Assembly (NCBI GenBank): GCA_963974595.1
Contig: CAXBDA010000001.1
Coordinates: forward strand, 39,657-103,656
Length of the DNA stretch: 64,000 nt
Reading direction: 5' to 3'
From: an uncultured Oleiphilus sp.
Lineage (GTDB): Bacteria > Pseudomonadota > Gammaproteobacteria > Pseudomonadales > Oleiphilaceae
Below the pieces are notes generated by a model. The model was not told the DNA's origin. It was given only the letters and a program-made list of their open reading frames with translations, and ran no database searches. This document shows positions 1 to 64,000 of this stretch, in pieces. The translations under genes were made by a program, and so were the position numbers. Each line of letters begins with the position of its first letter. Within the stretch, counting starts at the first letter, position 1.

Positions 1-194
1 TCTTTATAAACAATAAAAGCAGGCTTAATATCGCCTATTTTTTTAGGTTCTTTGCTAACATCAATTACAAATGACTCATTAGCTAGAGACATAGGGGTTA
101 ACAATACAACTGATAACGTAACAGCTAAAGATAAAAGCTTAGCTTTTACTTGCTGCGGCAGGAGTAAGCAGAAACGAAAATCAAACATAGACAT
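1..194 (-). CDS. hypothetical secreted protein, N-terminal part only (continues beyond window start)
   Basis: Hand translation of the minus strand from the ATG at 194-192 gives MSMFDFRFCLLLPQQVKAKLLSLAVTLSVVLLTPMSLANESF..., which looks like a signal peptide. The ATG overlaps the TGA of the upstream gene (ATGA), suggesting translational coupling. Confidence 0.4.
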   Translation of the reverse strand, partial: MSMFDFRFCLLLPQQVKAKLLSLAVTLSVVLLTPMSLANESFVIDVSKEPKKIGDIKPAFIVYK

Positions 195-1900
195 CATTGG
201 TAACGTCCATCCAGCAGGTTACGTTTTTTTACCTGCTTACTTTCGGCCATACCCTCAAAAAGATAAATTCTGCCTTGCTCGGATCGTTCAAAATTAGACA
301 CCATGCGTGCCCTTAACGCAGCTAAACGATCTCGGACCGTTTTAGTCACTTCCATGTCGAGTGCCTGGATTAGTTTAGTGAGTCGAGTGTTGGCATGATT
401 GATGACATTTTTTAACCTTTTGCTCTCTAATAACTGACTATTTAAAACAGTCTCACCTTTGCGAACTTTTTTTTGTAATGAGTCCAAACGAATTTTTAAC
501 ACTTCAATACTATTTTTCAACACATCTAATTGAAGATTAGAGGATAATGAGCTTGTCATACCCGATTGTTTTTGCAGCATATCAATATCCGTTTTTTGAG
601 CATTTATTTTTCCTAGAATATTGGGAGCATCGAACTCGCTTCGTTGTTTTTTGTAGGTTTTCTTTTTATTAGACAGGGACTCATCAAACACGGTTAGCTG
701 GGAAGACCAAAAATCCAAACTATTTTTCAGCATAGATAATTCAGAGAACAACCTAAACTGATCATAAAGCGCACTATCTTGAACTATATACTTATGATAA
801 ACAGCGAGAGTTGTATTTTTGACCACATCTTTTGCCAAAAACCACTCTAAGCCATCTATTTCGTTATTCTCCAGAAAAATTTTGGCTACGCTATGTTCCT
901 TAAGTAAATTGTCGAGTTTATCAATTTTTTCCAGCTCTAATTCAAAGGTATTGCTTGCATCAAGATAAGCTTCCAGCGTCTGACTAATATAGCCAGATCG
1001 CTCAAATGCATATGGAATAGCCAAATAGGCTTCTGCAACCGCTTGATCAACAACCGGGTAGGTTTTTAAACTATGCCATGACTGCGTTGCTGCTCTAAAA
1101 TCTCCCGATTCAAGTAAGGCTAAACCATTTAAATAAAGCCCTGCCGGGGCACTTTCGGAGTCAAGATGTATTTTTTTGAAAAAAGGGATAGCAAAATCAT
1201 ATTTTTCTGCGTCAAGATATATCTTCCCAGCTGCTAAGTTGATTCGATCATTTAATGATTTTGCTTCTTTTGTATTTTTTTTGTTAAAAGAGTCTGCAAT
1301 TTTAAGTGCTCTTAAAGCACTGGTCTTATCACGACTGGTTTCTGAATAAGCTATCGCTAAATTGTAATAAGCATAAGCCGCCCATGTACCTCCATAAGCA
1401 TCACTTAATGCTTGCCCTGCCCTGACATTACTTCCAAGTTTAATAAAACAATTTGCTCGATAAAAAGACCAGGCTTCATGGTATTCGAGAGACGATGTAT
1501 CTTTTATCTTTTTAAATGCCTTGAGAGCAGGAATGCAGTTATCTTGTAGGTATTCTATTCTTCCAATTTGATAATAATCAGCGTCACTTAAGTTTTTTTG
1601 CTTAAGTGCACCCGAGATTAGCTCAGGTATTTCATTTGAAATATTAAAACCATGAAGGGCGGTGATATAATTAACGAAATTTTGCGATTGGTACTGCTCA
1701 TCCATCAGCACCAAAGAATCAAAGTACTTACCGCTATCTAGTTCAAACTTAATCATCCCCTGATAAAGCTCATCAGGAATATGATGAGTTTTGGCAAGCG
1801 AAGGCATGCTTAACGCTAACACACACATCAATGCAGAAATAAGCTTAATAGTTAAGCGCTGGATATAGCGGATATAACTCACGTATCGAAATCCTACCAT
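194..1900 (-). CDS. secreted TPR-like repeat protein with C-terminal coiled-coil region
   Basis: 568-aa ORF. It has an N-terminal hydrophobic signal-like segment (LISALMCVLALSMPSLA). The middle is rich in A/Y/L helical repeats typical of TPR, and the C-terminal third is heptad-rich (LQKK, LKNSIEVLKIRLDSLQKK). Its start overlaps the stop of the upstream ORF. Confidence 0.55.
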   Translation of the reverse strand: MVGFRYVSYIRYIQRLTIKLISALMCVLALSMPSLAKTHHIPDELYQGMIKFELDSGKYFDSLVLMDEQYQSQNFVNYITALHGFNISNEIPELISGALKQKNLSDADYYQIGRIEYLQDNCIPALKAFKKIKDTSSLEYHEAWSFYRANCFIKLGSNVRAGQALSDAYGGTWAAYAYYNLAIAYSETSRDKTSALRALKIADSFNKKNTKEAKSLNDRINLAAGKIYLDAEKYDFAIPFFKKIHLDSESAPAGLYLNGLALLESGDFRAATQSWHSLKTYPVVDQAVAEAYLAIPYAFERSGYISQTLEAYLDASNTFELELEKIDKLDNLLKEHSVAKIFLENNEIDGLEWFLAKDVVKNTTLAVYHKYIVQDSALYDQFRLFSELSMLKNSLDFWSSQLTVFDESLSNKKKTYKKQRSEFDAPNILGKINAQKTDIDMLQKQSGMTSSLSSNLQLDVLKNSIEVLKIRLDSLQKKVRKGETVLNSQLLESKRLKNVINHANTRLTKLIQALDMEVTKTVRDRLAALRARMVSNFERSEQGRIYLFEGMAESKQVKKRNLLDGRYQ

Positions 1901-2493
1901 TGCTTAACTTTAAAAACTGGTTCACCACTTACGTTATTATCACTCACAATCAATTGAATATAACGCGCGTTTTCTTCTTTGATAAAACTAAGGATTTTCT
2001 TACGTCGGAAATAGCGTTCATTCTGACCTTGCCCATTAAATTGCATAGACAGCTTGTGTTTGCCGTCAGACAAACTACCTAAATAGATACGCTGGATGCC
2101 TCCTTTTTTTAATGCCTCAATTTCTGAATCACGATAAAGAGAAGATGATACTAATTTCCCATCCAGATTGATTTCGATTGAATCGAGTACAAAGCTTGTT
2201 TTTTCTGAATAGGATAAAAATATAGCTAGCTGAGTATTGCTAGGGTACAACAGCTCTTTTTGAAACTTATAGAGCTCTTGATTTATTTTGATGATTTCTT
2301 TTTTTATTTTTTCGGCTTCAGAAACCAAGGCGTTAAGGTTTTCATTAACCACTTCAGCTTTACCAACATTACCCCCAGCATCCAAGCTTCCCTCTTCAAT
2401 CACATCAGATTGGCCTAGAGTTTCCGCTGCATTTACTTGAAATAGACAAAGAAAGCTTAAAATAAGTAAAAAAGGTAATTGTCTTTGAAGCAT
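1894..2493 (-). CDS. hypothetical secreted protein (signal peptide, short coiled coil, beta-rich C-terminal domain)
   Basis: 199-aa ORF with a clear signal peptide (LPFLLILSFLCLFQVNAAE). I do not recognise the family. Probably co-transcribed with 194..1900. Confidence 0.5.
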   Translation of the reverse strand: MLQRQLPFLLILSFLCLFQVNAAETLGQSDVIEEGSLDAGGNVGKAEVVNENLNALVSEAEKIKKEIIKINQELYKFQKELLYPSNTQLAIFLSYSEKTSFVLDSIEINLDGKLVSSSLYRDSEIEALKKGGIQRIYLGSLSDGKHKLSMQFNGQGQNERYFRRKKILSFIKEENARYIQLIVSDNNVSGEPVFKVKQW

Positions 2494-2679
2494 ATAATTT
2501 CGTTTTCTGTCAGTAAGTTTACAGAAATCATAGCAAGTAATCAGTGAAAAAAAAGGGGATATGTCACTAATTCAAAAGACAGTTTTTGAAATTCAATTTA
2601 TTAAACATCCAACGAATAAAAAATAGCCTATTTTTTAAACAAAAAGCAGACTATTAAGTCTAACTGCGGGTTGCTTCGT

Positions 2680-3858
2680 CTAGCGACTTAGATACTTCAT
2701 CCCAGCCTCCAAACCTTCTACTGTCATCGGGAACATCTTATCTTCTATAAGCTGTTTTGTAATACCTAAAGAACCGCCTTGACCCCAATAGTTTTGCGGT
2801 AAAGGGTTTATCCAGATAACTTTTTCAAAATGATCTCGTAGTCTTTGCATCCAAATAGCGCCTGCCTCTTCATTCCAGTGCTCTATACTCCCGCCCGGAT
2901 GGGTTATTTCATACGGTGCCATTGACGCATCACCGACAAAGATAACTTTGTAATCGGATGAGTACTTATGGAGCAAGTCATACAAACTACTTGATTCATG
3001 AGTTCTACGTATATTGTCTTTCCACACACTTTCATAAATAAAATTATGAAAGTAGAAATACTCCATATGCTTGAACTCTAATCTGGCAGCAGAAAACAAC
3101 TCTTCACATACTTTTATGTGTGGATCCATAGAACCACCTACATCAAAAAACAATAAGACCTTTATGCTATTGTGGCGCTCTGGCACCATTTTAATATCTA
3201 AATAACCTGCATTTCGTGCCGTTGAACGAATCGTATCATCTAGGTCTAATTCATCTGCAGCACCTTGCCTGGCAAATTTACGTAAGCGCCTTAACGCTAA
3301 CTTGATATTTCGTATACCCAGCGTTACGTCACCATCAAGATCTTTATAACCTCGCTTTTCCCAGACTTTAACGGCGCGACCATTTCGACCACTTTTTTGG
3401 CCGATCCTGAAACCTTCAGGATTATAACCATTCGCACCAAAGGGAGAAGTACCCCCTGTACCGATCATTTTATTACCGCCCTGATGCTTTTTCTTTTGCT
3501 CTTCTAAACGTTCTTTAAAGGCTTTCATCAGCTCTTCCAGACCACCCATTGCTTCCATTTGCGCCTTTTCTTCATCTGTCAGATTCTTTTCAAACTCTGC
3601 TTTCAGCCAGTCTTCAGGGATCATTTCTTTAAACAGCTCATCAAGCGCTTCCATACCTTCAAAATAAGCCCCATAAGCTCTATCGAATTTATCAAAATGT
3701 TTTTCATCTTTAACCAGACATAATCGACTCAGATAATAAAATTCATCAATATTTCCAAATACAATTTTCTTTTCAAGCGCCTGCATTAAATCCAGAAACT
3801 CTTTTAAAGACGCTGGCACTTTTGCAGCTCTTACCGCCTGAAAGAACTTAATAAGCAT
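2680..3858 (-). CDS. VWA domain protein, CoxE-like (MoxR partner)
   Basis: 392 aa. The N-terminal helical region is followed by a VWA/MIDAS-type motif (FFDVGGSMD = DxSxS-like). This is the typical partner of small MoxR/CbbQ-type AAA+ ATPases, and one is encoded 1.2 kb upstream. Confidence 0.75.
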   Translation of the reverse strand: MLIKFFQAVRAAKVPASLKEFLDLMQALEKKIVFGNIDEFYYLSRLCLVKDEKHFDKFDRAYGAYFEGMEALDELFKEMIPEDWLKAEFEKNLTDEEKAQMEAMGGLEELMKAFKERLEEQKKKHQGGNKMIGTGGTSPFGANGYNPEGFRIGQKSGRNGRAVKVWEKRGYKDLDGDVTLGIRNIKLALRRLRKFARQGAADELDLDDTIRSTARNAGYLDIKMVPERHNSIKVLLFFDVGGSMDPHIKVCEELFSAARLEFKHMEYFYFHNFIYESVWKDNIRRTHESSSLYDLLHKYSSDYKVIFVGDASMAPYEITHPGGSIEHWNEEAGAIWMQRLRDHFEKVIWINPLPQNYWGQGGSLGITKQLIEDKMFPMTVEGLEAGMKYLSR

Positions 3859-3892
3859 TTATTTCTCCAAAATCCAATATTCGAAACATGAA

Positions 3893-5038
3893 CTAAAGCC
3901 CCATTTGCTTCGCTATTAATTCATTCATAATTTCATAGGTCCCACCACCTATGGATAGAATTCGGTTGTCTCGCGATAAACGCTCGACCACCGTTTCTCT
4001 CATATAGCCCATGCCGCCAAAAATCTGTACCGCATCATAAGTCACTTTATCGCTCACTGATGTTGCAAAGTTTTTAGCCATACCAATCTCTTTTAAGACT
4101 GACTGCCCTTGCTGCATTTTTGATGCTAAGCGATAGGTGAATGCCTTGCTTGCCTCTAACTGTGTCGCCATTTCAGCAAGCTTGTGCCTGATCACTTGAA
4201 ACTTACCAATAGGCCTGCCAAAGGCCTGTCGAGATTTAACATAGCGCATTGATTCTTCAAGCGCTATCTCACTTGTCATATTAGCCATGACGCACAAGCT
4301 CAAACGCTCCATTTCAAAATTAGACATAATGGCAATAAACCCTGAATTTTCAGGGCCTATTAAATTATCAACAGGGACACGGCAATCCTCAAAGAATAAC
4401 TCAGCAGTATCGCTAGCCCACCAGCCAGTCTTTTTCAAAGGATTACCACGACTAAAGCCAGTCCGGCCTCGCTCGATTAACAGCAAACTTATGCCACTAT
4501 ACCCGTCACCACCTGTTCTCACAGCTACTGTATAATAGTCTGCTCGATGTCCGCTCGTAATAAAGGTTTTAGAGCCATTTACGACATATTCACTACCTTG
4601 TTTCACGGCACGCGTTTTCAGGTTAGCTACATCTGATCCACCACTAGCTTCAGTAATCGCCAACGCAGAAATCTTTTTACCACTAAGCACATCTGGCACA
4701 ATTCTATCTTTTAGTGAATCAGAGCCCCACTTCCAAACAGGAGGCAAACCGATATCCAGTGAACCCAAACTCGCAACAAAGCCGCCGGAGGTAGAACGCA
4801 TCAATGCCTCTGAAGCAGCAATTTTGCTGAAAATATCAGCATTAGTACCGCCATATTTTTCAGGGTGACCTAAGCCTAAAATACCAGCAGCACCAGCTTT
4901 CTGGTATATTTCGCGAGGAAACGTACCCTCTTCTTCCCATTCGTCAATGTAAGGTTTAACTTCTTGATCGATAAAGCGCTCAACATTCATGCGTATTAAG
5001 TTTTGCGTTTCACCAAAGTAGTCTTTGTTATTATTCAT
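3893..5038 (-). CDS. acyl-CoA dehydrogenase
   Basis: 381 aa with ACAD hallmarks: ALAITEASGGSDVANLKT, KTFITSG, QIFGGMGYMRE, and catalytic-base context GGTYEIM. Confidence 0.9.
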   Translation of the reverse strand: MNNNKDYFGETQNLIRMNVERFIDQEVKPYIDEWEEEGTFPREIYQKAGAAGILGLGHPEKYGGTNADIFSKIAASEALMRSTSGGFVASLGSLDIGLPPVWKWGSDSLKDRIVPDVLSGKKISALAITEASGGSDVANLKTRAVKQGSEYVVNGSKTFITSGHRADYYTVAVRTGGDGYSGISLLLIERGRTGFSRGNPLKKTGWWASDTAELFFEDCRVPVDNLIGPENSGFIAIMSNFEMERLSLCVMANMTSEIALEESMRYVKSRQAFGRPIGKFQVIRHKLAEMATQLEASKAFTYRLASKMQQGQSVLKEIGMAKNFATSVSDKVTYDAVQIFGGMGYMRETVVERLSRDNRILSIGGGTYEIMNELIAKQMGL

Positions 5039-5108
5039 ATAAAATTCACCGTATGATGTTCAACTTATCACGACAGTTAACAGCTAGAGGAAGAAGCAGC
5101 TCATTGCT

Positions 5109-5957
5109 TTAGCCTTTTCTTCGCGCCATGAAGGCCAAACGCTGAAGTAAATGTACATCTTGTTCATTTTTAATTAATGCACCATAAAGTGGTGGTATGG
5201 CTTTTGAAGGGTCACGCTCTTGCAATACTTTTTCTGACATTTCATCTGCCATAAGTAACTTCAACCAATCTATTAATTCACTTGTCGATGGCTTTTTCTT
5301 TAAGCCGGGCACTTTTCGAACATCAAAAAACACATCCAAGGCTTCTTTTAATAACTCTTTTTTCAAACCCGGATAATGTACATCGACAATCTTCTCCATT
5401 GTGGCTTCGTCCGGGAAGTTAATATAATGAAAGAAACAGCGGCGCAAGAAAGCATCGGGCAGCTCTTTTTCATTGTTACTAGTAATTAAAACGATGGGGC
5501 GATGTTTTGCAATAACACGTTCTTGTGTTTCATAAACGTAAAACTCCATTTTATCGATTTCTAAAAGTAAATCGTTAGGGAATTCAATATCGGCTTTATC
5601 TATCTCATCTATTAATAGAACGACTTTTTCATTTGCATCAAAAGCTTCCCATAATTTGCCTTTAACAATGTAGTTCGAAATATCATGCACCTTATCATTT
5701 CCCAGCTGCGAATCGCGCAAACGTGAAACAGCATCATATTCGTACAAGCCTTGTTGAGCCTTGGTAGTCGATTTAATATGCCATTGAATCAAATTTGCAC
5801 CGAGAGACTCAGCCAGTTGCTCAGCCAACATCGTTTTTCCGGTTCCTGGCTCTCCTTTAATCAACAAAGGTTTTTCTAGCGAAATGGCGGCATTCACAGC
5901 CATTTGCAAATCATCAGTTGCGACATACTCGTTAGTACCTTGGAAAACCATATACAC
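5109..5957 (-). CDS. MoxR/CbbQ-like AAA+ ATPase
   Basis: 282 aa. Walker A is GEPGTGKT and Walker B is LLIDEIDKA. Size and order match single-domain MoxR-class ATPases. Confidence 0.85.
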   Translation of the reverse strand: MYMVFQGTNEYVATDDLQMAVNAAISLEKPLLIKGEPGTGKTMLAEQLAESLGANLIQWHIKSTTKAQQGLYEYDAVSRLRDSQLGNDKVHDISNYIVKGKLWEAFDANEKVVLLIDEIDKADIEFPNDLLLEIDKMEFYVYETQERVIAKHRPIVLITSNNEKELPDAFLRRCFFHYINFPDEATMEKIVDVHYPGLKKELLKEALDVFFDVRKVPGLKKKPSTSELIDWLKLLMADEMSEKVLQERDPSKAIPPLYGALIKNEQDVHLLQRLAFMARRKG

Positions 5958-6169
5958 ACCTTTTTAAACAAGAAAGTTACTTAACAATGGATGCACACAT
6001 ATTTTTGAATGTTTGTTGCATCACATAAAAAATTTTTATCTAACTATAAAAACGACATAAACTAAAATTGTATGCTAATTTCATATCAAACAGAAAGACA
6101 AAACGCTTAAGCAAACAGCCATCAATGACCTTAATCACCTTAAAACGTATATTTACCAGAACCATAAAG

Positions 6170-6796
6170 ATGCCTATGCATAGCAAAAATATTCAAGTTG
6201 ATAGAACAACAAAAATAACAAACCGCCTAGCCACAATGATTCTATGTTTCGCTTCTTTTTCAGTTTGTGCTCTTGATAATACAGATAGTGATACAAGGCA
6301 AGCTGTAAACGTGAAACAGTCTTTTCTATCATGTTCAATCATCACCAGTGAACACCTGACAGCACTTCAACTGTATCAGCGAGGCATTCCTAGAGAACTT
6401 GCCGCAGATTCGTTACCCAATATTTCACGAGACGGAAAAAAGAGACTGGCTTACATCTACGATTGGGTCAAAGAAATTGGTATTTTAAACGCCTATGCCG
6501 ACATCAATACAAATTACGCAAGATGCTCGACGTTAGTCTACAAAAAGCAAGGCCGCCCTGCGCCAGATTTAAAAGAATATGCTTATTATTTCTGCTCTGG
6601 CGAAAATAAAATCAGGTATGAGATAATGCTTAAACTGGATCGTAATCATTCCATCAAAGAAATCACAAAAGATTTACCTGCGTCATTTCTTTCTGTGGCA
6701 CAGCGCTACAAAATATTGATAAAAGAGAAAGGAACCTTAGCCGCTTTTGACTTAACGGCGAACAACTTAAAGGCATGTTTACAACAAATAGAATAA
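6170..6796 (+). CDS. hypothetical secreted protein
   Basis: The ORF is open from 6068, but a signal-like segment (MILCFASFSVCALDN) follows the internal Met codons, so the start is uncertain. No recognisable family. Confidence 0.4.
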   Translation: MPMHSKNIQVDRTTKITNRLATMILCFASFSVCALDNTDSDTRQAVNVKQSFLSCSIITSEHLTALQLYQRGIPRELAADSLPNISRDGKKRLAYIYDWVKEIGILNAYADINTNYARCSTLVYKKQGRPAPDLKEYAYYFCSGENKIRYEIMLKLDRNHSIKEITKDLPASFLSVAQRYKILIKEKGTLAAFDLTANNLKACLQQIE

Positions 6797-6820
6797 TTTT
6801 ATTTTTTTCTATTAAGCTGC

Positions 6821-6849
6821 TTGACTTAAATTAATCGCTTGCCTATCAT
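6821..6849 (+). promoter_or_regulatory. sigma70-type promoter for tRNA-Glu
   Basis: TTGACT (6821-6826), a 17-bp spacer, then TATCAT (6844-6849), followed by the GC-rich discriminator CGCGCC. It lies about 30 bp upstream of the tRNA. Confidence 0.5.
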
Positions 6850-6878
6850 ACGCGCCACTTCGACGGAGTAAGCATTGC

Positions 6879-6954
6879 GTCCCCTTCGTCTAGAGGCCTA
6901 GGACACCGCCCTTTCACGGCGGTAACAGGGGTTCGACTCCCCTAGGGGACGCCA
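6879..6954 (+). tRNA. tRNA-Glu (anticodon UUC)
   Basis: 76 nt: GTCCCCTTCGTCTAGAGGCCTAGGACACCGCCCTTTCACGGCGGTAACAGGGGTTCGACTCCCCTAGGGGACGCCA. Cloverleaf stems are visible, the anticodon loop is CTTTCAC, and CCA is encoded. From memory it is nearly identical to enterobacterial tRNA-Glu. Confidence 0.97.
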
Positions 6955-7104
6955 CTTCTTTTTTCTGCTTTCAATCCTTTCTAATTATTCCCGTTATTTT
7001 CATCTTGATATCACCAATTTAAAATCTCCAAGCCTGATATCTGTACTACACTGTTTAATACATTCCGACCTATTCATAACTCTCAGCTTAATTCGGTAAA
7101 ATGA

Positions 7105-8322
7105 ATGACAACAGAACCTAAAGATATACTTTTAGCAAGACAAGCTATTTACAACACTAAAAAAGAAGTTGTCGGCTATGAACTGCTTTTTAGAGAAAAC
7201 ACTGACATCCCTAAAACGGCCGTTTTTGATGGCAACCGAGCAACGTCAAGAGTATTACTCAGCCTCTTCACAGAAAGTGATATTACAACCATCACGCATG
7301 GCCTTCCCGCTTATATAAACTTCACTGCCGAATTACTCCACAACCCACCCTTATTTGAACCCAACACCATGGTCATTGAGGTACTCGAAGACATCTGCAT
7401 TACCGACAAAATAATTTCTAGCCTAAAGAAACTTAAACAAAAAGGATTCACGCTTGCGCTTGACGATTTTGTTATGGATGAAAAATACAGCCCGATATTA
7501 GAACTTGTCGATATTATTAAGCTCGAACTTCCCGAGATGGACGATGACGCACTAACGAAAACAATTGCTAGTCTGAAAAAATATAATGCAAGAATATTGG
7601 CAGAAAAAATAGAAACACCGGAAATGTTTAATCGCTGTAAAGAACTTGGTTGTGACATGTTTCAAGGCTATTTCTTATCCAAGCCAGAAATCATTAAGGG
7701 TAAAAAAATTGCCGCCAGCAAAATGGCCGTATTAAATCTAATTTCTGAAATACAGGCACCCGAAATCGACATGGACGGGTTGACCAAAGTCATAGCGAGA
7801 GACCCCGCGCTAAGCTTTAAACTGCTTAAATTAATCAATTCAGCCGCCTTCAAGCGCAGCAACACAATTGACTCTATACATCGGGCCGTCACCCTGCTTG
7901 GCATTGACAAAATTAAAAGCTGGGCTAGTTTGCTGGCTCTTAGCAAACTTGATGACAAACCTGAAGCACTACATTACACCGCACTAGTTCGCGCATTAAT
8001 GTGTGAAAAACTAGCAGAGTATATACAGCTTGATGCTCGAGACCGCTTCTACACAGTCGGCCTGCTTTCATGCCTGGATGCTTTTTTTGATCAACAACTT
8101 CTTGAAATAGTTAAAAGTATTTCTTTAGACGATGCGATTAGTGACGCTCTGCTAAACTTCAAAGGGCCAGCAGGGTTAGCCCTTCACACAACACTGAATT
8201 TTGAAAAATCTCAGTGGCATAAAATTAATTGGCAAGCACTTAGCAAGTATGAGCTAACGGTAAAGCTAATTAACGAGATATATTTCGATACAACAAAACT
8301 TGCACTCGAAATATCATCTTAA
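7105..8322 (+). CDS. EAL domain + HDOD domain protein (putative c-di-GMP phosphodiesterase/sensor)
   Basis: 405 aa. EAL-domain residues are present (YELLFR, NFT, EVLE, LDDF, KLE, AEKIE, QGY). The C-terminal half looks like HDOD (RDPALSFKLLKLINSAAF). Confidence 0.85.
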   Translation: MTTEPKDILLARQAIYNTKKEVVGYELLFRENTDIPKTAVFDGNRATSRVLLSLFTESDITTITHGLPAYINFTAELLHNPPLFEPNTMVIEVLEDICITDKIISSLKKLKQKGFTLALDDFVMDEKYSPILELVDIIKLELPEMDDDALTKTIASLKKYNARILAEKIETPEMFNRCKELGCDMFQGYFLSKPEIIKGKKIAASKMAVLNLISEIQAPEIDMDGLTKVIARDPALSFKLLKLINSAAFKRSNTIDSIHRAVTLLGIDKIKSWASLLALSKLDDKPEALHYTALVRALMCEKLAEYIQLDARDRFYTVGLLSCLDAFFDQQLLEIVKSISLDDAISDALLNFKGPAGLALHTTLNFEKSQWHKINWQALSKYELTVKLINEIYFDTTKLALEISS

Positions 8323-8430
8323 GCATCTATCTAGTTCTTGACTTAAAATATGCTCGCCTTAAGCTAGTGCTCTGAGTTCTCGCGCACACTTATAAGCGAG
8401 CAAAAATGTAAACTAGATAGTTGCCCTTCT

Positions 8431-9654
8431 ATGAATCATTCTTATGTTCTTGTAATTAACTGCGGAAGCTCATCTCTGAAGTTTGCGCTTTATGATACCC
8501 ATGCCCAGCCTGACTTTAAGCCGCTAAAACTTTTAGCAGAAGGTATTGCCGAACACGTCAACAGTAACACTGCCAATATCACTATCAGGAAACACCCAGA
8601 AAAGACAAGCAGCCCTTTAGACTTAAATGAACATGACCCTGAATTTCACGCCAAAAGCCTAGAATACATTTTAGACCACCTCGATAAGGATTTTCATCTT
8701 CATGGCAACTTATTGGGCGTCGGTCATCGCGTCGTCCATGGTGGAAATATTTTCAGCCAATCGGTGGTGATCACAGATCAAGTACTTCAACAAATAAAAG
8801 AATGTGCCTCACTTGCGCCATTGCATAATCCAGCCAACATTATTGGCATCGAGTCTCTCAAGTCACATTTCCCAATACTTCCGCAAGTAGCTGTTTTTGA
8901 TACAGCCTTCCACCAAACCATGCCAGATTTTGCCTATACTTATGCGTTACCAAAAGCCTGGTCAAACAATTATCAGATACGTCGTTATGGTTTTCATGGC
9001 ACAAGTCATCGTTATGTTAGCCAGCAAGCAGCTAGTTTTTTCGAAAAAGACCTATCAGAACTATCCGTGATCACAGCGCACTTAGGCAATGGCGCGAGTG
9101 TCACCGCAATATCTGGCGGAAAAAGTGTTGATACCAGCATGGGAATGACGCCATTGGAAGGTCTTGTTATGGGGACACGTTCTGGCGATGTAGACCCTGG
9201 CATCTTTGATTATTTAACGACTAAAGGTCATTCAATTCAAGAAATCAACCAAGTACTTAACAAGAAAAGCGGCCTACTTGGAATATCCGATATAAGCCAT
9301 GATATGAGAACACTTTGTGATGCTGCCGAAAATGGACATCCAGATGCAAGTTTGGCTTTAGAGGTATTTTGTTTCAAGGCGGCCAAATATATTGCGTCGA
9401 TGTCGGCGTCATTAAAGCACCTGGATGCTTTAATTTTTACCGGTGGCATTGGCGAAAATGCAACACATATCAGACATATGATTGTGGATCATTTAAGTAT
9501 TCTAGGCTTAAAAATAGATACCCAGAAAAATAATCAAACGAAAATAGATGATGCCATGATTATGTCGATCCATTCCCCCGATAGCGGCCCAATATTAGTA
9601 ATTCCAACAGATGAGGAAGCCATGATCGTTAGTGACACATTACAATTAATATGA
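8431..9654 (+). CDS. ackA: acetate kinase
   Basis: 407 aa with VLVINCGSSSLKF, GHRVVHGG, RYGFHGTSH and FTGGIGEN motifs. Directly followed by pta. Confidence 0.95.
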   Translation: MNHSYVLVINCGSSSLKFALYDTHAQPDFKPLKLLAEGIAEHVNSNTANITIRKHPEKTSSPLDLNEHDPEFHAKSLEYILDHLDKDFHLHGNLLGVGHRVVHGGNIFSQSVVITDQVLQQIKECASLAPLHNPANIIGIESLKSHFPILPQVAVFDTAFHQTMPDFAYTYALPKAWSNNYQIRRYGFHGTSHRYVSQQAASFFEKDLSELSVITAHLGNGASVTAISGGKSVDTSMGMTPLEGLVMGTRSGDVDPGIFDYLTTKGHSIQEINQVLNKKSGLLGISDISHDMRTLCDAAENGHPDASLALEVFCFKAAKYIASMSASLKHLDALIFTGGIGENATHIRHMIVDHLSILGLKIDTQKNNQTKIDDAMIMSIHSPDSGPILVIPTDEEAMIVSDTLQLI

Positions 9655-9718
9655 AGGCTATTGTTTTTATGATCGACTCAAACCTCAACAACTGCAATTT
9701 AACGGAATAATATACACC

Positions 9719-11899
9719 ATGGCCAAATCATTTTTTATCGCACCAACTGCCAAGAATGCTGGTTTGACTTCTGTCAGCTTAGGTTTACTTAGAGCTCTTG
9801 ATGAAATCGGTGTTCGCGTTGGTTTTTTTAAACCGCTCACTCAAATAAACCAGTCAAAAGAAGATAATTCAATTCATTTTGCTAAAGCCATCAATCATGT
9901 CACAACACCTGGCGCCATTCATATTTCAGAAGCGCAGGCTTATATCAGCAGAGGTGATAAAGGTTTGTTGATGGAAAAAATCGCCGAAAACTTCCACCAT
10001 GTTAAGCAAAATTACGACGTCATCATCATAGAGGGTATCGTCCCCGTACAAGATCAGGCTTACTCTTCTGAATTAAATAAAGACGTTGCCAGCAGCCTGG
10101 ATGCCGAAATTATTTTATTAGCACCTATGAGCTCGCTGACGTTACCCCATACTGCCAAACAACTAGACAGCCATATTCGCAATGCGATTGGTACGTTTGG
10201 GGCAGTCAAGAAAAGCATTATTGGCTGTATTTTAAATAAAGTGAGCCCTAGTGGTTATTCAGACTCGAATGAAAATGGTTTACATATTTCTGAAAATACG
10301 CAAGCAAATATTGCAGCATTATCAAGTAACTCAGCAAGTATTGAATTTATTGATGACTGTAATGTCTTTTCAAGCAGCTTTAAATTGATCGGTCAAATAC
10401 CACTTCAGTCGCACCTCCAAGCACCAAGAGTAAAAGATATAGCCAGTGAGTTTAATTTTTCCCCCGTATCAATAAATGAAAATACAACAATAGATTCATA
10501 CTATGATTTAAGCCGACGTGTATTAAAAATCTCAATCTGCGCACGCAGTGTCTCTAATCTGATCAGCGCATTAACACCAGGCTGCTTGCTCGTCACACCT
10601 GGCGATCGAAGTGATGTTATTCTTGCTGCTTGTATGGCCGCTCAGAATGGTACGCCTTTAGCTGGCCTTATTCTAACAGGTGGTTATCAACCCGACCCGT
10701 CTATACTCTCACTGTGCCAGCCTGCACTTAAAAATGGCCTACCTTTATTAATCACAAAAAGAGATACCTTCGAAACAGCGATTAAACTTTCAGGCTTGGA
10801 AAACAAGGTTCCCCTAGACGACTTGGATCGCATAAATGATGTGATGCGCACCGTAGCAGGTCATTTAGATACCGACTGGTTAAAACAACATTGCGATAAA
10901 GAACGCGCCACCCGTTTATCACCCTCTGCCTTTAGATATTTACTCTCGGAAAATGCAAGATCTGCAAATAAAACTATAGTACTTCCTGAAGGGAATGAAC
11001 CCAGAACTGTGTGTGCGGCAGCCATATGTCATGTCAGAGGTCTGGCAAAATGTATTCTTATTGGTAAACCGGACGAAATAGAATTAGTTGCCAAATCACA
11101 GGGGGTAACACTGCCCACTGATATTAAAATCATTGACCCTGACGAGGTTAGACAACGCTACGTTGAGCCCATGACAAAACTACGAAAATGTAAAGGCGTT
11201 AGCCCTCAAATGGCACTCGCCATGCTCGAAGATAACGTTGTATTAGCAACCATGATGGTTGCGCTAGACGAAGTAGACGGGCTGGTGTCTGGCGCCGTGC
11301 ATACCACTGCCAATACGGTACGCCCCGCCCTTCAGCTCATAAAAACAACACCCCACGCAAAAGTGGTATCGTCTGTTTTCTTTATGTGCCTTCCCGAACA
11401 AGTTCTGGTCTATGGCGATTGCGCTATCAATCCAGACCCCGATGCCGAGCAATTAGCTGACATAGCCATACAAAGCGCCGATTCTGCGAGGGCTTTCGGC
11501 ATTGAACCTAAAGTCGCCATGATCAGTTACAGCACAGGTCAAAGCGGACAAGGGCACGATGTTGATAAAGTTCGCGAAGCCACTAAAATCGCTCAACGTA
11601 AACGGCCCGACATATTAATTGATGGCCCGCTTCAATACGATGCCGCTGCCATAGAAAGCGTAGCGCATAAAAAAGCACCTGATAGCCCCGTTGCCGGAAA
11701 AGCCACTGTGTTTATTTTCCCTGACTTAAATACGGGTAATACAACATATAAAGCAGTTCAAAGAAGCGCAGATGTGGTCAGCATAGGCCCTATGCTTCAA
11801 GGTTTAAGAAAACCGGTTAACGACCTCTCTCGAGGTGCGCTTGTTGAAGATATTGTATTCACTATTGCGCTGACAGCGGTCCAAGCCAGCCAACATTAA
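9719..11899 (+). CDS. pta: phosphate acetyltransferase (long form with DRTGG/AAA-like N-terminal region)
   Basis: 726 aa. The C-terminal PTA_PTB domain shows GLVSGAVHTTA and PDLNTGNTTYKAVQR. ackA-pta synteny is present. Confidence 0.95.
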   Translation: MAKSFFIAPTAKNAGLTSVSLGLLRALDEIGVRVGFFKPLTQINQSKEDNSIHFAKAINHVTTPGAIHISEAQAYISRGDKGLLMEKIAENFHHVKQNYDVIIIEGIVPVQDQAYSSELNKDVASSLDAEIILLAPMSSLTLPHTAKQLDSHIRNAIGTFGAVKKSIIGCILNKVSPSGYSDSNENGLHISENTQANIAALSSNSASIEFIDDCNVFSSSFKLIGQIPLQSHLQAPRVKDIASEFNFSPVSINENTTIDSYYDLSRRVLKISICARSVSNLISALTPGCLLVTPGDRSDVILAACMAAQNGTPLAGLILTGGYQPDPSILSLCQPALKNGLPLLITKRDTFETAIKLSGLENKVPLDDLDRINDVMRTVAGHLDTDWLKQHCDKERATRLSPSAFRYLLSENARSANKTIVLPEGNEPRTVCAAAICHVRGLAKCILIGKPDEIELVAKSQGVTLPTDIKIIDPDEVRQRYVEPMTKLRKCKGVSPQMALAMLEDNVVLATMMVALDEVDGLVSGAVHTTANTVRPALQLIKTTPHAKVVSSVFFMCLPEQVLVYGDCAINPDPDAEQLADIAIQSADSARAFGIEPKVAMISYSTGQSGQGHDVDKVREATKIAQRKRPDILIDGPLQYDAAAIESVAHKKAPDSPVAGKATVFIFPDLNTGNTTYKAVQRSADVVSIGPMLQGLRKPVNDLSRGALVEDIVFTIALTAVQASQH

Positions 11900-11920
11900 T
11901 CAGGTGAATATCATTATATA

Positions 11921-11951
11921 AAGCCGGCCAATTTAAAATAGCTGGCTTTTT
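11921..11951 (+). terminator. rho-independent terminator after pta
   Basis: AAGCCGGC ... GCTGGCTT stem (one G:U) followed by TTTTTTT. Confidence 0.65.
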
Positions 11952-11967
11952 TTGCACCACAAAAAAA

Positions 11968-11983
11968 TACTACATATAGTTTT
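11968..11983. promoter_or_regulatory. NrdR-box-like palindrome (distal)
   Basis: atACTACATATAGTtt compared with the remembered NrdR consensus acaCwAtATaTwGtgt. Confidence 0.4.
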
Positions 11984-12132
11984 TCTTAAAATATTAGTGC
12001 CCACTAATTTCGTAAGCTACTGTCAGACACGCCCTACAAAAAACACGTTATTTCTTATGTATTTTTCTTGACAGAATTTAGCCTTACTCTTCTTATCTAC
12101 ACTTAAAAATAATACAAATTAAACTTCACAAA

Positions 12133-12212
12133 ACACAATATGCTGTTATAATTTTTCAAATACTACCAACATGTAGTAACAAGTAGAACAAAAGCACTAC
12201 TATATGTAGATA
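12133..12212. promoter_or_regulatory. array of three NrdR-box-like sites spaced about 31-33 bp apart
   Basis: acaCAATATGCTGtta (12133-12148), tacCAACATGTAGtaa (12164-12179) and ctaCTATATGTAGata (12197-12212). Centre-to-centre spacing is about 31 and 33 bp, roughly three helical turns. Confidence 0.45.
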
Positions 12213-12338
12213 GAAAATAGATCATGGAAGCGCCTTTTCACAGGTTAGATCGCACTAAAAAACTTTACGCTCAACGAGTTATCTGCCAAAAGTTCAATTT
12301 AGTATTAAGTAGCCTGCCTACCAGTAATAAAAACACAA

Positions 12339-12354
12339 ACACTATATATAGTTA
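12339..12354. promoter_or_regulatory. NrdR-box-like palindrome (proximal, best match)
   Basis: acaCTATATATAGtta, a near-perfect match to the NrdR box, about 60 bp upstream of the nrdJa start. Confidence 0.55.
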
Positions 12355-12413
12355 TGATGAACTGACTGTACCACGATCAATATTTTTCAGTTCAACAGAT
12401 CAATCACCTTACA

Positions 12414-14573
12414 ATGTCTAACCAGAGGTCACACATGAACGCTAAAGTTGAACCACTCGTTTCACCACTTCCTATGCAAGCTGCTTCCCAAGATATCTGG
12501 CATACAAAATATCAATTAAAAACAAAAACCGGCGCTGCCGTCGATACGGATATAGACGGTACTTACGAACGTGTTGCGCGCGCTTTATCCGAAGTGGAAG
12601 ACGAGTCAAAACGTGACTCTGTTTATAAAGATTTTAAATGGGCACTGAAACATGGCGTCATTCCCGCAGGCCGAATTATGTCTAATGCGGGCGCAGGTGA
12701 GCATAAACCAGCAACGTCAACAATTAACTGCACGGTATCTGGTACTGTCTTCGACTCCATGGATGACATTCTTCTAAAGAATCATGAAGCTGGGCTAACC
12801 TTAAAGGCCGGTTGTGGTATTGGTTATGAATTTTCAACATTACGACCAAAAGGTGCTTATGTCGCAGGCGCGGGAGCAACGACTTCTGGCCCGCTATCCT
12901 TTATGGACATCTTCGATAAAATGTGTTTTACCGTTTCCTCTGCGGGCGGCCGTCGTGGGGCGCAGATGGCAACATTTGACGTTCATCACCCGGATGTATT
13001 GGATTTTGTGCGCGCCAAGCGTGAAGATGCTCGCCTTCGTCAGTTCAACTTATCTTTATTGATTACGGAAGACTTTATCGAAGCCGTTCGTACTGATGCT
13101 GACTGGCAGCTTTCTTTCCCAGTAACAGCCGAAGAAGTTGCTGAGGATCAATTAGACCTTAGTGATGCAACACAATTTACTTATCGTCGATTTCCAGTTA
13201 AAACCGGTTATGTCTCAAATGAGAAAGGCCTGGTTGCTTGTAGAATTTATAATACTGTCAAAGCCAAATTCATTTGGGACAGCATCATGACTTCGACCTA
13301 TGATTTTGCTGAACCTGGCTTTATTTTGATCGATAAAGTCAATGAAATGAACAACAACTGGTTTTGTGAAAACATCCGCGCAACAAACCCTTGTGGCGAG
13401 CAACCTCTTCCCCCTTACGGAAGCTGTTTGTTAGGTTCTGTAAACTTAACGAAATTTGTAGAGCGTCCGTTTACTGACAAAGCATCCTTTAATTTCGATA
13501 AATACAAAAAAGCAGTCGGTATTTTTACCCGCATGCTAGATAACGTTGTAGAAATCAATGGCTTACCACTAATCGGTCAGCGCAATGAAATTAATTTTAA
13601 ACGTCGTCATGGTATGGGCATTTTGGGTTTAGGCTCAACCTTAACCATGATGAAAATGGCATATGGCTCTAAAAAGTCAATAACTTTCACAGAACAAGTA
13701 AACCGTGAAATGGCATTAGAAGGCTGGAGACAAGGTTTAGCATTATCTGAAGAGAAAGGCCCAGCTCCGATCATGGAAGAAAGTTTTATCGTAGATGAAG
13801 AAATGCTAACGAAAAGACCTGAAATGCGCAAAGATGGCTATAACGTTGGCGATGAAGTAAAAGGCCGGGTTTTACACGCACGCTACAGCCGTTACATGCA
13901 AAAAGTAGCTGAATTCGAACCCGCGTTGATTAAAGAGTTAGCAGAAAAAGGCGCACGCTTCACCCATCATACGTCTATCGCGCCAACTGGCACTATTTCT
14001 TTATCTCTTGCCAATAACGCAAGCAATGGTATTGAACCAAGTTTTGCTCACCATTACGCGCGTAACATTATTCGAGAAGGCAAAAAGACCAAAGAAAAGG
14101 TTGATGTCTTCTCTTACGAACTTTTAGCGTATCGCCACTTGATTAACCCTTCGGCAATGCCTTTTAGCCAAGAAGAAACAACCAAACTTCCTGAGTATTT
14201 TGTCTCTGCTGATGAAGTAACACCAAAGCAGCATGTTGATATTCAAGCCGCTGCGCAAATCTGGGTTGATTCATCCATATCAAAAACAGCGAATATCCCA
14301 ACTGATTTCCCTTACAACGAGTTCAAAGATATTTACATGTACGCTTATGAGCAAGGTCTCAAGGGCTGCACAACGTTTAGATTCAACCCTGAAGCATTTC
14401 AAGGTGTTTTAGTGAAAGAATCAGATCTTGAAAATACATCTTATGAATTCACATTAGAAGATGGCACCAAGATTACGGCAAAAGGCAATGAAGAGATTGA
14501 ATACGATGGCGAGATGCATTCTGCTGCAAATCTATTTGATGCCTTAAAAGAAGGGACATACGGGAAGTACTAA
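12414..14573 (+). CDS. nrdJ: class II (adenosylcobalamin-dependent) ribonucleotide reductase, large N-terminal fragment NrdJa
   Basis: 719 aa with RNR catalytic-core motifs (NPCGEQPL, SCLLGSVNL, SIAPTGTISL). It lacks the C-terminal Cys-rich tail, which sits on the next ORF. The ATG at 12435 has the better SD (AGAGG), so the true start may be there. Confidence 0.9.
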   Translation: MSNQRSHMNAKVEPLVSPLPMQAASQDIWHTKYQLKTKTGAAVDTDIDGTYERVARALSEVEDESKRDSVYKDFKWALKHGVIPAGRIMSNAGAGEHKPATSTINCTVSGTVFDSMDDILLKNHEAGLTLKAGCGIGYEFSTLRPKGAYVAGAGATTSGPLSFMDIFDKMCFTVSSAGGRRGAQMATFDVHHPDVLDFVRAKREDARLRQFNLSLLITEDFIEAVRTDADWQLSFPVTAEEVAEDQLDLSDATQFTYRRFPVKTGYVSNEKGLVACRIYNTVKAKFIWDSIMTSTYDFAEPGFILIDKVNEMNNNWFCENIRATNPCGEQPLPPYGSCLLGSVNLTKFVERPFTDKASFNFDKYKKAVGIFTRMLDNVVEINGLPLIGQRNEINFKRRHGMGILGLGSTLTMMKMAYGSKKSITFTEQVNREMALEGWRQGLALSEEKGPAPIMEESFIVDEEMLTKRPEMRKDGYNVGDEVKGRVLHARYSRYMQKVAEFEPALIKELAEKGARFTHHTSIAPTGTISLSLANNASNGIEPSFAHHYARNIIREGKKTKEKVDVFSYELLAYRHLINPSAMPFSQEETTKLPEYFVSADEVTPKQHVDIQAAAQIWVDSSISKTANIPTDFPYNEFKDIYMYAYEQGLKGCTTFRFNPEAFQGVLVKESDLENTSYEFTLEDGTKITAKGNEEIEYDGEMHSAANLFDALKEGTYGKY

Positions 14574-14668
14574 ACCCGTCATCTAAAGGGTGTTTATGCA
14601 CCCTTGCTACACTTATTTTATACATGTAGCTGGCTAACCTAGCTACATAAGGAACACAGGTAAATATC

Positions 14669-15349
14669 ATGGCGATTAAAATCGAAAAGAAAATTGTCGG
14701 TTATCAGGTAAAAACAAACCAAGAGACAATTCAAGCACCTAGCACCCCTAAAGTTGTGCCAATAGAAATGAATGAGTCAGTGAAACGACCAGACTTTTTA
14801 TTAGGTTCAACCTATAAAATTAAGCCGCCCGTTTCAGAGCATGCTTTATATATTACGATAAACGATATTATCCTTAACGAGGATACAGACCATGAAGCAC
14901 GTCGACCTTATGAAGTATTTATTAATTCGAAATCAATGGAACACTACCAATGGGTTATCGCATTAACACGTGTTATTTCAGCGGTGTTCAGAAAGGGGGG
15001 GGATATCACTTTCCTGATTGAAGAATTATCTTCCGTATACGACCCGAATGGCGGTTATTATAAGAAAGGTGGTGTGTACATGCCTTCTTTGGTGGCAGAA
15101 ATAAGCTCTGTCATCGAAAAGCATATGAAAACAATCGGCCTGATCGAGACAGAAGAATTAAGCGACACAACCAAGCAAATATTAGCTGAAAAGAAAGCAC
15201 AATTTGACCAAAAAACAAATGATGCGCCAGTCGAAGACAACCCCTTCCCTGCAAACGCCAGCTTATGTAAAAAATGCCACAACAAATCTGTGATTGTGAT
15301 GGACGGCTGTAAAACCTGTCTTAACTGTGGTGACAGTAAGTGTGGTTGA
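14669..15349 (+). CDS. nrdJ: class II ribonucleotide reductase C-terminal fragment NrdJb
   Basis: 226 aa ending in the zinc-ribbon-like CKKCHNKSVIVMDGCKTCLNCGDSKCG. A split NrdJa/NrdJb arrangement is known in Pseudomonas. Confidence 0.8.
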   Translation: MAIKIEKKIVGYQVKTNQETIQAPSTPKVVPIEMNESVKRPDFLLGSTYKIKPPVSEHALYITINDIILNEDTDHEARRPYEVFINSKSMEHYQWVIALTRVISAVFRKGGDITFLIEELSSVYDPNGGYYKKGGVYMPSLVAEISSVIEKHMKTIGLIETEELSDTTKQILAEKKAQFDQKTNDAPVEDNPFPANASLCKKCHNKSVIVMDGCKTCLNCGDSKCG

Positions 15350-15395
15350 GAATTTAAAACTGTAACGCTATCCAAGCACTCTTCTAACTACCTAT

Positions 15396-15428
15396 AGCCC
15401 ACTCTAACTCAGTTATAGTGGGCTTTTT
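15396..15428 (+). terminator. rho-independent terminator after nrdJb
   Basis: AGCCCACT ... AGTGGGCT 8-bp stem followed by a T run. Confidence 0.6.
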
Positions 15429-15538
15429 AGTTTGAACTAGCTGGCCAAAAAGAGATCTGCCTTATACCTAACATCCTGCTATCCTTTATAGTGTGAACAC
15501 CAGTCATATTTTTATTCTCAAGAGCCAGGAGCAAATGA

Positions 15539-16978
15539 GTGTTATTTTCTAGCGCACCCTCTAAAAAACTAATTTCCGCAGAAAACCGTCTAAACAATGC
15601 AACTAATTACACTCAATGGTGTGAAGCGGCACGTGATCACGATGTTTTAACGGGGGCTTGTCACTGGAAAAAACAAGAAGAAACCAGAGAGTATGACCAT
15701 AGACAAATCCGGCACCGCCTCAACACTTTACGTATACACCGTAAAAATAACGATAATGCCAGTTTGTTATTCTCTTTGAATGAAGGTATTCATGGCAACA
15801 TGGGCGGCATGGGACAATCGGTACTGTATAACCACGCCAAATTGGGTACCAAGATTCTGATTGAAGAGTATGTTGAAGAAATTGTCAGCGCACTTGAACA
15901 GATCGCCAGCCTCGATAACAATGAAATCAGCTTAGACCAAAAACTCGATTTCTTTCAGCGAGCCAGCTTGTGTTATGGACGAACAGCGTTAATGCTGAGT
16001 GGCGGAGGGGCTTTAGGCCATTTTCATATTGGTGTGGTTAAATCTTTATTGGAACAGGATTTATTACCCAGTGTCATTTCAGGCGCAAGTGCTGGCTCAG
16101 TCATCACGGCCATTTTTGGCAGCCATACCAACCCAGAACTGAAAGAGCTAATCAACCCCGTCAGACTCCTTTCTGAAGCCAAAGAAAATGCTGGTTGGTT
16201 AAAAAAGTTACTCTACGGTAAAAAACAAAGAGCCAATATCAACGATTTTGAAGAGCTGGTTTTAAATCGATTAGTACCCGACTTAACCTTTCAAGAAGCC
16301 TATGAACTAACAGGCCGCCGAATTAATATCTCGGTAGCGCCTGCCGAGTTGCATCAAACATCTCGTTTACTTAATGCCATCACCTCCCCCAACGTGTATA
16401 TCCGTAAAGCCGTGTTAGCTTCGTGCGCTGTTCCGGGCATTTACCCTTCAGTGATGCTTGAGGCGAAAAATGAACATGGTGAACGCCAGCCTTATTTACC
16501 GACACGACGCTGGATAGATGGTTCATTTAGTGATGACTTACCGGCAAAACGTTTAGCGCGTTTATATGATGTAAATCATTATATTGGCAGTCTGATCAAT
16601 CCGATTGTCTTATTTAGTAAAGACGGTTGGGAAAATACACGCATTCCGTCCTGGGTACGCTGGTTGACACATAAAAGCGCACAACGAATCGCAAAAGCCA
16701 CCTGTACGCTTAGCCAAAAATATACCCCGAAATGGACGCTATTCAACGTCGCAGTCAATACTGTCGCTTCGGTTCTAAACCAAGAATATACTGCAAACAT
16801 TAACGTCTACCCTGACTTTCGAGAGTTTGATTTTCGCCAAATACTCAGCCCACTTGATGAAACAGAGCTATTAGCTTTAGTCAGACAGGGAGAGCTTGCA
16901 ACTTGGTCGCAAATGGAACGCATCAGAATTACCAGCAGAATTGAAGGTACACTCGACAAAATATTGAAACAACTTTAG
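15539..16978 (+). CDS. patatin-like phospholipase (DUF3336-type N-terminus)
   Basis: 479 aa with the oxyanion GGGALG, the nucleophile motif GASAGS and a DGS/DGG-type Asp (WIDGSF). The start at 15539 is GTG; no upstream in-frame ATG. Confidence 0.85.
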   Translation: MLFSSAPSKKLISAENRLNNATNYTQWCEAARDHDVLTGACHWKKQEETREYDHRQIRHRLNTLRIHRKNNDNASLLFSLNEGIHGNMGGMGQSVLYNHAKLGTKILIEEYVEEIVSALEQIASLDNNEISLDQKLDFFQRASLCYGRTALMLSGGGALGHFHIGVVKSLLEQDLLPSVISGASAGSVITAIFGSHTNPELKELINPVRLLSEAKENAGWLKKLLYGKKQRANINDFEELVLNRLVPDLTFQEAYELTGRRINISVAPAELHQTSRLLNAITSPNVYIRKAVLASCAVPGIYPSVMLEAKNEHGERQPYLPTRRWIDGSFSDDLPAKRLARLYDVNHYIGSLINPIVLFSKDGWENTRIPSWVRWLTHKSAQRIAKATCTLSQKYTPKWTLFNVAVNTVASVLNQEYTANINVYPDFREFDFRQILSPLDETELLALVRQGELATWSQMERIRITSRIEGTLDKILKQL

Positions 16979-17044
16979 CCAAAAAAGCCGAGGTTAAAAC
17001 TTAGTAGCGTGAAAAGAGGCTCTTCTCCGCTTTCGTGAGGTAAG

Positions 17045-17290
17045 TTACAGGCAAGTATAGAACATAGACTGATCATCAGGCATCGATGACTGCCTTATTT
17101 TGAGTTTGAAGTAGTCCGTATCTTTAATCCCTCTTGCTCGCTTTCGGATCATTCCGATACTCACATTTCCGGCTTCGATTCTGGCGCTGGTCAGCTTGTG
17201 TTTGGCGTAGTTGCAAATACCTTCACGGTGCTTCCTGAGTGACTTCGCAAATGTTTTTAAGTACGTCATGTTGGTTGACTCCGTTATCAC
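17045..17290 (-). pseudogene. ISL3-family transposase, C-terminal remnant
   Basis: 81 aa. FAKSLRKHREGICNYAKHKLTSARIEAGNVSIGMIRKRARGIKDTDYFKLKI matches the conserved ISL3 C-terminal pattern (TNgxxEGxNxxIKxxKRxAyGfrnxxnFrlri). The upstream part is in another frame or missing. Confidence 0.75.
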
Positions 17291-17440
17291 TTATCCATTC
17301 GCACCAATAAACTACATCATTGACTCCAACTCCATCAATGAGACATCCTTTATACAAACGACCGTCAGTGGCAATTAGTGTTACTGTTACATCCAGCTCT
17401 GGCAGCTTGTAGCATGTAGCGATATAGGATACAATTAATT

Positions 17441-17731
17441 ATGATTAAGACGTTCCGGGATCAGTGGCTGGATGACTATTACTTTCTTGGTGTTAAGTCG
17501 TCCAATATCCCCAGTACCATCGAGAGCGCTCTAAAGCGAAAGCTCGATATTATCCATGTCGCTCACGGCGAACAGGATTTAAGAATACCACCGGGTAACC
17601 GGTTCGAGCATTTGGAGGGAAAGCTAAAAGACTGGTGCTCGATCCGCGTGAACAAACAATACCGTCTGATATTCCTATGGGATGCAGGTGAAGCTAACGG
17701 GGTCTATCTGGATCCCCATACGTACAGGTAA
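17441..17731 (+). CDS. higB: HigB-family toxin (RelE/ParE superfamily, plasmid-maintenance killer type)
   Basis: 96 aa: MIKTFRDQWL...LRIPPGNRFEHLEGKLKDWCSIRVNKQYRLIF. This is the typical HigB-like toxin pattern, placed upstream of its antitoxin (toxin-first order is characteristic of hig). Confidence 0.85.
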   Translation: MIKTFRDQWLDDYYFLGVKSSNIPSTIESALKRKLDIIHVAHGEQDLRIPPGNRFEHLEGKLKDWCSIRVNKQYRLIFLWDAGEANGVYLDPHTYR

Positions 17732-17734
17732 GAG

Positions 17735-18061
17735 GTGAATATTATGGTTGAGGCACTAAGAATACCAGCTCATCAGCCTACTAGTGTGGGCGCCATGCTC
17801 AAAGAAGAATTTCTGGAGCCCTTGAGCATCACCCAGGGTGAACTGGCAAAAGCGATGGGTGTAGGCCGCAAAACCGTCAATGAACTTTGTGGTGGTCGTC
17901 GTGGTGTGACGGCAGAAACCGCTTTTTTGCTGGCAAAGGTTCTGGGAACCACGCCTGAGTTTTGGCTGAATCTCCAGTTCATAAATGATATGTGGGTGGC
18001 TAAGCACAACGAGGTGTTGGTTGAGAAACTGGAACACGCGCGACCCTTAGTGGCCGCCTAG
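17735..18061 (+). CDS. higA: HigA-family antitoxin (HTH, XRE-type)
   Basis: 108 aa: GAMLKEEFLEPLSITQGELAKAMGVGRKTVNELCGGRRGVTAETAFLLAKVLGTTPEFWLNLQ. Classical HigA/VapI pattern. The start may be the ATG at 17744. Confidence 0.85.
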   Translation: MNIMVEALRIPAHQPTSVGAMLKEEFLEPLSITQGELAKAMGVGRKTVNELCGGRRGVTAETAFLLAKVLGTTPEFWLNLQFINDMWVAKHNEVLVEKLEHARPLVAA

Positions 18062-18079
18062 ATGAATAATTAATGACAG

Positions 18080-18967
18080 ATGACGGCCAATGAAAAATTC
18101 CTGACCCAACGGCAACGTTACCAGCCCGTGACGTTGCCCCAGGATTTCTCCGATGAGGAAATGGTCAGGGACTGGACGCTATCGGAAGCCGACAAGAAGG
18201 AAGTCAATCGCTACCGCACCACTTCTCGCTTGTTCATTGTTATTCAACTTTGTGCTGTTCGGCTTTATGGCCGCTTCCTAGCGGAGGTCAACGCCCTGTC
18301 GCCGCGCATTGTGAGCTACCTCAGCGGCCAGTTTGAATTGCCGCCGTCACTGACCATCAACACCCCGGATCGGGATGCCACCTTTTCCGAACAACGCAAA
18401 AACATCCTAACTTATCTGGGCTTCACCAAATACGACGATACCGCGCAGAGCAACCTGGAAAACTGGCTATCCAGACAGGCCGAGCAAGGCTGCTTGCCTG
18501 ATGCAGCATTATTTCTGCGGGCAGAGCAATATCTTCTCAACGCCAAGGTGATTTTACCGGGACCAAGCATCATGGAGCGCTTGATTATCAGCGTTTGCTC
18601 CGAGGTGCATGAGCGATTGTTCGAGTCGCTTTACCAGCAACTATCAGCAGAAATCCGGCAGGTAATCGATGAACTTTTGATTGCACCACCAGGTGATCAA
18701 CGATCACCGTTCTACCTTCTGAAAGAATATCCGCCTTCGGCCACAGTCACTTCGATTCAAAGCTACCTGGAACGTTATCACTCACTGGAAGGGACCGATA
18801 TTGATGCTATCGAATCCCAAATCCTGGATCCGGCTTTTATGGATTACCTGTACAAGCTGGCCCGACGTTACAACGCCACGGCGGATCTGGATATTGTTGA
18901 AGAGCAGTGGGATGAAATGATTCATGTGGCCACGTCGTTAAAGGAGCGCACGCAACGACCATATTAA
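18080..18967 (+). pseudogene. Tn3-family transposase, internally deleted/truncated
   Basis: The N-terminal ~260 aa look like the DUF4158 region of Tn3 TnpA (WTLSEADKKEVNRYRTTSRLFIVIQLCAVRLYGRF). They are fused to a short piece resembling the far C-terminal region (EEQWDEMIHVATSLKERT). It is 295 aa versus about 1000 aa for an intact TnpA. Confidence 0.75.
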
Positions 18968-19246
18968 GTCTTTCTTCCAAGAGCCAATCTTGAGGACGTT
19001 TTTCCTGAACCATACGGCTTAACCTTTCAGAGGATACTGTTTCAAATTCTTGATTTTTGGCTTTAACAATCCATTTATTTAAGGTTGAAAAGCCAATACC
19101 TAATGATGTTGATACTTCTTTTAAACTGGTTTCTGAACCTCTGTTTAAGGCTTTTTCGACTGCTTGAATTTTAAACGATTGAGTGAAATTCCGCTTCATT
19201 TTTTACTACCTCTAACTAAAAATTAGAGGCGACAACTATTCTGACA
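18950..19246 (-). pseudogene. IS3-family element left end with truncated OrfA (HTH) gene
   Basis: The ORF from 19199 reads MKRNFTQSFKIQAVEKALNRGSETSLKEVSTSLGIGFSTLNKWIVKAKN...KRPQDWLLEERLNMV, which is IS3/IS911 OrfA-like. It loses similarity near ~18950, where it runs into Tn3-derived sequence. The putative terminus is TGTCAGAATAGTTGTCGCC (complement, ending at 19246). Confidence 0.65.
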
Positions 19247-19361
19247 CAGGGGGTGAGAAACCTTATATTTCAACAGATTGTGAGAGTTTTAGCCTCTTTT
19301 TTACCTCATGAAAGCGGAGAAGAGCCTGAAAAGAACGGAGATTCTCTGCCTTTACAAGCAC

Positions 19362-20147
19362 TTAAGTTGTAGTAGGGTGATGCGGTAACCATTCGATAGA
19401 CGCTAGGATTTTTGCAAAATCAAGATCATAAATATCATCAAATTTATCGAAATAAGATTCAATGAATTTATGATCAGGTTTTTCAGTTTTAAAGGCAAAA
19501 ACGACGATATTGTTATGATCTTCGATATTTATAATGGCCGTTGCTGCAAATATTTTTCGCAGTATGACTAAGGCATCAATTAACTTGTTTTGATCTTCTA
19601 ACACATAATTTATTGCAAGAATGCCATTTCCAGATAGTTTTCCCCATAACTTAATAACGAAGTCATTTGAGAATATCGTATTGTAATTACTTCGAATATC
19701 AAATAAATCGAAATAAATAATATCCTGTTCCGACATTTCACGGCATATAAACTTAGTTGCATCATCGATAACAATCGAGCTACCAGAAGGTAGATGAAAA
19801 AACTGTTTGGTTTGCTCAAGTCTCGCTTGAGATATTTCAACAGTTGTTAATTTTATTTGGGTATGTACCTCACCTAGATAGCGTTCTATAGACCCCGTAC
19901 CGAGCCCTAGATTTAGTACTTTTGTTGCATCAGGCTTAAGAATTTGAGCAATTAACAGCGATTTTAAATAAGGCACTACTGGGCGACCAGGTTCCTTTAG
20001 TGACATGGCGCCATGAAGTACACCATCCTCACTCACCATCCATCTTAAGTCTGCATTTTCTCTTACTTCCATTCGACACAAGGAAGTCGCTTCCTTATCT
20101 AATAGCAAGCCCTGTCTTGGGTCAAACGTTGCGAAATTCACAGGCAT
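19362..20147 (-). CDS. spermidine-synthase-like SAM-dependent methyltransferase-fold protein
   Basis: 261 aa with a Rossmann MT motif (VLNLGLGTGSIERYL) and a spermine/spermidine synthase-like layout. Substrate unknown. Confidence 0.6.
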   Translation of the reverse strand: MPVNFATFDPRQGLLLDKEATSLCRMEVRENADLRWMVSEDGVLHGAMSLKEPGRPVVPYLKSLLIAQILKPDATKVLNLGLGTGSIERYLGEVHTQIKLTTVEISQARLEQTKQFFHLPSGSSIVIDDATKFICREMSEQDIIYFDLFDIRSNYNTIFSNDFVIKLWGKLSGNGILAINYVLEDQNKLIDALVILRKIFAATAIINIEDHNNIVVFAFKTEKPDHKFIESYFDKFDDIYDLDFAKILASIEWLPHHPTTT

Positions 20148-20237
20148 GATACACTCCCGTTAAGATTAGTTAGGGTTTATTTTTATGGCCATGCCTGTGA
20201 CTATGACTTATATCTCTTCTTCGCAGCATTAACAGTT

Positions 20238-20837
20238 TTATTTCACGCCAATCAGTTCAAAATTGCCTTCGACTTGAAGATGCACAATAGCAGGAGTATT
20301 TCCTTTATTTTTCCAATACCAGCCATGCGAGCCATCGAAGGGGGCGGTGAAAGTTCCTCTTACTCTGTTGGCTGTGCTGACGGCGTAACTTTCAAAAAAA
20401 CCTGTGGTATCTCCTTTCGGCTCGCCATGAAAGTCAAAAAACAGTACCTCACCTTCTGTTTTCCAGGCATAACGAACAGCGTCCCCTTTTAGAATATTGA
20501 ACTTATATTCCAGCCCCTCGCCTACAGCAACAGTAATGCTTGTATTATGTTCCTGTAACTCACCTGCACTAGGTTCTTGAAGTTTGTCTGTGCTTGCACT
20601 GGCTGGTGGCATAGCAGTGTTAACGTCATCGATATTGGCCAACGTAGTTAAACCTAATGCCGCCCCGACACCTGTTGGGTCAATATTATATTCAGCTGGT
20701 AAAATGGTAAAAACCAGAACCAGAGCACCAAATATGGCCGCAAATACACTTGCTTTGATCAGCGTACTTATAGAATGTACGGTATGCTCAAGTTCATGCT
20801 GAATGCTACCTGTGTGTTCTTGTTGTGTCATATACAT
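20238..20837 (-). CDS. membrane-anchored hypothetical protein with beta-sandwich C-terminal domain
   Basis: 199 aa with a single TM segment (ASVFAAIFGALVLVFTIL), His-rich N-terminus and beta-rich C-terminal half. It sits 3 bp downstream of the HupE/UreJ gene. Confidence 0.5.
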   Translation of the reverse strand: MYMTQQEHTGSIQHELEHTVHSISTLIKASVFAAIFGALVLVFTILPAEYNIDPTGVGAALGLTTLANIDDVNTAMPPASASTDKLQEPSAGELQEHNTSITVAVGEGLEYKFNILKGDAVRYAWKTEGEVLFFDFHGEPKGDTTGFFESYAVSTANRVRGTFTAPFDGSHGWYWKNKGNTPAIVHLQVEGNFELIGVK

Positions 20838-20840
20838 TCC

Positions 20841-21548
20841 TTAAATCGTTGTAAAATAACCGGTCAATTGAAAGCCAACCAAGATCACACCACCACTCAT
20901 TAGTAATGCATTGGTCGCTGTTGAAAAACGGAGAAAGCTAGGGTGTCTTCGCCAAAAACTTAGCGCTAATAAAACCATAATCAATACAGAGAATTGCCCT
21001 AATTCAACACCAACATTGAAAGAAATAAGGTTTTCGACTAAACCATCTTTCGGGATTTCAAACTCTTGAATTTTAGTAGCAAGACCAAATCCATGGAATA
21101 AACCAAAGATCATAACGGCTGCTTTCGTATTTGGTTGAAAGCCAAAAATTCGTTTAAAGCCACCCAGGTTATCGAAGCCTTTATAGATGATAGAAAAACC
21201 AATAATGGCATCAATCAAATACGCGTTGACAGATAAATCGTAAAGCACACCAAACATCAATGTTGTACTGTGACCTATCGTAAAAAGCGTCACATAAATC
21301 AGTACATCTTTTGATCGATATAAGAAAAAAATAACGCCAACGAGAAAGAGCAAATGATCGTAACCTGTTACCATATGCTTAGCGCCGATATACATATATG
21401 GAATAATCGATACGCCTTGATTAGCGAGCAAGAATTGCTTTGTGCTGTCATCAACCCCATGCGCAAAAAGCGCTGTAGAAAATAAACAGGCACTTAAAAT
21501 AAAGACAATCCTGTTTATCGTTAAAAAATTAAACACCATAGAATCCAC
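20841..21548 (-). CDS. HupE/UreJ family membrane protein (putative metal transporter)
   Basis: 235 aa, polytopic, with a signal peptide followed by HGV and the GYDHLLFL motif typical of the HupE/UreJ_2 family. Confidence 0.7.
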   Translation of the reverse strand: MDSMVFNFLTINRIVFILSACLFSTALFAHGVDDSTKQFLLANQGVSIIPYMYIGAKHMVTGYDHLLFLVGVIFFLYRSKDVLIYVTLFTIGHSTTLMFGVLYDLSVNAYLIDAIIGFSIIYKGFDNLGGFKRIFGFQPNTKAAVMIFGLFHGFGLATKIQEFEIPKDGLVENLISFNVGVELGQFSVLIMVLLALSFWRRHPSFLRFSTATNALLMSGGVILVGFQLTGYFTTI

Positions 21549-21891
21549 TTACCTATTGAAGAAATGAAACCGTTAAACGTTAATGCTAGATACTATCAAA
21601 ATTCCCGTTGTAATTATGACATGAACGCTTATCGTTTATTATATTATGTGTAATCAATAACTTTAAATGACTACTACGTATACAAATAACTCAAAGTATT
21701 CATTTACGGCTATAAACTGCGCTTTTCGTCATGTTTGGCTGCTGGTTCTAAATCACGGGAATGTAACATGGAGAAAAACAAGCCCGAAAGGCCTTGCCTG
21801 AGCTTGTTGAAGAGACTGCGGCTAAAATGAACACGTTGTGTGTTCATCATAAGCAGTATGTTCTTGGTGAAAGAAGGCTTAAGGTGATTTA

Positions 21892-24048
21892 TCAGACTTC
21901 AGATAGTCCCACTATTCTACAAGGTGTTCCATTAAATACTGGCATACCCGTAAACTGACATAAGACCCGATCACTATGTAGATAATTCACATTCACGCTA
22001 GGCTTCTGCTTTGCCAAAGTCTGACTAGAATCGAATGTATGCCCCCAAAACTGCTGCACCATGACCACGCCTTGTCGAATGGTGTCGCTGGGTTTTGCTT
22101 TGAGTTTGATACGACCTGATTCTGTGGCAATCTCGATCCAATCGCCCTCCTTTATGTTCAACTCTTGTGCATCGCCACTGTGTATGGTCGCGACATTTTC
22201 ATCGGTATGTTTCATCAAAGACGGAAGATTTTTTGTCCAGGTATTGAATGTAGCTAAGCGTCGGCCGCCTGAAATCAAGCTAAACGGCCATGACTTTGTG
22301 GGTACGGGTGGATTCTTTAGAACAAGCCTAACTGCCTCACAAAAATCGTCTGGGGCTAAATGCACCTTCTTATCTAATGTTCGTATATGTTGTGTAAAAA
22401 ATGCGTCTTTCTGAAGTGGACCAACACTGACACCATGATCAGATTTTTTAAGAGTATTCAGAGAGAGTTTCTTCATTGAGAATGGGCTAATGAGCAAGGC
22501 TTTTGCAAGATGCGCTTCGGTAAAATTTCTGCCAAACCAAGCCAGACACTTATCTATTCCGCTAATCAAGGGGTTATTTAAAAATGGCACCTTGGCAGCG
22601 CGACTTATGTCGCGAAATATATCCCATTCTGGCCTTGCCTTCCCTGTGGGCTCAACAAGCTTTTTTCGCCATTCAGCATGAGGCACAGGATCAAAGGGTT
22701 GGGTAAGAAAGTGAAAACCGCCCTTTTCATATATAGTGCATGCGGGCAAATTATAGTGTGCTAGCGCGCCCGTATCAGAGCGGTAAATATCTATTGTGAC
22801 AAGTAAGTCTAATTTTTTTAAGGCTTGTTCTACCTTAGAGGAATTTGGAAATGATATCAGCGGGTTACCTGCCACGACAATTAAAGCACGAATACGCTGT
22901 TCATCATCGGATAAAACATCCTCAGCAAACACAGAAGCAGGCGGCCCACCAAAAATTTGCGGATATTTACCTACGCGTGATGGCGCGGGGTTTTTCTTTT
23001 TGGTAAATAAGTGGATCAGGTCGGTATTATTGATTGCGCCTGGGTTAAAGAATAAACCACCCTCTTTTCCTACCCTGCCGGTGATGACATTGAGCGTTTG
23101 TACTGCCCACTCCGTTAGTGCGGTATTATGACTCGTTTGAACACCGACTCTGGTGGTAATAAATGCTGTTTTAGCCCCTGAAAATTCATCCGCGAGTCGA
23201 ATGATCGTTAATTCATTAATACCGCTTATCGATGCAATGCTGGCTAATGAGAAAGAGTCGACAAATGCCTTCCACCAGTCAAAGCCGATACAGTGATTTT
23301 GTACGTATTCTTGCTTGATGTTATCAGCTTCAATAATACGTTTAATCATGCCCAGCAATAAAAAAAGATCCGTACCGGGCTGTATCATTAGATGCTGGTC
23401 AGCCACTTTTGTGGTTTCAGTGACGCGCGGATCAACCACAACAACCTTACCACCGCGCTGTCGTATATTTTTTAAATCGCCCGCTATTCTTGGCCTGCGT
23501 TGTAATAACGTCATGCCTTGAGTGACTAAAGGATTAGTCCCTAATAATAAGGCGAAGTCTGTATTATCTGCATCGGGTTGAATAATAATTGTTTGGTCGC
23601 CAAACAAGCGCTCTGCAACAGCGCCTCTATCGGTGTATTCTAAGGATAAGACATTCATTGAATTCGGTGAGCCAAGGGCCGAGCACAGAGTATTAGCACC
23701 AATCATGGCACTTGAATCCGCCGCATTACCCCAGTAGGTGGCGATCGCCAAGGGGCCGTACTTATCCCGAATACTTCTTAGCTTTTGGCCTATTTCATCG
23801 GTCGCCGTTTGCCATTCAATTTGTTCAAAATGACCACCCTGGCTTTTTTCCGGATGGAGTAATCTATCTGGATCATTCTGATACTCAGGTATAGCCATGC
23901 CTTTTTTACAGGCATAACCAAGGCTAAAGGGGTGTGTTGGGTCGGGCCTTACCCGTGTCATCTTGCCATCTTCAATGTCGAACTCCATGCCGCACTGGGG
24001 TTCACACGCACCAAATTTACACGTACTTTTAATGGTTGTTACAGACAT
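21892..24048 (-). CDS. molybdopterin (bis-MGD) oxidoreductase, cytoplasmic type
   Basis: 718 aa. The N-terminal Cys cluster is CKFGACEPQCGM, there is no Tat signal, and a C-terminal molydopterin dinucleotide-binding-like region is present (IHSGDAQELNIKEGDWIEI). Confidence 0.85.
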   Translation of the reverse strand: MSVTTIKSTCKFGACEPQCGMEFDIEDGKMTRVRPDPTHPFSLGYACKKGMAIPEYQNDPDRLLHPEKSQGGHFEQIEWQTATDEIGQKLRSIRDKYGPLAIATYWGNAADSSAMIGANTLCSALGSPNSMNVLSLEYTDRGAVAERLFGDQTIIIQPDADNTDFALLLGTNPLVTQGMTLLQRRPRIAGDLKNIRQRGGKVVVVDPRVTETTKVADQHLMIQPGTDLFLLLGMIKRIIEADNIKQEYVQNHCIGFDWWKAFVDSFSLASIASISGINELTIIRLADEFSGAKTAFITTRVGVQTSHNTALTEWAVQTLNVITGRVGKEGGLFFNPGAINNTDLIHLFTKKKNPAPSRVGKYPQIFGGPPASVFAEDVLSDDEQRIRALIVVAGNPLISFPNSSKVEQALKKLDLLVTIDIYRSDTGALAHYNLPACTIYEKGGFHFLTQPFDPVPHAEWRKKLVEPTGKARPEWDIFRDISRAAKVPFLNNPLISGIDKCLAWFGRNFTEAHLAKALLISPFSMKKLSLNTLKKSDHGVSVGPLQKDAFFTQHIRTLDKKVHLAPDDFCEAVRLVLKNPPVPTKSWPFSLISGGRRLATFNTWTKNLPSLMKHTDENVATIHSGDAQELNIKEGDWIEIATESGRIKLKAKPSDTIRQGVVMVQQFWGHTFDSSQTLAKQKPSVNVNYLHSDRVLCQFTGMPVFNGTPCRIVGLSEV

Positions 24049-24197
24049 AAGTGATGGCCTTTATGAAGAGATTTGGCCTATTTTCACTGTTTATGAAACA
24101 AGATACTTGAATGAATCTGCTATTTAACAAGCCGTCACCTAGTAGCGCTCAGTACTGAAGCCCCCTCGAATTTAGTCATAAGTGCGCCCCTTAAAAA

Positions 24198-25001
24198 TCA
24201 AAGCTCTTCGGTCACAAGTATTGAAATAGCGGCCTGGTTAGAGAGCAGTGTTTTAGGTGGCACACCAAACATTTCTTTAAAAATACGTGAAAAGTGTGCG
24301 CTATCTGCAAAACCACATAACAAGGCCGAATCAGTAAAATTATGACCTTGTTGTATCAGCAGGATCACTTTTCTAATACGCAGCCAGAGCGAATAACGGC
24401 GGATAGGTATGCCTATTTGCTGCCTAAATAAATGCTGGAGACGGGATCGGGACAAACAACTGATCGCCTCAAGCGTTTCAATGTCACATTGCCCGCCCTC
24501 TGAACTATTCAAGGCATGAAGTACTTTTTTAATACGCGGATCTATAGGTTTTACGTAGTCGTCTTTCAGACCAAAATACTTAAAAACCAGTGCAATGAAT
24601 ATACTCGGAGAAACCGGCTGATCAGATGCAACCAGTGCATCTATTTCGAGTGCAATATGCTTGTTATTTTCATGCTCATGTTCATAAAAAAGTACCGCAC
24701 GATCACCCATATAATCCGGTGTGATCGCAAAGGCATAATCTGCCGATTCGGGATCTAAATACACCATGAGTATTGGGTTATTTGAAGCCTTAATTTGATG
24801 AGGCACGTCAGGTGGAAGCAGTGCACCTCTTATGCTGACAGCTGCTTCCCCCTCACCGAGTATCAACTCAAACGGGCCATTGATGCCGATACATAATTGG
24901 ACAGCATGATGCGCATGCCGAGAAAAATCGAAACTTTGGCCTATATACATCACCCGCCTTGGCCCAATAAAGAGTTTTCTTGGAATCGTTTCTGTGCTCA
25001 T
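24198..25001 (-). CDS. AraC-family transcriptional regulator
   Basis: 267 aa with a cupin-like N-terminus and a C-terminal double HTH (SRSRLQHLFRQQIGIPIRRY ... GFADSAHFSRIFKEMFG). Confidence 0.9.
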   Translation of the reverse strand: MSTETIPRKLFIGPRRVMYIGQSFDFSRHAHHAVQLCIGINGPFELILGEGEAAVSIRGALLPPDVPHQIKASNNPILMVYLDPESADYAFAITPDYMGDRAVLFYEHEHENNKHIALEIDALVASDQPVSPSIFIALVFKYFGLKDDYVKPIDPRIKKVLHALNSSEGGQCDIETLEAISCLSRSRLQHLFRQQIGIPIRRYSLWLRIRKVILLIQQGHNFTDSALLCGFADSAHFSRIFKEMFGVPPKTLLSNQAAISILVTEEL

Positions 25002-25081
25002 ATCTTAAATCCGAATTAGCCGCAGTATCGTACTGTTATGGTTGTTTATGGCCTTCACTGCTGTATCGATGTCAAGGAGGC

Positions 25082-26260
25082 TTAAAAATAGTACGTCAGC
25101 TCGCCATAATAAAGATTTTCATAGAAGGCATATTCTGTTCCTGCTGCCCCTTTAAATAATTGCGCACCCAATTTAAGATATACGTCCTCAAAGGTAGGCA
25201 GGTCATAATTAAGTGTAGGCGATATAAACAGACTATGATCATCTAAATTTGAGATAGCCAAGAGCTCAAGTTCTAGAAGCGGTGTGAGTTCCTTACTGAT
25301 TATTCCACCCAGGTAATGCTTAGCCAAGCCGAGTTTTTCCCCCGCTAATATTTGGCTGAATTGATACTGCGTTGTGTCTGTCACCCCATCGCCATTGAAA
25401 TAGCCTTCAAGCACAAATTTAATACCGATCTTATTTGTGTAATCGGCGCTGATCACGGCTTCAACATAGCTTTCAGTGTCTTTAGCATTGTCTTTGGGGT
25501 CTGACCAGACAAATTCGGCTCTTAATCCAATTAAGCCCATTTGGCTCGCCAGCCCAAAACCGAGTTTATCTTCATCCAAAAACGCCCCGGCTATCAGCGA
25601 ATAATCTATATCATACTGATTACTTTTAAATCGAAGCGCCGCGGAATTATCGGAAGGCTGTCGCTGCTGTGAATAGACCAGGCTCAGTCGGCTTAATTCT
25701 TGAATGTTGTAGTCGAGTAATATGGCATCGACACCCTGTCGCTCGTATCTTTCTAGCTGCAAAGGATTAAGTGGATTAAACCTATCAAGGGGGTTCCAAA
25801 TTAATGCACTGGCCCAGTTAATTTGTTGGCGGCCTATTCTGAGATCAAGATCATTATGAGTGAACTGCACCGTGCCTCGATACAGTTCACTTGTCCCATA
25901 AACATCATTCGTGTCGATGCTGTTGCCTTGAAGCGTCCAATAGCGCTGCTCATCCACTTCCAAAAGCTGCCTAAATTGTGCGCTATCCAGATAAGAACCA
26001 AACTGAAGCTCATTATCATAAACCAGTTCAAATTGAATATTCTGCCAACGATCAGAAAACTCTAAACGAAGTCGGTTGATATCCAGCACGTAGCGTTCAG
26101 TAGGCCCAATAATCGTTTCACTGCTTAGCAGTAAGTTTTTATATTGCCCACTCAACTCGATGGCATAGCTCGCTGAAGAAAATGAAAACAGCGTCACTGC
26201 CCTCATCAACAGCACCAACATAGCTTGGATTCTGTTGAGCAACTTAGAGCATTTATACAT
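25082..26260 (-). CDS. putative outer-membrane beta-barrel protein
   Basis: 392 aa with a signal peptide (AVTLFSFSSASYA), alternating beta-strand pattern and the C-terminal aromatic signature ...YGELTYYF. The start may be an internal Met near 26221. Overlaps the upstream permease stop. Confidence 0.6.
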   Translation of the reverse strand: MYKCSKLLNRIQAMLVLLMRAVTLFSFSSASYAIELSGQYKNLLLSSETIIGPTERYVLDINRLRLEFSDRWQNIQFELVYDNELQFGSYLDSAQFRQLLEVDEQRYWTLQGNSIDTNDVYGTSELYRGTVQFTHNDLDLRIGRQQINWASALIWNPLDRFNPLNPLQLERYERQGVDAILLDYNIQELSRLSLVYSQQRQPSDNSAALRFKSNQYDIDYSLIAGAFLDEDKLGFGLASQMGLIGLRAEFVWSDPKDNAKDTESYVEAVISADYTNKIGIKFVLEGYFNGDGVTDTTQYQFSQILAGEKLGLAKHYLGGIISKELTPLLELELLAISNLDDHSLFISPTLNYDLPTFEDVYLKLGAQLFKGAAGTEYAFYENLYYGELTYYF

Positions 26261-28760
26261 GATGAATCGCTTCGACAGGCTCCAAGCGTGAGGCTTTCAC
26301 CGCTGGATAAATAGACACCATAATACCGCAGGCAAAGAGTAATAGGCTGGGCAGCCATAGATGATCAAATATCAACACCGGATGAATCACGTCTGTCATC
26401 CCGGGAATCGTTTCCATCGACCTACTTAAGCTAGACAAGTCGATACCGTATACCGCGTAATAACTGGCGACAGCCGTACCGATAATGGCGCCGACCAGCA
26501 TGCCTATGGCACCCAATACCACGGCTTCATATAAAACTAAGCGAATCACATATTTGCTTTGCGTGCCGAGCGCCATCATCACCCCAAACTCTCTTGTTCT
26601 TTCTAATACGGACATAAGCATGGTATTCATCACGCCCATCGCCACAACGATAAAGACCACAATAAGAATGAGGTAGAAATCAATTTTCGTCATATCAATC
26701 ATTTGTATCACGATGGGCATAATTTGCTCCCAGGATTCAACGACAATACTTCTATCGTCTAAGCTAGCTTGCAGCTTTTCAGAAAATGCCTGGCTCATAA
26801 AACGCGATTTCAATCGAACGGCCAGCGTGGAGGCTTCATCTGGTTCAAAAGCCAGCAATTGATGCAAGGAATCAAGATTAACAAAAGCATACGCGCTATC
26901 AAACAGCTCACTGCCGGTATCGAAAATACCACTAACCTTATAGGCAGCAGAAGCCAAATCACCGCTTGCTTGTTGCAGGGTGAGTACAAGCTTTTCACCC
27001 ACTTTGATGCCTAATTCTTCGGCTATTTTCTTACCGATAAGCATACCCTCAGGCGAGTCTTTGCGGACATAATCACCCTCAACAATATGAGTGGCTAAAC
27101 TCGTGACCTTTACTTCATCTACAGGATCAATGCCGCTCAATTCAATTGGCCTACTCTTTCGCGTACTGGCCAACATGCCTTTCACCACAATTCTTGTACT
27201 GACCGCTTCAACTTCGGGGAATTGCGCTATTTTCTGTTTCAACACAGACGCCTCAGCAAGGCGAAATTTGGGTGAATAGTCTTGACGCAACTGAGAAGAA
27301 GCTACCTGGCTATGGCCGCTCAGCTGCCCCGTTGAGTTTTCAATCATTTGCTCAAAAAAACCATCGGTAAAAGCATAGAGAAACAGATAGGCGGCCAGGC
27401 CAAAGGCAGTGGCCCCGGCAGTTAACATGGATCGTTTAGGGTTTCTGAACATCGACCGAAAAGCAATTTGCCAGAAGACCCAACGATTCGAGCGTGAAGA
27501 TTTCGTGTTAACACGAAATCTTAATACTGACTCGGAATGTTGACCCTTTATCGCCCCGACAGGATTAAGTTTTGCCGCACGCCAAGCAGGATAAAGTGCA
27601 GGCAGTATCGCCACAATCAAGACAATGCCATTCACCAACCAGACATGGCTATAATTGGTCACTGGATACACCATACTCGACAAACCCGGCATGGTTTCCA
27701 GCGCTTGGGTGAACTGACCCAGATCAAGCCCTATTTTTGCCAAATACTGATTCAGTGAAACCCCCAGAAAACTTCCCAATGCTATTCCAATTAAGCCTAA
27801 CAACACAGATTCAAACAGAACTAATAACAGAATCTGATGGCGCTGTGTCCCTAATGCCATCATCACGCCGAATTCTCGGGTTCTTTCCATGACGGACATC
27901 AGTATCGTATTGGCAATCCCGGCTGAAACAACGGTAAAAATCACAAACAACACCACATAAGCGACGGCTTCGTGAAATTGCACCATTTGCAACAATGACG
28001 GCATCATTTCCTGCCAAGTAAGTACTTCAAACTGATCTTCTAACTGTGCTTGAATATACGAAGCTGCTGCCTCCACTTGATTTCTGTCACCAAGTTTAAT
28101 CGACCATGCCGTCACCCTGCCCCATAAGGAAAAAAGTGACTGGGCATCTTCTAGCTTAATAAACATCAGGTTTTGATCCATCACATCAATGCCAGTATTA
28201 AAGCTGCCCACGATGGTAAAACGATCAGCTCCAATCGAGCCATCTGCGGCTTGAGTAATGAGCGTTATCTCATCCCCTACTTCAGCTTGAAACGCTGACA
28301 TTGAAGCATCGCCCAAGACAATTTCATTGCTTTGATCCGCCTGCAAATAACGACCGCTCACTAAGGCTTGCTTGATTAAGGTAACCCTTGATTCGGTTTC
28401 GGGTGTGACGCCGATGACTTGAACCATTCTAGACTTTTCACCGACACTGCTTAAAGCGACACCTTCAATACGTGGCGAAAAACCAGCGATATTAGGCTGA
28501 GCCGCTAACACAGAGGCTATTTTGCTTTGCTCATCAATCGCTAGGTTTAACTCTTGTGAATCATGAAAACCGGCACGGTGGACTTTTATATGACCACTGA
28601 CATAGCCGGTACTATTATCAATCATCTGAGAGTTGATGCCATCGATAAAGCCCCACACAAATATCAATGAAATACAACCCACCACAATAGAGGAAAGGGT
28701 AATAAGGGTGCGTCGACGATTTTTCAGCAGATTTCTAAAGGTTAACCAGACAATAGCCAT
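26253..28760 (-). CDS. ABC transporter permease with duplicated MacB-like/FtsX domains
   Basis: 835 aa. There are two repeats of the same architecture, each ending in an FtsX-type 3-TM module (MERTREFGVMMALGTQ and LERTREFGVMMALGTQ). Confidence 0.9.
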   Translation of the reverse strand: MAIVWLTFRNLLKNRRRTLITLSSIVVGCISLIFVWGFIDGINSQMIDNSTGYVSGHIKVHRAGFHDSQELNLAIDEQSKIASVLAAQPNIAGFSPRIEGVALSSVGEKSRMVQVIGVTPETESRVTLIKQALVSGRYLQADQSNEIVLGDASMSAFQAEVGDEITLITQAADGSIGADRFTIVGSFNTGIDVMDQNLMFIKLEDAQSLFSLWGRVTAWSIKLGDRNQVEAAASYIQAQLEDQFEVLTWQEMMPSLLQMVQFHEAVAYVVLFVIFTVVSAGIANTILMSVMERTREFGVMMALGTQRHQILLLVLFESVLLGLIGIALGSFLGVSLNQYLAKIGLDLGQFTQALETMPGLSSMVYPVTNYSHVWLVNGIVLIVAILPALYPAWRAAKLNPVGAIKGQHSESVLRFRVNTKSSRSNRWVFWQIAFRSMFRNPKRSMLTAGATAFGLAAYLFLYAFTDGFFEQMIENSTGQLSGHSQVASSQLRQDYSPKFRLAEASVLKQKIAQFPEVEAVSTRIVVKGMLASTRKSRPIELSGIDPVDEVKVTSLATHIVEGDYVRKDSPEGMLIGKKIAEELGIKVGEKLVLTLQQASGDLASAAYKVSGIFDTGSELFDSAYAFVNLDSLHQLLAFEPDEASTLAVRLKSRFMSQAFSEKLQASLDDRSIVVESWEQIMPIVIQMIDMTKIDFYLILIVVFIVVAMGVMNTMLMSVLERTREFGVMMALGTQSKYVIRLVLYEAVVLGAIGMLVGAIIGTAVASYYAVYGIDLSSLSRSMETIPGMTDVIHPVLIFDHLWLPSLLLFACGIMVSIYPAVKASRLEPVEAIHHV

Positions 28761-28763
28761 TTC

Positions 28764-29447
28764 CTACCTCTTTTCATCGGAGACAATACGACCGTCTTTT
28801 AAATGCAGTACACGCTTGGCCCGATCCATCACCATTTGATCATGGGTTGAAAATAAAAAAGTAGTACCGTGTACCTGATTCAGCTCTCTCATGAGATCCA
28901 GCAAGTTTGCACCGGTTTTCGAATCCAGGTTTGCCGTGGGCTCATCCGCTAGAATAATAGCAGGCTGTGTCACCATTGCCCGAGCCACTGCAACCCGTTG
29001 TTGTTGCCCGCCAGAGAGTTCATTCGGCCTGCGATTAGCCATGTCGGCCAAACCAACTTCACTGAGAATAGCCTCTGCCCTGCGTCGCCTTTCCTTTGCG
29101 TCAAGGCCTTGAAGCAACATCACATATTCAACATTTTCCTTGGCGGTTAATACCGAAATTAGGTTGTATTCTTGAAAAATAAAGCCGATTTTCCATAAGC
29201 GTAGGGTTGTTAGTTGGCTGTGTGTCAGCTGGCTCAATGATTGCCCACTAATAAGTATGTCACCCGAAGTCGGTGTATCAAGTGCACCAATATGATTAAG
29301 TAAGGTTGTTTTACCCGAACCGGAAGGGCCGACCATCACGGTGAATTCACCCGCTTCGATGTTGACTGAAATATCAGATAAGGCATGAACTTTAATGGCA
29401 TTCTGTTCATAGGTTTTAGTGAGGTGGCGTGTTTCAACAATGCGCAT
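28764..29447 (-). CDS. ABC transporter ATP-binding protein (LolD/MacB-type)
   Basis: Walker [10 protein letters not shown], signature LSGGQQQR, Walker B ILADEPT. The start is set at MRIVETRHL; the longer ORF to 29498 overlaps the upstream gene. Confidence 0.92.
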
Positions 29448-29457
29448 AAACAACTTC

Positions 29458-30201
29458 CTATTGTGGGTTTCGAAGTCTACGTAAGCTAAATAATTCATCG
29501 CTTAGCGGCCTATCAAAACCTATGTCATTAACAAGGATTTCAGTAAACTGATCTGGCTTGTCAGCAGGAATCATGTGCCAACGAACCGGTATTGTTCGCC
29601 CTCCTATTTCACGAATATCACTATATTTCATTATTTTAACTACCTCGCCACTATCATCAAAAAAAGCTTGTTCTAAAGGAATAAAATCACTGTAGATCAG
29701 GAACTCAAGTCTCCCCCACACAACCGGTGCATCTGGGTTTGGTATAGAAATAACACGAAAAATTGTTTTACCCTCTTCTGTATAAGCGTCTGAGATTTCA
29801 TGTCGATAGTCATTCACCATGCTACTTTCTTTCACCAGGTCATCATTGCTGAAATCTGAGCCCATCCACGGCTGGAGCATCATGGACGGGGGGATTTTTA
29901 TGGTGCGGTCAATTTTAGGAATATAGTTCCACATTTCTCCGCCTATCCGTAAGGAACCCACGCCTTTTTCTTTTTTAGGTGCATGAATGCGTATCAGAGT
30001 TTTCTGGGGTCGATCCAACCAAGCTTCTAGTTCAAGTTTCCGTTCCCAGTATTGGGTTTTGATGGTCATACTGAAATTAGTGTGCGTGGTTTTGCCCCAC
30101 ATCAAATTTTCCATACCCGAAATAAGCTCTTCAGCGGTGGGCGCGGCAAATAGTGGATAAGCGATAAAGAAATGAATAAAGATAAACAAAATACGCGACA
30201 T
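29458..30201 (-). CDS. LolA-like outer-membrane lipoprotein-sorting protein family
   Basis: 247 aa with a signal peptide and the motif run APKKEKGVGSLRIGGEMWNYIPKIDRTIKIPPSMMLQPWMGSDFSNDDL, typical of the LolA_like family. Confidence 0.75.
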   Translation of the reverse strand: MSRILFIFIHFFIAYPLFAAPTAEELISGMENLMWGKTTHTNFSMTIKTQYWERKLELEAWLDRPQKTLIRIHAPKKEKGVGSLRIGGEMWNYIPKIDRTIKIPPSMMLQPWMGSDFSNDDLVKESSMVNDYRHEISDAYTEEGKTIFRVISIPNPDAPVVWGRLEFLIYSDFIPLEQAFFDDSGEVVKIMKYSDIREIGGRTIPVRWHMIPADKPDQFTEILVNDIGFDRPLSDELFSLRRLRNPQ

Positions 30202-30305
30202 GGTTTTCTCCTTTTTTTCAGCTCAGTGTAAAGATGTGACTAAGACACAGGTCAAGCGGTTCATGGCAAAAAGTAATAAATTAACGAACGCTGTCAACAC
30301 CCAGT

Positions 30306-30833
30306 TTACATCTTACAAAACCCTTGCGGTTTTACATCAAGCGAGGCATTAAATTTACTCGACATATTTTGAAAGGCGATCAGCGCGGTTAATTCGATGA
30401 CCTGATCTTCTGAAAAAAACGTGTTTAAACGCTCACGGTCGTCCCTCGAAACCTGCTGATCGGAAAGCGTGACCACTTCAGCATAATGAAGTGCCGCCTT
30501 TTCTGTTTCACTAAAGAGTTCACTTGTTTCAAAGCGCTCCAGCTCATTCAATTTCGCTTTACTGCTGCCACGTTTAAGTACGGTCATTGAGTTGATATCG
30601 ACACAAAACGCACACCAGTTTATTTGTGAAACTCGCACCGTGATGAGCGATCTTAACTCCGCGTCTATCGGTGACGATTTTCTATCCAGCGCGCCATATA
30701 ATATAGCTAAGGCAGCAAACACTTTAGGCGACTTTCCCCATAATTTTGCAGGTTCTAATTCTTGCCCGTATTTGCGTCGTTGATTCCAGAAAAATAGTTT
30801 TACATACCAAGGATAATGATGTTTTGTATTCAT
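30306..30833 (-). CDS. carboxymuconolactone decarboxylase (AhpD-like) family protein
   Basis: 175 aa with a CxxC motif in AhpD-like context (INWCAFCVDIN). Confidence 0.7.
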   Translation of the reverse strand: MNTKHHYPWYVKLFFWNQRRKYGQELEPAKLWGKSPKVFAALAILYGALDRKSSPIDAELRSLITVRVSQINWCAFCVDINSMTVLKRGSSKAKLNELERFETSELFSETEKAALHYAEVVTLSDQQVSRDDRERLNTFFSEDQVIELTALIAFQNMSSKFNASLDVKPQGFCKM

Positions 30834-31103
30834 AAGGCTCCAAGAATTTAATGTGTGAAATTTTAATAGGAATGGTAAAACCTGCTAACACTTTTTTAAA
30901 TTGACATTTATAGTCTTGCTATGCAGGCTAGCCATTAACACTTTAACCAAAATGACATTCTACAAACTGCCTTACTCGAACTTTTTATTGAAAAAAATAA
31001 CTATACTCATAAAAGTTCGTCTTTGTCATGCTTAAGTTGTTCAGGTAAAAAATCGGAAAACTCATATCCAAAACAAAGCTAAATCACAATTCTTAGGGAA
31101 AAT

Positions 31104-32999
31104 ATGCCAATGACCCAACAGCTACCCCAACATACCCAGGCTTTACAACTCAGTCGTCGTCGCTTCGTGCAAGGGCTAGCCGCAGGTGGTGTCCTTGCGG
31201 CAGCGCCCGCCTGGCTACAGGCGGCGATCAATAGCAACACAGATCTGGGCACAGCACCCGTACTCAGTGGTCGTGAAATTGATCTCGTGGTCGCTGAAAC
31301 ACCGGTCAACTTTACCGGTGTGACGCGCATGGCCACCACCATTAACGGCTCGATACCCTCACCCACTTTGCGGCTGCGCGAAGGCGACGAAGTGATCATT
31401 CGGGTTACCAACCGCTTGCCAATCGCGACCTCAATTCACTGGCACGGTATCCTCTTACCCTACCAAATGGATGGCGTGCCAGGCATCAGTTTCAAAGGCA
31501 TCCCACCGGGTGAAACCTTTACCTATCGCTTTACGCTCCGACAAAGTGGCACTTACTGGTACCACAGCCATTCCGGTTTTCAGGAAATGACCGGTATGTA
31601 TGGCGCTTTAATCATTGAGCCACGTCAGGGTGAACGCATCAAAGCCGACCGAGATTTAGTAGTGCAACTTTCCGACTGGACCGATGAAGACCCGATGCAT
31701 GCTTTCAGCAAACTGAAAATGCAAAGCGATATCTACAATTTTAATCAGCCCACGTTTTTTGAATTCACCAAGGATGTCTCAACAATGGGTTTGCAAGCCG
31801 CACTGGAAAAACGCCAGATGTGGAACCGGATGCGTATGAACCCAACCGATTTGTCCGATCTGTCGGCAGCGACAATGACCTTTCTGATGAACGGCACCAC
31901 ACCGGCTGGCAACTGGAACGGAATATTCAAGCGCGGTGAAAGCATTCGCCTTCGCTTTATTAATGCCTCCAGTAACAGCTTTTTCGATGTACGCATTCCC
32001 GGCTTAAAGCTGACCGTAGTACAGGCCGACGGTCAAGATGTAGAACCCGTTGCTGTTGATGAATTTCGTTTCGGCCCCGGTGAGACTTACGATGCTTTGG
32101 TCGAACCCGAAGAGGACGCCTATAGCATTTTTGCCCAAAGCATAGATCGCAGCGGTTATGCGCGTGGCACACTGGCGCTACAGCAAGGCTTATCGGCACC
32201 CTTACCGGCGCTCGACCCCGTGGAGTGGTTAACCATGGCCGATATGATGGGCACCATGGGTCAGGGCGGGATGGCTCAGGTGGGAATGGATCATGCCGCC
32301 ATGGGTCATAACGCTATGAAGGACATGAAAGGCATGAATAGCTCAGGCATGGCCGGCATGATGGGCTCTATGAGCCAAGGCGGCATGGATCACAGTCAGC
32401 ACGGTGCTATGGCCATGGATCACAGCAAACATAGCATGCAGAACGCAACACAAAACCCATTAATCAAACCCTCAACAACCGTCAAGCACGCGCGCACTGA
32501 ATATGGCGCATCCGTGGATATGCGGGTCGATATGCCCAGCACAAGGCTTGATGATCCGGGTATTGGCTTGCGTAACAATGGCCGCAGGGTATTAACCCTG
32601 GCAGATTTAAAATCCATTGATGGCGTGCTGGATGACCACCGCCCGCCCACGAAGGAACTGGAGTTGCACCTGACCGGCAATATGGAACGCTACAGCTGGT
32701 CATTTGATGGACTGGAGTTTGGAAAAAGCAGCCCCGTGTCCCTGCGCCAGGGTGAGCGCGTCAGAATCATTCTACAAAATGACACCATGATGACCCATCC
32801 CATGCATCTGCATGGAATGTGGAGCGAACTGGAGACCGACCAAGGTGAGCTGCGGGTTCGCCGGCATACCATTCCGGTGCAACCAGCCCAACGCATCAGT
32901 TTTCTGACGACGCCTCACGACCTCGGTCGCTGGGCTTGGCATTGTCATTTACTATTTCATATGGACGCGGGCATGTTCCGTGAAGTGGTGGTGTCATGA
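31104..32999 (+). CDS. copA: copper-resistance multicopper oxidase CopA
   Basis: 631 aa with a Tat signal (SRRRFVQGLAAGG), copper-site motifs HWHG, HSH and HPMHLHG ... HCHLLFHMDAGM, and a Met/His-rich insert (MGQGGMAQVGMDHAAMGH...). Confidence 0.93.
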   Translation: MPMTQQLPQHTQALQLSRRRFVQGLAAGGVLAAAPAWLQAAINSNTDLGTAPVLSGREIDLVVAETPVNFTGVTRMATTINGSIPSPTLRLREGDEVIIRVTNRLPIATSIHWHGILLPYQMDGVPGISFKGIPPGETFTYRFTLRQSGTYWYHSHSGFQEMTGMYGALIIEPRQGERIKADRDLVVQLSDWTDEDPMHAFSKLKMQSDIYNFNQPTFFEFTKDVSTMGLQAALEKRQMWNRMRMNPTDLSDLSAATMTFLMNGTTPAGNWNGIFKRGESIRLRFINASSNSFFDVRIPGLKLTVVQADGQDVEPVAVDEFRFGPGETYDALVEPEEDAYSIFAQSIDRSGYARGTLALQQGLSAPLPALDPVEWLTMADMMGTMGQGGMAQVGMDHAAMGHNAMKDMKGMNSSGMAGMMGSMSQGGMDHSQHGAMAMDHSKHSMQNATQNPLIKPSTTVKHARTEYGASVDMRVDMPSTRLDDPGIGLRNNGRRVLTLADLKSIDGVLDDHRPPTKELELHLTGNMERYSWSFDGLEFGKSSPVSLRQGERVRIILQNDTMMTHPMHLHGMWSELETDQGELRVRRHTIPVQPAQRISFLTTPHDLGRWAWHCHLLFHMDAGMFREVVVS

Positions 33000-33010
33000 G
33001 GAGCGATAGA

Positions 33011-33871
33011 ATGAAAACCAAACATATGCAACAGCTCATCAGCTCGGTACTCGCAGTCTCTGTCTTTCATGCACCGGTCTTATTAGCTGAAATGGACAGT
33101 AAGCCTATGTCTCATGAAATGGGGCAAATGCAGGGCGGTAGTGCACCCGATAATGCCCGCGACCCTCACGCCTATTCCGATGGCTACACCCTGACAGAAG
33201 GCCCCTATGCTCAATCTGGGCCCCGACAACTGAAACTGGCCGACGAACACGCCTTCTGGGCGGTTCTAGGTGACCGTCTCGAATACTATGAAGACAGTGA
33301 CAGCGGGATATTTGATTTACAAGCTTGGTATGGCACTACCTACGATCGTTTTGTGGTCAAAGCAGAAGGTGATTTCGACGATAAGCGGCTGGAAGAAAGT
33401 CAAACTGATTTGCTTTGGGGTCATGCACTCAGTGCCTATTTTGACGTTCAATTAGGCCTACGTTTGGATCAGTACGATGAAGGTCGTGACCGCCAGTGGC
33501 TCGCGCTCGGTATTCAAGGCTTGGCTCCCTATTGGTTTGAGCTGGATATCACCGCGTACGTCGGTGACAGCGGGCGTACAGCTCTGACCGTCGAAGCAGA
33601 ATACGAACTGCTACTGAGCCAAAAACTGATCCTGCAACCCCGCTCAGAATTTACACTCTACGGTAAGGAAGACCTCAAGAACGGCCTTGGCAGCGGTTTT
33701 TCGGACTTTTCTCTTGGCCTGCGTTTGCGTTATGAATTCACCCGCCAGTTTGCACCGTACCTAGGTGTGGAATGGTTTGAGACCTATGACGATACCGCCA
33801 ATTATCGACAAGCTGCTGGACAAGATCGTAGCGATACACAGCTTGTCGCCGGATTGAAGTTCTTGTTTTAA
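33011..33871 (+). CDS. copB: copper-resistance outer-membrane protein CopB
   Basis: About 286 aa with a signal peptide, an N-terminal Met-rich stretch (MSHEMGQMQGG) and a beta-barrel ending in F. It follows copA. The ATG at 33011 has the SD GAGGAG 7 nt upstream; an alternative ATG at 32996 overlaps the copA stop. Confidence 0.88.
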   Translation: MKTKHMQQLISSVLAVSVFHAPVLLAEMDSKPMSHEMGQMQGGSAPDNARDPHAYSDGYTLTEGPYAQSGPRQLKLADEHAFWAVLGDRLEYYEDSDSGIFDLQAWYGTTYDRFVVKAEGDFDDKRLEESQTDLLWGHALSAYFDVQLGLRLDQYDEGRDRQWLALGIQGLAPYWFELDITAYVGDSGRTALTVEAEYELLLSQKLILQPRSEFTLYGKEDLKNGLGSGFSDFSLGLRLRYEFTRQFAPYLGVEWFETYDDTANYRQAAGQDRSDTQLVAGLKFLF

Positions 33872-33890
33872 GCTTAGATTGCCTAGTACA

Positions 33891-33929
33891 AGAGACCTTT
33901 GCATAAGGGCTGCGCTTGCAAAGGTCTCT
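33891..33929 (+). terminator. perfect 13-bp hairpin downstream of copB (possible terminator)
   Basis: AGAGACCTTTGCA ... TGCAAAGGTCTCT. The T tract after it is weak. Confidence 0.45.
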
Positions 33930-34201
33930 GATGATAATACCGCCACCCTAATCAATTAAAAGCCCTAACGGATAAGGGCCTTACCGCCCATAGAAAGCAG
34001 CATTTCGTTGCAAGCTGACAAGCAGCCATTTAACAATACTGCAAATATACAGCTCAGGCAAAAAGGTGTCAGATCTATGTGTGCCACCTTTTCTGATAGG
34101 CAGTTGGGAAAAGTAATGTTAAATAGATCACTAAATGATGATGTAAGAAAGAGAAAGGTCACCTGTTTTTCTCTGGGCGCGGCCTTGTTTTTAACTCTCA
34201 C

Positions 34202-35380
34202 TTAACTAATTTTTATACAGCCAGTCTGTATTAGATGATCAATTTCCTGATCCCCATAAGACAAGCTTTCAAGCACTTCTCGTGAGTGATGACCTAACTG
34301 GCAACCAGCGGTATGATTTTGTGTCGACTTGAAAGGCAGTGCAGTATTTATCTGTTTAATTTTATGTCCATTTTGATCTATTGCTTCGCAAAGCATATTC
34401 CGCTGTATAAAGTGGGGGTGTGCTGCGGCTTCATTTATGCTTAAAACAGGTTCGACACAAGCGTCTAATTCACTAAATTCTTTCGTCCATTGATCAAAGG
34501 TTTTTTCAGCGATTTTGTCGGAGATCACTTTTTTAATTTGGCTTTGGTTATCAAGTTTTTGATTGGCAATTTTTACTAGATAAGATTCTAGCCCCAGGTG
34601 TTTCAGAAGCGATATAACAAATGCAGGCTCAAGACTACCAATCGATAAATAGCGATCATCTGATGTTTTATAATAATCATAAAACAAGCCGCCATTCAGC
34701 ATTTCTGTACCATAACCAGGGTCTTTTTCACCAACTAAAGCACTGGCACCGAACATCGTGTTGAGCGCAAAAGCGGCATCGCTCATACTGATATCCAAAT
34801 ACTGGCCTTTGCCGGTATTGGCCCTTTCGATCACGGACGCTAACACTGCCATCACCGCATGATGTGAACCACCGGCGATATCCGCAATTTGAGTGCCTGA
34901 TAAAACGGGGCCTGTCTCTTGTCTACCTGAATAACTAGCTAAACCTGACAAGGCTAAATAGTTAATATCATGACCCGCTTTATTTTTTAAAGGGCCAGTT
35001 TGGCCATATCCGGTGATCGAGCAGTAAATAAGTTTAGGGTGTTTATCTTTTAGGCTATCAAAACCCAAGCCTAGTTTCGCCATCACACCCGGCCTGAATT
35101 GTTCGACTATAATGTCATATTCAGCCAATAAGGCCTCAATAATTGTTTTGGCTTCAGGATGTTTTAAATCCAAGGCTAAAGACTTTTTATTTCGATTAAT
35201 GGTGGCATGCGCTGCCGACACTTTCCCCACCATTGGTGGCATTAGTTTTAACAAATCGGGTCTTTTAGGCGCTTCTATACGAAGTACCTCAGCCCCCATA
35301 TCGGCTAATAATTGCGTCGCATAAGGGCCAGGTAACAAGGTTGAGAAATCAAGTATTTTTAGACCTTTAAGAGGCTGCAT
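34202..35380 (-). CDS. CoA-transferase family III (CaiB/BaiF-type)
   Basis: The start is set at MQPLKGLKILDFSTLLPGPYATQLLADMGAEV, the canonical family III N-terminus, with a GGGAG-type SD. The ORF extension to 35551 overlaps the upstream ACAD and looks spurious. Confidence 0.88.
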   Translation of the reverse strand: MQPLKGLKILDFSTLLPGPYATQLLADMGAEVLRIEAPKRPDLLKLMPPMVGKVSAAHATINRNKKSLALDLKHPEAKTIIEALLAEYDIIVEQFRPGVMAKLGLGFDSLKDKHPKLIYCSITGYGQTGPLKNKAGHDINYLALSGLASYSGRQETGPVLSGTQIADIAGGSHHAVMAVLASVIERANTGKGQYLDISMSDAAFALNTMFGASALVGEKDPGYGTEMLNGGLFYDYYKTSDDRYLSIGSLEPAFVISLLKHLGLESYLVKIANQKLDNQSQIKKVISDKIAEKTFDQWTKEFSELDACVEPVLSINEAAAHPHFIQRNMLCEAIDQNGHKIKQINTALPFKSTQNHTAGCQLGHHSREVLESLSYGDQEIDHLIQTGCIKIS

Positions 35381-35412
35381 AAGGCTCCCTGTTTTTATTA
35401 TTGATAGAATAT

Positions 35413-36558
35413 TTAAACTAATGAACGCCCGATAATCAGCTTCATGATCTCGTTGGTGCCTGCGTAAATCTTTTGGACTCTGGCATCGGCATACGCTCGA
35501 GCAACCGGGTATTCCCACATATAGCCGTAACCACCATGTAGCTGCAAACATTCATCGATCACATCACACTGAATATCGGTACTCAGTAATTTCAACTTAG
35601 CGGCTGTGACGACATCAAGCTTTTTATCCAAATGAAGCTCTAAGCATTTATCGACAAATACCCGTGCCATAGTCAGCGTGGCTGACATTTCTGCCAATTT
35701 GAACTGGGTATTTTGGAAGGAGGCAATTTCACGACCAAAGGCTTTTCGCTCTTTGACATATTGAATAGTTTGCTCAAGTATCGATTCAGCACTAGCAATG
35801 GCATTTAGGCCAACAGACAAACGCTCTTGTGGCAGCTCTTGCATTAAGTAGATGAAGCCCATGCCTTCAGCGCCAAGTAAGTTTTCTTTGGGTACTTTTA
35901 CATCCTGAAAAAACAACTCAGAGGTATCTTGTGCTTTCATACCGATTTTATGAAGATTTTGACCTTTTTCAAAGCCTGCAGAGTTTGCTTCAACTAATAA
36001 AAGGCTGGTGCCCTTTGCCCCGGATTCTGGGTTGGTTTTAGCGACAATAATCACTAAATCTGCCATTTGGCCATTGGTGATAAAGGTTTTAGAACCATTT
36101 AAGACATAAAACTCACCACTTGCGTCGAGTACCGCATTAGTCTTAACACCTTGCAAGTCAGAACCAGTACCTGGTTCTGTCATCGCAATAGCGGTAACAA
36201 TATCACCGTTCACACAACCCGGCAGGTAGCGCTGTTTTTGCTCTTCCGTGCCATAGGCCATGATATAAGGAACTGCGATATCAGAATGTAAACCAAAGCC
36301 AATACCGCTTAGACCAAAGTTCGCTATTTCTTCATCGACTATCGCGTTAAAACGGAAGTCTCCTTCGACGCCACCGTAAACTTCGGGTACGGTTGGGCAC
36401 AAATAGCCATTTTCGCCAGCTTTTTTCCAAAGCTCGCGCGATACCTGCCCGTCTTTTTCCCACTGCTCATGATAAGGCACAGCTTCTTCTTGAAGGAATT
36501 TACGAAAAGCATCGCGAAACATTTCATGCTCAGATTCAAATACAGTACGTTTTATCAT
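35413..36558 (-). CDS. acyl-CoA dehydrogenase
   Basis: 381 aa with AIAMTEPGTGSDLQGVKT, KTFITNG and QLHGGYGYMWEYP. Confidence 0.92.
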   Translation of the reverse strand: MIKRTVFESEHEMFRDAFRKFLQEEAVPYHEQWEKDGQVSRELWKKAGENGYLCPTVPEVYGGVEGDFRFNAIVDEEIANFGLSGIGFGLHSDIAVPYIMAYGTEEQKQRYLPGCVNGDIVTAIAMTEPGTGSDLQGVKTNAVLDASGEFYVLNGSKTFITNGQMADLVIIVAKTNPESGAKGTSLLLVEANSAGFEKGQNLHKIGMKAQDTSELFFQDVKVPKENLLGAEGMGFIYLMQELPQERLSVGLNAIASAESILEQTIQYVKERKAFGREIASFQNTQFKLAEMSATLTMARVFVDKCLELHLDKKLDVVTAAKLKLLSTDIQCDVIDECLQLHGGYGYMWEYPVARAYADARVQKIYAGTNEIMKLIIGRSLV

Positions 36559-36649
36559 AATCTTATTCTCTTATATTTATTTATGGATATTAGCCTGTCT
36601 GCATAGCTGGCTCAGTATAAAAAATTCGCCAGCGCCTTTTACTTAAGCT

Positions 36650-38785
36650 TTAATCTTTGAAAGTTAAACCATCTTTTGCCATATTTTTAAGAAGTTGAGG
36701 CACTTCAAAACGCTTTCCGAATTTTTTAGCAAGATAGCTAGCTCTTTCTATAAACTGATTTAAACCAGTTTGGTTGATGAACTGTAAAATGCCACCGGTC
36801 CAAACAGGGTAACCAATACCCATAATCGAGCCAATATTGGCATCTCGCACACTTGTTAAAACGTTCTCTTCAACACAACGAACAGTTTCAATGGCTTGGA
36901 TATACAGTAAACGGTCTTTAATTTCTTGAAGGTCAATACGTTGATCGCCTTCCTTAAACAGTTCATTAAGACCTTTCCAAAGATGCTTTTTAGCCTGTGT
37001 TGGATAAGTATAAAAACCACCACCGGCTAACTTGCCTGCACGGCCAGCTTCTAACATTCGATCCACCACTGGGTCGGCTGGGTGCTCTTGGTAAGTTAAG
37101 CCTTCTGCCTGTACGTCTTTAATCGTTTGTTTTCTGATTTTGTCGATCAAGGTCATGCTGACTTCATCTGTGACCGCCAAAGGGCCAACAGGGAAACCGG
37201 ATAAAAATGCCGCATTTTCGATAGCTGAGGGCGAAATACCTTCCCCTACCATGGCAATACCTTCATTCGCAAAGGTACCAAACACACGCGAAGTGAAGAA
37301 GCCACGGCTATCATTCACTACAATCGGTGTTTTGCCGATTTGTAGCACATAATCATATGCTTTTGCCAAGGTATCAGGCGACGTTTTCTCACCGCAAATT
37401 ATTTCAACCAAGGGCATTTTATCGACAGGTGAAAAGAAGTGTAGACCGATAAAGTTTTCGGGTCTTGCAGATGCTTCGGCTAAACCGGTAATGGGTAAGG
37501 TTGAGGTATTAGAGGCAAAGATAGCCGAGCTTTCAAGCTGGGTTTCGGCATCTTTGGTCACTTTGGCTTTAAGCGCCCTATCTTCAAAGACGGCCTCTAT
37601 AATGAGATCACAACCTTTTAAGTCAGCATAGTCATCACTGGCTTTGATTAAAGATAAGGTTGCATCTCGTTTATCTTTTGTTAAGCGTTTTTTCTGAACT
37701 TTTTTATCTAAAAGCTTTTCAGCATAGGCTCTACCGCGCTCAGAATTCTCAATAGAAATATCTTTAAGAACTACCTCTAAGCCTTTATTGGCAGATGAAT
37801 AAGCAATGCCTGCTCCCATCATACCGGCACCTAAAATACCAACTTTTTTAACTTTAGAAGATTCAACGCCTTTAGGTCGCGCGGCACCCGCTTTAATTTC
37901 ATTCAACTGGAACCAGAATGTTCCGATCATATTTTTTGATACTTGACCGCAGACTAATTCAATAAAATACCGACTTTCGATACGCATCGCTGAGTCAATA
38001 TCGACTTGCAGACTTTCAACCATCACGCTGAGTATTGATTCGGGTGCGGGTAAAGTTCCTTTGGTTTTTGCACGCATCATAGCAGGTGCGATGGGCAACA
38101 TTTTTGCCAAACCGGGATGAGAGGGTAAACCGCCAGGGACTTTGTAGCCCTTTGCATCGTATGGTTGCTGTACTTTAGGGTTTGCTTTAATCCAAGCAAT
38201 AGCCGCATCGACTAACTCTTCTTCAGTATTTACTATGTCATTAATCAGACCCGCGGCTTTACCCTCTTCCGGCCTAAATTGTTTGCCTTCTGTTAAGTAA
38301 GGTAATGCAGTTTGAAGACCTAATAAACGAGTCATTCTCACCACACCACCGCCACCGGGCAGTAAACCAAGCGTGACTTCAGGCAAACCAAGGGTAACCC
38401 CTTTTGCTAAGCTGACTCGGTAGTGACAGGCTAAAGCCATTTCCCAACCGCCACCTAAAGCAGCACCATTGATACAAGCAACGACGGGCTTTCCGGCAGT
38501 TTCAAGTTCGCGCATGGCGACTTTTAATGTATCGAGCATATTGTATAACTGGTCTGCATTTTCTTTTGTCGTGGCATATAAATCATCCAAGCTTCCACCA
38601 GCGAAAAATGTCGACTTGGCTGAACGAATAATTACCCCAACATACTCTTCAGTTCTCAGCTGTTCTACCGCGATGGCTAGATCTTTAGTGAATGCGGCAT
38701 CCATTAAATTAGCAGACGCATTAGGTCGATCTAGAATGAGATGAACAATATTGTTGTCATCTTTTTGATACTTAATTGTGCTCAT
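36650..38785 (-). CDS. multifunctional enoyl-CoA hydratase / 3-hydroxyacyl-CoA dehydrogenase (FadB/FadJ-like)
   Basis: A crotonase-fold N-terminus (GAALGGGWEMALACH) plus the NAD-binding motif GILGAGMMGAGIA. The start is set at MSTIKYQ with an AGGAG SD. Confidence 0.9.
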   Translation of the reverse strand: MSTIKYQKDDNNIVHLILDRPNASANLMDAAFTKDLAIAVEQLRTEEYVGVIIRSAKSTFFAGGSLDDLYATTKENADQLYNMLDTLKVAMRELETAGKPVVACINGAALGGGWEMALACHYRVSLAKGVTLGLPEVTLGLLPGGGGVVRMTRLLGLQTALPYLTEGKQFRPEEGKAAGLINDIVNTEEELVDAAIAWIKANPKVQQPYDAKGYKVPGGLPSHPGLAKMLPIAPAMMRAKTKGTLPAPESILSVMVESLQVDIDSAMRIESRYFIELVCGQVSKNMIGTFWFQLNEIKAGAARPKGVESSKVKKVGILGAGMMGAGIAYSSANKGLEVVLKDISIENSERGRAYAEKLLDKKVQKKRLTKDKRDATLSLIKASDDYADLKGCDLIIEAVFEDRALKAKVTKDAETQLESSAIFASNTSTLPITGLAEASARPENFIGLHFFSPVDKMPLVEIICGEKTSPDTLAKAYDYVLQIGKTPIVVNDSRGFFTSRVFGTFANEGIAMVGEGISPSAIENAAFLSGFPVGPLAVTDEVSMTLIDKIRKQTIKDVQAEGLTYQEHPADPVVDRMLEAGRAGKLAGGGFYTYPTQAKKHLWKGLNELFKEGDQRIDLQEIKDRLLYIQAIETVRCVEENVLTSVRDANIGSIMGIGYPVWTGGILQFINQTGLNQFIERASYLAKKFGKRFEVPQLLKNMAKDGLTFKD

Positions 38786-38798
38786 GGATCTTCTCCTC

Positions 38799-40007
38799 TT
38801 AAATGCGTTCGATAATTGTTGCGATACCCATACCACCACCCACACATAAGGTAGCCAGACCTCTGGATAAGTTTCTTGCTTCTAATTCATCCAGAAGTGT
38901 GCCAAGAATCATCGCACCGGTTGCGCCTAGTGGGTGGCCCATCGCAATCGAACCACCATTTACGTTTACTTTATCTTCAGACACATTCATTTCAGCCATA
39001 AAACGCATAACCACTGAAGCAAAAGCTTCATTAACTTCAAATAAATCAATATCGCTGACATCCATACCGGCTACTTTGAGCGCTTTACGAGCGGCTGGCG
39101 CAGGCCCGGTTAGCATAATCGTTGGATCTGTACCGACAACAGCGGTCGCAACAATGCGTGCCCTCGGCTTCATCGCATATTTTTGCCCCGCCGCTTCGCT
39201 GCCAATTAATACCGCAGCGGCACCATCAACAATACCTGAGGAATTACCCGGTGTATGAACATGATGAATATGTTCAACATGGGGATAACGCTCTTTTGCA
39301 ACACCGTTAAAACCCATTTCACCCATCATCTGGAAAGATGCTTTCAAGTTTCCTAGTGTTTCTAAATTACTATCTGCACGAATTAATTCATCATGAGCGA
39401 GAATCGTTAAACCATTTCGATCAAGCACAGGAATAATAGCGTTTTTGAACGCAGATTTTTCCCAGGCAGCGGCAGCTTTTTGATGAGATCGCACAGCAAA
39501 GCCATCAACATCGGTACGGCTATAACCACCCAAGGTTGCAATTAAATCGGCGCCGATACCTTGCGGCATGAAGCCTGTTTTGAAGTTGGTTTCCGGGTCC
39601 ATCGCCCAAGCACCACCGTCACTGCCCATTGGAATGCGTGACATAGATTCGACACCACCCGCCACAACCAAGTGCTCCCATCCTGAACGTACTTTCATGG
39701 CTGCAGTATTAACCGCTTCTAAACCAGAGGCACAAAAACGGTTTAACACCATACCCGCAACATCATCATTCCACCCTGCGGCCAAGGCTGCTGTTTTGGC
39801 AATCACAGCACCTTGATCACCCACAGCAGTAACACAGCCCATAACAATATCATCAACATCTTGTGTGTCGAATTGGTTACGTTCTTGAAGAGTATTGAGC
39901 AATTGAGTGAGTAGTGTGACAGGTTTAACTTCGTGTAATGCACCGCTAGATTTTCCACGACCTCGTGGTGTGCGGATAGCATCAAAGATTAAGGCTTCGT
40001 TTATCAT
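38799..40007 (-). CDS. acetyl-CoA C-acyltransferase (thiolase)
   Basis: 402 aa with the active-site Cys context [11 protein letters not shown] and C-terminal [17 protein letters not shown] ... LCVGGGMG. Confidence 0.93.
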
Positions 40008-40189
40008 TATTCTTCATCCGTATAGTTGGCCTAAGACATTAATAGAATAAAGAAAGAAGATGCGCACTAGCAATGATAAAAAGTGACTATAAAATTGATG
40101 AATTCTTGCATATAAGCTTTCACCTTCTTATGGCACATCAATATTTAAAAAGCATCACTTCAATATTTAAAAAACAGCACCTCAATAGC

Positions 40190-40220
40190 AAAAAAGCCGA
40201 TGATCACGAAGATCATCAGC
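40190..40220 (-). terminator. rho-independent terminator after the sensor kinase gene
   Basis: The minus strand reads GCTGATGATCTTCGTGATCATCGGCTTTTTT. Confidence 0.65.
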
Positions 40221-40265
40221 TTTAGATTGATAATTATTATGTGATTAGCTCACATTAAAAGAAAT

Positions 40266-43200
40266 TCAGAATGTAATTGTTTCTTGATAGAAAGATTTAG
40301 GGATGCGGATATTGGTTGTAAATGATCTGAAATCATCATCTTCATTGCCAGCACTCAGTATCACTTCAATACTGCCACCTTCTTTCTCAAGGAAGCCTTT
40401 TACAGCGTCCATACCAACACCTCTTCCCGAGACATCCGTTACTTCGTCTGCTGTTGAAAAACCTGAAGAAAATATCAAGTTAGCAATTTCAGCTGCGCTT
40501 GGCTTAGGATCAGATGCTTGATAAATACCTTTTTCTATCGCCATCTTATAAATCCGGCTAATCGCAATACCGCGACCATCATCTCTTACAGCTAAATTAG
40601 CGCCTTGTTCATCGGGTGTAACATCTAAAGTGATGATACCACTTTCAGGTTTACCTTTTTCAAGACGTTCTTCTATGCCTTCAATACCATGATCCATAGC
40701 GTTTCTAAATACATGCATGAAGATATTATTCAAGGTTGAACTGGCATGGCTCTTAATCAGAATACCTGCATTATCAATTTTAACCTCTGGTTTCCCTTTA
40801 CCTAATTGCTCAGCCAAAGAGTGCGCAGACTGAATTACATCAGAAATCACCTCTTCTAAAGGCTGCGCCTCCATCGTCATAAGCATACTATAGGCCTCAG
40901 AAACAACACCTTTAACATCTTGACTCATATCAGAGCCAGTCAATGATCTAATATTTTCTAACCACGTTGATACACGTGCAGGGTCAAGTGAAATACCACT
41001 TGCTGCTTCACCATCACGGCCTAATTTCTCCCTGAAGACCATAGCGTATTTCGCTAAGATTTCTTCAGCCCCAGAAAGCTCTGCTAACAATGACTCTTGA
41101 TTCCACTGAACATCTTCATTCTTACGTAAATCATCATAAGTACTCTCAACTTCATGAACAATATCGGTAACCTGGCTCAAACCGTAAGTACGCGCATTAC
41201 CTTTTACGGTATGCATAGATCTAAACAAGTTAGCAATAATATCTAAATCTTTCGTTGCATTGGCTTCGATTAGTTGGCGGCATTCTGCCAAGAACTCTTC
41301 AGCTGAACTTAAGAAGTCACTAAATTTAGCAGCATCAACAGCGAGTATTTCACCAATAATGGCCAATTCACGCTTCTGACCTTCAGCTTCGGCTTCAAGC
41401 GCTTTCAACTCGGTAACATCTCTTACTGTTACCATTAACTTATCAACCTCACCAGACTCACTAATAATTGGATCCCAATCCAGCTCTAGAATCTTTTCAC
41501 GATCATCTTCCATTTTGATGACCATCTCTGTCATCAAACAATGAGAGTTAAAGTCATACATCATTTCATCTTCACCAACAATCGCATCAACGCCCGTGAT
41601 ATTTTGATCGACAGAATCAGAACCCGCCGTTGTATTACTAAATAACAAGTCTGCAAAGTTTCGATCGGCAATACGATCTGTTTCGAATATTTTCTCTAGG
41701 TATGAAGCATACTCAGGGTGAATTAGGCCACCGGCAGTAATGGTAAATAAACCTTGGTGCATATTCGCCATCATATTGGCGATATCGTTATTCTTCTGTC
41801 TTAACTCAGCCGTTCTCTCTTCGACTTTCGCTTCAAGGTTTCTGTTTTGCTCTTCAATCACTTCACGCATACGTATGCTTTTGATCGTAGTCACTAGAGA
41901 ACGGGCAACCGAAGAAACAAACTCATAATCACTATCGGCAAAACTGACGTTCTTAACGTCTCCCGATAAGTTAATCACGCCCACTAGAATATCTTTATCG
42001 ACAAGAGGCACACATAATAGAGCCCTTTCCGAACCGGCATCATTTGATACAAAGTTTTTATCTTTAGAAGTATTTTGTACAAAGATAATTTTCTTCGTTT
42101 CAGCCGCTTTACCTAATATGCCCTGGCCCATTTCAAATTTGGCAGCAGAAGATCCAGCGTCAATTGCTTTCGGTGGAAAGTGTGCCTTGACTTCCAACTG
42201 TGATTTATCATTGGTTAAATAAACTGAGCCTTGAGCGACACCTATTTTGTCATGCATACTTTGTAAAACTTCTTCTAACGCAGTATTTTGGCTTTGCGCA
42301 CCAGCAAGTGAACGACCTATAGAGTTTAATTTTGCCAAATCGATCATTTTCTTACGTATTGCCAATCTCATAGAATTAAAGTTTTGAGCGGCTAACAAGA
42401 TAAGTACAATCAACATGACAATTGATAGTTTGATACCGAAATCAAGGCTATCAGACACTTTGCCTTGTAATTGGTTAAACTGCTCATCGGCTGCTTTCAA
42501 TAGCTTGTCTAAAGAATCAATTGCTTTGGTAACAGATGCATCTGCTTCATCTAATTTGGCCTTAGCAACCTCTATTTTCTCTAATTGCTTCAACTTATGA
42601 TCAGCAATTGAGGGTGACTTCATGACATGTTCACTGAGATCTGCATATGCTGTATTAGCGATTGGTACCAAACCTTGTTCATCAAATTCAGAAAATACCA
42701 TAGCGCCCTTATCAAACCAGGACTTAGAGTCGTTAATCGAGAATGTAAAATTACCCATACCACCACTGACTAGGCCCATATCCTGAGTAATTTTAATTTC
42801 ATCAATGGTTTTAAATAAGTTATTGATTAAAGTAATTGATTGATTAGCAAAGCCGATAACCAGTTCCATATCATCCTGGTGCTCTTCAGGCGCCATGTAA
42901 TACTGTATTTCATCTATCGATGCACCCACGCCATCAATAAGGTTAAACAGGATATCCACCTCGCCTAACATTCTGTTTCTAGCCGCCAACACTTCGGTTT
43001 TGGCTGTAAACATGTCGATCACGGCTTCACGATAGTCATCGTAATTTTCCTTTACTTCTTTTACGAGAACAGACTTCTCTGCATCTTTCTGAGCAAGTAA
43101 AGCAAGGCTTTGATAACGCTCTTCGAATCGTGAAACACCCGAATTAAAAGACGTTTTATAAGCATCAATCTGATCTTGGTTTCCGGCATTGAATGCAAGT

Positions 43201-43403
43201 GAACTCAGTTTCGCCAGTTTTAGCAGCTGGATCTGTACATCATTACTTTCTTTCACTACCGGCACAGCCGTTTCATTCACTAGAGAAGAAGAACCATTTA
43301 TATCATTAAGATTCCACAGGGATGAAAGCCCTGACGTTAATAGAAGCAGGATAATAATGGCAAAACCAAGACCAACTTTTTGATTAAACGATAATTGAAA
43401 CAT
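40266..43403 (-). CDS. membrane sensor kinase: MCP-like periplasmic helical domain, GAF, PAS, Hpt and CheA-type (P4) catalytic domain
   Basis: 1045 aa. TM1 is about aa 10-30. A ~290-aa helical periplasmic region follows, then TM2 at about aa 324-340. A GAF-like region spans ~375-510 and a PAS-like region ~540-665. The Hpt motif is FRSMHTVKGNARTYG (His731). The CheA-like ATP-binding core reads HVFRNAMDHGIE ... VRDDGRGI ... GFSTADEVTDVSGRGVGMDAVK. No P2 or P5/CheW-like domain and no receiver. Confidence 0.8.
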   Translation of the reverse strand: MFQLSFNQKVGLGFAIIILLLLTSGLSSLWNLNDINGSSSLVNETAVPVVKESNDVQIQLLKLAKLSSLAFNAGNQDQIDAYKTSFNSGVSRFEERYQSLALLAQKDAEKSVLVKEVKENYDDYREAVIDMFTAKTEVLAARNRMLGEVDILFNLIDGVGASIDEIQYYMAPEEHQDDMELVIGFANQSITLINNLFKTIDEIKITQDMGLVSGGMGNFTFSINDSKSWFDKGAMVFSEFDEQGLVPIANTAYADLSEHVMKSPSIADHKLKQLEKIEVAKAKLDEADASVTKAIDSLDKLLKAADEQFNQLQGKVSDSLDFGIKLSIVMLIVLILLAAQNFNSMRLAIRKKMIDLAKLNSIGRSLAGAQSQNTALEEVLQSMHDKIGVAQGSVYLTNDKSQLEVKAHFPPKAIDAGSSAAKFEMGQGILGKAAETKKIIFVQNTSKDKNFVSNDAGSERALLCVPLVDKDILVGVINLSGDVKNVSFADSDYEFVSSVARSLVTTIKSIRMREVIEEQNRNLEAKVEERTAELRQKNNDIANMMANMHQGLFTITAGGLIHPEYASYLEKIFETDRIADRNFADLLFSNTTAGSDSVDQNITGVDAIVGEDEMMYDFNSHCLMTEMVIKMEDDREKILELDWDPIISESGEVDKLMVTVRDVTELKALEAEAEGQKRELAIIGEILAVDAAKFSDFLSSAEEFLAECRQLIEANATKDLDIIANLFRSMHTVKGNARTYGLSQVTDIVHEVESTYDDLRKNEDVQWNQESLLAELSGAEEILAKYAMVFREKLGRDGEAASGISLDPARVSTWLENIRSLTGSDMSQDVKGVVSEAYSMLMTMEAQPLEEVISDVIQSAHSLAEQLGKGKPEVKIDNAGILIKSHASSTLNNIFMHVFRNAMDHGIEGIEERLEKGKPESGIITLDVTPDEQGANLAVRDDGRGIAISRIYKMAIEKGIYQASDPKPSAAEIANLIFSSGFSTADEVTDVSGRGVGMDAVKGFLEKEGGSIEVILSAGNEDDDFRSFTTNIRIPKSFYQETITF

Positions 43404-43570
43404 AGTTATATTCTTTTTTATTTAAATTCCAGTGGATTACGTATTACATTTTACTTTAGCGCAGTTTTTTTGAATGTCATGATTTCTTTTAATTTTTTCA
43501 GCAACTTTTCAATATACTGCTAATATAATTTTTAAGCCTTTCATTTAAAGTGGATTGAGAAATACCAATC

Positions 43571-44335
43571 ATGACCAATAAACTCATTCTTTTTTCTGTT
43601 GCCGCATTTGCTATAGGTGCCATTTTGGTTTTTCAATTAAGCCGAAAACACTTTTCGATAAAAATGCAGCTATTAACAGAACAAAACACATCTTTGGAGG
43701 CTGAGCTATCTAAGACTCAGCAAGAACTCAAGACTGAAAAATATAATTTAGACGAAGCTAACACCTCTCTAGAAGCAGCTAATCATGAGAATCATTCTCT
43801 CAACTCGGAAATAGATGCGCTAAGAGACCAATTAAGACACGAAAAAGAATCGATTCAAAATGAAATGCAAGCCGAACTCGACTCTCTTCGTAATAGCAAT
43901 CAGGCAGAAAAAGTCGAGCTAAACGACAAGTTATCGCAAGTAAAAGATAACCTTAATGACCTCGCAGCCTTGTTAGTGACCTTCGAGCGCTGGCATGAAA
44001 GCTTGACACAACTCATGCTTCATAACGCAGAAATGCACAAGCAAAATCAGGAGTTTTTCAATATCGTTAAACAGATTGTCATTCTTGCACTTAACGCTGC
44101 GATAGAAGCCGCTCGTGCCGGTGAACATGGTAGAGGCTTTGCTGTCGTTGCTGACGAGGTTCGAAATTTAGCCATGAGAAGCCAGGAACTTTCTGAGAGT
44201 TATAAGGAAAATCTTAATAAAAACGACTTCTTGACAACGGCAACATTCCAAGACATTCAGGCTGGCGGCAAAATGATTTTGACCGATGTATTCTCTACCT
44301 CTGAAATCGTTAAAAGCATGCTTGAGAAACTATAA
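43571..44335 (+). CDS. miniature MCP-like protein (TM anchor, coiled coil, MCP hairpin-tip segment)
   Basis: 254 aa with an N-terminal TM segment ([17 protein letters not shown]) and a coiled coil. The highly conserved MCP tip [30 protein letters not shown] (aa ~171-203) has only ~50 aa after it. Confidence 0.75.
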
Positions 44336-44384
44336 GGAAACATCACATGCAAAACTTTTCTTTCAAGTATTTAATAGGTTAGCC

Positions 44385-44951
44385 ATGTTAGTTAATGATG
44401 AATTCAAAAATGAAATCAAGAAAGCATTTCATAGCAGTTTTGAAGAAGCCTTTGTAGCTGGCTCAGATACATCACGCTGGCAATTTAAAGAGAAATCAAC
44501 ACTAGAAAATCTAGATACCAAAGAGTTCTATGTCTTAACGATGTCTTCACAGCTTTTCAGAATCTTTATATTTCTACATTTTTCAAAAAATGATGACACG
44601 GAAAAGTTTGTGAGCAGCGTATTGAATTTAACATCTGCCAAGCTGGATGAAGATAAGTTTTATGACTATTTAGGCGAAGTCGGTAACGCCTTTTTAGGGT
44701 CAATTAAGCGCGATTTAGGTAAACACATACCAAGCCTTGGCATGTCTACACCAAATAGACTAAGTATTGACTGCCTAAAGTATATGAAAAACCTTAATTC
44801 AAATTTTGAATCACACGCCATTTCAACGTTTGATGACAAAGTACTATTTTACTCTAGTGTCTATTTAGTTGCAGATGAAGAACTAAATATACATATAGAT
44901 CGTCATTCTCTCGAAAATGAAGTTGACTCTGGTGAACTTGAGCTATTCTAA
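44385..44951 (+). CDS. CheX-like protein (putative CheY-P phosphatase) with C-terminal DSGELELF tail
   Basis: It contains DYLGEVGNAFLGSIKRDLGKHIPSLGMSTP, which fits the CheC/CheX/FliY signature D-x3-E-x2-N-x21/22-P. About 188 aa from MLVNDEF. The ORF is open from 44286 (221 aa), which would overlap the upstream gene. Confidence 0.6.
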   Translation: MLVNDEFKNEIKKAFHSSFEEAFVAGSDTSRWQFKEKSTLENLDTKEFYVLTMSSQLFRIFIFLHFSKNDDTEKFVSSVLNLTSAKLDEDKFYDYLGEVGNAFLGSIKRDLGKHIPSLGMSTPNRLSIDCLKYMKNLNSNFESHAISTFDDKVLFYSSVYLVADEELNIHIDRHSLENEVDSGELELF

Positions 44952-44994
44952 ACTGATAAATACAAGTTTATAAGAATTTAAAACAGGAGCAAAA

Positions 44995-46002
44995 ATGTCT
45001 GATACAACACATATAGTTAGCAAAATTCTGGTGCATGAATGCAATGATGATGCACTTCTTGCATTAAAAGATGTCTGCACCGAACATAAACTTGTCGGCT
45101 TAAAAGTTAGTACGGGTAAGCATAATATTGGCTTAAAAGACGCGGCAAATGAAATTAATGATGTTCTTAACTCCAATGTAGACTTGGGTGCAATTTTTCT
45201 ATCGGAAGCACCGGACCCTATTGGTTTTACAGGTAGTGAGTTATGTTTAAAGATTCATCATACGCGTCCTGAACTACCTATTTTTCTAAGAAGAACAGAA
45301 AAACAAGATGGCAGTGATCTACCTGAAGATGTTCAGAAAGCAATTACTGGCTACTACACGCTTGATAACATAGGAATACTTGATGAATTAATCAGAACGT
45401 ATGTCTGTAGCATGTATTACCCTGTTGAACTCGCGCAAGGAATACAAGAGATTTCGTTTGATGCCTTTTCAAATATCATTACCGACACTGCTATCAGCTG
45501 TGATCAGCCCTACTTAGTGAAAGACCAGATTATTTATGGTGAGCTATTTAGCCTTATCCCCCTGGAAAGTGAATGGTGCAGAGGCTATATGATGCTTCAA
45601 ACCACAGAAAGTGAGATTCTTGATTTAATTCGATCGGGTAAAACACATATCACATCCACCAGGCCTGACTCTCGCGATACCAATGCCGTATTGAATGAAA
45701 TTACAAATATGATTTGGGGTGGCATTAAATCTCGCTACTTCCAAAGTGGTGAATCACCTAGCGAAGCGCATAGAACTCAAGTCCCGATCATTGTAAACCA
45801 CTTACAAAAACACATATCGTTTGGTTCAACAGAACCTCAGCTGTGTTTTAAATATAATCTGAGCACACCAGATAATACGTTTTCTTCTATCACGATCTAT
45901 CAGCGGTTAGTGTTTAACTTAAGCTGGTCTCCTGAAAAATTCGCAGAAAGTGACAAGGCAGTAGATGATTTTGTAGATAGCGGTGAACTTGAATTATTCT
46001 AA
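44995..46002 (+). CDS. degenerate receiver-like domain fused to CheX-like domain, C-terminal DSGELELF tail
   Basis: 335 aa. The N-terminal ~125 aa have REC-like strand/helix periodicity (KILVHECNDD ... LGAIFLSE ... LPIFLRRT). The phospho-acceptor Asp and conserved Lys are not evident. The C-terminal half has a CheX-like NEITNMIWGGIKSR ... VPIIV segment. It ends in VDDFVDSGELELF. Confidence 0.5.
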   Translation: MSDTTHIVSKILVHECNDDALLALKDVCTEHKLVGLKVSTGKHNIGLKDAANEINDVLNSNVDLGAIFLSEAPDPIGFTGSELCLKIHHTRPELPIFLRRTEKQDGSDLPEDVQKAITGYYTLDNIGILDELIRTYVCSMYYPVELAQGIQEISFDAFSNIITDTAISCDQPYLVKDQIIYGELFSLIPLESEWCRGYMMLQTTESEILDLIRSGKTHITSTRPDSRDTNAVLNEITNMIWGGIKSRYFQSGESPSEAHRTQVPIIVNHLQKHISFGSTEPQLCFKYNLSTPDNTFSSITIYQRLVFNLSWSPEKFAESDKAVDDFVDSGELELF

Positions 46003-46077
46003 AGTGTATCTACGCTTATGCTATAAACTTTATTTTTATAATTAGTCCGTCTTTAGTAAGACAACGAGGTAAGCAAA

Positions 46078-46446
46078 ATGGCACAAATCTTAGTAGTTGA
46101 TGATTCAGCAACTGTAAGAAACGAAGTAAGTTCTTTCATCAAAAGTCACGGCATGACTGTCGAAGTCGCTGTAGATGGTAAAGATGGCTTGGATAAATTA
46201 AAAAAAGACCCAAGCGTTAAGCTAATCATATCAGACGTAAACATGCCAAATATGGATGGTTTAACCATGGTCGAGAAAGTTCGAAACGAACTTGGAAACG
46301 CTACCGTTAATATTATTATGCTAACAACTGAAAGTGACCCGCGCATGAAAGAGCGCGGAAAAGCAGCAGGCGTGAAAGGCTGGATAGTTAAGCCTTTCAA
46401 AGGCGACAATGTGGTTGGCAGTATTAAAAAGTTAATTGGTGCTTAA
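46078..46446 (+). CDS. single-domain CheY-like response regulator
   Basis: 122 aa with all canonical REC residues: DD (VVDDS), phospho-Asp (ISDVNMPNMDG), T (MLTTE) and K (VKPF). Confidence 0.92.
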   Translation: MAQILVVDDSATVRNEVSSFIKSHGMTVEVAVDGKDGLDKLKKDPSVKLIISDVNMPNMDGLTMVEKVRNELGNATVNIIMLTTESDPRMKERGKAAGVKGWIVKPFKGDNVVGSIKKLIGA

Positions 46447-46463
46447 TTCTTTTATTTCGATTT

Positions 46464-46506
46464 AAAAAAGGCGGGGGAATATAAATTTAACCCGCCTTTT
46501 TTTTAT
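46464..46506. terminator. bidirectional rho-independent terminator between convergent genes
   Basis: AAAAAAGGCGGG ... CCCGCCTTTTTTTT, with an A run on one side and a T run on the other. Confidence 0.75.
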
Positions 46507-46532
46507 TGCCACCATAACGGGGCAATAAAAAA

Positions 46533-47834
46533 CTAAGATCTTTGCTCTGGCTCCTTCATTCTTAGAGCAATAAATGCAGCAATGGCTAATAGCGTTCCAG
46601 CAATTATAAAAGACCAAACATAACTCCCCGTATTCGCGACAATCATCCCCGATAAGCGCGTCATAACGAAGCCACCTAAGCCCCATGAAGTAAATAGCAA
46701 GCCATAGTTCAAACCGAGAGACTTCAAGCCCCACCAACTTTTGCAAAATGCCGGAAATAAAGCCAAATTCGTTCCATAATTAAAACCAATAAATGTAGCT
46801 GACAGTATGATGAAGAAAGCCATCGCACCGTCACTAGAGACCACAAATATTGCCAAAAACATATTCAGTGACTGCAAAGCGAGAAAGATAGCCAACGCCA
46901 CACTCCTGCCCATTGCATCTGAAACAACTCCGGCGATAATTCTTCCTGATGCGTTCCCCACTGCCATAATTGCCACAGCAATAAATGCAGCATCGCCCAT
47001 GCTCTGCTTGGCCATCCCGGCCAAACTTCCAATCACCATCAAACCTGCACCCGCACTAATAAAATACAGCCCCCATAACTTCCAAAAAGACACCATTTTG
47101 ATAATTTCAGATGCCTTCCTGTCAATAGCGGTCTTTGCTGCTAAAGGTTCTAGGTTTGATGTACCCTTTTGCTCGGATATTTTTCGGTCTTCTTTTACAT
47201 CTTCCTGCTTCACATCGACAGGCACATAGCCCTCGGGAGGATTTTTCAGAAACTGAGACAAGATACTTACAGAAACAAAAAAAGCGCCTGCAAAGAACAT
47301 CATAGTGCTTTGTAATCCCCATAAGCCGACTAAATAGGAAGCAAGTGGGGCAATATAAACCGGAGCTAAACCAAAACCGGCAACAACCAAACCAGCTATC
47401 ATGCCTGTCTGCCCACCAGGAAACCACTTAAGTGCGGGCGGTGTTGCCGAGGCATAACCGAAACCTATACCCGCCCCGGTTAACACACCAAACCCTATTA
47501 CCCATGCCATATAGCTAGTACTTTGAGAGATAACGAGTAATCCGCTACCGACCAGAACACCACCGATCATGGCCGTTATTTTTGGTCCGATCATGTCTTG
47601 GCATTTGCCTGCAAGAATCATAGTAAAGGCAAATACCAAACAAGCAACAGCATAAGGGTCACCGACTGAAGCCCGTTCCCAATCGAAGCCTCCAGCCTCC
47701 CCAGCTTCAATAGACTCAACGATCTTAGCCTGAAAAATACTCCATGTATAAAGTACTCCCAGCGCCAAATTGATACCAGTACCTGCAAAGGTCACCTTCC
47801 AGCCTGGGTTCTTTAATACTGCTGACATATCCAA
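46533..47834 (-). CDS. MFS transporter (oxalate/formate antiporter-like family)
   Basis: 433 aa with about 12 TM segments and a central hydrophilic loop. The N-terminal WKVTFAGTGINLALGVLYTWSIF is typical of the OFA subfamily. Confidence 0.8.
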   Translation of the reverse strand: MDMSAVLKNPGWKVTFAGTGINLALGVLYTWSIFQAKIVESIEAGEAGGFDWERASVGDPYAVACLVFAFTMILAGKCQDMIGPKITAMIGGVLVGSGLLVISQSTSYMAWVIGFGVLTGAGIGFGYASATPPALKWFPGGQTGMIAGLVVAGFGLAPVYIAPLASYLVGLWGLQSTMMFFAGAFFVSVSILSQFLKNPPEGYVPVDVKQEDVKEDRKISEQKGTSNLEPLAAKTAIDRKASEIIKMVSFWKLWGLYFISAGAGLMVIGSLAGMAKQSMGDAAFIAVAIMAVGNASGRIIAGVVSDAMGRSVALAIFLALQSLNMFLAIFVVSSDGAMAFFIILSATFIGFNYGTNLALFPAFCKSWWGLKSLGLNYGLLFTSWGLGGFVMTRLSGMIVANTGSYVWSFIIAGTLLAIAAFIALRMKEPEQRS

Positions 47835-48117
47835 TCCTTATCTCAACGACAAATGAAGAAATCCTATTTAAGGGAAATAAATTAATATAGCTGTACCACT
47901 ATAATGCAGACTTAAGTAAGGCAATTGACAAAAATCAAAAGAAATATAAAAAATCAAATAAAAGCGTTAAATAAAGGCCTTGGTGCAAGCTTTCTTTGTC
48001 CATGTAAACCATAAAAGGCCCGTTAAAGGCTGTATTGAAATCGGCATTATTTTTAAGCGTTTTATTAGACGATAGACAGCGCATAACATGAGACCTTTGC
48101 AGCTTAAACCACTCTAG

Positions 48118-48732
48118 CTATTGTTTAATTGCCAGATTCAAAGCCTGCTCAGAAAGCTCATCCAAGCTCATCCCACCTTTTGGCTTGTACCAGGTTTTTG
48201 ACCAACTTAAGGCTCCCGTCAAAAACCGCCTTAATACAAAAACATCGCCCGTCACTAAACCATTTTCTTTTGCTTCGGTAATCGTATCTATCCAAAGAGA
48301 TTCATATTCATCTCTAAGTTTTAATATCATCGCCTGATTATCTGTATTTAAGCTACGCCACTCGTAAACCAGAACCGACATCGCCTCACCTGTCTCACCA
48401 TTAATTGACTCAAGTTCACAGCGAATCAAAGCCTTTAATGCATCAACGCACGTTTCAGCTTTGGCCATTTCTTTTTTCATACGCTGGGTATTGAAAATTA
48501 TGGTGTCGACCATGACAGACTTCAAAATATCTTCTTTGGTTTTAAAGTGATGAAAAAGGCTGCCCGACTGAATTCCAGCGGCATTTGCCAAGTCGCGAAC
48601 GGTTGTTCGTTCATAACCTTTTTGGTTGAACAACTTAGCGGCAATAATCAGTAAACGCCCTTTTGCACTATTTGGATCTGTTGCTTCAATTTCTGAATTT
48701 TCTAATTTTTCAACATTACTTGCAGATGCCAA
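48118..48732 (-). CDS. atuR: TetR-family repressor, AtuR-like (divergent from atuA)
   Basis: 204 aa with the TetR HTH AAKLFNQKGYERTTVRDLANAAGIQSGSLFHHFKTKEDIL. Its position and orientation match atuR in the Pseudomonas atu cluster. Confidence 0.75.
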   Translation of the reverse strand: MASASNVEKLENSEIEATDPNSAKGRLLIIAAKLFNQKGYERTTVRDLANAAGIQSGSLFHHFKTKEDILKSVMVDTIIFNTQRMKKEMAKAETCVDALKALIRCELESINGETGEAMSVLVYEWRSLNTDNQAMILKLRDEYESLWIDTITEAKENGLVTGDVFVLRRFLTGALSWSKTWYKPKGGMSLDELSEQALNLAIKQ

Positions 48733-48775
48733 ACTGATCTCCTAACACTCATTCACAACGTAAGAAAACAATGTA

Positions 48776-48848
48776 GGCCCCTGAGTTTGTAGAAGGGCCA
48801 AATTGAACTTTAGGGTAACATCGCATACGTTTCGACGAGCTCAACGAA
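48776..48848 (-). repeat. intergenic hairpin repeat, copy A (inverted orientation, lacks the 3' CTCAGGGACC duplication)
   Basis: The reverse complement reads CGTTGAGCTCGTCGAAACGTATGCGATG...TTTGGCCCTTCTACAAACTCAGGGGCC, which aligns with copies B and C. Confidence 0.75.
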
Positions 48849-48898
48849 CGAGATTTTTTTTCTATGTTCATAATAATAGTAAACTGACCACTTTACAA

Positions 48899-48916
48899 AC
48901 CAAGCGCTTGCTTGGT
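48899..48916. promoter_or_regulatory. inverted repeat ACCAAGC-N4-GCTTGGT, candidate AtuR operator
   Basis: A perfect 7-bp inverted repeat in the atuR-atuA divergent intergenic region, about 40 bp upstream of the atuA start. Confidence 0.4.
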
Positions 48917-48958
48917 AGACTAATTTCAGTTGTTTCACTCATGAATCAGGAAATTGGA

Positions 48959-50788
48959 ATGAACACAGCACCAGAAAACAACAAAACACATAAAAACTCA
49001 ATTCGAATTGGTTGTGCTTCAGCATTTTGGGGTGATACCGAAACGGCTGCAAAGCAGCTGGTAGATAAAGGTAAAATCGATTATTTGGTATTCGACTATT
49101 TGGCAGAAATAACCATGTCGATCATGGCGGGTCAGAAAATGAAAGACCCTAATGCCGGTTATGCCAGCGACTTTGTTAAAACGGTTATGGCTCCCCTGCT
49201 TTCTGACATAAAAAATAAAAATATAAAAGTTATTAGTAACGCTGGCGGCGTGAATCCTCAAGCATGTGTTAAGGCCTTGCAAAGCATCATCGATCAAGCA
49301 GGCATAGATTTAACAGTAGCAATGGTTGACGGTGACAATATTCTACCCAAGAAAAAGTTTTATGAAGAATCCGGCGTGACAGAAATGTTTACGGGCGAGC
49401 CTATTCCAAAAATGCTTGTCAGTATGAATGCTTACCTAGGCGCTAATGGCGTCGTTTCTGCACTAGAACGTGGTGCAGACATCATTGTTACAGGCCGGGT
49501 TGTGGATAGTGCAGTCGTATTAGGTGCACTTGTGCATGAATTTTCATGGGCTTGGGATGATTTTGATAAGTTAGCTCAAGGCGCCTTAGCAGGTCACATC
49601 ATTGAATGCGGCGCACACTGTACCGGTGGGAATTTCACCGACTGGGAATCAGTTGCCGTTGGATATGATGATATGGGCTTCCCGATTGCTGAAGTCAGTG
49701 CCGATTCTAGTTTCATCGTGACCAAGCCAGACAGTACCGGTGGCGCGGTTACCACGGCAACCGTCTCAGAGCAGTTGGTGTATGAAATTGGTAACCCGCA
49801 TGCCTATATGCTGCCGGATGTTATTTGTGATTTTGCTGAAGCGAAATTAACTCAAGTTTCAGAAAACCATGTGCGCGTGGTTGGTGCTAAGGGTTTACCA
49901 CCAACCGACACGTACAAAGTATCTTCGACATGGCCAGATGGTTTCAAATGCACTGTCACTTTTCTAATGGCAGGCATCAATGCGCCAAAAAAAGCACAAG
50001 CAGTCTCTGACGCTATCATCAAAAAAACCTCACGCATGTTAGACGAAAAAGGCTTAAAGCCTTTCACTCAAGTAGATATTGAATTACTCGGGACTGAAGC
50101 AACCTACGGAGCGCACGCTAAGCGCAGTGATACCCGCGAAGTCGTCGTTAAAATTGCCGTTGCCAGTGCCGATAAAAAATCACTGGTTTTATTCTCAAGA
50201 GAAATTGCGCAAGCTGCCACCGGTATGGCTCCAGGCATTACCGGTATCGTCGGTGGTCGACCGACTGTTTGGCCCAAGATACGCCTGTTCTCCTGTTTAG
50301 TGCCAAAAGATAGTATTGAAGTCAGTACACTTATTAATGAAGAAAAGCAGACTGTGCCACTCACCCTATTCAAGGGAGATATTCCACAAACACCACACGC
50401 CATTTCAATTAAACACACTGAAGATATGGATACACAATTAACCGTACCCTTGGTGTCTTTAGCTTGGGCCAGAAGTGGTGATAAAGGTGACCATTCCAAC
50501 ATCGGTGTCATTGCTCGTAAAGCCGACTATCTACCCTATATTCATTCAGCTTTAACAAATGAAAATGTAGCAGAGTTCATGAAGCACACTTTGTGCCCTG
50601 AAAAAGGCAAGGTAAATTCCTGGCTGCTACCGGGTATTCATGCCATTAATTTTTTACTTGAACATTCATTAGGCGGTGGGGGTGTGGCAAGTTTACGCAT
50701 CGACCCGCAAGGGAAAGCATTTGCTCAGCAACTACTTGAGTACCCTATTTCCGTTAGTCAGAAAATCTTTGACGATTTAAACAAGTAA
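48959..50788 (+). CDS. atuA: acyclic terpene utilisation protein AtuA (DUF1446 family)
   Basis: IRIGCASAFWGDT...DYLVFDYLAEITMSIM is the typical DUF1446 N-terminus. The start is taken at MNTAPE (AGGA SD), with an alternative ATG at 48941. The ORF extension back to 48803 reads through repeat copy A and is rejected. Confidence 0.8.
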   Translation: MNTAPENNKTHKNSIRIGCASAFWGDTETAAKQLVDKGKIDYLVFDYLAEITMSIMAGQKMKDPNAGYASDFVKTVMAPLLSDIKNKNIKVISNAGGVNPQACVKALQSIIDQAGIDLTVAMVDGDNILPKKKFYEESGVTEMFTGEPIPKMLVSMNAYLGANGVVSALERGADIIVTGRVVDSAVVLGALVHEFSWAWDDFDKLAQGALAGHIIECGAHCTGGNFTDWESVAVGYDDMGFPIAEVSADSSFIVTKPDSTGGAVTTATVSEQLVYEIGNPHAYMLPDVICDFAEAKLTQVSENHVRVVGAKGLPPTDTYKVSSTWPDGFKCTVTFLMAGINAPKKAQAVSDAIIKKTSRMLDEKGLKPFTQVDIELLGTEATYGAHAKRSDTREVVVKIAVASADKKSLVLFSREIAQAATGMAPGITGIVGGRPTVWPKIRLFSCLVPKDSIEVSTLINEEKQTVPLTLFKGDIPQTPHAISIKHTEDMDTQLTVPLVSLAWARSGDKGDHSNIGVIARKADYLPYIHSALTNENVAEFMKHTLCPEKGKVNSWLLPGIHAINFLLEHSLGGGGVASLRIDPQGKAFAQQLLEYPISVSQKIFDDLNK

Positions 50789-50812
50789 CGTCAGTCAGCA
50801 AAGGAATCCGTA

Positions 50813-51694
50813 ATGCCTGATAACACGAAAAGCACCTATCAATCTGTTTTCAAAGACAGATTATTTGAAAATAAAACCATTATCGTAACAGGTGGAGGCA
50901 GTGGCATTGGCCGCTGCACCGCGCATGAACTAGCAGCGCTCGGTGCGACCGTTATATTAATTGGCCGAAAACTCGAAAAACTTGAAATTGTTGCTCATGA
51001 AATAAAAGAAGATGGCGGCGAAGTTGATTTCTATGCCTGTGATATTCGAGAAGAAAGCATCGTTCAGCAGACCATCAAAGAACTTGTCAGCAAACATCCA
51101 GTTATCCACGGTCTGGTAAACAATGCCGGTGGTCAATTTCCTTCACCTTTAACAGGTATTAACCAAAAAGGCTGGGAAACGGTTGTAAGAACTAACCTGA
51201 CTGGCGGCTTCTTGATGGCCAAAGAAGTTTATCTTAAAAGCATGTCTAAGCATGGCGGCTCTATTGTCAATATTGTTGCCGACATGTGGGGTGGCATGCC
51301 TGGCATGGGGCATTCAGGTGCAGCACGAGCTGGCATGGTCAACTTCACCCAAACAGCGGCAGTTGAATGGGGTGCTTCCGGTGTTCGTGTGAATGCTGTT
51401 GCACCGGGTTGGGTGGCTTCAAGCGGTATGGACTCGTATCCAGAAAGCATGAAACCATGGATTAAAGGCTTGCAAGAAGCGGTTCCTCTAAAACGTTTAG
51501 CGACAGAAGCGGAAGTGAGTTCTGCTATCTGTTTTTTATTGAGTGACGGCGCGAATTTTATAAGTGGTGATTGTTTACGCATAGACGGTGCAGCCTCACA
51601 AGGCGGTCGTGTTATGCCGCTAGCTAAAGCCAAAAACTCTGAAAGTTATAACGGCTTCCACCGAGCAGTGACGCCTAAGATATTTCAGGAGTGA
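50813..51694 (+). CDS. atuB: short-chain dehydrogenase/reductase, AtuB-like
   Basis: 293 aa with TGGGSGIG and NNAG motifs of SDRs. In the atuB position. Confidence 0.75.
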   Translation: MPDNTKSTYQSVFKDRLFENKTIIVTGGGSGIGRCTAHELAALGATVILIGRKLEKLEIVAHEIKEDGGEVDFYACDIREESIVQQTIKELVSKHPVIHGLVNNAGGQFPSPLTGINQKGWETVVRTNLTGGFLMAKEVYLKSMSKHGGSIVNIVADMWGGMPGMGHSGAARAGMVNFTQTAAVEWGASGVRVNAVAPGWVASSGMDSYPESMKPWIKGLQEAVPLKRLATEAEVSSAICFLLSDGANFISGDCLRIDGAASQGGRVMPLAKAKNSESYNGFHRAVTPKIFQE

Positions 51695-51722
51695 ACAAAA
51701 TAGAACTTATGTAAATAATTTG

Positions 51723-51813
51723 CTCATTGAGCTCGTCGAAATGTGTCGCATGACACTGTGAGATTTGGCCCTTCGACGGAGCTCAGGGACCGCAAATTGA
51801 ACTCAGGGACCGA
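51723..51813 (+). repeat. intergenic hairpin repeat, copy B
   Basis: CTCATTGAGCTCGTCGAAATGTGTCGCATGACACTGTGAGATTTGGCCCTTCGACGGAGCTCAGGGACCGCAAATTGAACTCAGGGACCGA. GAGCTCGTCGAA pairs with TTCGACGGAGCTC. Confidence 0.8.
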
Positions 51814-51847
51814 TAATTTCGGCATAACAAAGACAAAAAGGTTGAAC

Positions 51848-53464
51848 ATGACAACACTGAATTCAAATATTGATGTCCACTCAGAAGAGTTTTTGGCCAA
51901 TGTGGCATCCATGCGAAACCATATTCAAAGTTTTCGCGATATTGAACAAAAAGTTCACGATAAAGAAAATGAAGCCAAAGAAAAATTTGTTAAGCGTGGC
52001 AAGCTTCTTCCAAGAGAACGTATTAATCGCCTGATAGATGCGGGAGCGCCTTTCCTGGAAATAAGCTCACTTGCTGGTTTTAAAATGCATGATGATAAAG
52101 ACGGTTCAATGGCCGGCGGTGGTATTATTTCAGGCATCGGTTATGTCTCTGGTATCCGTTGCATCATTATTGCCAGTAATAGCGCCATCAAAGGCGGGAC
52201 AATCTCCCCAGCGGGCTTAGACAAAACGCTTCGTCTTCAAGCTATCGCAAAAGAGAACAAACTTCCCGTTGTGACACTGGCAGAAAGTGGTGGCGCTAAC
52301 CTTAACTATGCTACCGATGTTTTTGTACTAGGCGCTAGAGGCTTTGCGAATCAAGCACGACTTTCTGCTGCGGGCATTCCTTCCGTTACCGTTGTTCATG
52401 GAAATGCCACCGCGGGTGGTGCATATCAGCCTGGTTTATCTGACTACAGCATATTAATAAAACAACAAGCTAAAATGTTCTTGGCTGGCCCACCATTATT
52501 AAAAGCAGCCACAGGCGAAGTCGCTACAGATGAAGAGCTAGGCGGTGCAGAAATGCACACACAAGTGGCCGGTACAGCCGAATTTTTAGCAGAAGATGAT
52601 TCCGACGGTATTCGCATTGCGCGCGAAATCATGGATCAAATGCCCTGGAACGAGCAGCTTCCTATGATGCGTTCATTGCAATGGGAAGAGCCACTTTACC
52701 CTGCTGAAGAATTACTCGGCCTGGTGCCTTCCGATAGCAAGCGGCCTTATGATGTGCGCGAAATTATCGCACGAATCTCTGATGGTTCTGACTTTGTCGA
52801 TTTTAAACCTGAGTTCGATAATCAAACGGTCTGTGGCTTTTTGAAAATACAAGGTCATGCTTGCGGCATTATTGGTAATAACGGGCCTATCACTCCGGCT
52901 GGAGCGGCAAAAGCAACTCAGTTTATCCAGCTCTGTGACCAAACCAATACCAGCTTACTGTTCTTTCATAACACGACTGGCTTTATGGTCGGCACACATT
53001 CTGAACAAAATGGCATCATCAAACACGGCTCTAAAATGTTGCAAGCCGTTGCCAATACCCGCGTCCCTAAACTAACTATTGTGGTAGGCGGATCTTATGG
53101 TGCAGGTAACTATGCCATGTGTGGCCGAGGCTTAGACCCTCGTTTTATCTTCGCATGGCCAAATAGCAGAACCTCTGTAATGGGCGGTGCTCAGGCCGGG
53201 AAAGTACTGCGTATTGTGACCGAAGATAAACATCTAAAAATGGGCAAAGTCGCAGATCCAAAAATGCTCGATATGATCGAACAAGCCACAGCAGAGAAAC
53301 TCGATAAAGGCTCGACCGCTTTATATGGTACGGCTCGCTTATGGGATGACGGTTTGATTGACCCAAGAGACACACGAAAAGTCTTGGCGTTTTTGTTAGA
53401 TATTTGCCGAGAAGCAACGCATCGACCACTGGTAGAAAATACCTTTGGTGTCGCTCGAATTTAA
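51848..53464 (+). CDS. atuC: geranyl-CoA carboxylase beta (carboxyltransferase) subunit, AtuC-like
   Basis: 538 aa from MTTLNSNIDVHSEEF. It has the acyl-CoA carboxyltransferase fold of the MCCase-beta/GCCase-beta family. The ORF extension to 51743 reads through repeat copy B. Confidence 0.8.
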   Translation: MTTLNSNIDVHSEEFLANVASMRNHIQSFRDIEQKVHDKENEAKEKFVKRGKLLPRERINRLIDAGAPFLEISSLAGFKMHDDKDGSMAGGGIISGIGYVSGIRCIIIASNSAIKGGTISPAGLDKTLRLQAIAKENKLPVVTLAESGGANLNYATDVFVLGARGFANQARLSAAGIPSVTVVHGNATAGGAYQPGLSDYSILIKQQAKMFLAGPPLLKAATGEVATDEELGGAEMHTQVAGTAEFLAEDDSDGIRIAREIMDQMPWNEQLPMMRSLQWEEPLYPAEELLGLVPSDSKRPYDVREIIARISDGSDFVDFKPEFDNQTVCGFLKIQGHACGIIGNNGPITPAGAAKATQFIQLCDQTNTSLLFFHNTTGFMVGTHSEQNGIIKHGSKMLQAVANTRVPKLTIVVGGSYGAGNYAMCGRGLDPRFIFAWPNSRTSVMGGAQAGKVLRIVTEDKHLKMGKVADPKMLDMIEQATAEKLDKGSTALYGTARLWDDGLIDPRDTRKVLAFLLDICREATHRPLVENTFGVARI

Positions 53465-53472
53465 TAACAACG

Positions 53473-53573
53473 CTCATTGAGCCCGTCGAAATGTACTAGA
53501 TGAAACTCTGTGTTTAATTTGGAACACCCTTCGACCCTTCGGTGAACTCAGGGCAGGAAAGCTCAGGGACCGA
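53473..53573 (+). repeat. intergenic hairpin repeat, copy C
   Basis: CTCATTGAGCCCGTCGAAATGTACTAGATGAAACTCTGTGTTTAATTTGGAACACCCTTCGACCCTTCGGTGAACTCAGGGCAGGAAAGCTCAGGGACCGA. Confidence 0.8.
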
Positions 53574-53622
53574 CAACAAAACAGATAAATATTTTCAGTT
53601 TAAAAAATAACACAGGTGATCC

Positions 53623-54780
53623 ATGATTTTTACTCAAGAACATAATGAAATTCGTCGTACTGTTAAAAACTTTGTTGAAAATGAAATCAACCCGCATGTA
53701 GATGAATGGGAAGCCGCTGGCACCTTTCCGATGAAAGAAATGTTCAAAAAATTAGGCGATTTAGGTTTATTAGGCATCAGCAAACCCACTGAATACGGCG
53801 GCATGGGCTTACCTTATAGCTATAGTATTGTGGCCGCAGAAGAATTTGGTTTATCAAAATGTGGCGGTGTTCCTTTAGCCATCGGTGTGCAAACCGATAT
53901 GTGCACACCGGCTCTAGCACGTTTTGGGTCTGACGATTTAAGAAAAGAGTTTCTGACACCTTCAATAAGCGGTGAGATGGTAGGCTGTATTGGCGTATCC
54001 GAACCTGGCGCGGGTTCTGACGTTGCAGGTTTAAAGACGACCGCAAAAAAAGATGGAGATGATTACATTATTAACGGCACTAAAATGTGGATCACCAACT
54101 CTCCTTCTGCCGACTTTATCTGTTTGCTTGCAAACACCTCAGATGACAAAGTGCATATCAATAAATCACTGATTGTTGTTCCGATGAATACACCTGGTGT
54201 AACGGTTGGCCCTAAGTTGAATAAGCTAGGCATGCGCTCTTCTGAAACGGCTCAAGTGTTTTTTGATGATGTCCGTGTTCCACAACGCTACCGTATCGGT
54301 AATGAAGGCATGGGGTTTATGATGCAAATGATGCAGTTTCAAGAAGAGCGCATGTTCGGTGCAGCCAATATTTTAAAAGGCTTAGAAAACTGCGTAAATA
54401 CCACAATTGATTATTGTCGAACGCGTGAAACATTTGGCAAGCCCTTAATTGACAACCAGGTGATTCATTTCCGTTTTGCCGAATTACAAACAGAAATTGA
54501 AGCTTTACGCTGCATGGTTTATCAAGCCGTAGAGATGTATGAGAACAAGAAAGACGTCACTAAATTGGCATCAATGGCAAAACTTAAAGCAGGTCGTTTA
54601 GGTCGTGAAGTGTCAGATAGCTGCCTCCAGTATTGGGGAGGCATGGGTTATATGTGGGAAAACGAAGTATCTCGTGCTATGCGTGATATTCGTTTAGTTT
54701 CAATTGGCGGCGGTGCAGATGAAATCATGCTAGGTATTATTTGTAAGTTAATGGGCACACTTCCCGGAAAGAAAAAATAG
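53623..54780 (+). CDS. atuD: acyl-CoA dehydrogenase, AtuD-like (citronellyl-CoA dehydrogenase position)
   Basis: 385 aa with ACAD motifs (GVSEPGAGSDVAGLKT, KMWITNS, YWGGMGYMWE). Confidence 0.8.
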   Translation: MIFTQEHNEIRRTVKNFVENEINPHVDEWEAAGTFPMKEMFKKLGDLGLLGISKPTEYGGMGLPYSYSIVAAEEFGLSKCGGVPLAIGVQTDMCTPALARFGSDDLRKEFLTPSISGEMVGCIGVSEPGAGSDVAGLKTTAKKDGDDYIINGTKMWITNSPSADFICLLANTSDDKVHINKSLIVVPMNTPGVTVGPKLNKLGMRSSETAQVFFDDVRVPQRYRIGNEGMGFMMQMMQFQEERMFGAANILKGLENCVNTTIDYCRTRETFGKPLIDNQVIHFRFAELQTEIEALRCMVYQAVEMYENKKDVTKLASMAKLKAGRLGREVSDSCLQYWGGMGYMWENEVSRAMRDIRLVSIGGGADEIMLGIICKLMGTLPGKKK

Positions 54781-54786
54781 GCAATC

Positions 54787-55599
54787 ATGATGAACTTACC
54801 AGAAACCGAAACACTGTTATTAAAACAAAAAGGCCATACTTTACACATCACCTTAAATCGCCCCAAGGTGAGAAATGCCATGAGTCTAATCATGGTGAAC
54901 GAGCTTATGGCGGTATTTGAGTCCATTTCCTCAGACTTAAGTATTCGAGCAATTGTACTTCGTGGTGCAGAAGGAAACTTCTGTGCCGGTGGTGATATAA
55001 AAGACATGGCTGGCGCACGCGCAGCTTTAAGTAAGAAAGAGGGATCGGATCCCTTTTACAAACTGAACCGTGCCTTCGGCAGAATGATTACCTACGCAAA
55101 CCAAATCCCTCAAGTATTAGTAGTCGTAACTGAAGGTGCTGTCTTGGGTGGTGGTTTTGGCTTGGCCTGTATATCTGATGTTGCACTGAGTCTAAATAGC
55201 ACAAAATTTGGCTTACCTGAAACCGGCTTAGGTATTCCTCCCGCTCAAATCGCACCCTTTGTGGTGACACGTATTGGTTTAACACAAGCCCGTCGTTTAG
55301 CTCTTTTAGGTGCGCGTTTCGATGGAGCAGAAGCGCTTCGCTTAGGTATCGTTCATGAATCACATGAAACTATCGACGCATTAGAAGAAGCCTTAGACAA
55401 GGTACTCTTGCAAGTTAAGCGTTGTGCACCTCAAGTGAATAGACTCACCAAGCAACTTATATTATCTGTTGGCAAGGAGCCACTTGAGGATCTTTTAGAT
55501 GGTGCAGCCAAGTCATTTTCAGAAGCGGTACAAGGTGCAGAAGGCCAAGAAGGTACAATGGCTTTTATACAAAAGCGCGACCCTAGCTGGTTTAAATAA
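54787..55599 (+). CDS. atuE: enoyl-CoA hydratase/isomerase family, AtuE-like
   Basis: 270 aa with the crotonase fold (FCAGGDIKD, GAVLGGGFGLACISD). Confidence 0.8.
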   Translation: MMNLPETETLLLKQKGHTLHITLNRPKVRNAMSLIMVNELMAVFESISSDLSIRAIVLRGAEGNFCAGGDIKDMAGARAALSKKEGSDPFYKLNRAFGRMITYANQIPQVLVVVTEGAVLGGGFGLACISDVALSLNSTKFGLPETGLGIPPAQIAPFVVTRIGLTQARRLALLGARFDGAEALRLGIVHESHETIDALEEALDKVLLQVKRCAPQVNRLTKQLILSVGKEPLEDLLDGAAKSFSEAVQGAEGQEGTMAFIQKRDPSWFK

Positions 55600-55645
55600 A
55601 AATTCTGTTTTAATAAAATTTAAGACACATTATTAGGATGCATTT

Positions 55646-57670
55646 ATGTTCGACAAAATATTAGTGGCCAACCGAGGCGAAATCGCCGTCCGAGTCATGC
55701 GAACAGCTAAATCATTAGGCTATAAAACTGTTGCCGTATTCAGCGAAGCAGACAGAAATGCCGCTCATGTTCTTTTTGCAGATGAAGCCGTTTTGATAGG
55801 CCCTTCTCCCGTTGCAGAATCTTATTTGAAAGCTGAGAACGTACTCGCTGCAGCGAAAGCAAGTGGCGCTCAAGCAGTTCACCCAGGTTATGGTTTTCTA
55901 TCTGAAAACTGTGACTTTGCCAACGCCTGTGAAAAACAAGGTATCGAATTTATCGGGCCGCCATCAGATGCCATTGAATTAATGGGCAGCAAACGCCTTT
56001 CAAAAATAGCCATGATCAAAGCCGGTGTTCCCTGCATCCTAGGTTATGAAGGCGCAAGTCAAGACTTAGAAACTTTAGTCGCAGAAGCACATAAAATCGG
56101 CTTCCCCATTATGGTCAAAGCCTCTGCTGGTGGCGGTGGCCGAGGCATGCGTTTGGTTTTTGAAGCGAGTGAATTAGAAGCACAAATTAAAACCGCCCGC
56201 TCAGAAGCAGAAAATGCCTTTGGTAGTGGTGAGCTTATTCTTGAAAAAGCCGTCATCAAACCTCGCCATATTGAAATACAAATTTTTGCAGACAAACATG
56301 GCAATGTGGTTTATTTAGGTGAACGCGACTGTTCTATTCAGCGTCGTCACCAAAAAGTGGTGGAAGAAGCGCCCTCACCTTTTGTTGATCAAGCCTTAAG
56401 AGAAAAAATGGGCGAGGCAGCTGTTCAAGCCGCTAAAGCCTGCAATTATGTGGGCGCAGGTACGGTCGAATTTTTGGTCGATTCCGCAAAAAAATTCTAC
56501 TTCTTGGAAATGAATACCCGTTTACAAGTTGAGCACCCGGTAACCGAATTAGTAACGGGCACTGACTTAGTGGCTTGGCAGATTAAAACAGCTGCAGGTG
56601 AGACGCTTCCTCTTACACAAGACCAAATTCAAATAAACGGTCACGCCATGGAAGTGCGTTTATACGCAGAAGATCCGGCTAATAATTTCTTGCCCCAAAC
56701 AGGGTCGATTCACCGCTGGTCTCCTGCCATCGGTGATGGTGTCAGAATTGATTCGGGCCTAATTTCGGGTGACAAGCAGAACCAAGCAGTATCGCCTTTC
56801 TATGACCCCATGCTTGCTAAAATCATTGCCTACGGTGCCAACCGTGAAGAAGCAAGAAGACGTTTAAGACAAGCGGTAGAAGAAAGCACGATCTTCGGCG
56901 TTAATGTAAATAGTGAATTTCTTGGTGAGGTACTTGGTCACGAATGTTTTATTGAAGGTGAAGCGACTACTGCATTTATCGCTGAAGACTTTGGCGACAG
57001 CCCGACCTTAGCTGAACAGCCAACCACTTTACTTGAAAAAGCACTGGCCTGTGTTGTTAGTTATCTGAAGTTTGGAAAAGACAAAACGACGAATAACACG
57101 CAATCTATTAACTTAGGCTTATCAGGTTGGAGTAATACCGGCCACTCTCCTTGGCCCTACAAATTAAAGTTCAATGATTCGCAATGGAATTTGAGCCTAA
57201 AAGAAAGCAAAAGCCTTCAAAATGAATTGAATTTTGAGGTATTGGAAAATAATGAATCCGAGTATTTACAGGATGTTAGTATTTCCAATAATCAAATCCG
57301 CTTTAGTCATACTGGTGTCTACCGCCGTTGTGAATTCCAAATTATTGATAAAACGATCTATCTTAAATATGCGACTGCCTATAGCCAATTTGAAGACGTC
57401 ACACATTTATCTGTTACTGCGAAAGAAACTACGGGAAGCGGTCAAATCTCGGCAAGTATGGATGGCGCCATTATCGAAGTTTTTGTTTCGCCCGGAGATA
57501 AAGTTACAAAAGGCCAAACCCTGGTTATTTTGGAAGCCATGAAAATGGAGCACCCTTTAAAGTCTGACGTAGATGGTGTGATTGAATCCGTTACAGTCAA
57601 AAAAGGCGATCAGGTGAAATTAAGGCAACTGCTAGTTAGCGTAAAATCTGCTGAGGATATCAAGGACTAA
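55646..57670 (+). CDS. atuF: geranyl-CoA carboxylase alpha subunit (biotin carboxylase + BCCP), AtuF-like
   Basis: 674 aa with a biotin carboxylase N-terminus (KILVANRGEIAVRVMRT, GGGGRGMR) and the C-terminal biotinylation motif EAMKME. Confidence 0.85.
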   Translation: MFDKILVANRGEIAVRVMRTAKSLGYKTVAVFSEADRNAAHVLFADEAVLIGPSPVAESYLKAENVLAAAKASGAQAVHPGYGFLSENCDFANACEKQGIEFIGPPSDAIELMGSKRLSKIAMIKAGVPCILGYEGASQDLETLVAEAHKIGFPIMVKASAGGGGRGMRLVFEASELEAQIKTARSEAENAFGSGELILEKAVIKPRHIEIQIFADKHGNVVYLGERDCSIQRRHQKVVEEAPSPFVDQALREKMGEAAVQAAKACNYVGAGTVEFLVDSAKKFYFLEMNTRLQVEHPVTELVTGTDLVAWQIKTAAGETLPLTQDQIQINGHAMEVRLYAEDPANNFLPQTGSIHRWSPAIGDGVRIDSGLISGDKQNQAVSPFYDPMLAKIIAYGANREEARRRLRQAVEESTIFGVNVNSEFLGEVLGHECFIEGEATTAFIAEDFGDSPTLAEQPTTLLEKALACVVSYLKFGKDKTTNNTQSINLGLSGWSNTGHSPWPYKLKFNDSQWNLSLKESKSLQNELNFEVLENNESEYLQDVSISNNQIRFSHTGVYRRCEFQIIDKTIYLKYATAYSQFEDVTHLSVTAKETTGSGQISASMDGAIIEVFVSPGDKVTKGQTLVILEAMKMEHPLKSDVDGVIESVTVKKGDQVKLRQLLVSVKSAEDIKD

Positions 57671-57671
57671 T

Positions 57672-58496
57672 ATGTTAAAAAACAAAACCATTATTATCAC
57701 AGGTTCGAGTCGAGGAATTGGCCGAGAGATGGCGTTGAAATTTGCGTCTAATGGCGCGAACATCGTCATAGCTGCGAAGTCAGTCGAGCCACACCCAAAA
57801 CTTCCTGGCACGATACATTCAGTAGCTGAAGAAGTGAATCAAGCAGGTGGCCAAGGTTTAGCCGTTCAAGTCGATGTGCGTGACGATGACAGTATTAAAA
57901 ACTTAATCGAAAAAACCGTTGAGCGTTTTGGTGGCATAGATGCCGTTATCAACAATGCAGGGGCCATTAAACTAGCAGGCGCAGCGTCCTTACCGATGAA
58001 ACGCTTTGATTTAATGTATCAAATCAATACCCGTGCTGTTTTAGCATGCAGCCAAGCGGCTTTGCCTTGGCTTAAGAAATCAGGTAATGCACACATCCTA
58101 AACTTGTCTCCTCCTATTAATTTAGACCCGAAATGGTTTATGCATTACGGCCCGTATACCACCACTAAATATGGCATGTCGATGCTAACCATAGCTTTAG
58201 CAGAGGAGTTTAAACGTTACGGTATTGCCGTAAACTCTTTATGGCCGCAAACTGTTATATCGACGGCAGCTGTTGAATTTGAAGGCGGTGGTAAAGCCAC
58301 AATGTCTAAAGGAAGAATACCTGCCATTATGGCAGACGCTGCTTTTGAGGTTATTACCAGCCAAAATCAGGAAATGACAGGTCGGCATTTAATTGATGAA
58401 ACTATTTTAAAAGAAAAAGGTGTTAACGATTTCGAAAAATATCGTTATGATGTATCGTCTAATAAGCCATTAATGACAGACTTATTTATTGAATAG
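57672..58496 (+). CDS. atuG: short-chain dehydrogenase/reductase, AtuG-like
   Basis: 274 aa with TGSSRGIG, NNAG and YxxxK (YTTTK). Confidence 0.75.
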   Translation: MLKNKTIIITGSSRGIGREMALKFASNGANIVIAAKSVEPHPKLPGTIHSVAEEVNQAGGQGLAVQVDVRDDDSIKNLIEKTVERFGGIDAVINNAGAIKLAGAASLPMKRFDLMYQINTRAVLACSQAALPWLKKSGNAHILNLSPPINLDPKWFMHYGPYTTTKYGMSMLTIALAEEFKRYGIAVNSLWPQTVISTAAVEFEGGGKATMSKGRIPAIMADAAFEVITSQNQEMTGRHLIDETILKEKGVNDFEKYRYDVSSNKPLMTDLFIE

Positions 58497-58600
58497 TTTT
58501 TGTGTCGATACTTAACTCTTCATTAATCAGGCGGCCGGAATTAAAATAAAAATGCGTCGCCTGACAGGCACATCACTCCATTTCCAATAAAGATAAAAAT

Positions 58601-60319
58601 ATGGCCTCTAAGTTGAATAAAATTACTATCCATGAAACGCCACAGATGGAAAAAGCTAAAAGCTTTTTAGAAATATTTTATCTTAGAGAAGAGCTTCATC
58701 CAGACAAAGTATTTTTGCGTCAACCTAAAGACTCCGAATGGACTGAGTTCACTTGGAAAGAAGTGGGCATTCAGGCACGAAAATTATTAACCGTTCTAAG
58801 AGATCTGGGCCTTAAAGAAGGCGACCACATAGGCATTATTTCTAAAAACTGTGCACAATGGATTATTGCTGACCTTGCAATTTTAATGGGGGGCTTTGTA
58901 TCTGTGCCCTTCTATCCAACACTGAGCAAAGATGAACTCCAGCACGTTATTGGTTTGAGTGATATCAAAGTGTTATTCGTAGGTAAAGTTGAGAGCTGGG
59001 ATATTCAAAAAGACGCAGTTCCAGAAGAACTTCCCTGTATTGCATTCCCGCACTATGAAGGCAACTCAAACGTTGACTGCAAACTGCAGTGGCAAAAAAT
59101 TCTGGATGATTACGCACCGGTTCAATCAGTCTATATGCCTAAGCGGAATGATGTTTTCACTATCATCTACACCTCGGGAACAACCGGCACACCTAAAGGT
59201 GTCATGCTCAGTTATGACTGCGCAAACCAAGTCATACAACACGAACGTTTGCAACCAAGTTATGGCATTTACCAAGGTGTTTCTGAACGCATCCTGTCTT
59301 ACCTTCCACTCAATCATATTGCTGAACGTGTGGTCACTGAAGTCAGCTCTATCGTGGCAGGTTCAGAAGTGTCATTTAGTGAATCGATTGAGAAATTCGC
59401 CTTAAATTTACAATCTGTTCAGCCAACCCAGTTTTTTGCGGTGCCTCGAATTTGGGTAAAAATTCAACAAGGCATTTTAGCTAAACTTCCACAACAAAAA
59501 CTCGATTTACTTTTAAAAGTACCTTTTGTGAATAGCTTTATTAAAAATAAAATCAAACATGGCATTGGTCTTGGGGAAGTACGTTCTGCCATTTCAGGTG
59601 CTGCACCGGTGTCGGGTGAGCTTTTAGACTGGTTTAAAAAGTTAGATATCCATATACAAGAAGTATATGGAGCAACTGAATTATGTGGTGGCGTTACCTT
59701 CAATTCCAGAGACCAAATAGAAACCGGAACCGTTGGCAAGCCACTATATGGAACGGATATAAAAATAGACCCTGAAACAGATGAAATATTAGTCCATGCC
59801 CCTTGGCTCATGCTTGGTTACTACAAGTCTGAAGATAAAACAGCTGAAGTCATGGATGGCAAATATTACCGGAGCGGGGATACAGGTCACTTTGATGAAA
59901 AAGGTAATTTAGTGATTACCGGCCGAATAAAAGACACATTTAAAACAGCCAAGGGAAAATTTGTTGTACCCGTTCCATTAGAGCATCACTTTTCTAATAA
60001 TCCATATATTGAACAAGTAATGGTCACTGGCATAGGCTTAGTTCAGCCCATTGCACTTATTTCGCTGAATAATCAGCGCGCTGCGAGCGAATCTGATATC
60101 GAAGAAGTGCTTTTAGAAACACTTGAACATGTAAATTCATTATCAGACAAACATGAGACAATTAAGCAGCTGGTTGTATTCAAACAAGCTTGGACTGAAG
60201 ATTGTGGCTTCTTCACACCGACAATGAAAATTAAGCGCCATATTGTCGATGCAACGTACAAAGAGTCTTACTTCAAGTGGGAAGCAATGAAACAAACCAT
60301 TATTTGGGTTGATAAATAG
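58601..60319 (+). CDS. atuH: AMP-forming long-chain acyl-CoA synthetase, AtuH-like
   Basis: 572 aa with the AMP-binding motif IIYTSGTTGTPKGVML, plus YGATE and GDTG...ITGRIKD. Confidence 0.8.
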   Translation: MASKLNKITIHETPQMEKAKSFLEIFYLREELHPDKVFLRQPKDSEWTEFTWKEVGIQARKLLTVLRDLGLKEGDHIGIISKNCAQWIIADLAILMGGFVSVPFYPTLSKDELQHVIGLSDIKVLFVGKVESWDIQKDAVPEELPCIAFPHYEGNSNVDCKLQWQKILDDYAPVQSVYMPKRNDVFTIIYTSGTTGTPKGVMLSYDCANQVIQHERLQPSYGIYQGVSERILSYLPLNHIAERVVTEVSSIVAGSEVSFSESIEKFALNLQSVQPTQFFAVPRIWVKIQQGILAKLPQQKLDLLLKVPFVNSFIKNKIKHGIGLGEVRSAISGAAPVSGELLDWFKKLDIHIQEVYGATELCGGVTFNSRDQIETGTVGKPLYGTDIKIDPETDEILVHAPWLMLGYYKSEDKTAEVMDGKYYRSGDTGHFDEKGNLVITGRIKDTFKTAKGKFVVPVPLEHHFSNNPYIEQVMVTGIGLVQPIALISLNNQRAASESDIEEVLLETLEHVNSLSDKHETIKQLVVFKQAWTEDCGFFTPTMKIKRHIVDATYKESYFKWEAMKQTIIWVDK

Positions 60320-61187
60320 TAAACTCACCATAAATAGCGGGGTGATCAGAAAACGTTTGTAAGTCCAGCTTATATTGCGCTGTACAATTTAAACCCGAAT
60401 ATAAAAGATGATCGATATGACGGAGCCATCTTTTCATTTTATTAGAATTAGATTGCGTAGAAAAATTATGGCAGTTTTTATACGTACTTAAGTGCTTATC
60501 TATGATGATACTTAAGGTAGATGAGTATAAATAATCATTAAAATCCCCCATCACAATTAAAGCATCGCTATCTTTTCTAAAATATTCAATCGCTTGCTTC
60601 AAAGCTAACGCCTGTTTTTTTCGATTAATGGCTTTCTTCTTATTTTCATTTCTTTTCGATAATAGATGCGCTGTTATAACGCCTAGTTTTTTCTTTATGA
60701 CCCCATTAGCTTTTTCTCTATGTATCCAAAACTGAGCACCTACAACTTTACTGAGTTTTTTAGCCTTTCCTTCTCCTGCAATAAAGCCAGCTGGAAAGTT
60801 AAAGTCCGTCAAACTCCCTTTCACATAGGGCAACCTTGAAATAATGGCAACATCTTGTCCTGTGGCCGTATCACGCCCCTGTTTAAAATAAACTTTCCAA
60901 TCTACCCCTAATTCATTAACCAACTCCTCCGCTACCTGCTTATTTTCAATTTCACTCAAAGCAACAATATCAATTGATCTTGTTTGAATTTGCTTTACAT
61001 AAAAATTAATCTCCTCAAGATAGTCTGTCTTTGACATATCTCTTAAATGCTTCAAACTACCATCCACTTTTTTATCAAATGGCGTCCATAACCATTCCGT
61101 ATTAATAGTCATTATGCGAACGTCTGCATAGCTGAAAGAATTAAGTACAACGAATAATAATACTATTTTGCCGATAAAACTGAACAT
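60300..61187 (-). CDS. secreted endonuclease/exonuclease/phosphatase (EEP) family protein
   Basis: 295 aa with a signal peptide and EEP-like motifs (IMTINTEWLW, ALSEIEN, GDFND, SDHPAI). Its 3' end overlaps the atuH 3' end by 20 bp (convergent). Confidence 0.75.
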   Translation of the reverse strand: MFSFIGKIVLLFVVLNSFSYADVRIMTINTEWLWTPFDKKVDGSLKHLRDMSKTDYLEEINFYVKQIQTRSIDIVALSEIENKQVAEELVNELGVDWKVYFKQGRDTATGQDVAIISRLPYVKGSLTDFNFPAGFIAGEGKAKKLSKVVGAQFWIHREKANGVIKKKLGVITAHLLSKRNENKKKAINRKKQALALKQAIEYFRKDSDALIVMGDFNDYLYSSTLSIIIDKHLSTYKNCHNFSTQSNSNKMKRWLRHIDHLLYSGLNCTAQYKLDLQTFSDHPAIYGEFTIYQPK

Positions 61188-61327
61188 GCGTTTGTGCCTT
61201 CCTTATTATAAATAAATGACATTAGCATTTGAGTAGTTTGTGATAAATCGATGTGAAATAGTCAGGAAAACAAAAAATATTCACCTATACTTAACGTAGA
61301 TTTCCCGCCCAATACAAGGCTTTATGA

Positions 61328-62944
61328 ATGGCTCTCGAAGAGTATGCAAAGAAACGCTTCTTAATTGTAGATCAATTAGATTCATTTTGTTTTTCCACAA
61401 AAAAAACATTTAAAGAGCTCGGCTTAAAGCTGGTTGATACTGCAAGCTCAGCGCAAAAAGTAATCACCGGTTTTGAAAACATTAATTATGACGTGGTTTT
61501 GTGTAATTATGATTTAGGTAAAGGTAAAAATGGCCAAGAGTTATTAGAAGAATTACGTTATCGAAAACTATTAAAGTTTACGGGGTTATTTTTTATTGTC
61601 TCTGCCGAAGTTGAAAAAGGCAAAGTCATGGGCACTATCGAAAATGAACCTGATGGTTACTTAGTAAAACCTGTCATACCAAAAGACCTGATCAGTCGTT
61701 TAGAAAAATCCTTAAAAATGAAAGATGCAATGCGCATGATCGAAGTTGCCATTGATGAAGGTGATTACTTATCCGCCATTAACTATTGTGATAGGAAAAT
61801 TTCGGAAAAAGACCCTTATACAGCAAGAGCCCTTAAAACAAAGGCCTGGTTATATGGTAAAACAGGTCAGCTCGATTTAGCAAAAGCCGTGTATGAAGGC
61901 ATTCTCTCTAAACAAAGCTTTCTATGGGCAGAATATGGCTTAGCTAAAACCTTCTTCAAATTAAAAGATTACCCAGAAGCAGAAGTTGCTTTGAAACGAA
62001 TTCTTGAAAAAGATCCCGAACAATTAGAAGCCCTAGACTTACTTGCTGAAATATATAAAAAGCAACAACACTATACTGATGCACAAGCATATTTAAAACA
62101 GGCCATTACACTTTCTCCTAATGCTCTGCTCCGACAAAAAGAATTAGCCGATTTATGCGTTTTGAATAAAGATGATGAAGATGCTTTTGAAGCCTTTAAA
62201 AAAATGCATAAGTTAAGTGATCAATCTATTTATGCAAAACCAGAACAGTACTTTGATTACGCAAATTTTTTAATAGAACAAACCAAAAAACACCCTGAAA
62301 CAGCACTTAATGCAAGTCAAATAAAACAAGCTTTTGAATTAACAGAGAGCGTTAAAAGGCGTTTTTCATCACAAGCAAATATTCGGGATCAGAGTAAGCT
62401 AGCTACAGCTCATATTCACATTTCCATGGGAAATAATGAAGAAGCACAAGCGCTCATCAATTCTGTTCTAAAAGAGGAACACGTTAATGATTTAGATGCA
62501 CGAACCTTAAAGCTTGCCTCCTCTGTTATTAAAGAAACAGGGAATACAGATTTAGCCGAACAGTTGCTGGAAAAAGCGGCGGACAAAGCCGAAAATGATC
62601 CTGACTTAATTGCAGATATTTATGAACAATTAAACCGAGACATCACCCAAGAACAACGAAAAGAAGCGGCCCTTAAAAACAAAGCAGGTATACAGCACTA
62701 TACTAATAATGAACTTAAAGAGGCCATCACAGTACTTCGCGATGCATTAAGTATTACACCACGCCATATCTCGTTAAACTTAAACCTTATTCAAGTGTTG
62801 CTTAAGTTGTTTACACACTCTAAAGAGGAAAAACACCTGAATGAAGTCAATGACTTACTTAAAAAAATAAGACATATCCCTGAAGATCACAAAGAACATC
62901 GTCGTTACCAATTTTTGAAAAAGAAATTCGATAAAGTTCAGTAA
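61328..62944 (+). CDS. response-regulator receiver domain fused to TPR repeats
   Basis: 538 aa. The N-terminal REC shows FLIVDQLD, VVLCNYDLGKGKNGQELL and GYLVKP, followed by about 400 aa of TPR-like helical repeats. Confidence 0.75.
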   Translation: MALEEYAKKRFLIVDQLDSFCFSTKKTFKELGLKLVDTASSAQKVITGFENINYDVVLCNYDLGKGKNGQELLEELRYRKLLKFTGLFFIVSAEVEKGKVMGTIENEPDGYLVKPVIPKDLISRLEKSLKMKDAMRMIEVAIDEGDYLSAINYCDRKISEKDPYTARALKTKAWLYGKTGQLDLAKAVYEGILSKQSFLWAEYGLAKTFFKLKDYPEAEVALKRILEKDPEQLEALDLLAEIYKKQQHYTDAQAYLKQAITLSPNALLRQKELADLCVLNKDDEDAFEAFKKMHKLSDQSIYAKPEQYFDYANFLIEQTKKHPETALNASQIKQAFELTESVKRRFSSQANIRDQSKLATAHIHISMGNNEEAQALINSVLKEEHVNDLDARTLKLASSVIKETGNTDLAEQLLEKAADKAENDPDLIADIYEQLNRDITQEQRKEAALKNKAGIQHYTNNELKEAITVLRDALSITPRHISLNLNLIQVLLKLFTHSKEEKHLNEVNDLLKKIRHIPEDHKEHRRYQFLKKKFDKVQ

Positions 62945-63333
62945 GTAAAATACTAGACTAACACCTTAAGCCACAGAAGATTGCAAAAAAGTGCCATTAG
63001 CTGACACCAGGAGATTAGATTTCTGACGCTTTAAAGGCAGCTTAGCAAACTAAATTTTCTTAAGAAATGGCTTCTGGATATCATTTGCAGACATTATTTT
63101 ATCGGTGGCCGCCCTTCATATATGTCTTTTTAACGGTGAGTGTTCTGCTATATATACGGTTGGCATTAACGATTTTGTTTTTGGAGTCAATATGAGCCCG
63201 CATCTTCCTCTGTCGACGTTTAGCCATTACCATTACTAACGACCATCTATAACTCGGGGTTCTGACAGCTTGCCAGGCCTTACCAGATACAGAGTTTTCA
63301 CCTCCGTTCTTCTTACTTATCTCGGCTTGCCAT

Positions 63334-64000
63334 TTATGTCAATGGAAGCTGCGAACTTGCCTCGATCTCTCCTATTGATTGTAGAATTTCAACAACCTCA
63401 GAAGCATATTCAGGGGCTTGTTCAACAATGGTAGCCGCAATGTCTGTCGCCTGCTCCGGCTGATTTTCCACGACATACTCCATATAATTGGCAATGGCCT
63501 CACTAAGCCCCAGCTGTTGTTGACCCTGAGGAGCTTCATCTTGCTGATCTTTTAAATTATTTATATACGTTTCGGCAACAATGCAGGAAGCTTCCGGCAT
63601 AGCTTCTGAAGCCTTATGCGCTAACTCGTCATGTTGCTCCGTTGCAGATTCAATTATGCAATTAAATACTTCAGCCGCTGCTTGCTGAGGATCTTCAACT
63701 GCAAGATCAGCAGGACGCATCAGAGAAGACTCTTTATGAATTTGTTGGAAATACTCCTCCGTTAATTCCAGCAATTCTTCACTCTGATCATCACCAATAT
63801 TATCTACGGCCGTTTGAATAGCCGCACTTCCAAAGTTAGGTAATGCTCTCGCAATAGCCAACAATATTGCATTCCGGTTACTCGCATCCCCTTGCATAAT
63901 ATATTCAACAAACTGTTCCATTTGTTCAGGCTGTGCTGAAACCAAGATATCGGCAATATCAGCACTTAATTTTGGAGCATATTCAATGATTGACTTATAA
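63334..64000 (-). CDS. highly acidic hypothetical protein, partial (open to window end)
   Basis: The frame stays open upstream of the listed TTG start (hand translation gives ...YKSIIEYAPKLSADIADILVSAQPEQ...). It is D/E/Q-rich and helical. No family recognised. Confidence 0.45.
   Translation of the reverse strand, partial: YKSIIEYAPKLSADIADILVSAQPEQMEQFVEYIMQGDASNRNAILLAIARALPNFGSAAIQTAVDNIGDDQSEELLELTEEYFQQIHKESSLMRPADLAVEDPQQAAAEVFNCIIESATEQHDELAHKASEAMPEASCIVAETYINNLKDQQDEAPQGQQQLGLSEAIANYMEYVVENQPEQATDIAATIVEQAPEYASEVVEILQSIGEIEASSQLPLT

Follow-up and report, generated by a model that had tools for sequence, protein, structure and literature searches.

A widely conserved chemosensory-like gene unit in Oleiphilus with a sensor-fused CheA-type kinase and no CheW or P5 domain

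Results

Organisation of the locus

The window analysed is a 64,000-nucleotide stretch of DNA from an uncultured Oleiphilus sp. (assembly GCA_963974595.1, contig CAXBDA010000001.1, positions 39,657 to 103,656). The source thus belongs to Oleiphilaceae and lies outside the Alteromonadales and Vibrionales, for which the original prediction had suggested checking the gene order. It carries five ORFs around a divergent intergenic region, namely a kinase gene on the minus strand and genes for a mini-MCP, two middle proteins referred to as X1 and X2, and CheY, all on the plus strand (Table 1). Coordinates, strands, quoted motifs and the length of the divergent promoter region agreed with the original prediction made from this DNA, with the start of X1 as the sole change. 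X1 had been given as a 221 aa protein, but its homologs measure 185–192 aa and the start was placed accordingly; in Oleiphilus it therefore does not overlap the MCP-like gene. The locus lies between beta-oxidation genes and a set comprising an MFS transporter, TetR and Atu genes, and no che genes were found in these flanks. Alignment of 18 orthologous intergenic regions revealed one conserved sigma70-like element facing the kinase, which was also matched in a separate scan, and one facing the cassette, whereas no sigma28 or sigma54 pattern was detected.

Table 1. Features of the locus. Nucleotide positions refer to the window, residues to the respective protein.
Feature	Position	Strand	Basis or remark
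Terminator-like hairpin, 13-bp stem and T run	40193..40223	-	just 3' of the kinase stop codon
P5-less CheA-type sensor-fused histidine kinase, 1045 aa	40266..43403	-	ORF; Pfam, NCBIfam and PDB matches
CheA-P4-type ATP-binding/catalytic domain	40344..40859	-	N, G1, F and G2 boxes invariant
Shortened P3-like dimerisation hairpin, residues ~787-848	40860..41045	-	
Hpt/CheA-P1-like domain, invariant H731 in MHTVKGNARTYG	41049..41330	-	Pfam Hpt
PAS-like segment, residues ~540-680	41364..41786	-	highly conserved; in conserved transmitter core
GAF domain, residues 370-505	41889..42296	-	Pfam GAF_2 E 5e-12; 9/9 family members
Periplasmic helical sensor domain, residues ~34-315	42459..43304	-	between TM1 and TM2
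TM1, residues ~8-33; TM2, residues ~316-349			hydropathy
Divergent intergenic region, 167 bp	43404..43570	.	sequence; two phylogenetically conserved sigma70-like elements
Sigma70-like element ATGACA-N16-TAAAGT, facing kinase	43480-43453	-	alignment, 18 orthologous regions
Sigma70-like element GCAAC...TGCTGCTAATAT, facing cassette	43501-43526	+	alignment, 18 orthologous regions
Mini-MCP, 254 aa	43571..44335	+	MCPsignal E 1e-19; topology; conservation profile
TM anchor (residues 1-25), then variable coiled-coil stalk, then conserved hairpin			parts of the mini-MCP
Conserved hairpin with canonical MCP tip, residues ~135-235	43973-44275	+	
X1, stand-alone CheX-fold protein, 188 aa	44385..44951	+	homolog lengths, alignments, model
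X1 motif D94-x3-E98-x2-N101	44664-44687	+	X1 also has LGMSTP
X1 C-terminal tail DSGELELF	44925-44948	+	
X2, pseudo-receiver and CheX domain	44995..46002	+	Pfam CheX E 1.6e-8, above cut-off
X2 pseudo-receiver, residues ~8-140; CheX domain, ~145-310			
X2 C-terminal tail DSGELELF	45976-45999	+	
CheY-like single-domain response regulator, 122 aa	46078..46446	+	Response_reg E 5e-25

The sensor-fused kinase and its class

By sequence and comparison, the kinase is a transmembrane sensor that carries its own input domains on an Hpt-P3-P4 transmitter with all catalytic motifs intact. Full-length relatives in the family were found at 52–93% identity. The periplasmic domain matched 4HB_MCP_1 in all nine family members, TarH in five and CHASE3 in three of them, the Oleiphilus protein itself scoring 26.8 bits for 4HB_MCP_1 against a cut-off of 27. 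The PAS domain originally proposed stood only in part: a conserved PAS-like segment exists, showing dense invariant columns in the family alignment and weak PAS_4 and PnpS matches, but Pfam supported PAS in one of nine family members. This segment is kept in distant kinases of the HAMP and propeller types, in which the matches begin at residues 511–534.

The claim that the catalytic half is of the CheA type was supported by Pfam, NCBIfam and PDB searches. The Hpt domain (Pfam E 1e-10) matched CheA P1 structures at the profile level, and H731 and its neighbours are invariant in the family. The family profile over residues 787–1019 aligned to P3-P4 of Thermotoga maritima CheA (4XIV residues 8–240) with a gap in the hairpin, HATPase_c was matched at E 4e-9, and NCBIfam CheA models covered residues 829–1015, equivalent to CheA 336–522. 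The top PDB matches were CheA P4 and P1. As the Hpt, P3 and P4 regions matched CheA and a Pfam search of the kinase yielded no HisKA match, a classical HisKA core was ruled out. The kinase is devoid of P5, since only ~25 residues follow P4. The shortness of P3 had been missed previously.

The P5-less Hpt-P3-P4 core defines a large coherent kinase class that includes the Oleiphilus kinase. In 149 of the 150 best representatives at most 39 residues follow the core, leaving no P5, and a CheW domain was detected in none of nine scanned representatives. The inputs attached to this core are 4HB-GAF, HAMP, HAMP-GAF, 7TMR-DISM or Reg_prop/Y_Y_Y (beta-propeller) modules; because relatives fuse it to such differing sensors, the suggestion that sensing is built into the kinase gained support. 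Kinase paralogues without partners were found in assemblies that also contain the full cassette. Membership in a large class had not formed part of the original prediction.

The mini-MCP, X1, X2 and CheY

In line with the earlier description of an MCP-like protein retaining little beyond the hairpin tip, the mini-MCP comprises an N-terminal anchor followed by a variable coiled coil and then a hairpin conserved over ~48 residues per arm. The tip is canonical and almost invariant among 28 orthologs, whose total length ranges from 234 to 331 aa. Since the tip is canonical, CheW or CheA from other parts of the genome might just as well be the partners of this protein.

By sequence, X1 matched CheX weakly (Pfam E 0.011), and a sequence profile detected none of the solved CheX structures. 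Its model (pLDDT 87.7) retrieved only CheX, CheC, FliY or FliM folds with Foldseek, at target-normalised TM up to 0.75. In alignments spanning 21–100% identity, E98 and N101 are invariant and D94 is present in at least 90% of the sequences. X2, modelled with moderate confidence (pLDDT 73.5), matched receivers with its N-terminal and CheX with its C-terminal domain; E235-x2-N238 is invariant in the alignment. The Borrelia CheX-CheY3 complex (3HZH) was among the fold matches of both X1 and the X2 C-terminal domain. On the basis of fold and E-x2-N motif both middle proteins are CheX/CheC-related, as had been proposed, and an unrelated identity was ruled out. In the X2 pseudo-receiver, which showed a receiver-like OKR_DC_1_N Pfam match and was also compared with the module CheY by hhalign, Glu replaces the acceptor Asp. 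An acidic linker and G-x-L-E-[LFM]-F close every complete X1 and X2, and the models predict these tails to be disordered. Side by side, X2 ends in ...AVDDFVDSGELELF and CheZ in ...QVDDLLDSLGF (1KMI). The shared tail and the pseudo-receiver had both escaped the original prediction.

CheY was correctly recognised as a single-domain protein, with DD8-9, D53, T82 and K104 in place and W at the Y106 position. It is 69–98% identical across cassette loci, where acid pocket, T and K are invariant. Its top NCBIfam model is CheY, at 71.9 bits versus a cut-off of 189.

Conservation of the unit

The unit recurs in more than 100 independent genome and metagenome loci from several gammaproteobacterial families. 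In 44 genome loci the five genes are the sole conserved ones and occur in two arrangements. MCP-X1-X2-CheY is the fixed gene order in 80 metagenome loci collected by means of X1, with the kinase lying divergently upstream, co-directionally upstream or downstream. Gaps within the cassette are short (medians 18, 42 and 56 nt); the MCP-X1 junction is the tightest and most constant, and the two genes overlap in some loci. The kinase is genetically locked to the four-gene cassette of mini-MCP, X1, X2 and CheY. Not every part is obligatory, since no kinase was found within 8 kb of some cassettes (L097), X2 is missing in HdN1 and L043/L044, where MCP and X1 persist, and one variant (L026) has no MCP-like gene.

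None of cheW, cheR, cheB and cheD was a conserved neighbour in the 44 genome loci or in 15 diverse metagenome loci. Among 144 flanking ORFs of the latter, the 25 most recurrent Pfam families, each seen at most four times, included no Che family. The absence of CheW, CheR, CheB and CheD noted for the Oleiphilus locus was confirmed there, and the possibility that cheW, cheR and cheB lie next to the unit in other genomes was looked for and not borne out. Full-text literature searches returned no description of the five-gene unit, in agreement with the view that its composition matches no described pathway class. The unit is widely conserved but uncharacterised.

Discussion

On balance we favour the view that the unit is a self-contained, CheW-independent, chemosensory-like phosphorelay. 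By comparison with known families, P4 would trans-autophosphorylate H731 of the Hpt domain, modulated by a signal that reaches the periplasmic and GAF domains, and the phosphoryl group would pass to D53 of the adjacent CheY. X1 and X2, as putative phosphatases, would hydrolyse CheY-P through their E-x2-N sites, which would make the signal fast-resetting as in chemotaxis. More tentatively, the acidic tails may act as docking peptides, most likely binding the alpha4-beta5-alpha5 face of CheY-P if the analogy with the CheZ C-terminal peptide holds, and the X2 pseudo-receiver might regulate or compete with this docking. The membrane-anchored MCP tip could be a scaffold or regulator keeping kinase and phosphatases together, possibly replacing the array-organising role of CheW and P5 via family-specific surfaces (FERWHE, QDIQAGG) or via X1. 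Additional kinase paralogues with other sensors might feed the same cassette, and CheY-P, whose output is encoded outside the unit, might act on the flagellar motor or on a c-di-GMP enzyme.

Hosts of the cassette should possess chemotaxis systems of the ordinary kind, so that absence of CheW from the whole genome is unlikely. It is conceivable, if unlikely, that the cassette forms an accessory branch of ordinary chemotaxis, in which conserved tip and trimer contacts let the mini-MCP join the CheA/CheW array, the flagellar switch is the target of CheY and the kinase provides an array-independent input. The nearly invariant canonical tip would fit such a branch, as would the chemotaxis-type NMPNMDG loop of CheY, its aromatic W at Y106 and its best NCBIfam model, and the CheX phosphatases known elsewhere, among them those matched in the PDB, belong to motility pathways. 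However, the mini-MCP stalk between membrane and tip differs by ~100 residues among orthologs, which is hard to reconcile with a constant distance from membrane to baseplate. The conserved hairpin, too, is short, and the N-helix before the tip reads K-Q-I-V instead of the usual E-Q-T-N. The cassette is accompanied by its own kinase type, apart from the cassettes with no kinase within 8 kb, and never by cheW/cheA, the intergenic region lacks a sigma28-type promoter, and CheY scores far under the equivalog cut-off.

It appears still less likely that X1, perhaps together with X2, serves chiefly as a structural coupler, a CheC/FliM-fold adaptor standing in for CheW that binds MCP tip and kinase, with the tail docking onto either. 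The CheC/CheX/FliM superfamily includes the non-enzymatic scaffold FliM, a Foldseek match of X1, and the tightness of the MCP-X1 junction, the persistence of this pair where X2 is missing and the failure to link X1 to solved CheX structures by sequence all point in the same direction. Against this, the phosphatase signature is invariant in X1 and X2, making catalysis hard to avoid as an explanation; the coupler and phosphatase roles are compatible and not mutually exclusive. A decayed che operon that lost cheW, cheR, cheB and P5, or a chance juxtaposition of signalling genes, is highly improbable and already effectively refuted, as the fact that the locus looks superficially like an incomplete che operon is outweighed by the same composition in more than 100 loci of several families in three gene arrangements, by intact ORFs with invariant catalytic residues, by the coherent P5-less class and by the failure to find the 'missing' genes around the genome and metagenome loci.

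In a 2023 survey (PMC10542144), all 13,673 CheAs (100%) were reported to have a CheW domain and CheA was described as without a sensor domain, and a separate receptor and kinase linked by CheW have been considered to set chemotaxis systems apart (bioRxiv 10.1101/2022.05.07.491037). The phosphorelay proposed here would do without the CheW/P5 coupling domain, which current definitions count as core of chemosensory systems. Its closest counterparts are the canonical chemosensory pathways (MiST/Wuichet-Zhulin F1-F17, Tfp and ACF), especially the CheX-containing ones of Borrelia burgdorferi and T. maritima, with which it shares an MCP tip protein, CheA-type P1/P3/P4, a single-domain CheY, CheX-type phosphatases and an operon-like grouping. 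It differs from them in having no CheW protein, P5, CheR, CheB or CheD at the locus, in a receptor reduced to anchor, stalk and short hairpin without ligand-binding or methylation region, and in a kinase that has sensor domains of its own, both transmembrane and cytoplasmic. Features that the kinase shares with CheA are the phospho-His within H-[TS]-[VI]-K-G, the P3-like hairpin and, in P4, the CheA-specific N, G1, F and G2 boxes, whereas P5 and P2 are absent, P3 is shortened and ~690 sensor residues (periplasmic 4HB-type, GAF, PAS-like) precede P1.

X1 and X2 resemble CheX (3HZH; T. maritima 1XKO/1SQU) and the structural-genomics CheC-like proteins SO_3915 (3H2D) and 3IIC, at target-normalised TM 0.65–0.76, and share with them the catalytic E-x2-N on a long helix; unlike CheX, they carry a conserved disordered G-x-L-E-phi-F tail, and X2 is also fused to a pseudo-receiver. 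The tails show a short likeness to the CheY-binding C-terminal peptide of CheZ (E. coli residues ~200–214, 1KMI) in being acidic, amphipathic and Phe-ending, but the last motif residues differ and the catalytic domain has a CheX fold in place of a four-helix bundle. The unit is also reminiscent of a sensor histidine kinase acting on a stand-alone receiver, as in the Bacillus Spo0F-Rap/Spo0E logic, where one protein senses and phosphorylates and a single-domain receiver is reset by dedicated phosphatases; it is set apart by a CheA-type Hpt and P4 instead of HisKA/DHp, by CheX-type phosphatases and by an integral MCP-tip protein.

Organization of the Locus

All five open reading frames of the original prediction are present at the positions proposed, with the kinase gene separated from the other four by a divergent intergenic region of 167 bp. 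Within this region, two elements are conserved among the Oleiphilaceae, one facing the kinase and one facing the MCP-X1-X2-CheY genes, which will be referred to as the cassette; both were noted as sigma70-like in sequence. A consensus sigma70 scan of the sequence scored below chance, and no sigma28 or sigma54 pattern was detected in 18 orthologous intergenic regions, and promoter type was discarded as an indicator of the regulon. A hairpin resembling a terminator, with a stem of 13 bp, lies 3′ of the kinase stop codon.

Genes of the signalling unit and conserved elements of the intergenic region
Feature	Position	Strand	Basis
Kinase	40266-43403	-	ORF
Kinase-facing element, ATGACA-N16-TAAAGT	43453-43480	-	conserved in orthologous intergenic regions of Oleiphilaceae
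Cassette-facing element, GCAAC...TGCTGCTAATAT, resembling an extended -10	43501-43526	+	conserved in orthologous regions of Oleiphilaceae
MCP-like gene	43571-44335	+	ORF
X1	from 44385	+	ORF
X2	44995-46002	+	ORF
CheY	46078-46446	+	ORF

The unit is flanked on one side by genes for a CoA-transferase, an acyl-CoA dehydrogenase, a FadB-like protein, and a thiolase and on the other by genes for an MFS transporter, TetR, AtuA, a short-chain dehydrogenase (SDR), and a carboxyltransferase; no CheW, CheV, CheR, or CheB was found in these window flanks. The latter four genes form an Atu-type cluster for acyclic-terpene utilisation, extending from 48118 to 53464 and onwards, near which a beta-oxidation block is located (34202-40007). 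Both agree with a hydrocarbon-degrading Oleiphilus, and exact sequence matches together with related contigs likewise assign the window to Oleiphilus/Oleiphilaceae. Elsewhere in the window, at 31104-33871, a gene for a multicopper oxidase precedes an ORF of 291 aa; the GC content of this stretch is 0.52 compared to 0.41-0.45 around it, and the two genes may represent an acquired copper-resistance pair. The sole RNA gene detected in the window is a tRNA-Glu (anticodon TTC, 6879-6954), far from the unit.

Conservation of the Unit and Its Variants

Searching with the kinase yielded 44 reference-genome loci from Oleiphilaceae, Hahellaceae, Allohahella, Ketobacteraceae, Marinobacteraceae, Pseudomonas/Aquipseudomonas, strain HdN1, and Cellvibrionaceae, in which the genes are arranged either divergently, as in the window, or collinearly (MCP-X1-X2-CheY-kinase). 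ORF clustering showed that the five genes alone are conserved in these 44 loci; the next neighbour occurs in 9 of them, and CheW, CheV, CheR, and CheB are not among the conserved neighbours. A search with X1 retrieved 80 metagenome loci with X1 identities down to 28%. Wherever the contig was long enough, the order MCP-X1-X2-CheY was fixed, and the kinase was located upstream in divergent or codirectional orientation or downstream; occasionally, none was present within 8 kb. One such metagenome locus (L097:7348-9931) carries a complete cassette, and no kinase of the P5-less class described below was detected within 8 kb on either side. The cassette genes are closely spaced, the median gaps being 18, 42, and 56 nt. 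The check on gene order called for by the original prediction thus returned a fixed cassette in more than 100 loci, with the kinase in three arrangements, and the parts list and its tight genetic linkage can be read directly from these loci.

In 15 diverse metagenome loci, 144 non-module ORFs were assigned to 126 Pfam families, none of which occurred more than four times, and CheW, CheR, CheB, and CheD are absent from the 25 most recurrent flanking families. The absence of these four proteins from the locus, as originally proposed, therefore holds for the window flanks and for recurrent neighbours elsewhere. The CheR/CheB methylation-adaptation system was not found in any neighbourhood examined, and a stand-alone CheW or CheV was found neither in the window flanks nor among the conserved neighbours of the 44 genome loci or the 25 most recurrent families of the 15 metagenome loci. 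No conserved effector gene beside the cassette was found in these genome and metagenome loci.

Several loci deviate from the five-gene arrangement. Four partner-less kinases (L032-L035) share assemblies with complete cassettes (L027, L025, L037, and L019). In the Ketobacteraceae genome OZ244969, two tandem kinase paralogues follow the cassette (L027:9987-16576) and a third, partner-less one is encoded elsewhere, and three further assemblies each contain one full cassette and one orphan kinase paralogue. These partner-less kinases look like extra sensors. X2 is missing in HdN1. Two loci (L043 and L044) encode a 762-aa HAMP-Hpt-HATPase kinase and an extra CheX-like protein along with a divergent MCP plus X1, and another (L042) encodes a Reg_prop/Y_Y_Y-Hpt-HATPase kinase. 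In Marinobacteraceae bacterium S3BR75-40.1 (L026:7371-13153), the kinase is divergent from genes for a 225-aa CheX-like protein with a DFVKELCN motif and an acidic tail (...DDDEGFDFL), a diguanylate cyclase of the PAS-GGDEF type, and a CheY-like protein of 45% identity; an MCP-like gene was not found in this variant. GGDEF proteins adjoin only this variant kinase and one orphan kinase, which lies beside a 7TMR-DISM-GGDEF gene (L035), and these two genes are the sole hint of a link to c-di-GMP.

A CheA-Type Kinase with Its Own Sensors

Hydropathy analysis of the kinase revealed transmembrane segments at residues ~8-33 and 316-349 with a periplasmic region of ~285 aa between them. The N-terminus matches a 4HB_MCP_1-type domain slightly below the Pfam threshold, and relatives also match TarH and CHASE3. 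Pfam further identified GAF, Hpt, and HATPase_c domains. With two transmembrane segments, a periplasmic domain, and GAF, the kinase unites what is otherwise divided between receptor and kinase proteins. Sensing had been attributed to the periplasmic domain, GAF, and PAS; the first two were found, and a bona fide PAS domain was rejected since just one of nine family members matched, at E 0.008, for which reason we retain the term PAS-like. Residues 510-690 are the most conserved part of the kinase. Distant relatives with other sensors match from residues 511-534, and as the segment is kept in these relatives, it is part of the transmitter core.

The catalytic half is of the CheA type. NCBIfam CheA models cover residues 829-1015 (CheA 336-522), and the closest solved structures are CheA P4 and P1, with E values of 1e-42 to 1e-44 against CheA P4 structures, which identifies the HATPase_c domain as CheA-type. 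A profile of nine family members aligned residues 692-785 to CheA P1 and residues 787-1019 to the T. maritima P3-P4 construct 4XIV (residues 8-240). The latter alignment shows that the kinase has a shortened P3 dimerisation hairpin; Pfam H-kinase_dim gave no match. The Pfam Hpt match and the P1 profile match are accompanied by a phospho-accepting histidine, H731 within MHTVKGNARTYG, which is invariant in the family, as are the N, G1, F, and G2 boxes (52-74% overall identity). A classical HisKA kinase was ruled out, as no HisKA-family match was obtained in any of the nine members; with Hpt, P3, and P4 all matched, the CheA-type core of the original prediction is upheld. The protein ends ~25 residues beyond P4 and therefore contains neither P5 nor P2, and no CheW Pfam domain was detected in it.

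An exhaustive search with kinase residues 690-1045 retrieved 1,961 representatives at E ≤ 1e-30, a set that probably includes some canonical CheAs. The best 150 of these (211-415 bits) match the entire Hpt-P3-P4 unit, and 149 of the 150 extend at most 39 residues past the core and therefore lack P5. Among these 150 best, the class of P5-less sensor kinases amounts, at 50% identity, to no fewer than 149 clusters, one of which includes an Acidobacteriota protein. Lengths range from 220 to 4,858 aa. Nine representatives scanned with Pfam bear GAF, HAMP-GAF, 4HB-HAMP-GAF, 7TMR-DISM, or Reg_prop/Y_Y_Y or lack a sensor that can be recognised, and a CheW domain was found in none of the nine. Database names are uninformative ("GAF domain-containing protein", "hypothetical protein", "CheX", "ATP-binding protein", "CheA", "HPt domain-containing protein"). 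Unusual carriers of the P5-less core, either giant or composed of several units, are P0351 (4,858 aa, 31 matched stretches, and a single C-terminal kinase), P0371 (2,330 aa, nine Hpt H-box motifs, of which eight lie beyond the kinase), and P0369, in which two Hpt-P4 units are combined with 7TMR-DISM.

The MCP-Like Protein and CheY

The MCP-like protein has one N-terminal anchor, and no periplasmic or sensor domain was detected in it by Pfam or hydropathy analysis. Its MCPsignal match (E 1e-19) is confined to the tip (profile positions 44-135). Among 28 orthologs, conservation is limited to residues ~135-235, corresponding to ~48 residues per arm, within which the canonical hairpin tip is nearly invariant and flanked by family-specific blocks including FERWHE. 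The C-terminal arm stops ~65 residues past the tip, so the protein does not form a complete MCP hairpin with methylation helices; to our knowledge, the shortest described class of MCP signalling hairpins has 24 heptads. In the same orthologs the coiled-coil stalk is variable in sequence and the total length ranges from 234 to 331 aa. This range of ~100 residues and the unconserved stalk sequence weaken the idea of a stalk adjusted to an array of constant height.

The MCP signalling domain is accompanied by a CheY-like regulator (Response_reg, E 5e-25), which is the most conserved component, with 69-98% identity among cassette loci. Its acid pocket (D8, D9, and D53) as well as T82 and K104 are complete and conserved, and a Trp occupies the Y106 position. 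The cut-off of the NCBIfam CheY equivalog was not reached (71.9 bits versus 189).

X1 and X2 Are CheX-Fold Proteins

Homologs of X1 measure 185-192 aa, which places the true start at M34 (position 44385) and rules out the originally proposed 221-aa reading that overlaps the MCP gene. The Pfam CheX match of X1 is weak (E 0.011), and no solved CheX structure was found by sequence with the X1 profile. The predicted model is confident (pLDDT 87.7, pTM 0.83), and all of its top 37 Foldseek matches, among them the Borrelia CheX-CheY3 complex, are CheX, CheC, FliY, or FliM. The active-site signature of CheC/CheX/FliY proteins is D/S-x3-E-x2-N-x22-P. In X1, D94-x3-E98-x2-N101 and LGMSTP are conserved to 21% identity, with E and N invariant and followed by a P at +22. 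The fold and the invariant motif together exclude that X1 is unrelated to CheX, as its weak Pfam match and missing sequence match to structures might have suggested.

X2 passes the Pfam CheX cut-off. In its model (pLDDT 73.5), the N-terminal part folds as a receiver (target-normalised TM 0.74-0.80) and the C-terminal part as CheX (TM 0.76), and the top Foldseek matches of both the X1 and X2 models are CheX or CheC (E 1e-7 to 1e-8). E235-x2-N238 is invariant and the conserved P264 lies 26 residues beyond N238; the -4 position is neither D nor S. Both proteins thus combine the fold of the CheC/CheX/FliY superfamily with its active-site residues, and their proposed assignment to the CheX/CheC type is borne out by the modelled folds and the E-x2-N invariant in each. 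In the receiver-like half of X2, H-E replaces the DD pair, Arg replaces the conserved Thr, and E71 (≥90% conserved) follows beta3 where the acceptor Asp is expected, equivalences that depend on a weak profile alignment (hhalign E 0.0015). Judged by these residues, the domain is a predicted pseudo-receiver without the phospho-accepting Asp.

A feature overlooked by the original prediction is a C-terminal tail common to X1 and X2. In all lineages examined, every complete X1 and X2 terminates in G-x-L-E-[LFM]-F preceded by an acidic linker (...AVDDFVDSGELELF in X2), and disorder is predicted for these tails. In the HAMP-type loci, the third CheX-like protein ends with ...EEGTLAFF. CheZ, a CheY-P phosphatase unrelated to X1 and X2, also has an acidic C-terminal peptide (...QVDDLLDSLGF in E. 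coli, checked in 1KMI), which tethers CheZ to CheY. By analogy, a CheZ-like tethering by the X1 and X2 tails is a lead rather than a result, and the tail represents a candidate new docking motif that is directly testable.

Proposed Mechanism

Conserved residues and modelled folds indicate that the unit is catalytically competent at that level. From what is known of these families, a signal would control autophosphorylation of H731, the phosphoryl group would be transferred to D53 of CheY, and X1 and X2 would hydrolyse CheY-P. More speculatively, the X1 and X2 tails might dock on CheY-P, the X2 pseudo-receiver might modulate this docking, and the MCP tip might act as a membrane scaffold or regulator replacing CheW/P5.

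Alternatively, the cassette might plug into a canonical array and motor, in line with the canonical tip of the MCP and with the CheY-like loop. Against this, the stalk is variable, the cassette associates exclusively with its own type of kinase, and a sigma28 promoter is lacking. X1 and X2 might also be chiefly structural couplers, a role consistent with the tight MCP-X1 junction and with their FliM relatives, but their catalytic residues are invariant. A decayed che operon or a chance adjacency is effectively refuted by conservation in more than 100 loci and three arrangements.

A broader and rather doubtful proposal may also be put forward. The cassette might represent a distinct, CheW-independent wiring of an MCP tip to a CheA-type kinase, in which coupling is either direct, through the PAS-like/P3 region, or mediated by tail-bearing CheX-fold adaptors. 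This would add a third type of architecture, lying between classical two-component systems and chemosensory arrays; the cassette could be either a streamlined derivative or a still extant relative of the pre-CheW chemotaxis ancestor, and P5-less sensor-fused CheA-type kinases would be a large overlooked class left out of current CheA surveys. If the MCP tip does work with the module kinase, a CheW-independent coupling mechanism would be demonstrated and a compact system for studying the receptor tip alone would be available. Cultured hosts are Oleiphilus messinensis, Allohahella sp. A8, Aquipseudomonas guryensis, Pseudomonas benzenivorans, and strain HdN1.

Comparison with Known Systems

With minor corrections, the original interpretation is supported: the unit is a real, conserved signalling cassette of known domain types in a configuration outside current classifications. 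Apparently it is uncharacterised. No description was found in the literature searched, which is only suggestive as coverage excluded most subscription-journal papers; nor is the cassette described in a P. syringae two-component survey, two CheW-domain preprints, a CheA-architecture survey, or a 2026 Vibrionales preprint. According to a 2023 survey, 100% of 13,673 CheAs contain a CheW domain; its authors considered the pairing of HATPase_c and CheW to be what "uniquely distinguishes CheA homologs" and described CheA as being without a sensor domain (PMC10542144). The kinase lies outside this definition, which probably accounts for the absence of its class from such surveys.

In current classification, CheW/P5 and receptor-kinase separation distinguish chemosensory from two-component systems. 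The kinase shares P1, P3, and P4 with CheA but has no CheW-like P5 domain and carries its own sensors, and the unit has the MCP tip and CheY of a chemosensory pathway as defined, without CheW, P5, CheR, or CheB. Its sequences thus predict a chemotaxis-type, phosphorelay-like system, yet one that belongs neither to the chemosensory pathways nor, by its kinase, to the CheAs. Across many bacteria, this unit keeps an MCP tip, a CheA-type core, predicted CheX phosphatases, and CheY together without CheW/P5 and with the sensor on the kinase.

Follow-up and report, generated by a model that had tools for sequence, protein, structure and literature searches.

A transmembrane sensor kinase with a CheA-type catalytic core, and its neighboring genes, resemble a class III histidine kinase system

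CheA is usually described as a non-sensing kinase that is switched only within the receptor/CheW lattice. A separate group, the "class III histidine kinases" (HKIII), was reportedly named from genome comparison and is said to combine a CheA-type catalytic domain with sensory domains, without a recognizable dimerization domain or CheW domain. HKIII systems are also said to include a single-domain response regulator and CheX, often together with an unorthodox chemoreceptor that is reportedly soluble. Every HKIII genome reportedly carries pilT, and many are said to be without any chemotaxis genes. The reference for HKIII is Adebali, Petukh, Reznik, Tishkov, Upadhyay & Zhulin (J Bacteriol 2017, 199:e00218-17; PMC5573082); our literature search found no experimental study of the class, and of 8 million papers just one cites that article. 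A 2023 survey of 13,673 CheAs takes P1, P3, P4, and P5 to be present in all and describes CheA as having no sensor domain (Berry, Andrianova & Zhulin, PMC10782961). That survey is silent on the class described below; the view that this class is new was rejected in light of the HKIII reference. CheA surveys select on the CheW domain, which makes such a class invisible to them. A search of the literature on transmembrane, atypical, or non-canonical CheA turned up nothing relevant: the "non-canonical CheA" of Halomonas was rejected as a match, being a Wsp-like CheA with a P5, and the "GAF-HK" group of P. syringae was rejected as a relative, consisting of phytochrome-type class I kinases.

Here we describe a gene from an uncultured Oleiphilus sp. 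that joins a membrane sensor directly to a CheA-type catalytic core, without a receptor-coupling domain. It lies in a 64-kb stretch of DNA, which we call the window. Kinase and neighbors appear to form an HKIII system, as already named, judging by a comparison of their features with those reported for that class. The kinase is not a one-off fusion; it is probably one more member of a class that seems to have been described computationally.

Gene and domain anatomy of the kinase

The open reading frame at 40266..43403 on the minus strand encodes 1045 aa (ORF listing), arranged as a transmembrane (TM) helix, a helical periplasmic domain, a second TM helix, GAF, a long helix, a PAS-like domain, an Hpt domain with His731, a short hairpin, and P4. 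An AF2 model of the full-length protein (pLDDT 79) displayed an all-helical periplasmic domain, GAF, long helix, PAS-like domain, four-helix Hpt, short hairpin, and P4. The AF2 models are monomers, and our reading of them is based on secondary structure, pLDDT, and Foldseek scores. The features of the gene are as follows:

40266..43403, minus strand: whole gene, apparent HKIII-type sensor kinase, 1045 aa (ORF listing, domain scans, 72 homologues at 47-93% identity)
43314..43376, minus strand: predicted TM1, residues ~10-30 (hydropathy windows up to 2.15)
42447..43313, minus strand: predicted periplasmic all-helical sensor domain, 4HB/HBM-like, residues ~31-319 (Pfam and AF2)
42378..42446, minus strand: predicted TM2, residues ~320-342 (hydropathy windows up to 2.48)
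41889..42296, minus strand: GAF domain, residues 370-505 (Pfam GAF_2 5e-12, GAF 3e-11)
41763..41888, minus strand: long connecting (signaling) helix, residues ~506-547 (AF2 helix 490-547)
41415..41762, minus strand: PAS-like domain, residues 548-663 (AF2 alpha/beta fold, weak PAS_4 match)
41019..41342, minus strand: Hpt/CheA-P1-type phosphotransfer domain, residues 688-795 (Pfam, PDB matches, AF2)
41211..41213, minus strand: codon of His731, predicted phosphorylation site (invariant in homologues)
40866..40997, minus strand: P3', putative short hairpin formed by helices 808-821 and 828-845 (AF2 fragment, Foldseek, forced hhalign)
40281..40865, minus strand: ATP-binding domain of the CheA P4 type, residues 847-1041; its N, G1, F, and G2 boxes are all intact (PDB, Foldseek, conservation)
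40193..40223, minus strand: intrinsic terminator-like hairpin (13-pair stem and T-run)

Kyte-Doolittle windows exceeded 1.6 only at residues ~4-33 and ~316-349, besides a borderline window within the GAF domain, which gives two TM helices that flank a segment of ~290 aa. The second is followed by the positively charged stretch MRLAIRKKM. Within the flanked segment AF2 predicted seven long helices (pLDDT ~90). Its Pfam matches were marginal, with 4HB_MCP_1 at residues 7-133 scoring 26.8 bits, just below the cut-off of 27, and HBM reaching only E 0.0028; in some homologues this region matched 4HB_MCP_1 or TarH clearly. A preliminary description of the gene, made from the DNA letters and open reading frames, had proposed just such an MCP-like N-terminal sensor with two TM helices and a following GAF domain, and all three proposals agree with these data. 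GAF columns are missing from most of 59 diverse class members; on that alignment, the GAF domain looks like a lineage-specific input outside the class-wide core. The C-terminal part of the connecting helix, by comparison, is conserved throughout the 59.

The PAS domain in the same description stood as to fold, which AF2 models at residues 548-663 as alpha/beta and PAS-like, and less well as to sequence, where there was a weak PAS_4 match (E 0.037). Because the assignment rests on the modeled fold and this match, "PAS-like" is the safe wording. The domain was found in 52 of the 59 diverse members, with a mean column identity of 0.52, the same as for Hpt and P4, and by this measure is part of the core that defines the class.

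The proposal that P1 and P4 of the CheA type share one protein was borne out. Pfam placed Hpt at residues 695-769 (1e-10) and HATPase_c at residues 895-1019; AF2 folded the former as a four-helix bundle, and the latter region matched CheA P4 sequences in the PDB at E 1e-26 to 1e-32. Foldseek TM scores to P4 structures were 0.8-0.86 for the full-length model and 0.69-0.75 for a fragment model. The best PDB match of the Hpt domain, "BRIC1" (6ff6), was rejected as a solved relative, as it is a synthetic protein of CheA P1 units. NCBIfam CheA models matched residues 829-1020 only. His731 is located within FRSMHTVKGNARTY, and H731, K734, H750, and E753 are invariant in 72/72 homologues and likewise across the 59 diverse members; His731 is the predicted site of autophosphorylation. 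In P4, the residues of the N, G1, F, and G2 boxes do not vary among the 72 homologues either, and most of them are also unchanged in the 59. Pfam found no HisKA, H-kinase_dim, or CheW match anywhere in the 1045 aa, and P2 is absent from the domain anatomy. The protein ends after its catalytic domain without P2 or P5, as had been noted from the sequence.

Whether a P3 dimerization domain is present had been called questionable, a reasonable doubt that can now be refined. On its side, neither H-kinase_dim nor HisKA matched isolated fragments in Pfam at E<=10, for which reason we rejected a cryptic domain of either type; Pfam found neither in the 59 diverse members, and the local hhalign alignment to CheA begins only at residue 838, leaving the P3 region uncovered. 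Against it, AF2 modeled a helical hairpin here in the fragment (pLDDT ~80-84), and with it the Foldseek alignment to CheA P3P4 extended over ~255 columns, versus ~195 for P4 alone. The hairpin aligned with P3 of 4xiv and 1b3q; its helices have 14 and 18 residues, compared to 26-28 residues each in canonical P3. A forced global hhalign alignment to P3 opened a gap of ~20 residues at the hairpin tip, with low confidence in helix 1. The models suggest that the hairpin is probably a P3 dimerization domain shortened by ~20 residues at the tip.

Breadth of the class and the neighboring genes

The core of PAS-like domain, Hpt, hairpin, and P4 is present in 2,069 clusters (50% identity) at E<=1e-30; the family core includes the sequences NMHQGLFT, FNSH, and HTVKGNARTYG. 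The inputs in front of it include HAMP, GAF, 4HB, 7TMR-DISM, CHASE5, Reg_prop/Y_Y_Y, and Pkinase-AAA. Judged by these domain combinations, the core is a portable transmitter for many sensor types. The class turns up in metagenome-assembled genomes (MAGs) labeled as several phyla. The C-terminus of our protein falls at the exact position of the P4-P5 hinge in CheA; each of the 150 best among the 2,069 clusters ends at the same place, and none of the 59 diverse members carries a CheW/P5 domain. In a P4 tree, the class lies across a branch of SH-aLRT 98 from all 18 sampled canonical CheAs, which are mostly from Gammaproteobacteria; the tree is unrooted and silent on whether the class is ancestral or derived. 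In a speculative reading, should the class branch outside all CheA classes in a rooted tree, it could be the link from classical sensor kinases to CheA.

The next gene downstream encodes a thiolase, with a gap of only 259 bp. Directly 3' of the stop codon lies the terminator-like hairpin, with a 13-bp stem followed by a T-run, and the genome as a whole yielded 10 matches to the CheW family, none of them inside the window. A frameshifted P5 downstream of the kinase was rejected on these grounds. Upstream, on the opposite strand, four further genes make up a five-gene module with the kinase; they encode a mini-MCP anchored in the membrane, a pair of CheX-like proteins, and CheY.

43571..44335, plus strand: mini-MCP, 254 aa, with an N-terminal membrane anchor, a coiled coil, and the MCP hairpin tip only (MCPsignal 1e-19)
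44286..44951, plus strand: CheX-like protein A, ORF of 221 aa (weak CheX match, E 0.011; same module position conserved)
44995..46002, plus strand: CheX-like protein B, 335 aa (CheX at 1.6e-8)
46078..46446, plus strand: single-domain CheY-like response regulator, 122 aa (Response_reg 5e-25; best NCBIfam match CheY; conserved in the module)

The true start of CheX-like protein A is probably ~34 codons further on, because its orthologues measure 185-200 aa. Both CheX-like proteins carry GELELF tails. Of 80 related loci, 38 have all five genes, with three gene arrangements among them; a MAG labeled Acidobacteriota has the full module, too. Culturable carriers include Allohahella sp. A8, Aquipseudomonas guryensis SR9, Pleionea mediterranea DSM 25350, and Marinibactrum halimedae NBRC 110095. 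CheX-like protein B and the kinase class co-occur in 6 of the 7 genomes positive for the former, among 201 genomes (Fisher p 1.7e-8). The module is not within 3.5 kb of 18 class kinases, indicating that the CheY partner is not always adjacent. CheW was found at none of 85 related loci. We detected pilT (TIGR01420 above cut-off) in 26/26 genomes, including the window's own; this is a weak test, as pilT is common in these taxa.

Proposed signaling route and its alternatives

We consider it likely that this gene encodes a functional HKIII-type membrane sensor histidine kinase, self-contained in sensing, that autophosphorylates through P1 and P4 and passes the phosphoryl group to the adjacent CheY. 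The kinase would probably be a homodimer, held together via the periplasmic helical bundle, the TM helices, and the long cytoplasmic helices. Signals from the periplasmic and GAF domains would travel along continuous helices to the class-specific PAS-like domain and from there to a CheA-type transmitter, in which P1 (Hpt) is followed by a shortened P3-like hairpin and then by P4. With ATP bound, P4 would phosphorylate His731 on P1. Since P1 is held on either side by short linkers that are largely helical, control would more likely be exerted by shifting P1 with respect to P4, in the manner of classical sensor kinases, than by a P5/CheW/receptor lattice. From His731 the phosphoryl group would pass to Asp53 of the single-domain CheY encoded next to the kinase, with no P2 for docking, and the two CheX-like proteins may strip it from CheY quickly, giving a fast, resettable signal. 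The analysis shows the domain anatomy, the conserved catalytic residues, the absence of P2 and P5, the conserved five-gene module, and the separation from canonical CheA in the P4 tree; we infer dimerization, the site of autophosphorylation, phosphotransfer to the neighboring CheY, the phosphatase activity of CheX, and the mode of regulation. A soluble fragment of Hpt, P3', and P4 would offer a simple system for studying how P4 phosphorylates P1 without an array.

This route leaves the MCP tip unexplained, which is conserved here with neither CheW nor P5 in the system; a stub receptor retained in an operon that lacks CheW poses a concrete puzzle. Alternatively, the kinase may not be receptor independent: the mini-MCP could link the module by its canonical hairpin tip to ordinary arrays via CheW or CheA encoded elsewhere, or could itself regulate the kinase. 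The system would then serve chemotaxis as an accessory arm instead of being a two-component pathway in its own right. The mini-MCP retains a near-invariant MCP tip, 43 of 45 orthologues have a TM-like N-terminus that would serve as an anchor, and the gene adjoins the kinase at those 38/80 loci and in the Acidobacteriota-labeled MAG. CheW domains are encoded elsewhere in 25/25 genomes tested, at 6-39 per genome (24 genomes with the module and one SAR324 genome without it), but this is weak evidence, since CheW is widespread among these motile taxa in any case. Moreover, the kinase has no P5 and has sensors of its own, its loci have no CheW, 18 class kinases have no mini-MCP nearby, and many HKIII genomes are reportedly without chemotaxis genes. 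On balance we regard receptor dependence as unlikely. A compound reading for this mini-MCP-bearing branch of HKIII, in which a half-length P3 still dimerizes, the strongly conserved PAS-like domain replaces regulation by P5, and the mini-MCP docks the module by its tip on arrays via CheW encoded elsewhere, strikes us as doubtful in its entirety; were the docking true, a self-sensing kinase would feed an additional CheY signal into the array.

The Hpt domain might instead be a phosphorelay intermediate fed by the receiver of another kinase, with the ATPase domain regulatory or not a kinase at all. Such a relay is the usual role of Hpt in hybrid kinases, and Pfam sees only a generic Hpt here. 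However, Pfam finds no Response_reg domain in the protein, whose Hpt stands N-terminal to the ATPase domain, and the PDB sequence matches of the Hpt at E<=0.1 are all CheA P1 or a P1-derived protein. The CheA-specific K734, H750, and E753 are invariant, every ATP-binding box of P4 is retained, and the spacing between the phospho-His and the N-box His is tightly fixed, at 158-172 residues throughout the class. These data make the relay very unlikely.

We give still less credit to the view that this is a class I kinase of the ordinary sort, that a DHp/HisKA domain lies hidden in it, and that its Hpt match is incidental. The succession of sensor, coiled coil, PAS, and transmitter is of that design, and Foldseek returned long alignments to YF1 and phytochromes. 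With the P3'-P4 fragment as the query, however, the top 31 Foldseek matches were all CheA (E ~1e-13 to 1e-16), while the class I kinases CpxA, ZraS, and DivL reached only E ~1e-8 and TM ~0.4, and no HisKA match was found; the non-CheA ATPase family with a conventional H-box that the preliminary description had named as a counter-case is not what the protein contains, nor is there a displaced P5 or CheW domain downstream, the other counter-case it had raised. Finally, a decayed, non-functional CheA that lost P5 through truncation would account for a protein that stops exactly at the hinge, but we give this practically no credence, as it is contradicted by the conservation data (the same end in the best 150 of 2,069 clusters, invariant catalytic residues), by the terminator after the stop codon, and by P4s that group apart from the sampled CheAs instead of scattering among them.

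Comparison with known systems

Our kinase resembles canonical CheA of E. coli and T. maritima (1b3q, 4xiv, 1i58, 6s1k) in the fold of P1 and its catalytic residues, in the fold of P4 with all of its ATP boxes, and in having a helical hairpin N-terminal to P4. In contrast to CheA, the kinase has no P5 or P2, its hairpin is about half as long, it carries TM, GAF, and PAS-like sensors of its own, and its P1 is joined by short helical linkers, whereas canonical CheA has long flexible tethers. Against the CheA definition of Berry et al. 2023, the kinase has P1 and P4, is without P5, and carries sensor domains. Here and across a large class, the CheA-type core would be a plug-in transmitter behind ordinary sensors, working without CheW or P5.

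Class I kinases such as the LOV-kinase YF1 (4gcz) and the bacteriophytochromes, to which the kinase gave its long Foldseek alignments, are similar in connecting a sensor through a continuous signaling helix to a transmitter in a parallel dimer. Their transmitter is of the DHp-CA type with the phospho-His on the dimerization helices, whereas in our kinase a distinct four-helix Hpt carries the His, and a CheA-type domain serves as the ATPase. In ArcB-type hybrid kinases a receiver lies upstream of the C-terminal Hpt, in a His-Asp-His relay; our kinase has no receiver. The split or atypical CheA3 and CheA4 of Rhodobacter sphaeroides are alike in that rearranged CheA domains still signal, and the P1 of CheA3 (PDB 3kyi) was among the sequence matches of the kinase Hpt. 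Both of these proteins, however, keep P5 and act in a chemoreceptor cluster with CheW, and neither is known to have sensor domains.

The HKIII systems, as reported, are alike in CheA-type catalysis with sensors, no recognizable dimerization domain or CheW, a single-domain regulator, CheX, and pilT. An unorthodox chemoreceptor accompanies the kinase here too, but this stub has a TM-like N-terminus that would anchor it in the membrane (43/45), whereas theirs is reportedly soluble. They also differ in that CheW was present in 25/25 genomes tested here whereas many HKIII genomes are said to be without chemotaxis genes. The predicted structure of our kinase also suggests a shortened P3 hairpin, rather than the complete absence of a dimerization domain.

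The CheA-type core and its sensor

The kinase, a membrane sensor fused to a CheA-type Hpt (P1) and ATPase (P4), has the following features (residue numbers after the first line; AF2, predicted structure).

Kinase open reading frame: 40266-43403, minus strand, 1045 residues (ORF listing)
7-133: 4HB_MCP_1 (Pfam, 26.8 bits against a cut-off of 27)
Periplasmic part: seven long helices (AF2, pLDDT ~90), fitting a sensor of 4HB or HBM type
370-505: GAF domain (Pfam), preceded in the AF2 model by TM2 and a helix
490-547: long helix (AF2)
548-663: alpha/beta PAS-like domain (AF2; PAS_4 match weak only, E 0.037)
664-687: helix (AF2)
695-769: Hpt (Pfam), four helices with His731 on the second (AF2)
808-821 and 828-845: two short helices forming a hairpin, with P4 next (AF2)
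895-1019: HATPase_c (Pfam)

The full-length AF2 model, built from a 72-sequence alignment, had a mean pLDDT of 79. In a hydropathy scan, strong hydrophobicity was confined to windows at residues ~4-33 and 316-349. Because there are only two hydrophobic segments and the basic residues MRLAIRKKM come after the second, the simplest predicted topology puts the N-terminus inside, ~290 residues in the periplasm and ~700 in the cytoplasm. The two segments and seven helices agree with the two transmembrane passes and ~290-aa helical periplasmic region of the preliminary description. The MCP-like N-terminal module, GAF domain and PAS domain it listed were also recovered, the first just under the Pfam cut-off and the last by its predicted fold; an HBM match in the periplasmic part was weak (E 0.0028).

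His731 sits within FRSMHTVKGNARTY. When the Hpt alone was searched against the PDB, all matches overlapping the Hpt core at E ≤ 0.1 were CheA P1, R. sphaeroides CheA3 P1 or a synthetic CheA-P1-unit protein, and no ArcB-, YPD1- or LuxU-type Hpt was among them. PDB sequence matches of the kinase were CheA P4 domains (E 1e-26 to 1e-32) plus CheA P1, bearing out the proposed CheA-type Hpt and C-terminal CheA-like ATPase; matches to NCBIfam CheA models were limited to residues 829-1020. We scored invariance across 72 homologues (47-93% identity). The P1 residues H731, K734, H750 and E753, which we take as the counterparts of the CheA P1 His/Lys/His/Glu network, were invariant in 72/72, as were H897, N901, D904, H905 and G906 of the N box, D941, D942, G943 and G945 of the G1 box, F978, S980, G981, F982 and T984 of the F box, and S992 to G997 of the G2 box plus D999. 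The four P1 residues and most box residues were still invariant among 59 far more diverse members.

A Pfam scan of the full protein gave no HisKA, H-kinase_dim or CheW match. Downstream of the stop codon lies a terminator (40223-40193, 13-bp stem and T-run), the next gene is a thiolase 259 bp away, and searching all 3.27 Mb of the assembly for the CheW family returned 10 matches, all on other contigs. Given these scans, the terminator, the 259-bp gap and the CheW search, the kinase carries neither a HisKA H-box nor a frameshifted P5/CheW domain downstream, and its reported lack of P5 is upheld; the absence of P2 likewise counts among its established features. The observation in the preliminary description is therefore confirmed and its interpretation supported. 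Between the terminator and the thiolase gene, at window positions 40130-40200, lie two or three direct repeats of ~22 bp, imperfect in sequence (TTTTTAAATATTGAAGTGATGC / TTTTTAAATATTGATGTGCC). Elsewhere, positions 32001-34000 have a GC content of 0.52 compared with ~0.40-0.45 in the rest of the window and coincide with two ORFs on the plus strand (631 and 291 aa).

The hairpin and the relation to CheA

A P3-like dimerisation hairpin had been considered questionable, and Pfam found no H-kinase_dim in the isolated Hpt-P4 linker even at E ≤ 10; a short hairpin that aligns with CheA P3P4 is nevertheless predicted. In Foldseek comparisons with the PDB, the full-length model reached TM 0.8-0.86 to isolated CheA P4 structures and aligned over ~254 columns with T. 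maritima P3P4 (4xiv). Residues 797-1045 folded alone, from a 77-sequence alignment of fetched loci, gave pLDDT 86.5 and pTM 0.79 (hairpin pLDDT ~80-84). The top 31 matches of this fragment were all CheA, with 250-262 columns aligned to P3P4 and P3-P5 structures (E ~1e-13 to 1e-16), compared with E ~1e-8 and TM ~0.4 at most for the class I kinases CpxA, ZraS and DivL. Local hhalign of the family against the window genome's own CheA began at residue 838, the end of the second P3 helix, and ended with IRIPKSFY of the kinase family opposite the CheA P4-P5 hinge, IRLPLTLA. When the stretch between Hpt and N box was forced into a global profile alignment (37 class members, which share the PAS-like/Hpt/hairpin/P4 core, against 16 canonical CheAs), class ISLDPARVSTWLENIRSL stood opposite CheA LRVSVDKVDQLINLVGEL, followed by a gap of ~20 residues at the hairpin tip and resumption in the second helix; confidence in the first helix was low. 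The spacing from phospho-His to N-box His across the class was 158-172 residues (median 166). The helices of the kinase hairpin have 14 and 18 residues, against 26-28 for each helix of a canonical P3 (PMC10782961), and in our reading the hairpin would be a truncated P3.

Besides one class kinase, the window genome encodes three canonical CheAs, one of them ChpA-like (1,741 aa) and the other two on contig 53. We compared the class with 18 canonical CheAs: these three, 13 from three other carrier genomes, and those of E. coli and T. maritima. With the window P4 as query, class members scored at least 118 bits and the 18 CheAs 76-100. In a quick maximum-likelihood P4 tree, one branch (SH-aLRT 98) split 42 class members from the 18 CheAs; this tree, unrooted and with a small CheA sample, shows no more than that the class is not nested in any sampled CheA lineage. 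According to the largest CheA survey (13,673 sequences; Berry, Andrianova & Zhulin 2023, PMC10782961), P1, P3, P4 and P5 form the core of all CheAs, CheW is present in 100%, and CheA is without a sensor domain; the survey makes no mention of transmembrane, PAS or GAF fusions. The kinase departs from two defining features, as it has no P5 and carries sensor domains, and by that definition it is not a CheA.

Spread and modular make-up of the class

An exhaustive HMMER search with kinase residues 680-1045 against 1.84 billion cluster representatives returned 2,069 matches at E ≤ 1e-30. Among the best 150 of the 2,069, nearly the whole query was covered, the match stopped within a few residues of the protein C-terminus, and protein lengths ranged from ~350 to 2,005 aa. 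All of 59 spread representatives contained Hpt and HATPase_c, and none (0/59) had CheW or H-kinase_dim. Their N-terminal inputs included HAMP (20), GAF (8), 4HB_MCP (5) and 7TMR-DISM (4), also PAS, CHASE5, Y_Y_Y or TarH; long members carried Pkinase-AAA_16-GAF, Reg_prop/Y_Y_Y or 7TMR-DISMED2 inputs. Since the PAS-like block was present in 52/59 and conserved like Hpt and P4 (mean column identity 0.52, 0.52 and 0.51, respectively), the predicted class-defining unit is signalling helix, PAS-like domain, helix, Hpt, short hairpin and P4. The hairpin was the least conserved segment (0.26). The GAF domain and periplasmic bundle of the kinase are lineage-specific inputs.

Database names were generic ('GAF domain-containing protein', 'ATP-binding protein', 'Hpt domain-containing protein'), and records were labelled Oleiphilaceae, Marinobacteraceae, Ketobacteraceae, Acidobacteriota, SAR324 and Oligoflexales. 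The Hpt-P4 query matched 13-31 separate stretches of the giant proteins P0121 (4858 aa), P0144 (2330 aa) and P0165 (1950 aa), which presumably have many repeated Hpt-like units ahead of a single P4.

The five-gene module and comparison with class III histidine kinases

A divergent operon encoding four proteins starts 168 bp upstream of the kinase gene.

Mini-MCP: 43571-44335, plus strand, 254 aa, MCP signalling tip only
CheXa: 44286-44951, plus strand, CheX-like
CheXb: 44995-46002, plus strand, CheX-like
CheY-like regulator: 46078-46446, plus strand, 122 aa

CheXa and CheXb, otherwise dissimilar, both end in the octapeptide DSGELELF (44925-44951 and 45976-46002). The first ATG of CheXa (window 44286-44390) gives a 50-nt overlap with the mini-MCP gene and a 221-aa protein; because orthologues have 185-200 aa, the true start is probably the Met ~34 codons downstream (MLVNDEF...).

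A pattern scan of 185,579 species genomes for the family-specific PAS-Hpt region returned 112 stretches and 80 loci, from Oleiphilaceae (closest, 93%, which makes Oleiphilus or a relative the probable source of the window), Hahellaceae, Allohahella, Ketobacteraceae, Pseudomonas, Aquipseudomonas, Kangiellaceae, Marinobacteraceae, Alteromonadaceae, Marinibactrum, Gynuella, Moraxellaceae and the betaproteobacterial Chitinivorax and Rhodocyclaceae.

Neighbour genes at the 80 loci
All four adjoin the kinase, in three gene arrangements: 38
Only part of the module, in most cases because the contig ends: 8
Module absent although both flanks reach 3.5 kb or more, often a second paralogue: 18
Undecided because of a short flank: 16

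The gene order is the same on one contig of an Acidobacteriota-labelled MAG (kinase, 240-aa MCPsignal, 185-aa CheX-like, 322-aa protein, 121-aa receiver). Across 201 genomes spread evenly over the order, the class kinase occurred in 10, a CheXb-type gene in 7 and both in 6 (Fisher p 1.7e-8); the sole CheXb-only genome was 81% complete. In one complete genome of the order (G038), CheXb-type genes at ~1.46 and ~3.45 Mb lie far from class kinases (~2.51 and ~2.55 Mb); physical linkage between module and kinase is thus not universal.

Several loci depart from this arrangement. In Marinobacteraceae bacterium S3BR75-40.1 (L002/L032, ~4365-6740), the kinase is divergent from genes for a 203-aa protein, a diguanylate cyclase of PAS-GGDEF type and a 122-aa receiver; the PAS-GGDEF protein replaces mini-MCP and CheXb, a hint that the output in some lineages is c-di-GMP. 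On a SAR324 contig, two kinases of the class lie next to a MalT-like regulator. Three tandem class kinases (1179, 1431 and 1434 aa), with no CheY, CheX or mini-MCP nearby, occur in a Gammaproteobacteria MAG (L084, 2-12351). In a 6.37-Mb Ketobacteraceae MAG, two kinase paralogues of 1046 aa each stand in tandem after the module (L001/L035), with a third copy elsewhere (L039). A stop codon divides the frame of an Oleiphilaceae MAG kinase (L021, 6456-9650) into 794 and 270 aa, reflecting either a pseudogene or an assembly error.

We infer a dimeric membrane sensor kinase in which P4 would phosphorylate His731. P1 would be held on one side by the helix that leaves the PAS-like domain and on the other by a linker of ~12 residues leading to the hairpin. 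Whereas CheA P1 is on long flexible tethers, that of the kinase would be fixed by these short connections, so that helix movements driven by the sensor could directly control when P1 meets P4. From His731, the phosphoryl group would then pass to Asp53 of the neighbouring CheY, from which the CheX-like proteins would strip it. The main rival, of low probability, is that the mini-MCP links the module to ordinary chemoreceptor arrays via CheW encoded elsewhere. Its conserved MCP tip and membrane anchor are compatible with such a link, as is the co-occurrence of CheW, with 6-39 domains located elsewhere in each of 25/25 genomes (24 with the module and a SAR324 genome without it). All three are weak evidence. 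Queries with four window-genome CheW proteins gave 0 matches at 85 related loci.

The kinase resembles a kind known from genomics. The class III histidine kinases (HKIII), described by Adebali et al. in 2017, reportedly have sensory domains, no recognisable dimerisation domain, a single-domain regulator, CheX and pilT, and the first four hold for the kinase system as well. For the fifth, genes of the pilT family, which is common in these taxa, exceeded the curated cut-off in 26/26 genomes including the window's own. The HKIII stub receptor is reportedly soluble, whereas the window-type mini-MCP has a TM-like N-terminus in 43/45 orthologues; many HKIII genomes reportedly lack chemotaxis genes, whereas all 25 genomes examined encode CheW elsewhere. 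A literature search that covered few subscription journals found one paper citing the 2017 study and no experimental work on HKIII. The kinase thus appears to belong to a kind already described from genomics and not to a new one. Three details may go beyond the published account: a hairpin that is probably a truncated P3, the inclusion of the PAS-like domain in the core itself, and a stub receptor that is anchored in the membrane and occurs in genomes that all encode CheW.

Follow-up and report, generated by a model that had tools for sequence, protein, structure and literature searches.

Two neighbouring genes in a 64,000-nucleotide stretch of DNA from an uncultured Oleiphilus sp. (the whole of which is referred to here as the window) encode proteins that end in the same eight residues, DSGELELF, which raises the question of what this shared ending is for. 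In a preliminary description of the locus, the two products were taken to be diverged CheX-like proteins, and their common tail was proposed to be a CheZ-like peptide that docks on CheY. The features of the locus are collected in Table 1. The longest open reading frame for the first gene (44286..44951) would encode 221 amino acids with the C-terminal end ...SLENEVDSGELELF, and overlaps the 3' end of a mini-MCP gene. Because MLVNDEF... opens nearly all homologues, the start is most likely M34, leaving a protein that we call X188. The second gene (44995..46002) encodes X335, a protein of 335 amino acids that ends in ...SDKAVDDFVDSGELELF.

Table 1. Features of the locus, with positions in the window.
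Feature	Position	Strand	Remarks
Sensor histidine kinase, CheA-type core	40266..43403	-	Pfam 4HB_MCP_1, GAF, Hpt, HATPase_c
Mini-MCP	43571..44335	+	Pfam MCPsignal, E=1.1e-19
X188, predicted short CheX-family phosphatase	44385..44951	+	188 aa; start at M34 of the longest frame
X188 putative catalytic E-x2-N (E98-V-G-N101)	44676..44687	+	translation EVGN
X188 linker, residues about 171-182	44895..44930	+	variable, acidic, between fold and tail
X188 C-terminal hexapeptide G-E-L-E-L-F	44931..44948	+	octapeptide DSGELELF from 44925
X335 N-terminal pseudo-receiver, residues 1-137	44995..45405	+	AlphaFold, Foldseek, hhalign
X335 CheX domain, residues 144-311	45424..45927	+	Pfam, AlphaFold, Foldseek
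X335 putative catalytic E-x2-N (E235-I-T-N238)	45697..45708	+	translation EITN
X335 predicted pre-tail amphipathic acidic helix, residues 313-328	45931..45978	+	AlphaFold; PEKFAESDKAVDDFVD
X335 C-terminal hexapeptide G-E-L-E-L-F	45982..45999	+	octapeptide from 45976
Single-domain CheY-like response regulator	46078..46446	+	Pfam Response_reg, E=4.9e-25
CheY α4-β5 segment, residues 86-107	46333..46398	+	candidate docking surface; SDPRMKERGKAAGVKGWIVKPF

The translated reading frames bear out the shared ending, and within the window it is confined to these two genes. A degenerate DNA pattern for D-S-G-E-L-E-L-F matched two sites only in the window, where none was expected from 100 shuffles, and when all stop-to-stop frames of 60 or more codons (212 in the window) were scanned, X188 and X335 were the only two to end in a relaxed form of the motif. 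As the preliminary description had stated, the two proteins are otherwise diverged (about 20% identity without the tail; 23% over 163 residues by BLASTP with the tail counted in), and the tail is written in different codons in the two genes. The X188 codons (GACTCTGGTGAACTTGAGCTATTC, 44925-44948) and the X335 codons (GATAGCGGTGAACTTGAATTATTC, 45976-45999) differ at 6 of 24 bases, all of them synonymous. Promoter and terminator scans yielded nothing notable.

A search for homologues, which had been suggested as a check on the tail, recovered it in gamma- and betaproteobacterial relatives, where few features of either family are as well conserved. It was also present in representatives of 50%-identity clusters. 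In the X188 family, 190 of the 192 unique members end in G-x-hydrophobic-x-hydrophobic-[FLW], with the consensus G-E-L-E-[LFM]-F-COOH; the same relaxed motif closes 267 of the 303 unique X335 sequences. X188 relatives reach down to 25% identity, and those of Ralstonia and Cupriavidus, at 25-30% identity, still carry the tail. Across 81 species with a median identity of 33%, only 16 of the 188 columns of X188 are invariant, and these include Glu98, Asn101, the GMSTP block (G119-P123), and Gly183, Glu186, and Phe188 of the tail, with Leu185 almost so. In X335, Gly330 and Phe335 are invariant among 68 species and the entropy is 0.11 bits for Leu332 and Glu333. Leucine occupies position -3 of the tail in 92-98% of sequences.

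Every synonymous codon for glycine, glutamate, leucine, and phenylalanine occurs in these tails across species, which places the selection at the level of the peptide rather than of the DNA. Judging from these alignments, purifying selection maintains the hexapeptide G-E-L-E-[L/F/M]-F as a peptide, with conservation far above background, and the earlier suggestion of selection, as opposed to recent duplication, holds. Alternatively, the shared ending might merely reflect recent duplication or gene conversion, or might matter only as DNA, with no function for the peptide. Beyond the adjacency of two paralogous genes, nothing speaks for this; the codon differences, the divergence of two paralogues whose lineages are both found across gamma- and betaproteobacteria, and the codon usage across species refute it, and we assign it a negligible probability.

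Both proteins have the fold that the preliminary description had assigned to them, with unequal support from sequence profiles. X335 passes the Pfam CheX model (35.0 bits against a cut-off of 27), while X188 falls below it (PF13690, 16.2 bits); none of the NCBIfam models matches either protein. The AlphaFold model of X188 has a pLDDT of 87, and its top Foldseek matches in the PDB are the CheX structures 1SQU, 1XKO, 3H2D, 3HZH, and 6VPW (E about 1e-6 to 2e-5; target-normalised TM-score 0.6-0.74). In a profile comparison against the PDB, the X188 family matched CheX 6VPW with E=0.004, and its E-x2-N helix was aligned with the catalytic helix of Vibrio vulnificus CheX. All positions of the X188 motif D94-x3-E98-x2-N101-x21-P123 are invariant or nearly so. 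The CheX domain of X335 is modelled with a pLDDT above 90 over most of its length, and it likewise matched 1SQU, 1XKO, 3H2D, and 3HZH in Foldseek. Its Glu235 and Asn238 are invariant in 68 species and nearly so in 116 sequences down to 22% identity. The flanks of this motif are loosely kept, with Ala231 at the upstream D/S position and a proline 25 residues past Asn238. Judged by motif and model, both proteins look like catalytically competent CheX-family aspartyl-phosphate phosphatases. For CheX, the E-x2-N mechanism and the loss of activity upon substitution of the asparagine by alanine are documented in PMC12887009 and PMC12799141.

The N-terminal domain of X335 has a receiver fold (Foldseek TM-score up to 0.81, target-normalised), along with a weak Pfam match to OKR_DC_1_N. 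It was matched to the neighbouring CheY by hhalign with 82% probability, with S70-E71 opposite S52-D53, so that LSE is aligned with ISD and Glu71 stands at the phospho-acceptor position. Since a glutamate replaces the acceptor aspartate, and the threonine and lysine positions read as not conserved, we designate this domain a pseudo-receiver.

In both models, the tail lies outside the folded part. The pLDDT of X188 is about 60 at residues 171-180 and below 50 at residues 179-188, and the linker differs in length and sequence among homologues, with column entropies of 2.0-2.8 bits at the four positions measured (residues 179-182). In X335, the pLDDT drops from 79 to 56 along a predicted pre-tail helix and is below 50 at residues 330-335. 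The tails are thus predicted to be disordered terminal appendages, as a docking motif would be, and their anatomy fits that of a short linear motif.

The two genes are part of a conserved chemosensory-like module of non-canonical make-up, which consists of a CheA-like kinase, a mini-MCP, X188, the pseudo-receiver-CheX fusion X335, and a highly conserved CheY. A set of species-representative genomes gave 389 matches to the module, which occurs in genera such as Herbaspirillum, Ralstonia, Cupriavidus, and Paraburkholderia. The kinase combines a 4HB_MCP sensor, a transmembrane/HAMP region, and GAF, PAS-like, Hpt (P1-like, MHTVKG), and HATPase_c (P4-like) domains; no P2 and no P5/CheW-like domain was found with Pfam and NCBIfam, and the NCBIfam CheA models cover only residues of about 829-1020. 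Its betaproteobacterial orthologues carry 4HB_MCP, HAMP, Hpt, and HATPase_c domains, and of 81 genome loci, 67 have a kinase orthologue adjoining the genes for the phosphatases. The mini-MCP, encoded directly upstream of X188 in 78 of the 81 loci, has an N-terminal transmembrane helix, a coiled coil, and an MCP signalling domain cut down to the hairpin tip, as its residues 164-248 match profile positions 44-135 of 172. With canonical CheA/CheW/MCP systems, the module shares a CheA-type Hpt/ATPase core, the MCP hairpin tip, CheY, and dedicated phosphatases. It differs in that the kinase has a 4HB/HAMP (plus GAF/PAS) sensor of its own and no P2 or P5, and in that the MCP is reduced to membrane anchor, coiled coil, and tip. 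No gene for CheW was found in the Pfam-annotated betaproteobacterial neighbourhoods, and none for CheR or CheB in these neighbourhoods or among the open reading frames of the window; a canonical system has a CheA with a P5 domain together with CheW.

The CheY gene, also correctly recognized beforehand, encodes the one protein of the module that has a true receiver domain. Its key residues are Asp53, Thr83, Trp102, and Lys105, and Asp8/Asp9, Asp53, Thr83, and Lys105 are invariant in the alignments. Among the 76 loci having CheY, its orthologues are 69-98% identical to it (median 75%), whereas X188 falls to 27%. The α4-β5 segment, which was mapped by alignment onto the verified Escherichia coli CheY sequence, is basic and nearly invariant in 77 sequences (the window and the 76 loci). 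CheY is the presumed substrate of X188 and X335, and also the receptor that we favour for their tails.

The reading that we favour, and to which we give an even chance, is that the tail is a docking or tethering peptide, with module CheY as its most likely receptor. G-E-L-E-[L/F/M]-F-COOH would then act as a short linear motif that a flexible acidic linker carries at its end, and would dock on CheY, probably on the basic α4-β5-α5 face to which CheZ and FliM peptides bind in E. coli. With such a tether, CheY-P would be locally more concentrated around the catalytic E-x2-N helix, and X188 and X335 would compete for a single CheY site. CheZ and FliM bind the same α4-β5-α5 face of CheY (PMC3774744). 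The hexapeptide itself is unlike the CheZ (...SLGF) and FliM peptides, and the tail alone found no match in Pfam or the PDB at E values up to 10. The position of E. coli CheY Ile95, a residue that we take to be central to the hydrophobic peptide groove, is occupied by the invariant Lys91 in module CheY; the docking mode on the latter must therefore differ from that in E. coli.

Gene context and charge covariation in one clade lead us to favour CheY over the mini-MCP as the partner of the tail. Distant tail-bearing X335-like genes have neither a mini-MCP nor X188 alongside. In four loci (L088, L089, L090, and L092), the X335-like gene adjoins a single-domain regulator with 48-69% identity to module CheY, and in two more (L086 and L093) a REC-HATPase_c_2 protein. 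One clade, with the tails GG[LV]VFL and GKVTFL, has lost both tail glutamates, and a nearby CheY-like protein in this clade has VANEGREAGATAW or IQDEGRDKGATAW rather than MKERGKAAGVKGW, corresponding to the loss of CheY Lys91, Arg93, and Lys100; this covariation is seen in one clade only, with the regulator 3-6 kb away and its pairing with the phosphatase assumed. In canonical modules, tail and CheY alike show almost no variation, which makes residue covariation between them uninformative.

The same clade fits a tether to the kinase equally well. In its loci L084, L095, L096, L097, and L159, it is a HAMP-Hpt kinase and not a regulator that directly follows the X335-like gene, again in the absence of a mini-MCP and X188. 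The tail could thus hold both phosphatases to the Hpt or ATPase domain of the kinase, or to a membrane complex of kinase and mini-MCP, and so place them beside the source of CheY-P. E. coli CheZ is localised in a comparable manner through CheA-short, and a kinase without P2 and P5 would need some other device for assembly. Such an arrangement would also be a reversed form of the tether provided by the C-terminal MCP pentapeptide NWETF (xWxxF), which recruits CheR and CheB. Like the tail, this pentapeptide is very short, stands at the extreme C terminus after a flexible linker, and ends in -E-x-F-COOH, and L-E-L-F-COOH is loosely like W-E-T-F-COOH. However, its defining tryptophan is replaced by leucine at position -3, it sits on a receptor that recruits enzymes whereas the tail is on the enzymes themselves, and its partners CheR and CheB were found neither in the annotated neighbourhoods of the module nor in the window. 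Moreover, the tail is kept where the mini-MCP is absent, L088 (8.2 kb), L089, and L090 pair it with a CheY-type regulator and no kinase on what are short contigs, and the kinase is only moderately conserved (median identity 45%, against 75% for CheY). We consider a kinase tether unlikely, though the kinase is still a rival to CheY as the partner.

Lower still is the probability that the tail acts within the phosphatases, be it in an autoinhibitory or dimer-swapped manner on the CheX domain, or on the pseudo-receiver of X335 so as to couple X188 and X335 in a hetero-oligomer. CheX proteins are dimers (PMC12887009), and a CheZ-like peptide could be accommodated by a receiver fold with a glutamate at the acceptor site. 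The same tail is found on both paralogues, and their penultimate residues mostly agree per genome (L/L in 36 and F/F in 16 of 67 loci), although this agreement is confounded by phylogeny and is not absolute, since GELEFF occurs with GDLEMF in L108. AlphaFold leaves the tail undocked in both proteins, however, and the X188 tail is identical in modules without X335 (Ralstonia, Cupriavidus, Paraburkholderia, and some Herbaspirillum). A receptor outside the module, such as a protease or adaptor that reads a degron, a PDZ/TPR-type domain, the beta-clamp, or a localisation system, seems more improbable again. Hydrophobic or aromatic C termini behind acidic residues are common in C-terminal recognition motifs, and the tail-bearing X335 paralogues L144, L158, and L164 show no gene of the module in the surrounding 6-7 kb. 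The beta-clamp motif is QL[SD]LF, the key glutamine of which is missing from the tail. About 160 loci, searched for the five module proteins, showed no linked gene for a protease, PDZ, TPR, or clamp protein, and in one clade a change in the charge of the tail goes with a change in the CheY-like protein. The invariant glycine (-5) and glutamate (-2) and the module-specific distribution point to a receptor specific to the module. The title of PMC3641820 does name Borrelia burgdorferi CheX as a protease substrate. The beta-clamp motif, the MCP pentapeptide, a PDZ/TPR ligand, and intramolecular docking on the pseudo-receiver were all considered and set aside.

The likeness to CheZ, on which the preliminary description had built its docking proposal, stands only in part. 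The C terminus that had been given for E. coli CheZ was checked against PDB 1KMI chain Z, which has VDDLLDS and ends in LGF. Like the CheZ peptide (residues 200-214), the tails are acidic, amphipathic, located at the extreme C terminus, and end in phenylalanine. The V-D-D-hydrophobic-hydrophobic-D-S pattern is present in X335, where V-D-D-F-V-D-S (residues 323-329) overlaps the pre-tail helix, with Ser329 just beyond its end, and is identical to CheZ at 5 of 7 positions and similar at the other two. It is kept throughout the X335 family with the consensus V-[DE]-[DE]-[LF]-[VF]-[DE]-[SG]. The X188 family, in contrast, lacks both pattern and helix, and the GELELF that the two proteins share has no counterpart in CheZ, which places the VDD-like stretch three residues farther from the C terminus in X335. 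The scaffolds differ as well: CheZ is a four-helix bundle with a catalytic glutamine, whereas the folds here are those of CheX and a receiver, and Pfam CheZ matched neither the whole proteins nor their tails. The cognate regulators differ too, with a lysine here in place of Ile95. In CheZ, the C-terminal peptide tethers the phosphatase to α4-β5-α5 of CheY (PMC3774744).

A docking peptide on a CheX-fold phosphatase is less unprecedented than had been supposed. FliM and FliY carry an N-terminal CheY-binding peptide, and FliY, a flagellar switch protein, is itself a member of the CheC/CheX/FliY phosphatase family. It provides a precedent, within this fold family, for a phosphatase that docks on CheY through a short, flexibly linked peptide. 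The FliM/FliY peptide, of the LSQxEIDALL type, stands at the N terminus, whereas the tail described here is C-terminal, has another sequence, and is carried by CheX-like proteins that are soluble and belong to a module with a kinase. To our knowledge, CheX phosphatases are, unlike CheZ and FliY, generally regarded as having no separate docking element. With the characterised CheX proteins (B. burgdorferi 3HZH, Thermotoga maritima 1XKO/1SQU, V. vulnificus 6VPW, and Vibrio cholerae), X188 and X335 share the fold and the E-x2-N helix at 12-16% identity; the solved chains, of about 150-159 residues, are by chain length some 30 residues shorter than X188. A literature search on CheX, its partner domains, and the host genera found no published description of the tail, and PMC12887009 and PMC12799141, both searched for it, describe no C-terminal docking tail on CheX.

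If docking on CheY is correct, the pairing of a catalytic helix and a flexible peptide for docking would have arisen repeatedly in evolution, on scaffolds that are unrelated or related only distantly. More tentatively, and with a chance that we put somewhat below even, the tail may be an unrecognised receiver-docking motif that brings two CheX phosphatases to one CheY, and that marks a widespread pathway free of CheW and P5 which CheA-centred classifications have missed. It would offer a handle on an uncharacterised module whose kinase lacks the usual organisers (P2, P5, and CheW), in genera that can be cultured and should be amenable to genetics, among them Herbaspirillum, Ralstonia, Cupriavidus, and Paraburkholderia. 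With a peptide of 8-17 residues and a protein of 122 residues, the docking hypothesis is directly testable. In the text searched, a survey of CheA architectures (PMC10542144) makes no mention of kinases of this kind, with neither "transmembrane" nor "4HB" in it and with "HAMP" in the reference list only. Betaproteobacterial CheX homologues are, according to PMC12887009, typically preceded by a gene for a 4HB-MCP-domain protein and an MCP gene, a synteny that is the same as that of the module described here.

The C-terminal hexapeptide GELELF (the tail) is a real and non-trivial feature: almost invariant and disordered, it is common to two ancient CheX paralogues, the short CheX-family protein X188 and the pseudo-receiver-CheX fusion X335. 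In the window, X188 ends in ...SLENEVDSGELELF and X335 in ...SDKAVDDFVDSGELELF, and a degenerate DNA pattern for the octapeptide form, DSGELELF, matched at two sites only, 44925-44948 and 45976-45999, against a chance expectation of zero. A relaxed motif terminated 2 of the 212 long open frames of the window, those of X188 and X335 only. The preliminary description had reported this shared ending in two otherwise diverged proteins with differing tail codons, and all of this was confirmed: the proteins share 23% identity over 163 residues, a figure that includes the tail, and the octapeptide copies differ at 6 of 24 bases, all 6 changes being synonymous. The longest open frame of X188, starting at 44286, shares 50 bases with the end of the mini-MCP gene; the real start, as indicated by homologues, is the ATG of Met34 (44385), giving 188 residues. 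One database entry, P0121 (209 aa), uses a further different start.

Coordinates of the module genes, domain and catalytic motifs in the window
Feature	Position	Strand	Remarks
CheA-like kinase gene	40266..43403	minus	divergent from the four plus-strand genes
Mini-MCP, 254 aa	43571..44335	plus	
X188 gene, longest frame, 221 aa	44286..44951	plus	
X188 catalytic E-x2-N	44676-44687		EVGN
X335, 335 aa	44995..46002	plus	
X335 pseudo-receiver domain	44995-45405		residues 1-137; E71 (motif L-S-E, conserved) at acceptor Asp; E15 at D8 position
X335 catalytic E-x2-N	45697-45708		EITN
CheY, 122 aa	46078..46446	plus	

Across species, every synonymous codon is in use in the tail, and therefore selection acts on the peptide, as had been proposed. 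The search for a conserved terminal motif in homologues bore this out, as the relaxed form was found in 190 of 192 X188 and 267 of 303 X335 sequences (pooled, unique). All of these carriers (100%) have G(-5); L(-3) occurs in 92-98% of them, E(-2) in 95-99%, and F(0) in 94-100%. Among the matches listed, all 117 full-length X335 relatives (47-100% identity) have the ending [DE]-x-G-[ED]-L-E-[LFMV]-F or one close to it; the 3 listed without it are truncated fragments. All but 1 of the 120 X188 relatives listed end in G-x-L-E-[LFM]-F, including those of Ralstonia and Cupriavidus at 25-30% identity; the exception is an anomalous 219-aa sequence. In an exhaustive search of representatives of 50%-identity clusters, the motif was kept down to about 25% identity, loosening to G-x-[LIV]-x-[LFI]-[FL] in the most distant members. 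Only 16 columns of X188 are invariant across 81 species-level loci, comprising catalytic and GMSTP residues and the G, E, and F of the tail. The four linker columns measured ahead of the tail (179-182) hold 2.0-2.8 bits and are among its more variable positions. In the AlphaFold models, residues 179-188 of X188 and the tail residues 330-335 of X335 have a pLDDT below 50. Together, the conservation pattern and the modeled disorder form the signature of a short linear motif borne on a flexible linker. In an Aquabacterium MAG (locus L052, 4911-5769), the X335 gene is split into frames of 203 and 73 aa, the downstream piece ending in GELELF; the split stems from a frameshift or from an error in assembly.

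X335 scored over the curated cut-off for the Pfam CheX domain, and its N-terminus weakly matched the receiver-like N-terminal domain of Orn/Lys/Arg decarboxylases. Its AlphaFold model (pLDDT 88, pTM 0.85) consists of a receiver fold (1-137), a CheX fold (144-311), and a helix (313-328), and Foldseek retrieved both receiver domains and CheX structures with it. In an hhalign comparison with the module CheY, Glu71 falls at the phospho-acceptor position, which makes the N-terminal domain a pseudo-receiver; inspection by eye found neither the conserved Thr nor the conserved Lys in it. The domain might act as a permanently “phosphomimetic” receiver or as a decoy for the Hpt domain of the kinase. X188 fell below the Pfam CheX cut-off; in a 25-sequence profile, its D-Y-L-G-E-x-G-N helix aligned to the catalytic helix of Vibrio vulnificus CheX (6VPW), and the best PDB matches of its model (pLDDT 87) were CheX structures. 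The E-x2-N motif, whose role in CheX is documented (PMC12887009 and PMC12799141), is invariant in the alignments of both families.

A scan of one genome per species gave 389 stretches matching the module. All 80 loci kept have the same gene order, mini-MCP, X188, (X335), CheY, with the kinase gene upstream, downstream, or divergent. Hosts include apparent relatives of the window (Oleiphilaceae and Hahellaceae), Pleionea, Aliikangiella, Herbaspirillum, Aquabacterium, Paraburkholderia, Pandoraea, Ralstonia, Cupriavidus, Gallionella, and one Acidobacteriota MAG. The modules of Ralstonia, Cupriavidus, Paraburkholderia, and some Herbaspirillum lack X335, and there X188 retains GELELF. Median identity to the proteins of the window is highest for CheY, a standard single-domain receiver (75%), followed by the mini-MCP (50%), the kinase (45%), X335 (44%), and X188 (33%). 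The kinase contains 4HB_MCP, GAF, PAS-like, Hpt, and HATPase_c domains and matches CheA models over the ATPase region only; Pfam and CheA model searches found no P2 or P5 domain. The mini-MCP is a membrane-anchored coiled coil ending in an MCP hairpin tip.

The module (40266-46446 in the window; loci L001-L083 and L098-L172) is conserved and chemosensory-like, without P2 or P5 and, in the annotated neighborhoods and the open frames of the window, without CheW, CheR, or CheB. Its kinase joins the N-terminal half of an MCP (4HB sensor and HAMP) to a CheA-type Hpt/ATPase core, as if one MCP had been split between it and the separate, tip-only membrane protein. Between HAMP and Hpt, gammaproteobacterial kinases (about 1045 aa) have two extra domains, one GAF and one PAS-like (41300-42300 in the window, residues about 370-670), that betaproteobacterial ones (about 760-860 aa) lack. 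A 2026 paper remarks in passing on a 4HB-MCP-domain gene and an MCP gene ahead of the CheX homologues of betaproteobacteria (PMC12887009), which is the synteny of this module; a term search of it gave no mention of a C-terminal tail on CheX, and the searched passages of a survey of CheA domain architectures gave none of such kinases (PMC10542144). Our literature search found no publication describing the tail motif.

The preliminary description had likened the ending to the CheY-docking tail of CheZ and proposed a grafted CheZ peptide. For X335 the likeness is genuine and family-wide, since the family consensus, V-[DE]-[DE]-[LF]-[VF]-[DE]-[SG]-G-E-L-E-[LF]-F, contains a CheZ-like stretch when set against the Escherichia coli CheZ C-terminus. 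In CheZ, however, the corresponding stretch is three residues closer to the C-terminus; X188 lacks it, and GELELF, which X188 and X335 share, is not CheZ-like. In addition, the cognate CheY has a lysine (Lys91) at the position of E. coli Ile95 (alignment; E. coli sequence verified), so that a binding mode identical to that of CheZ is unlikely. The specific proposal of a grafted CheZ peptide is only partly right. FliY, of the same fold family as CheX, bears an N-terminal CheY-docking peptide, which makes a docking peptide on a CheX scaffold a variation on a known theme rather than a new principle. Likeness to the MCP pentapeptide (xWxxF) and to the clamp-binding motif (QL[SD]LF) is limited to the hydrophobic-x-hydrophobic/Phe ending, and both were rejected for lack of contextual support.

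The partner of the tail was sought by comparing gene context and sequences across loci. Distant tail-bearing X335-like genes never have a mini-MCP or X188 gene alongside. Four of them (tails GTVELL, GNLELL, GELELL, and GRVDIF) have as head-to-head neighbor a single-domain regulator that shares 48-69% identity with the module CheY. Downstream of two others (GEIAFL) a REC-HATPase_c_2 protein is encoded, and downstream of five (GG[LV]VFL) the HAMP-Hpt kinase; in two of the latter loci (L096 and L110), a CheY-like gene lies about 1-3 kb off. From gamma- to betaproteobacteria, the alpha4-beta5 segment of the module CheY, MKERGKAAGVKGWIVKPF, hardly varies. Both tail glutamates are gone in the GG[LV]VFL clade and its GKVTFL relatives, and the CheY-like neighbors of these genes carry VANEGREAGATAW or IQDEGRDKGATAW in place of the MKERGKAAGVKGW of the module CheY, so that K91, R93, and K100 are lost. 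At a surface matching the peptide-binding face of E. coli CheY, a face that CheZ and FliM are described as having in common (PMC3774744), this loss is a charge-compensating change. The covariation is suggestive only, since it reflects a single evolutionary event and the pairing is assumed; it favors CheY over the mini-MCP as partner, with the kinase left as the main rival. The tail is best explained as a putative docking peptide, with CheY its most likely receptor at about an even chance. Both CheX paralogues belong to a widespread, uncharacterized kinase module, and the docking idea is open to simple biochemistry.

The module CheY is unusually conserved, at 69-98% identity across gamma- and betaproteobacteria, its neighbors falling to 27-45%; its switch position is W102 (E. 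coli Y106), a Trp also found in Vibrio cholerae CheY4. The distant clade (L084, L095, L096, L097, L110, and L159; also L085, L101, L086, and L093), with tails GG[LV]VFL, GKVTFL, or GEIAFL, forms two-gene units with the HAMP-Hpt kinase or REC-HATPase_c_2 protein, mini-MCP and short CheX being absent; the alpha4-beta5 segment of the CheY-like proteins nearby is non-basic, with GATAW where the module has GVKGW. An Alteromonadaceae MAG (L078, 5880-7317) has only the mini-MCP and short CheX (tail GELELF); next to them come an unrelated hybrid kinase in convergent orientation (Reg_prop/Y_Y_Y-HisKA-HATPase-REC-Hpt) and then an OmpR-type regulator. This locus may hold a remnant or a rewired module. 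Directly downstream of the module in the window (46533-48732, minus strand), translations gave a 433-aa multi-pass membrane protein and a 204-aa TetR-like protein, which seem unrelated to it. Orphan X335 paralogues (L144, L158, and L164, and L146), 59-64% identical to that of the window, end in GGELEFF or GDLEVF; the 6-7 kb around them contain no other gene of the module, which suggests an extra tail-bearing X335 copy elsewhere in some Oleiphilaceae-like genomes.
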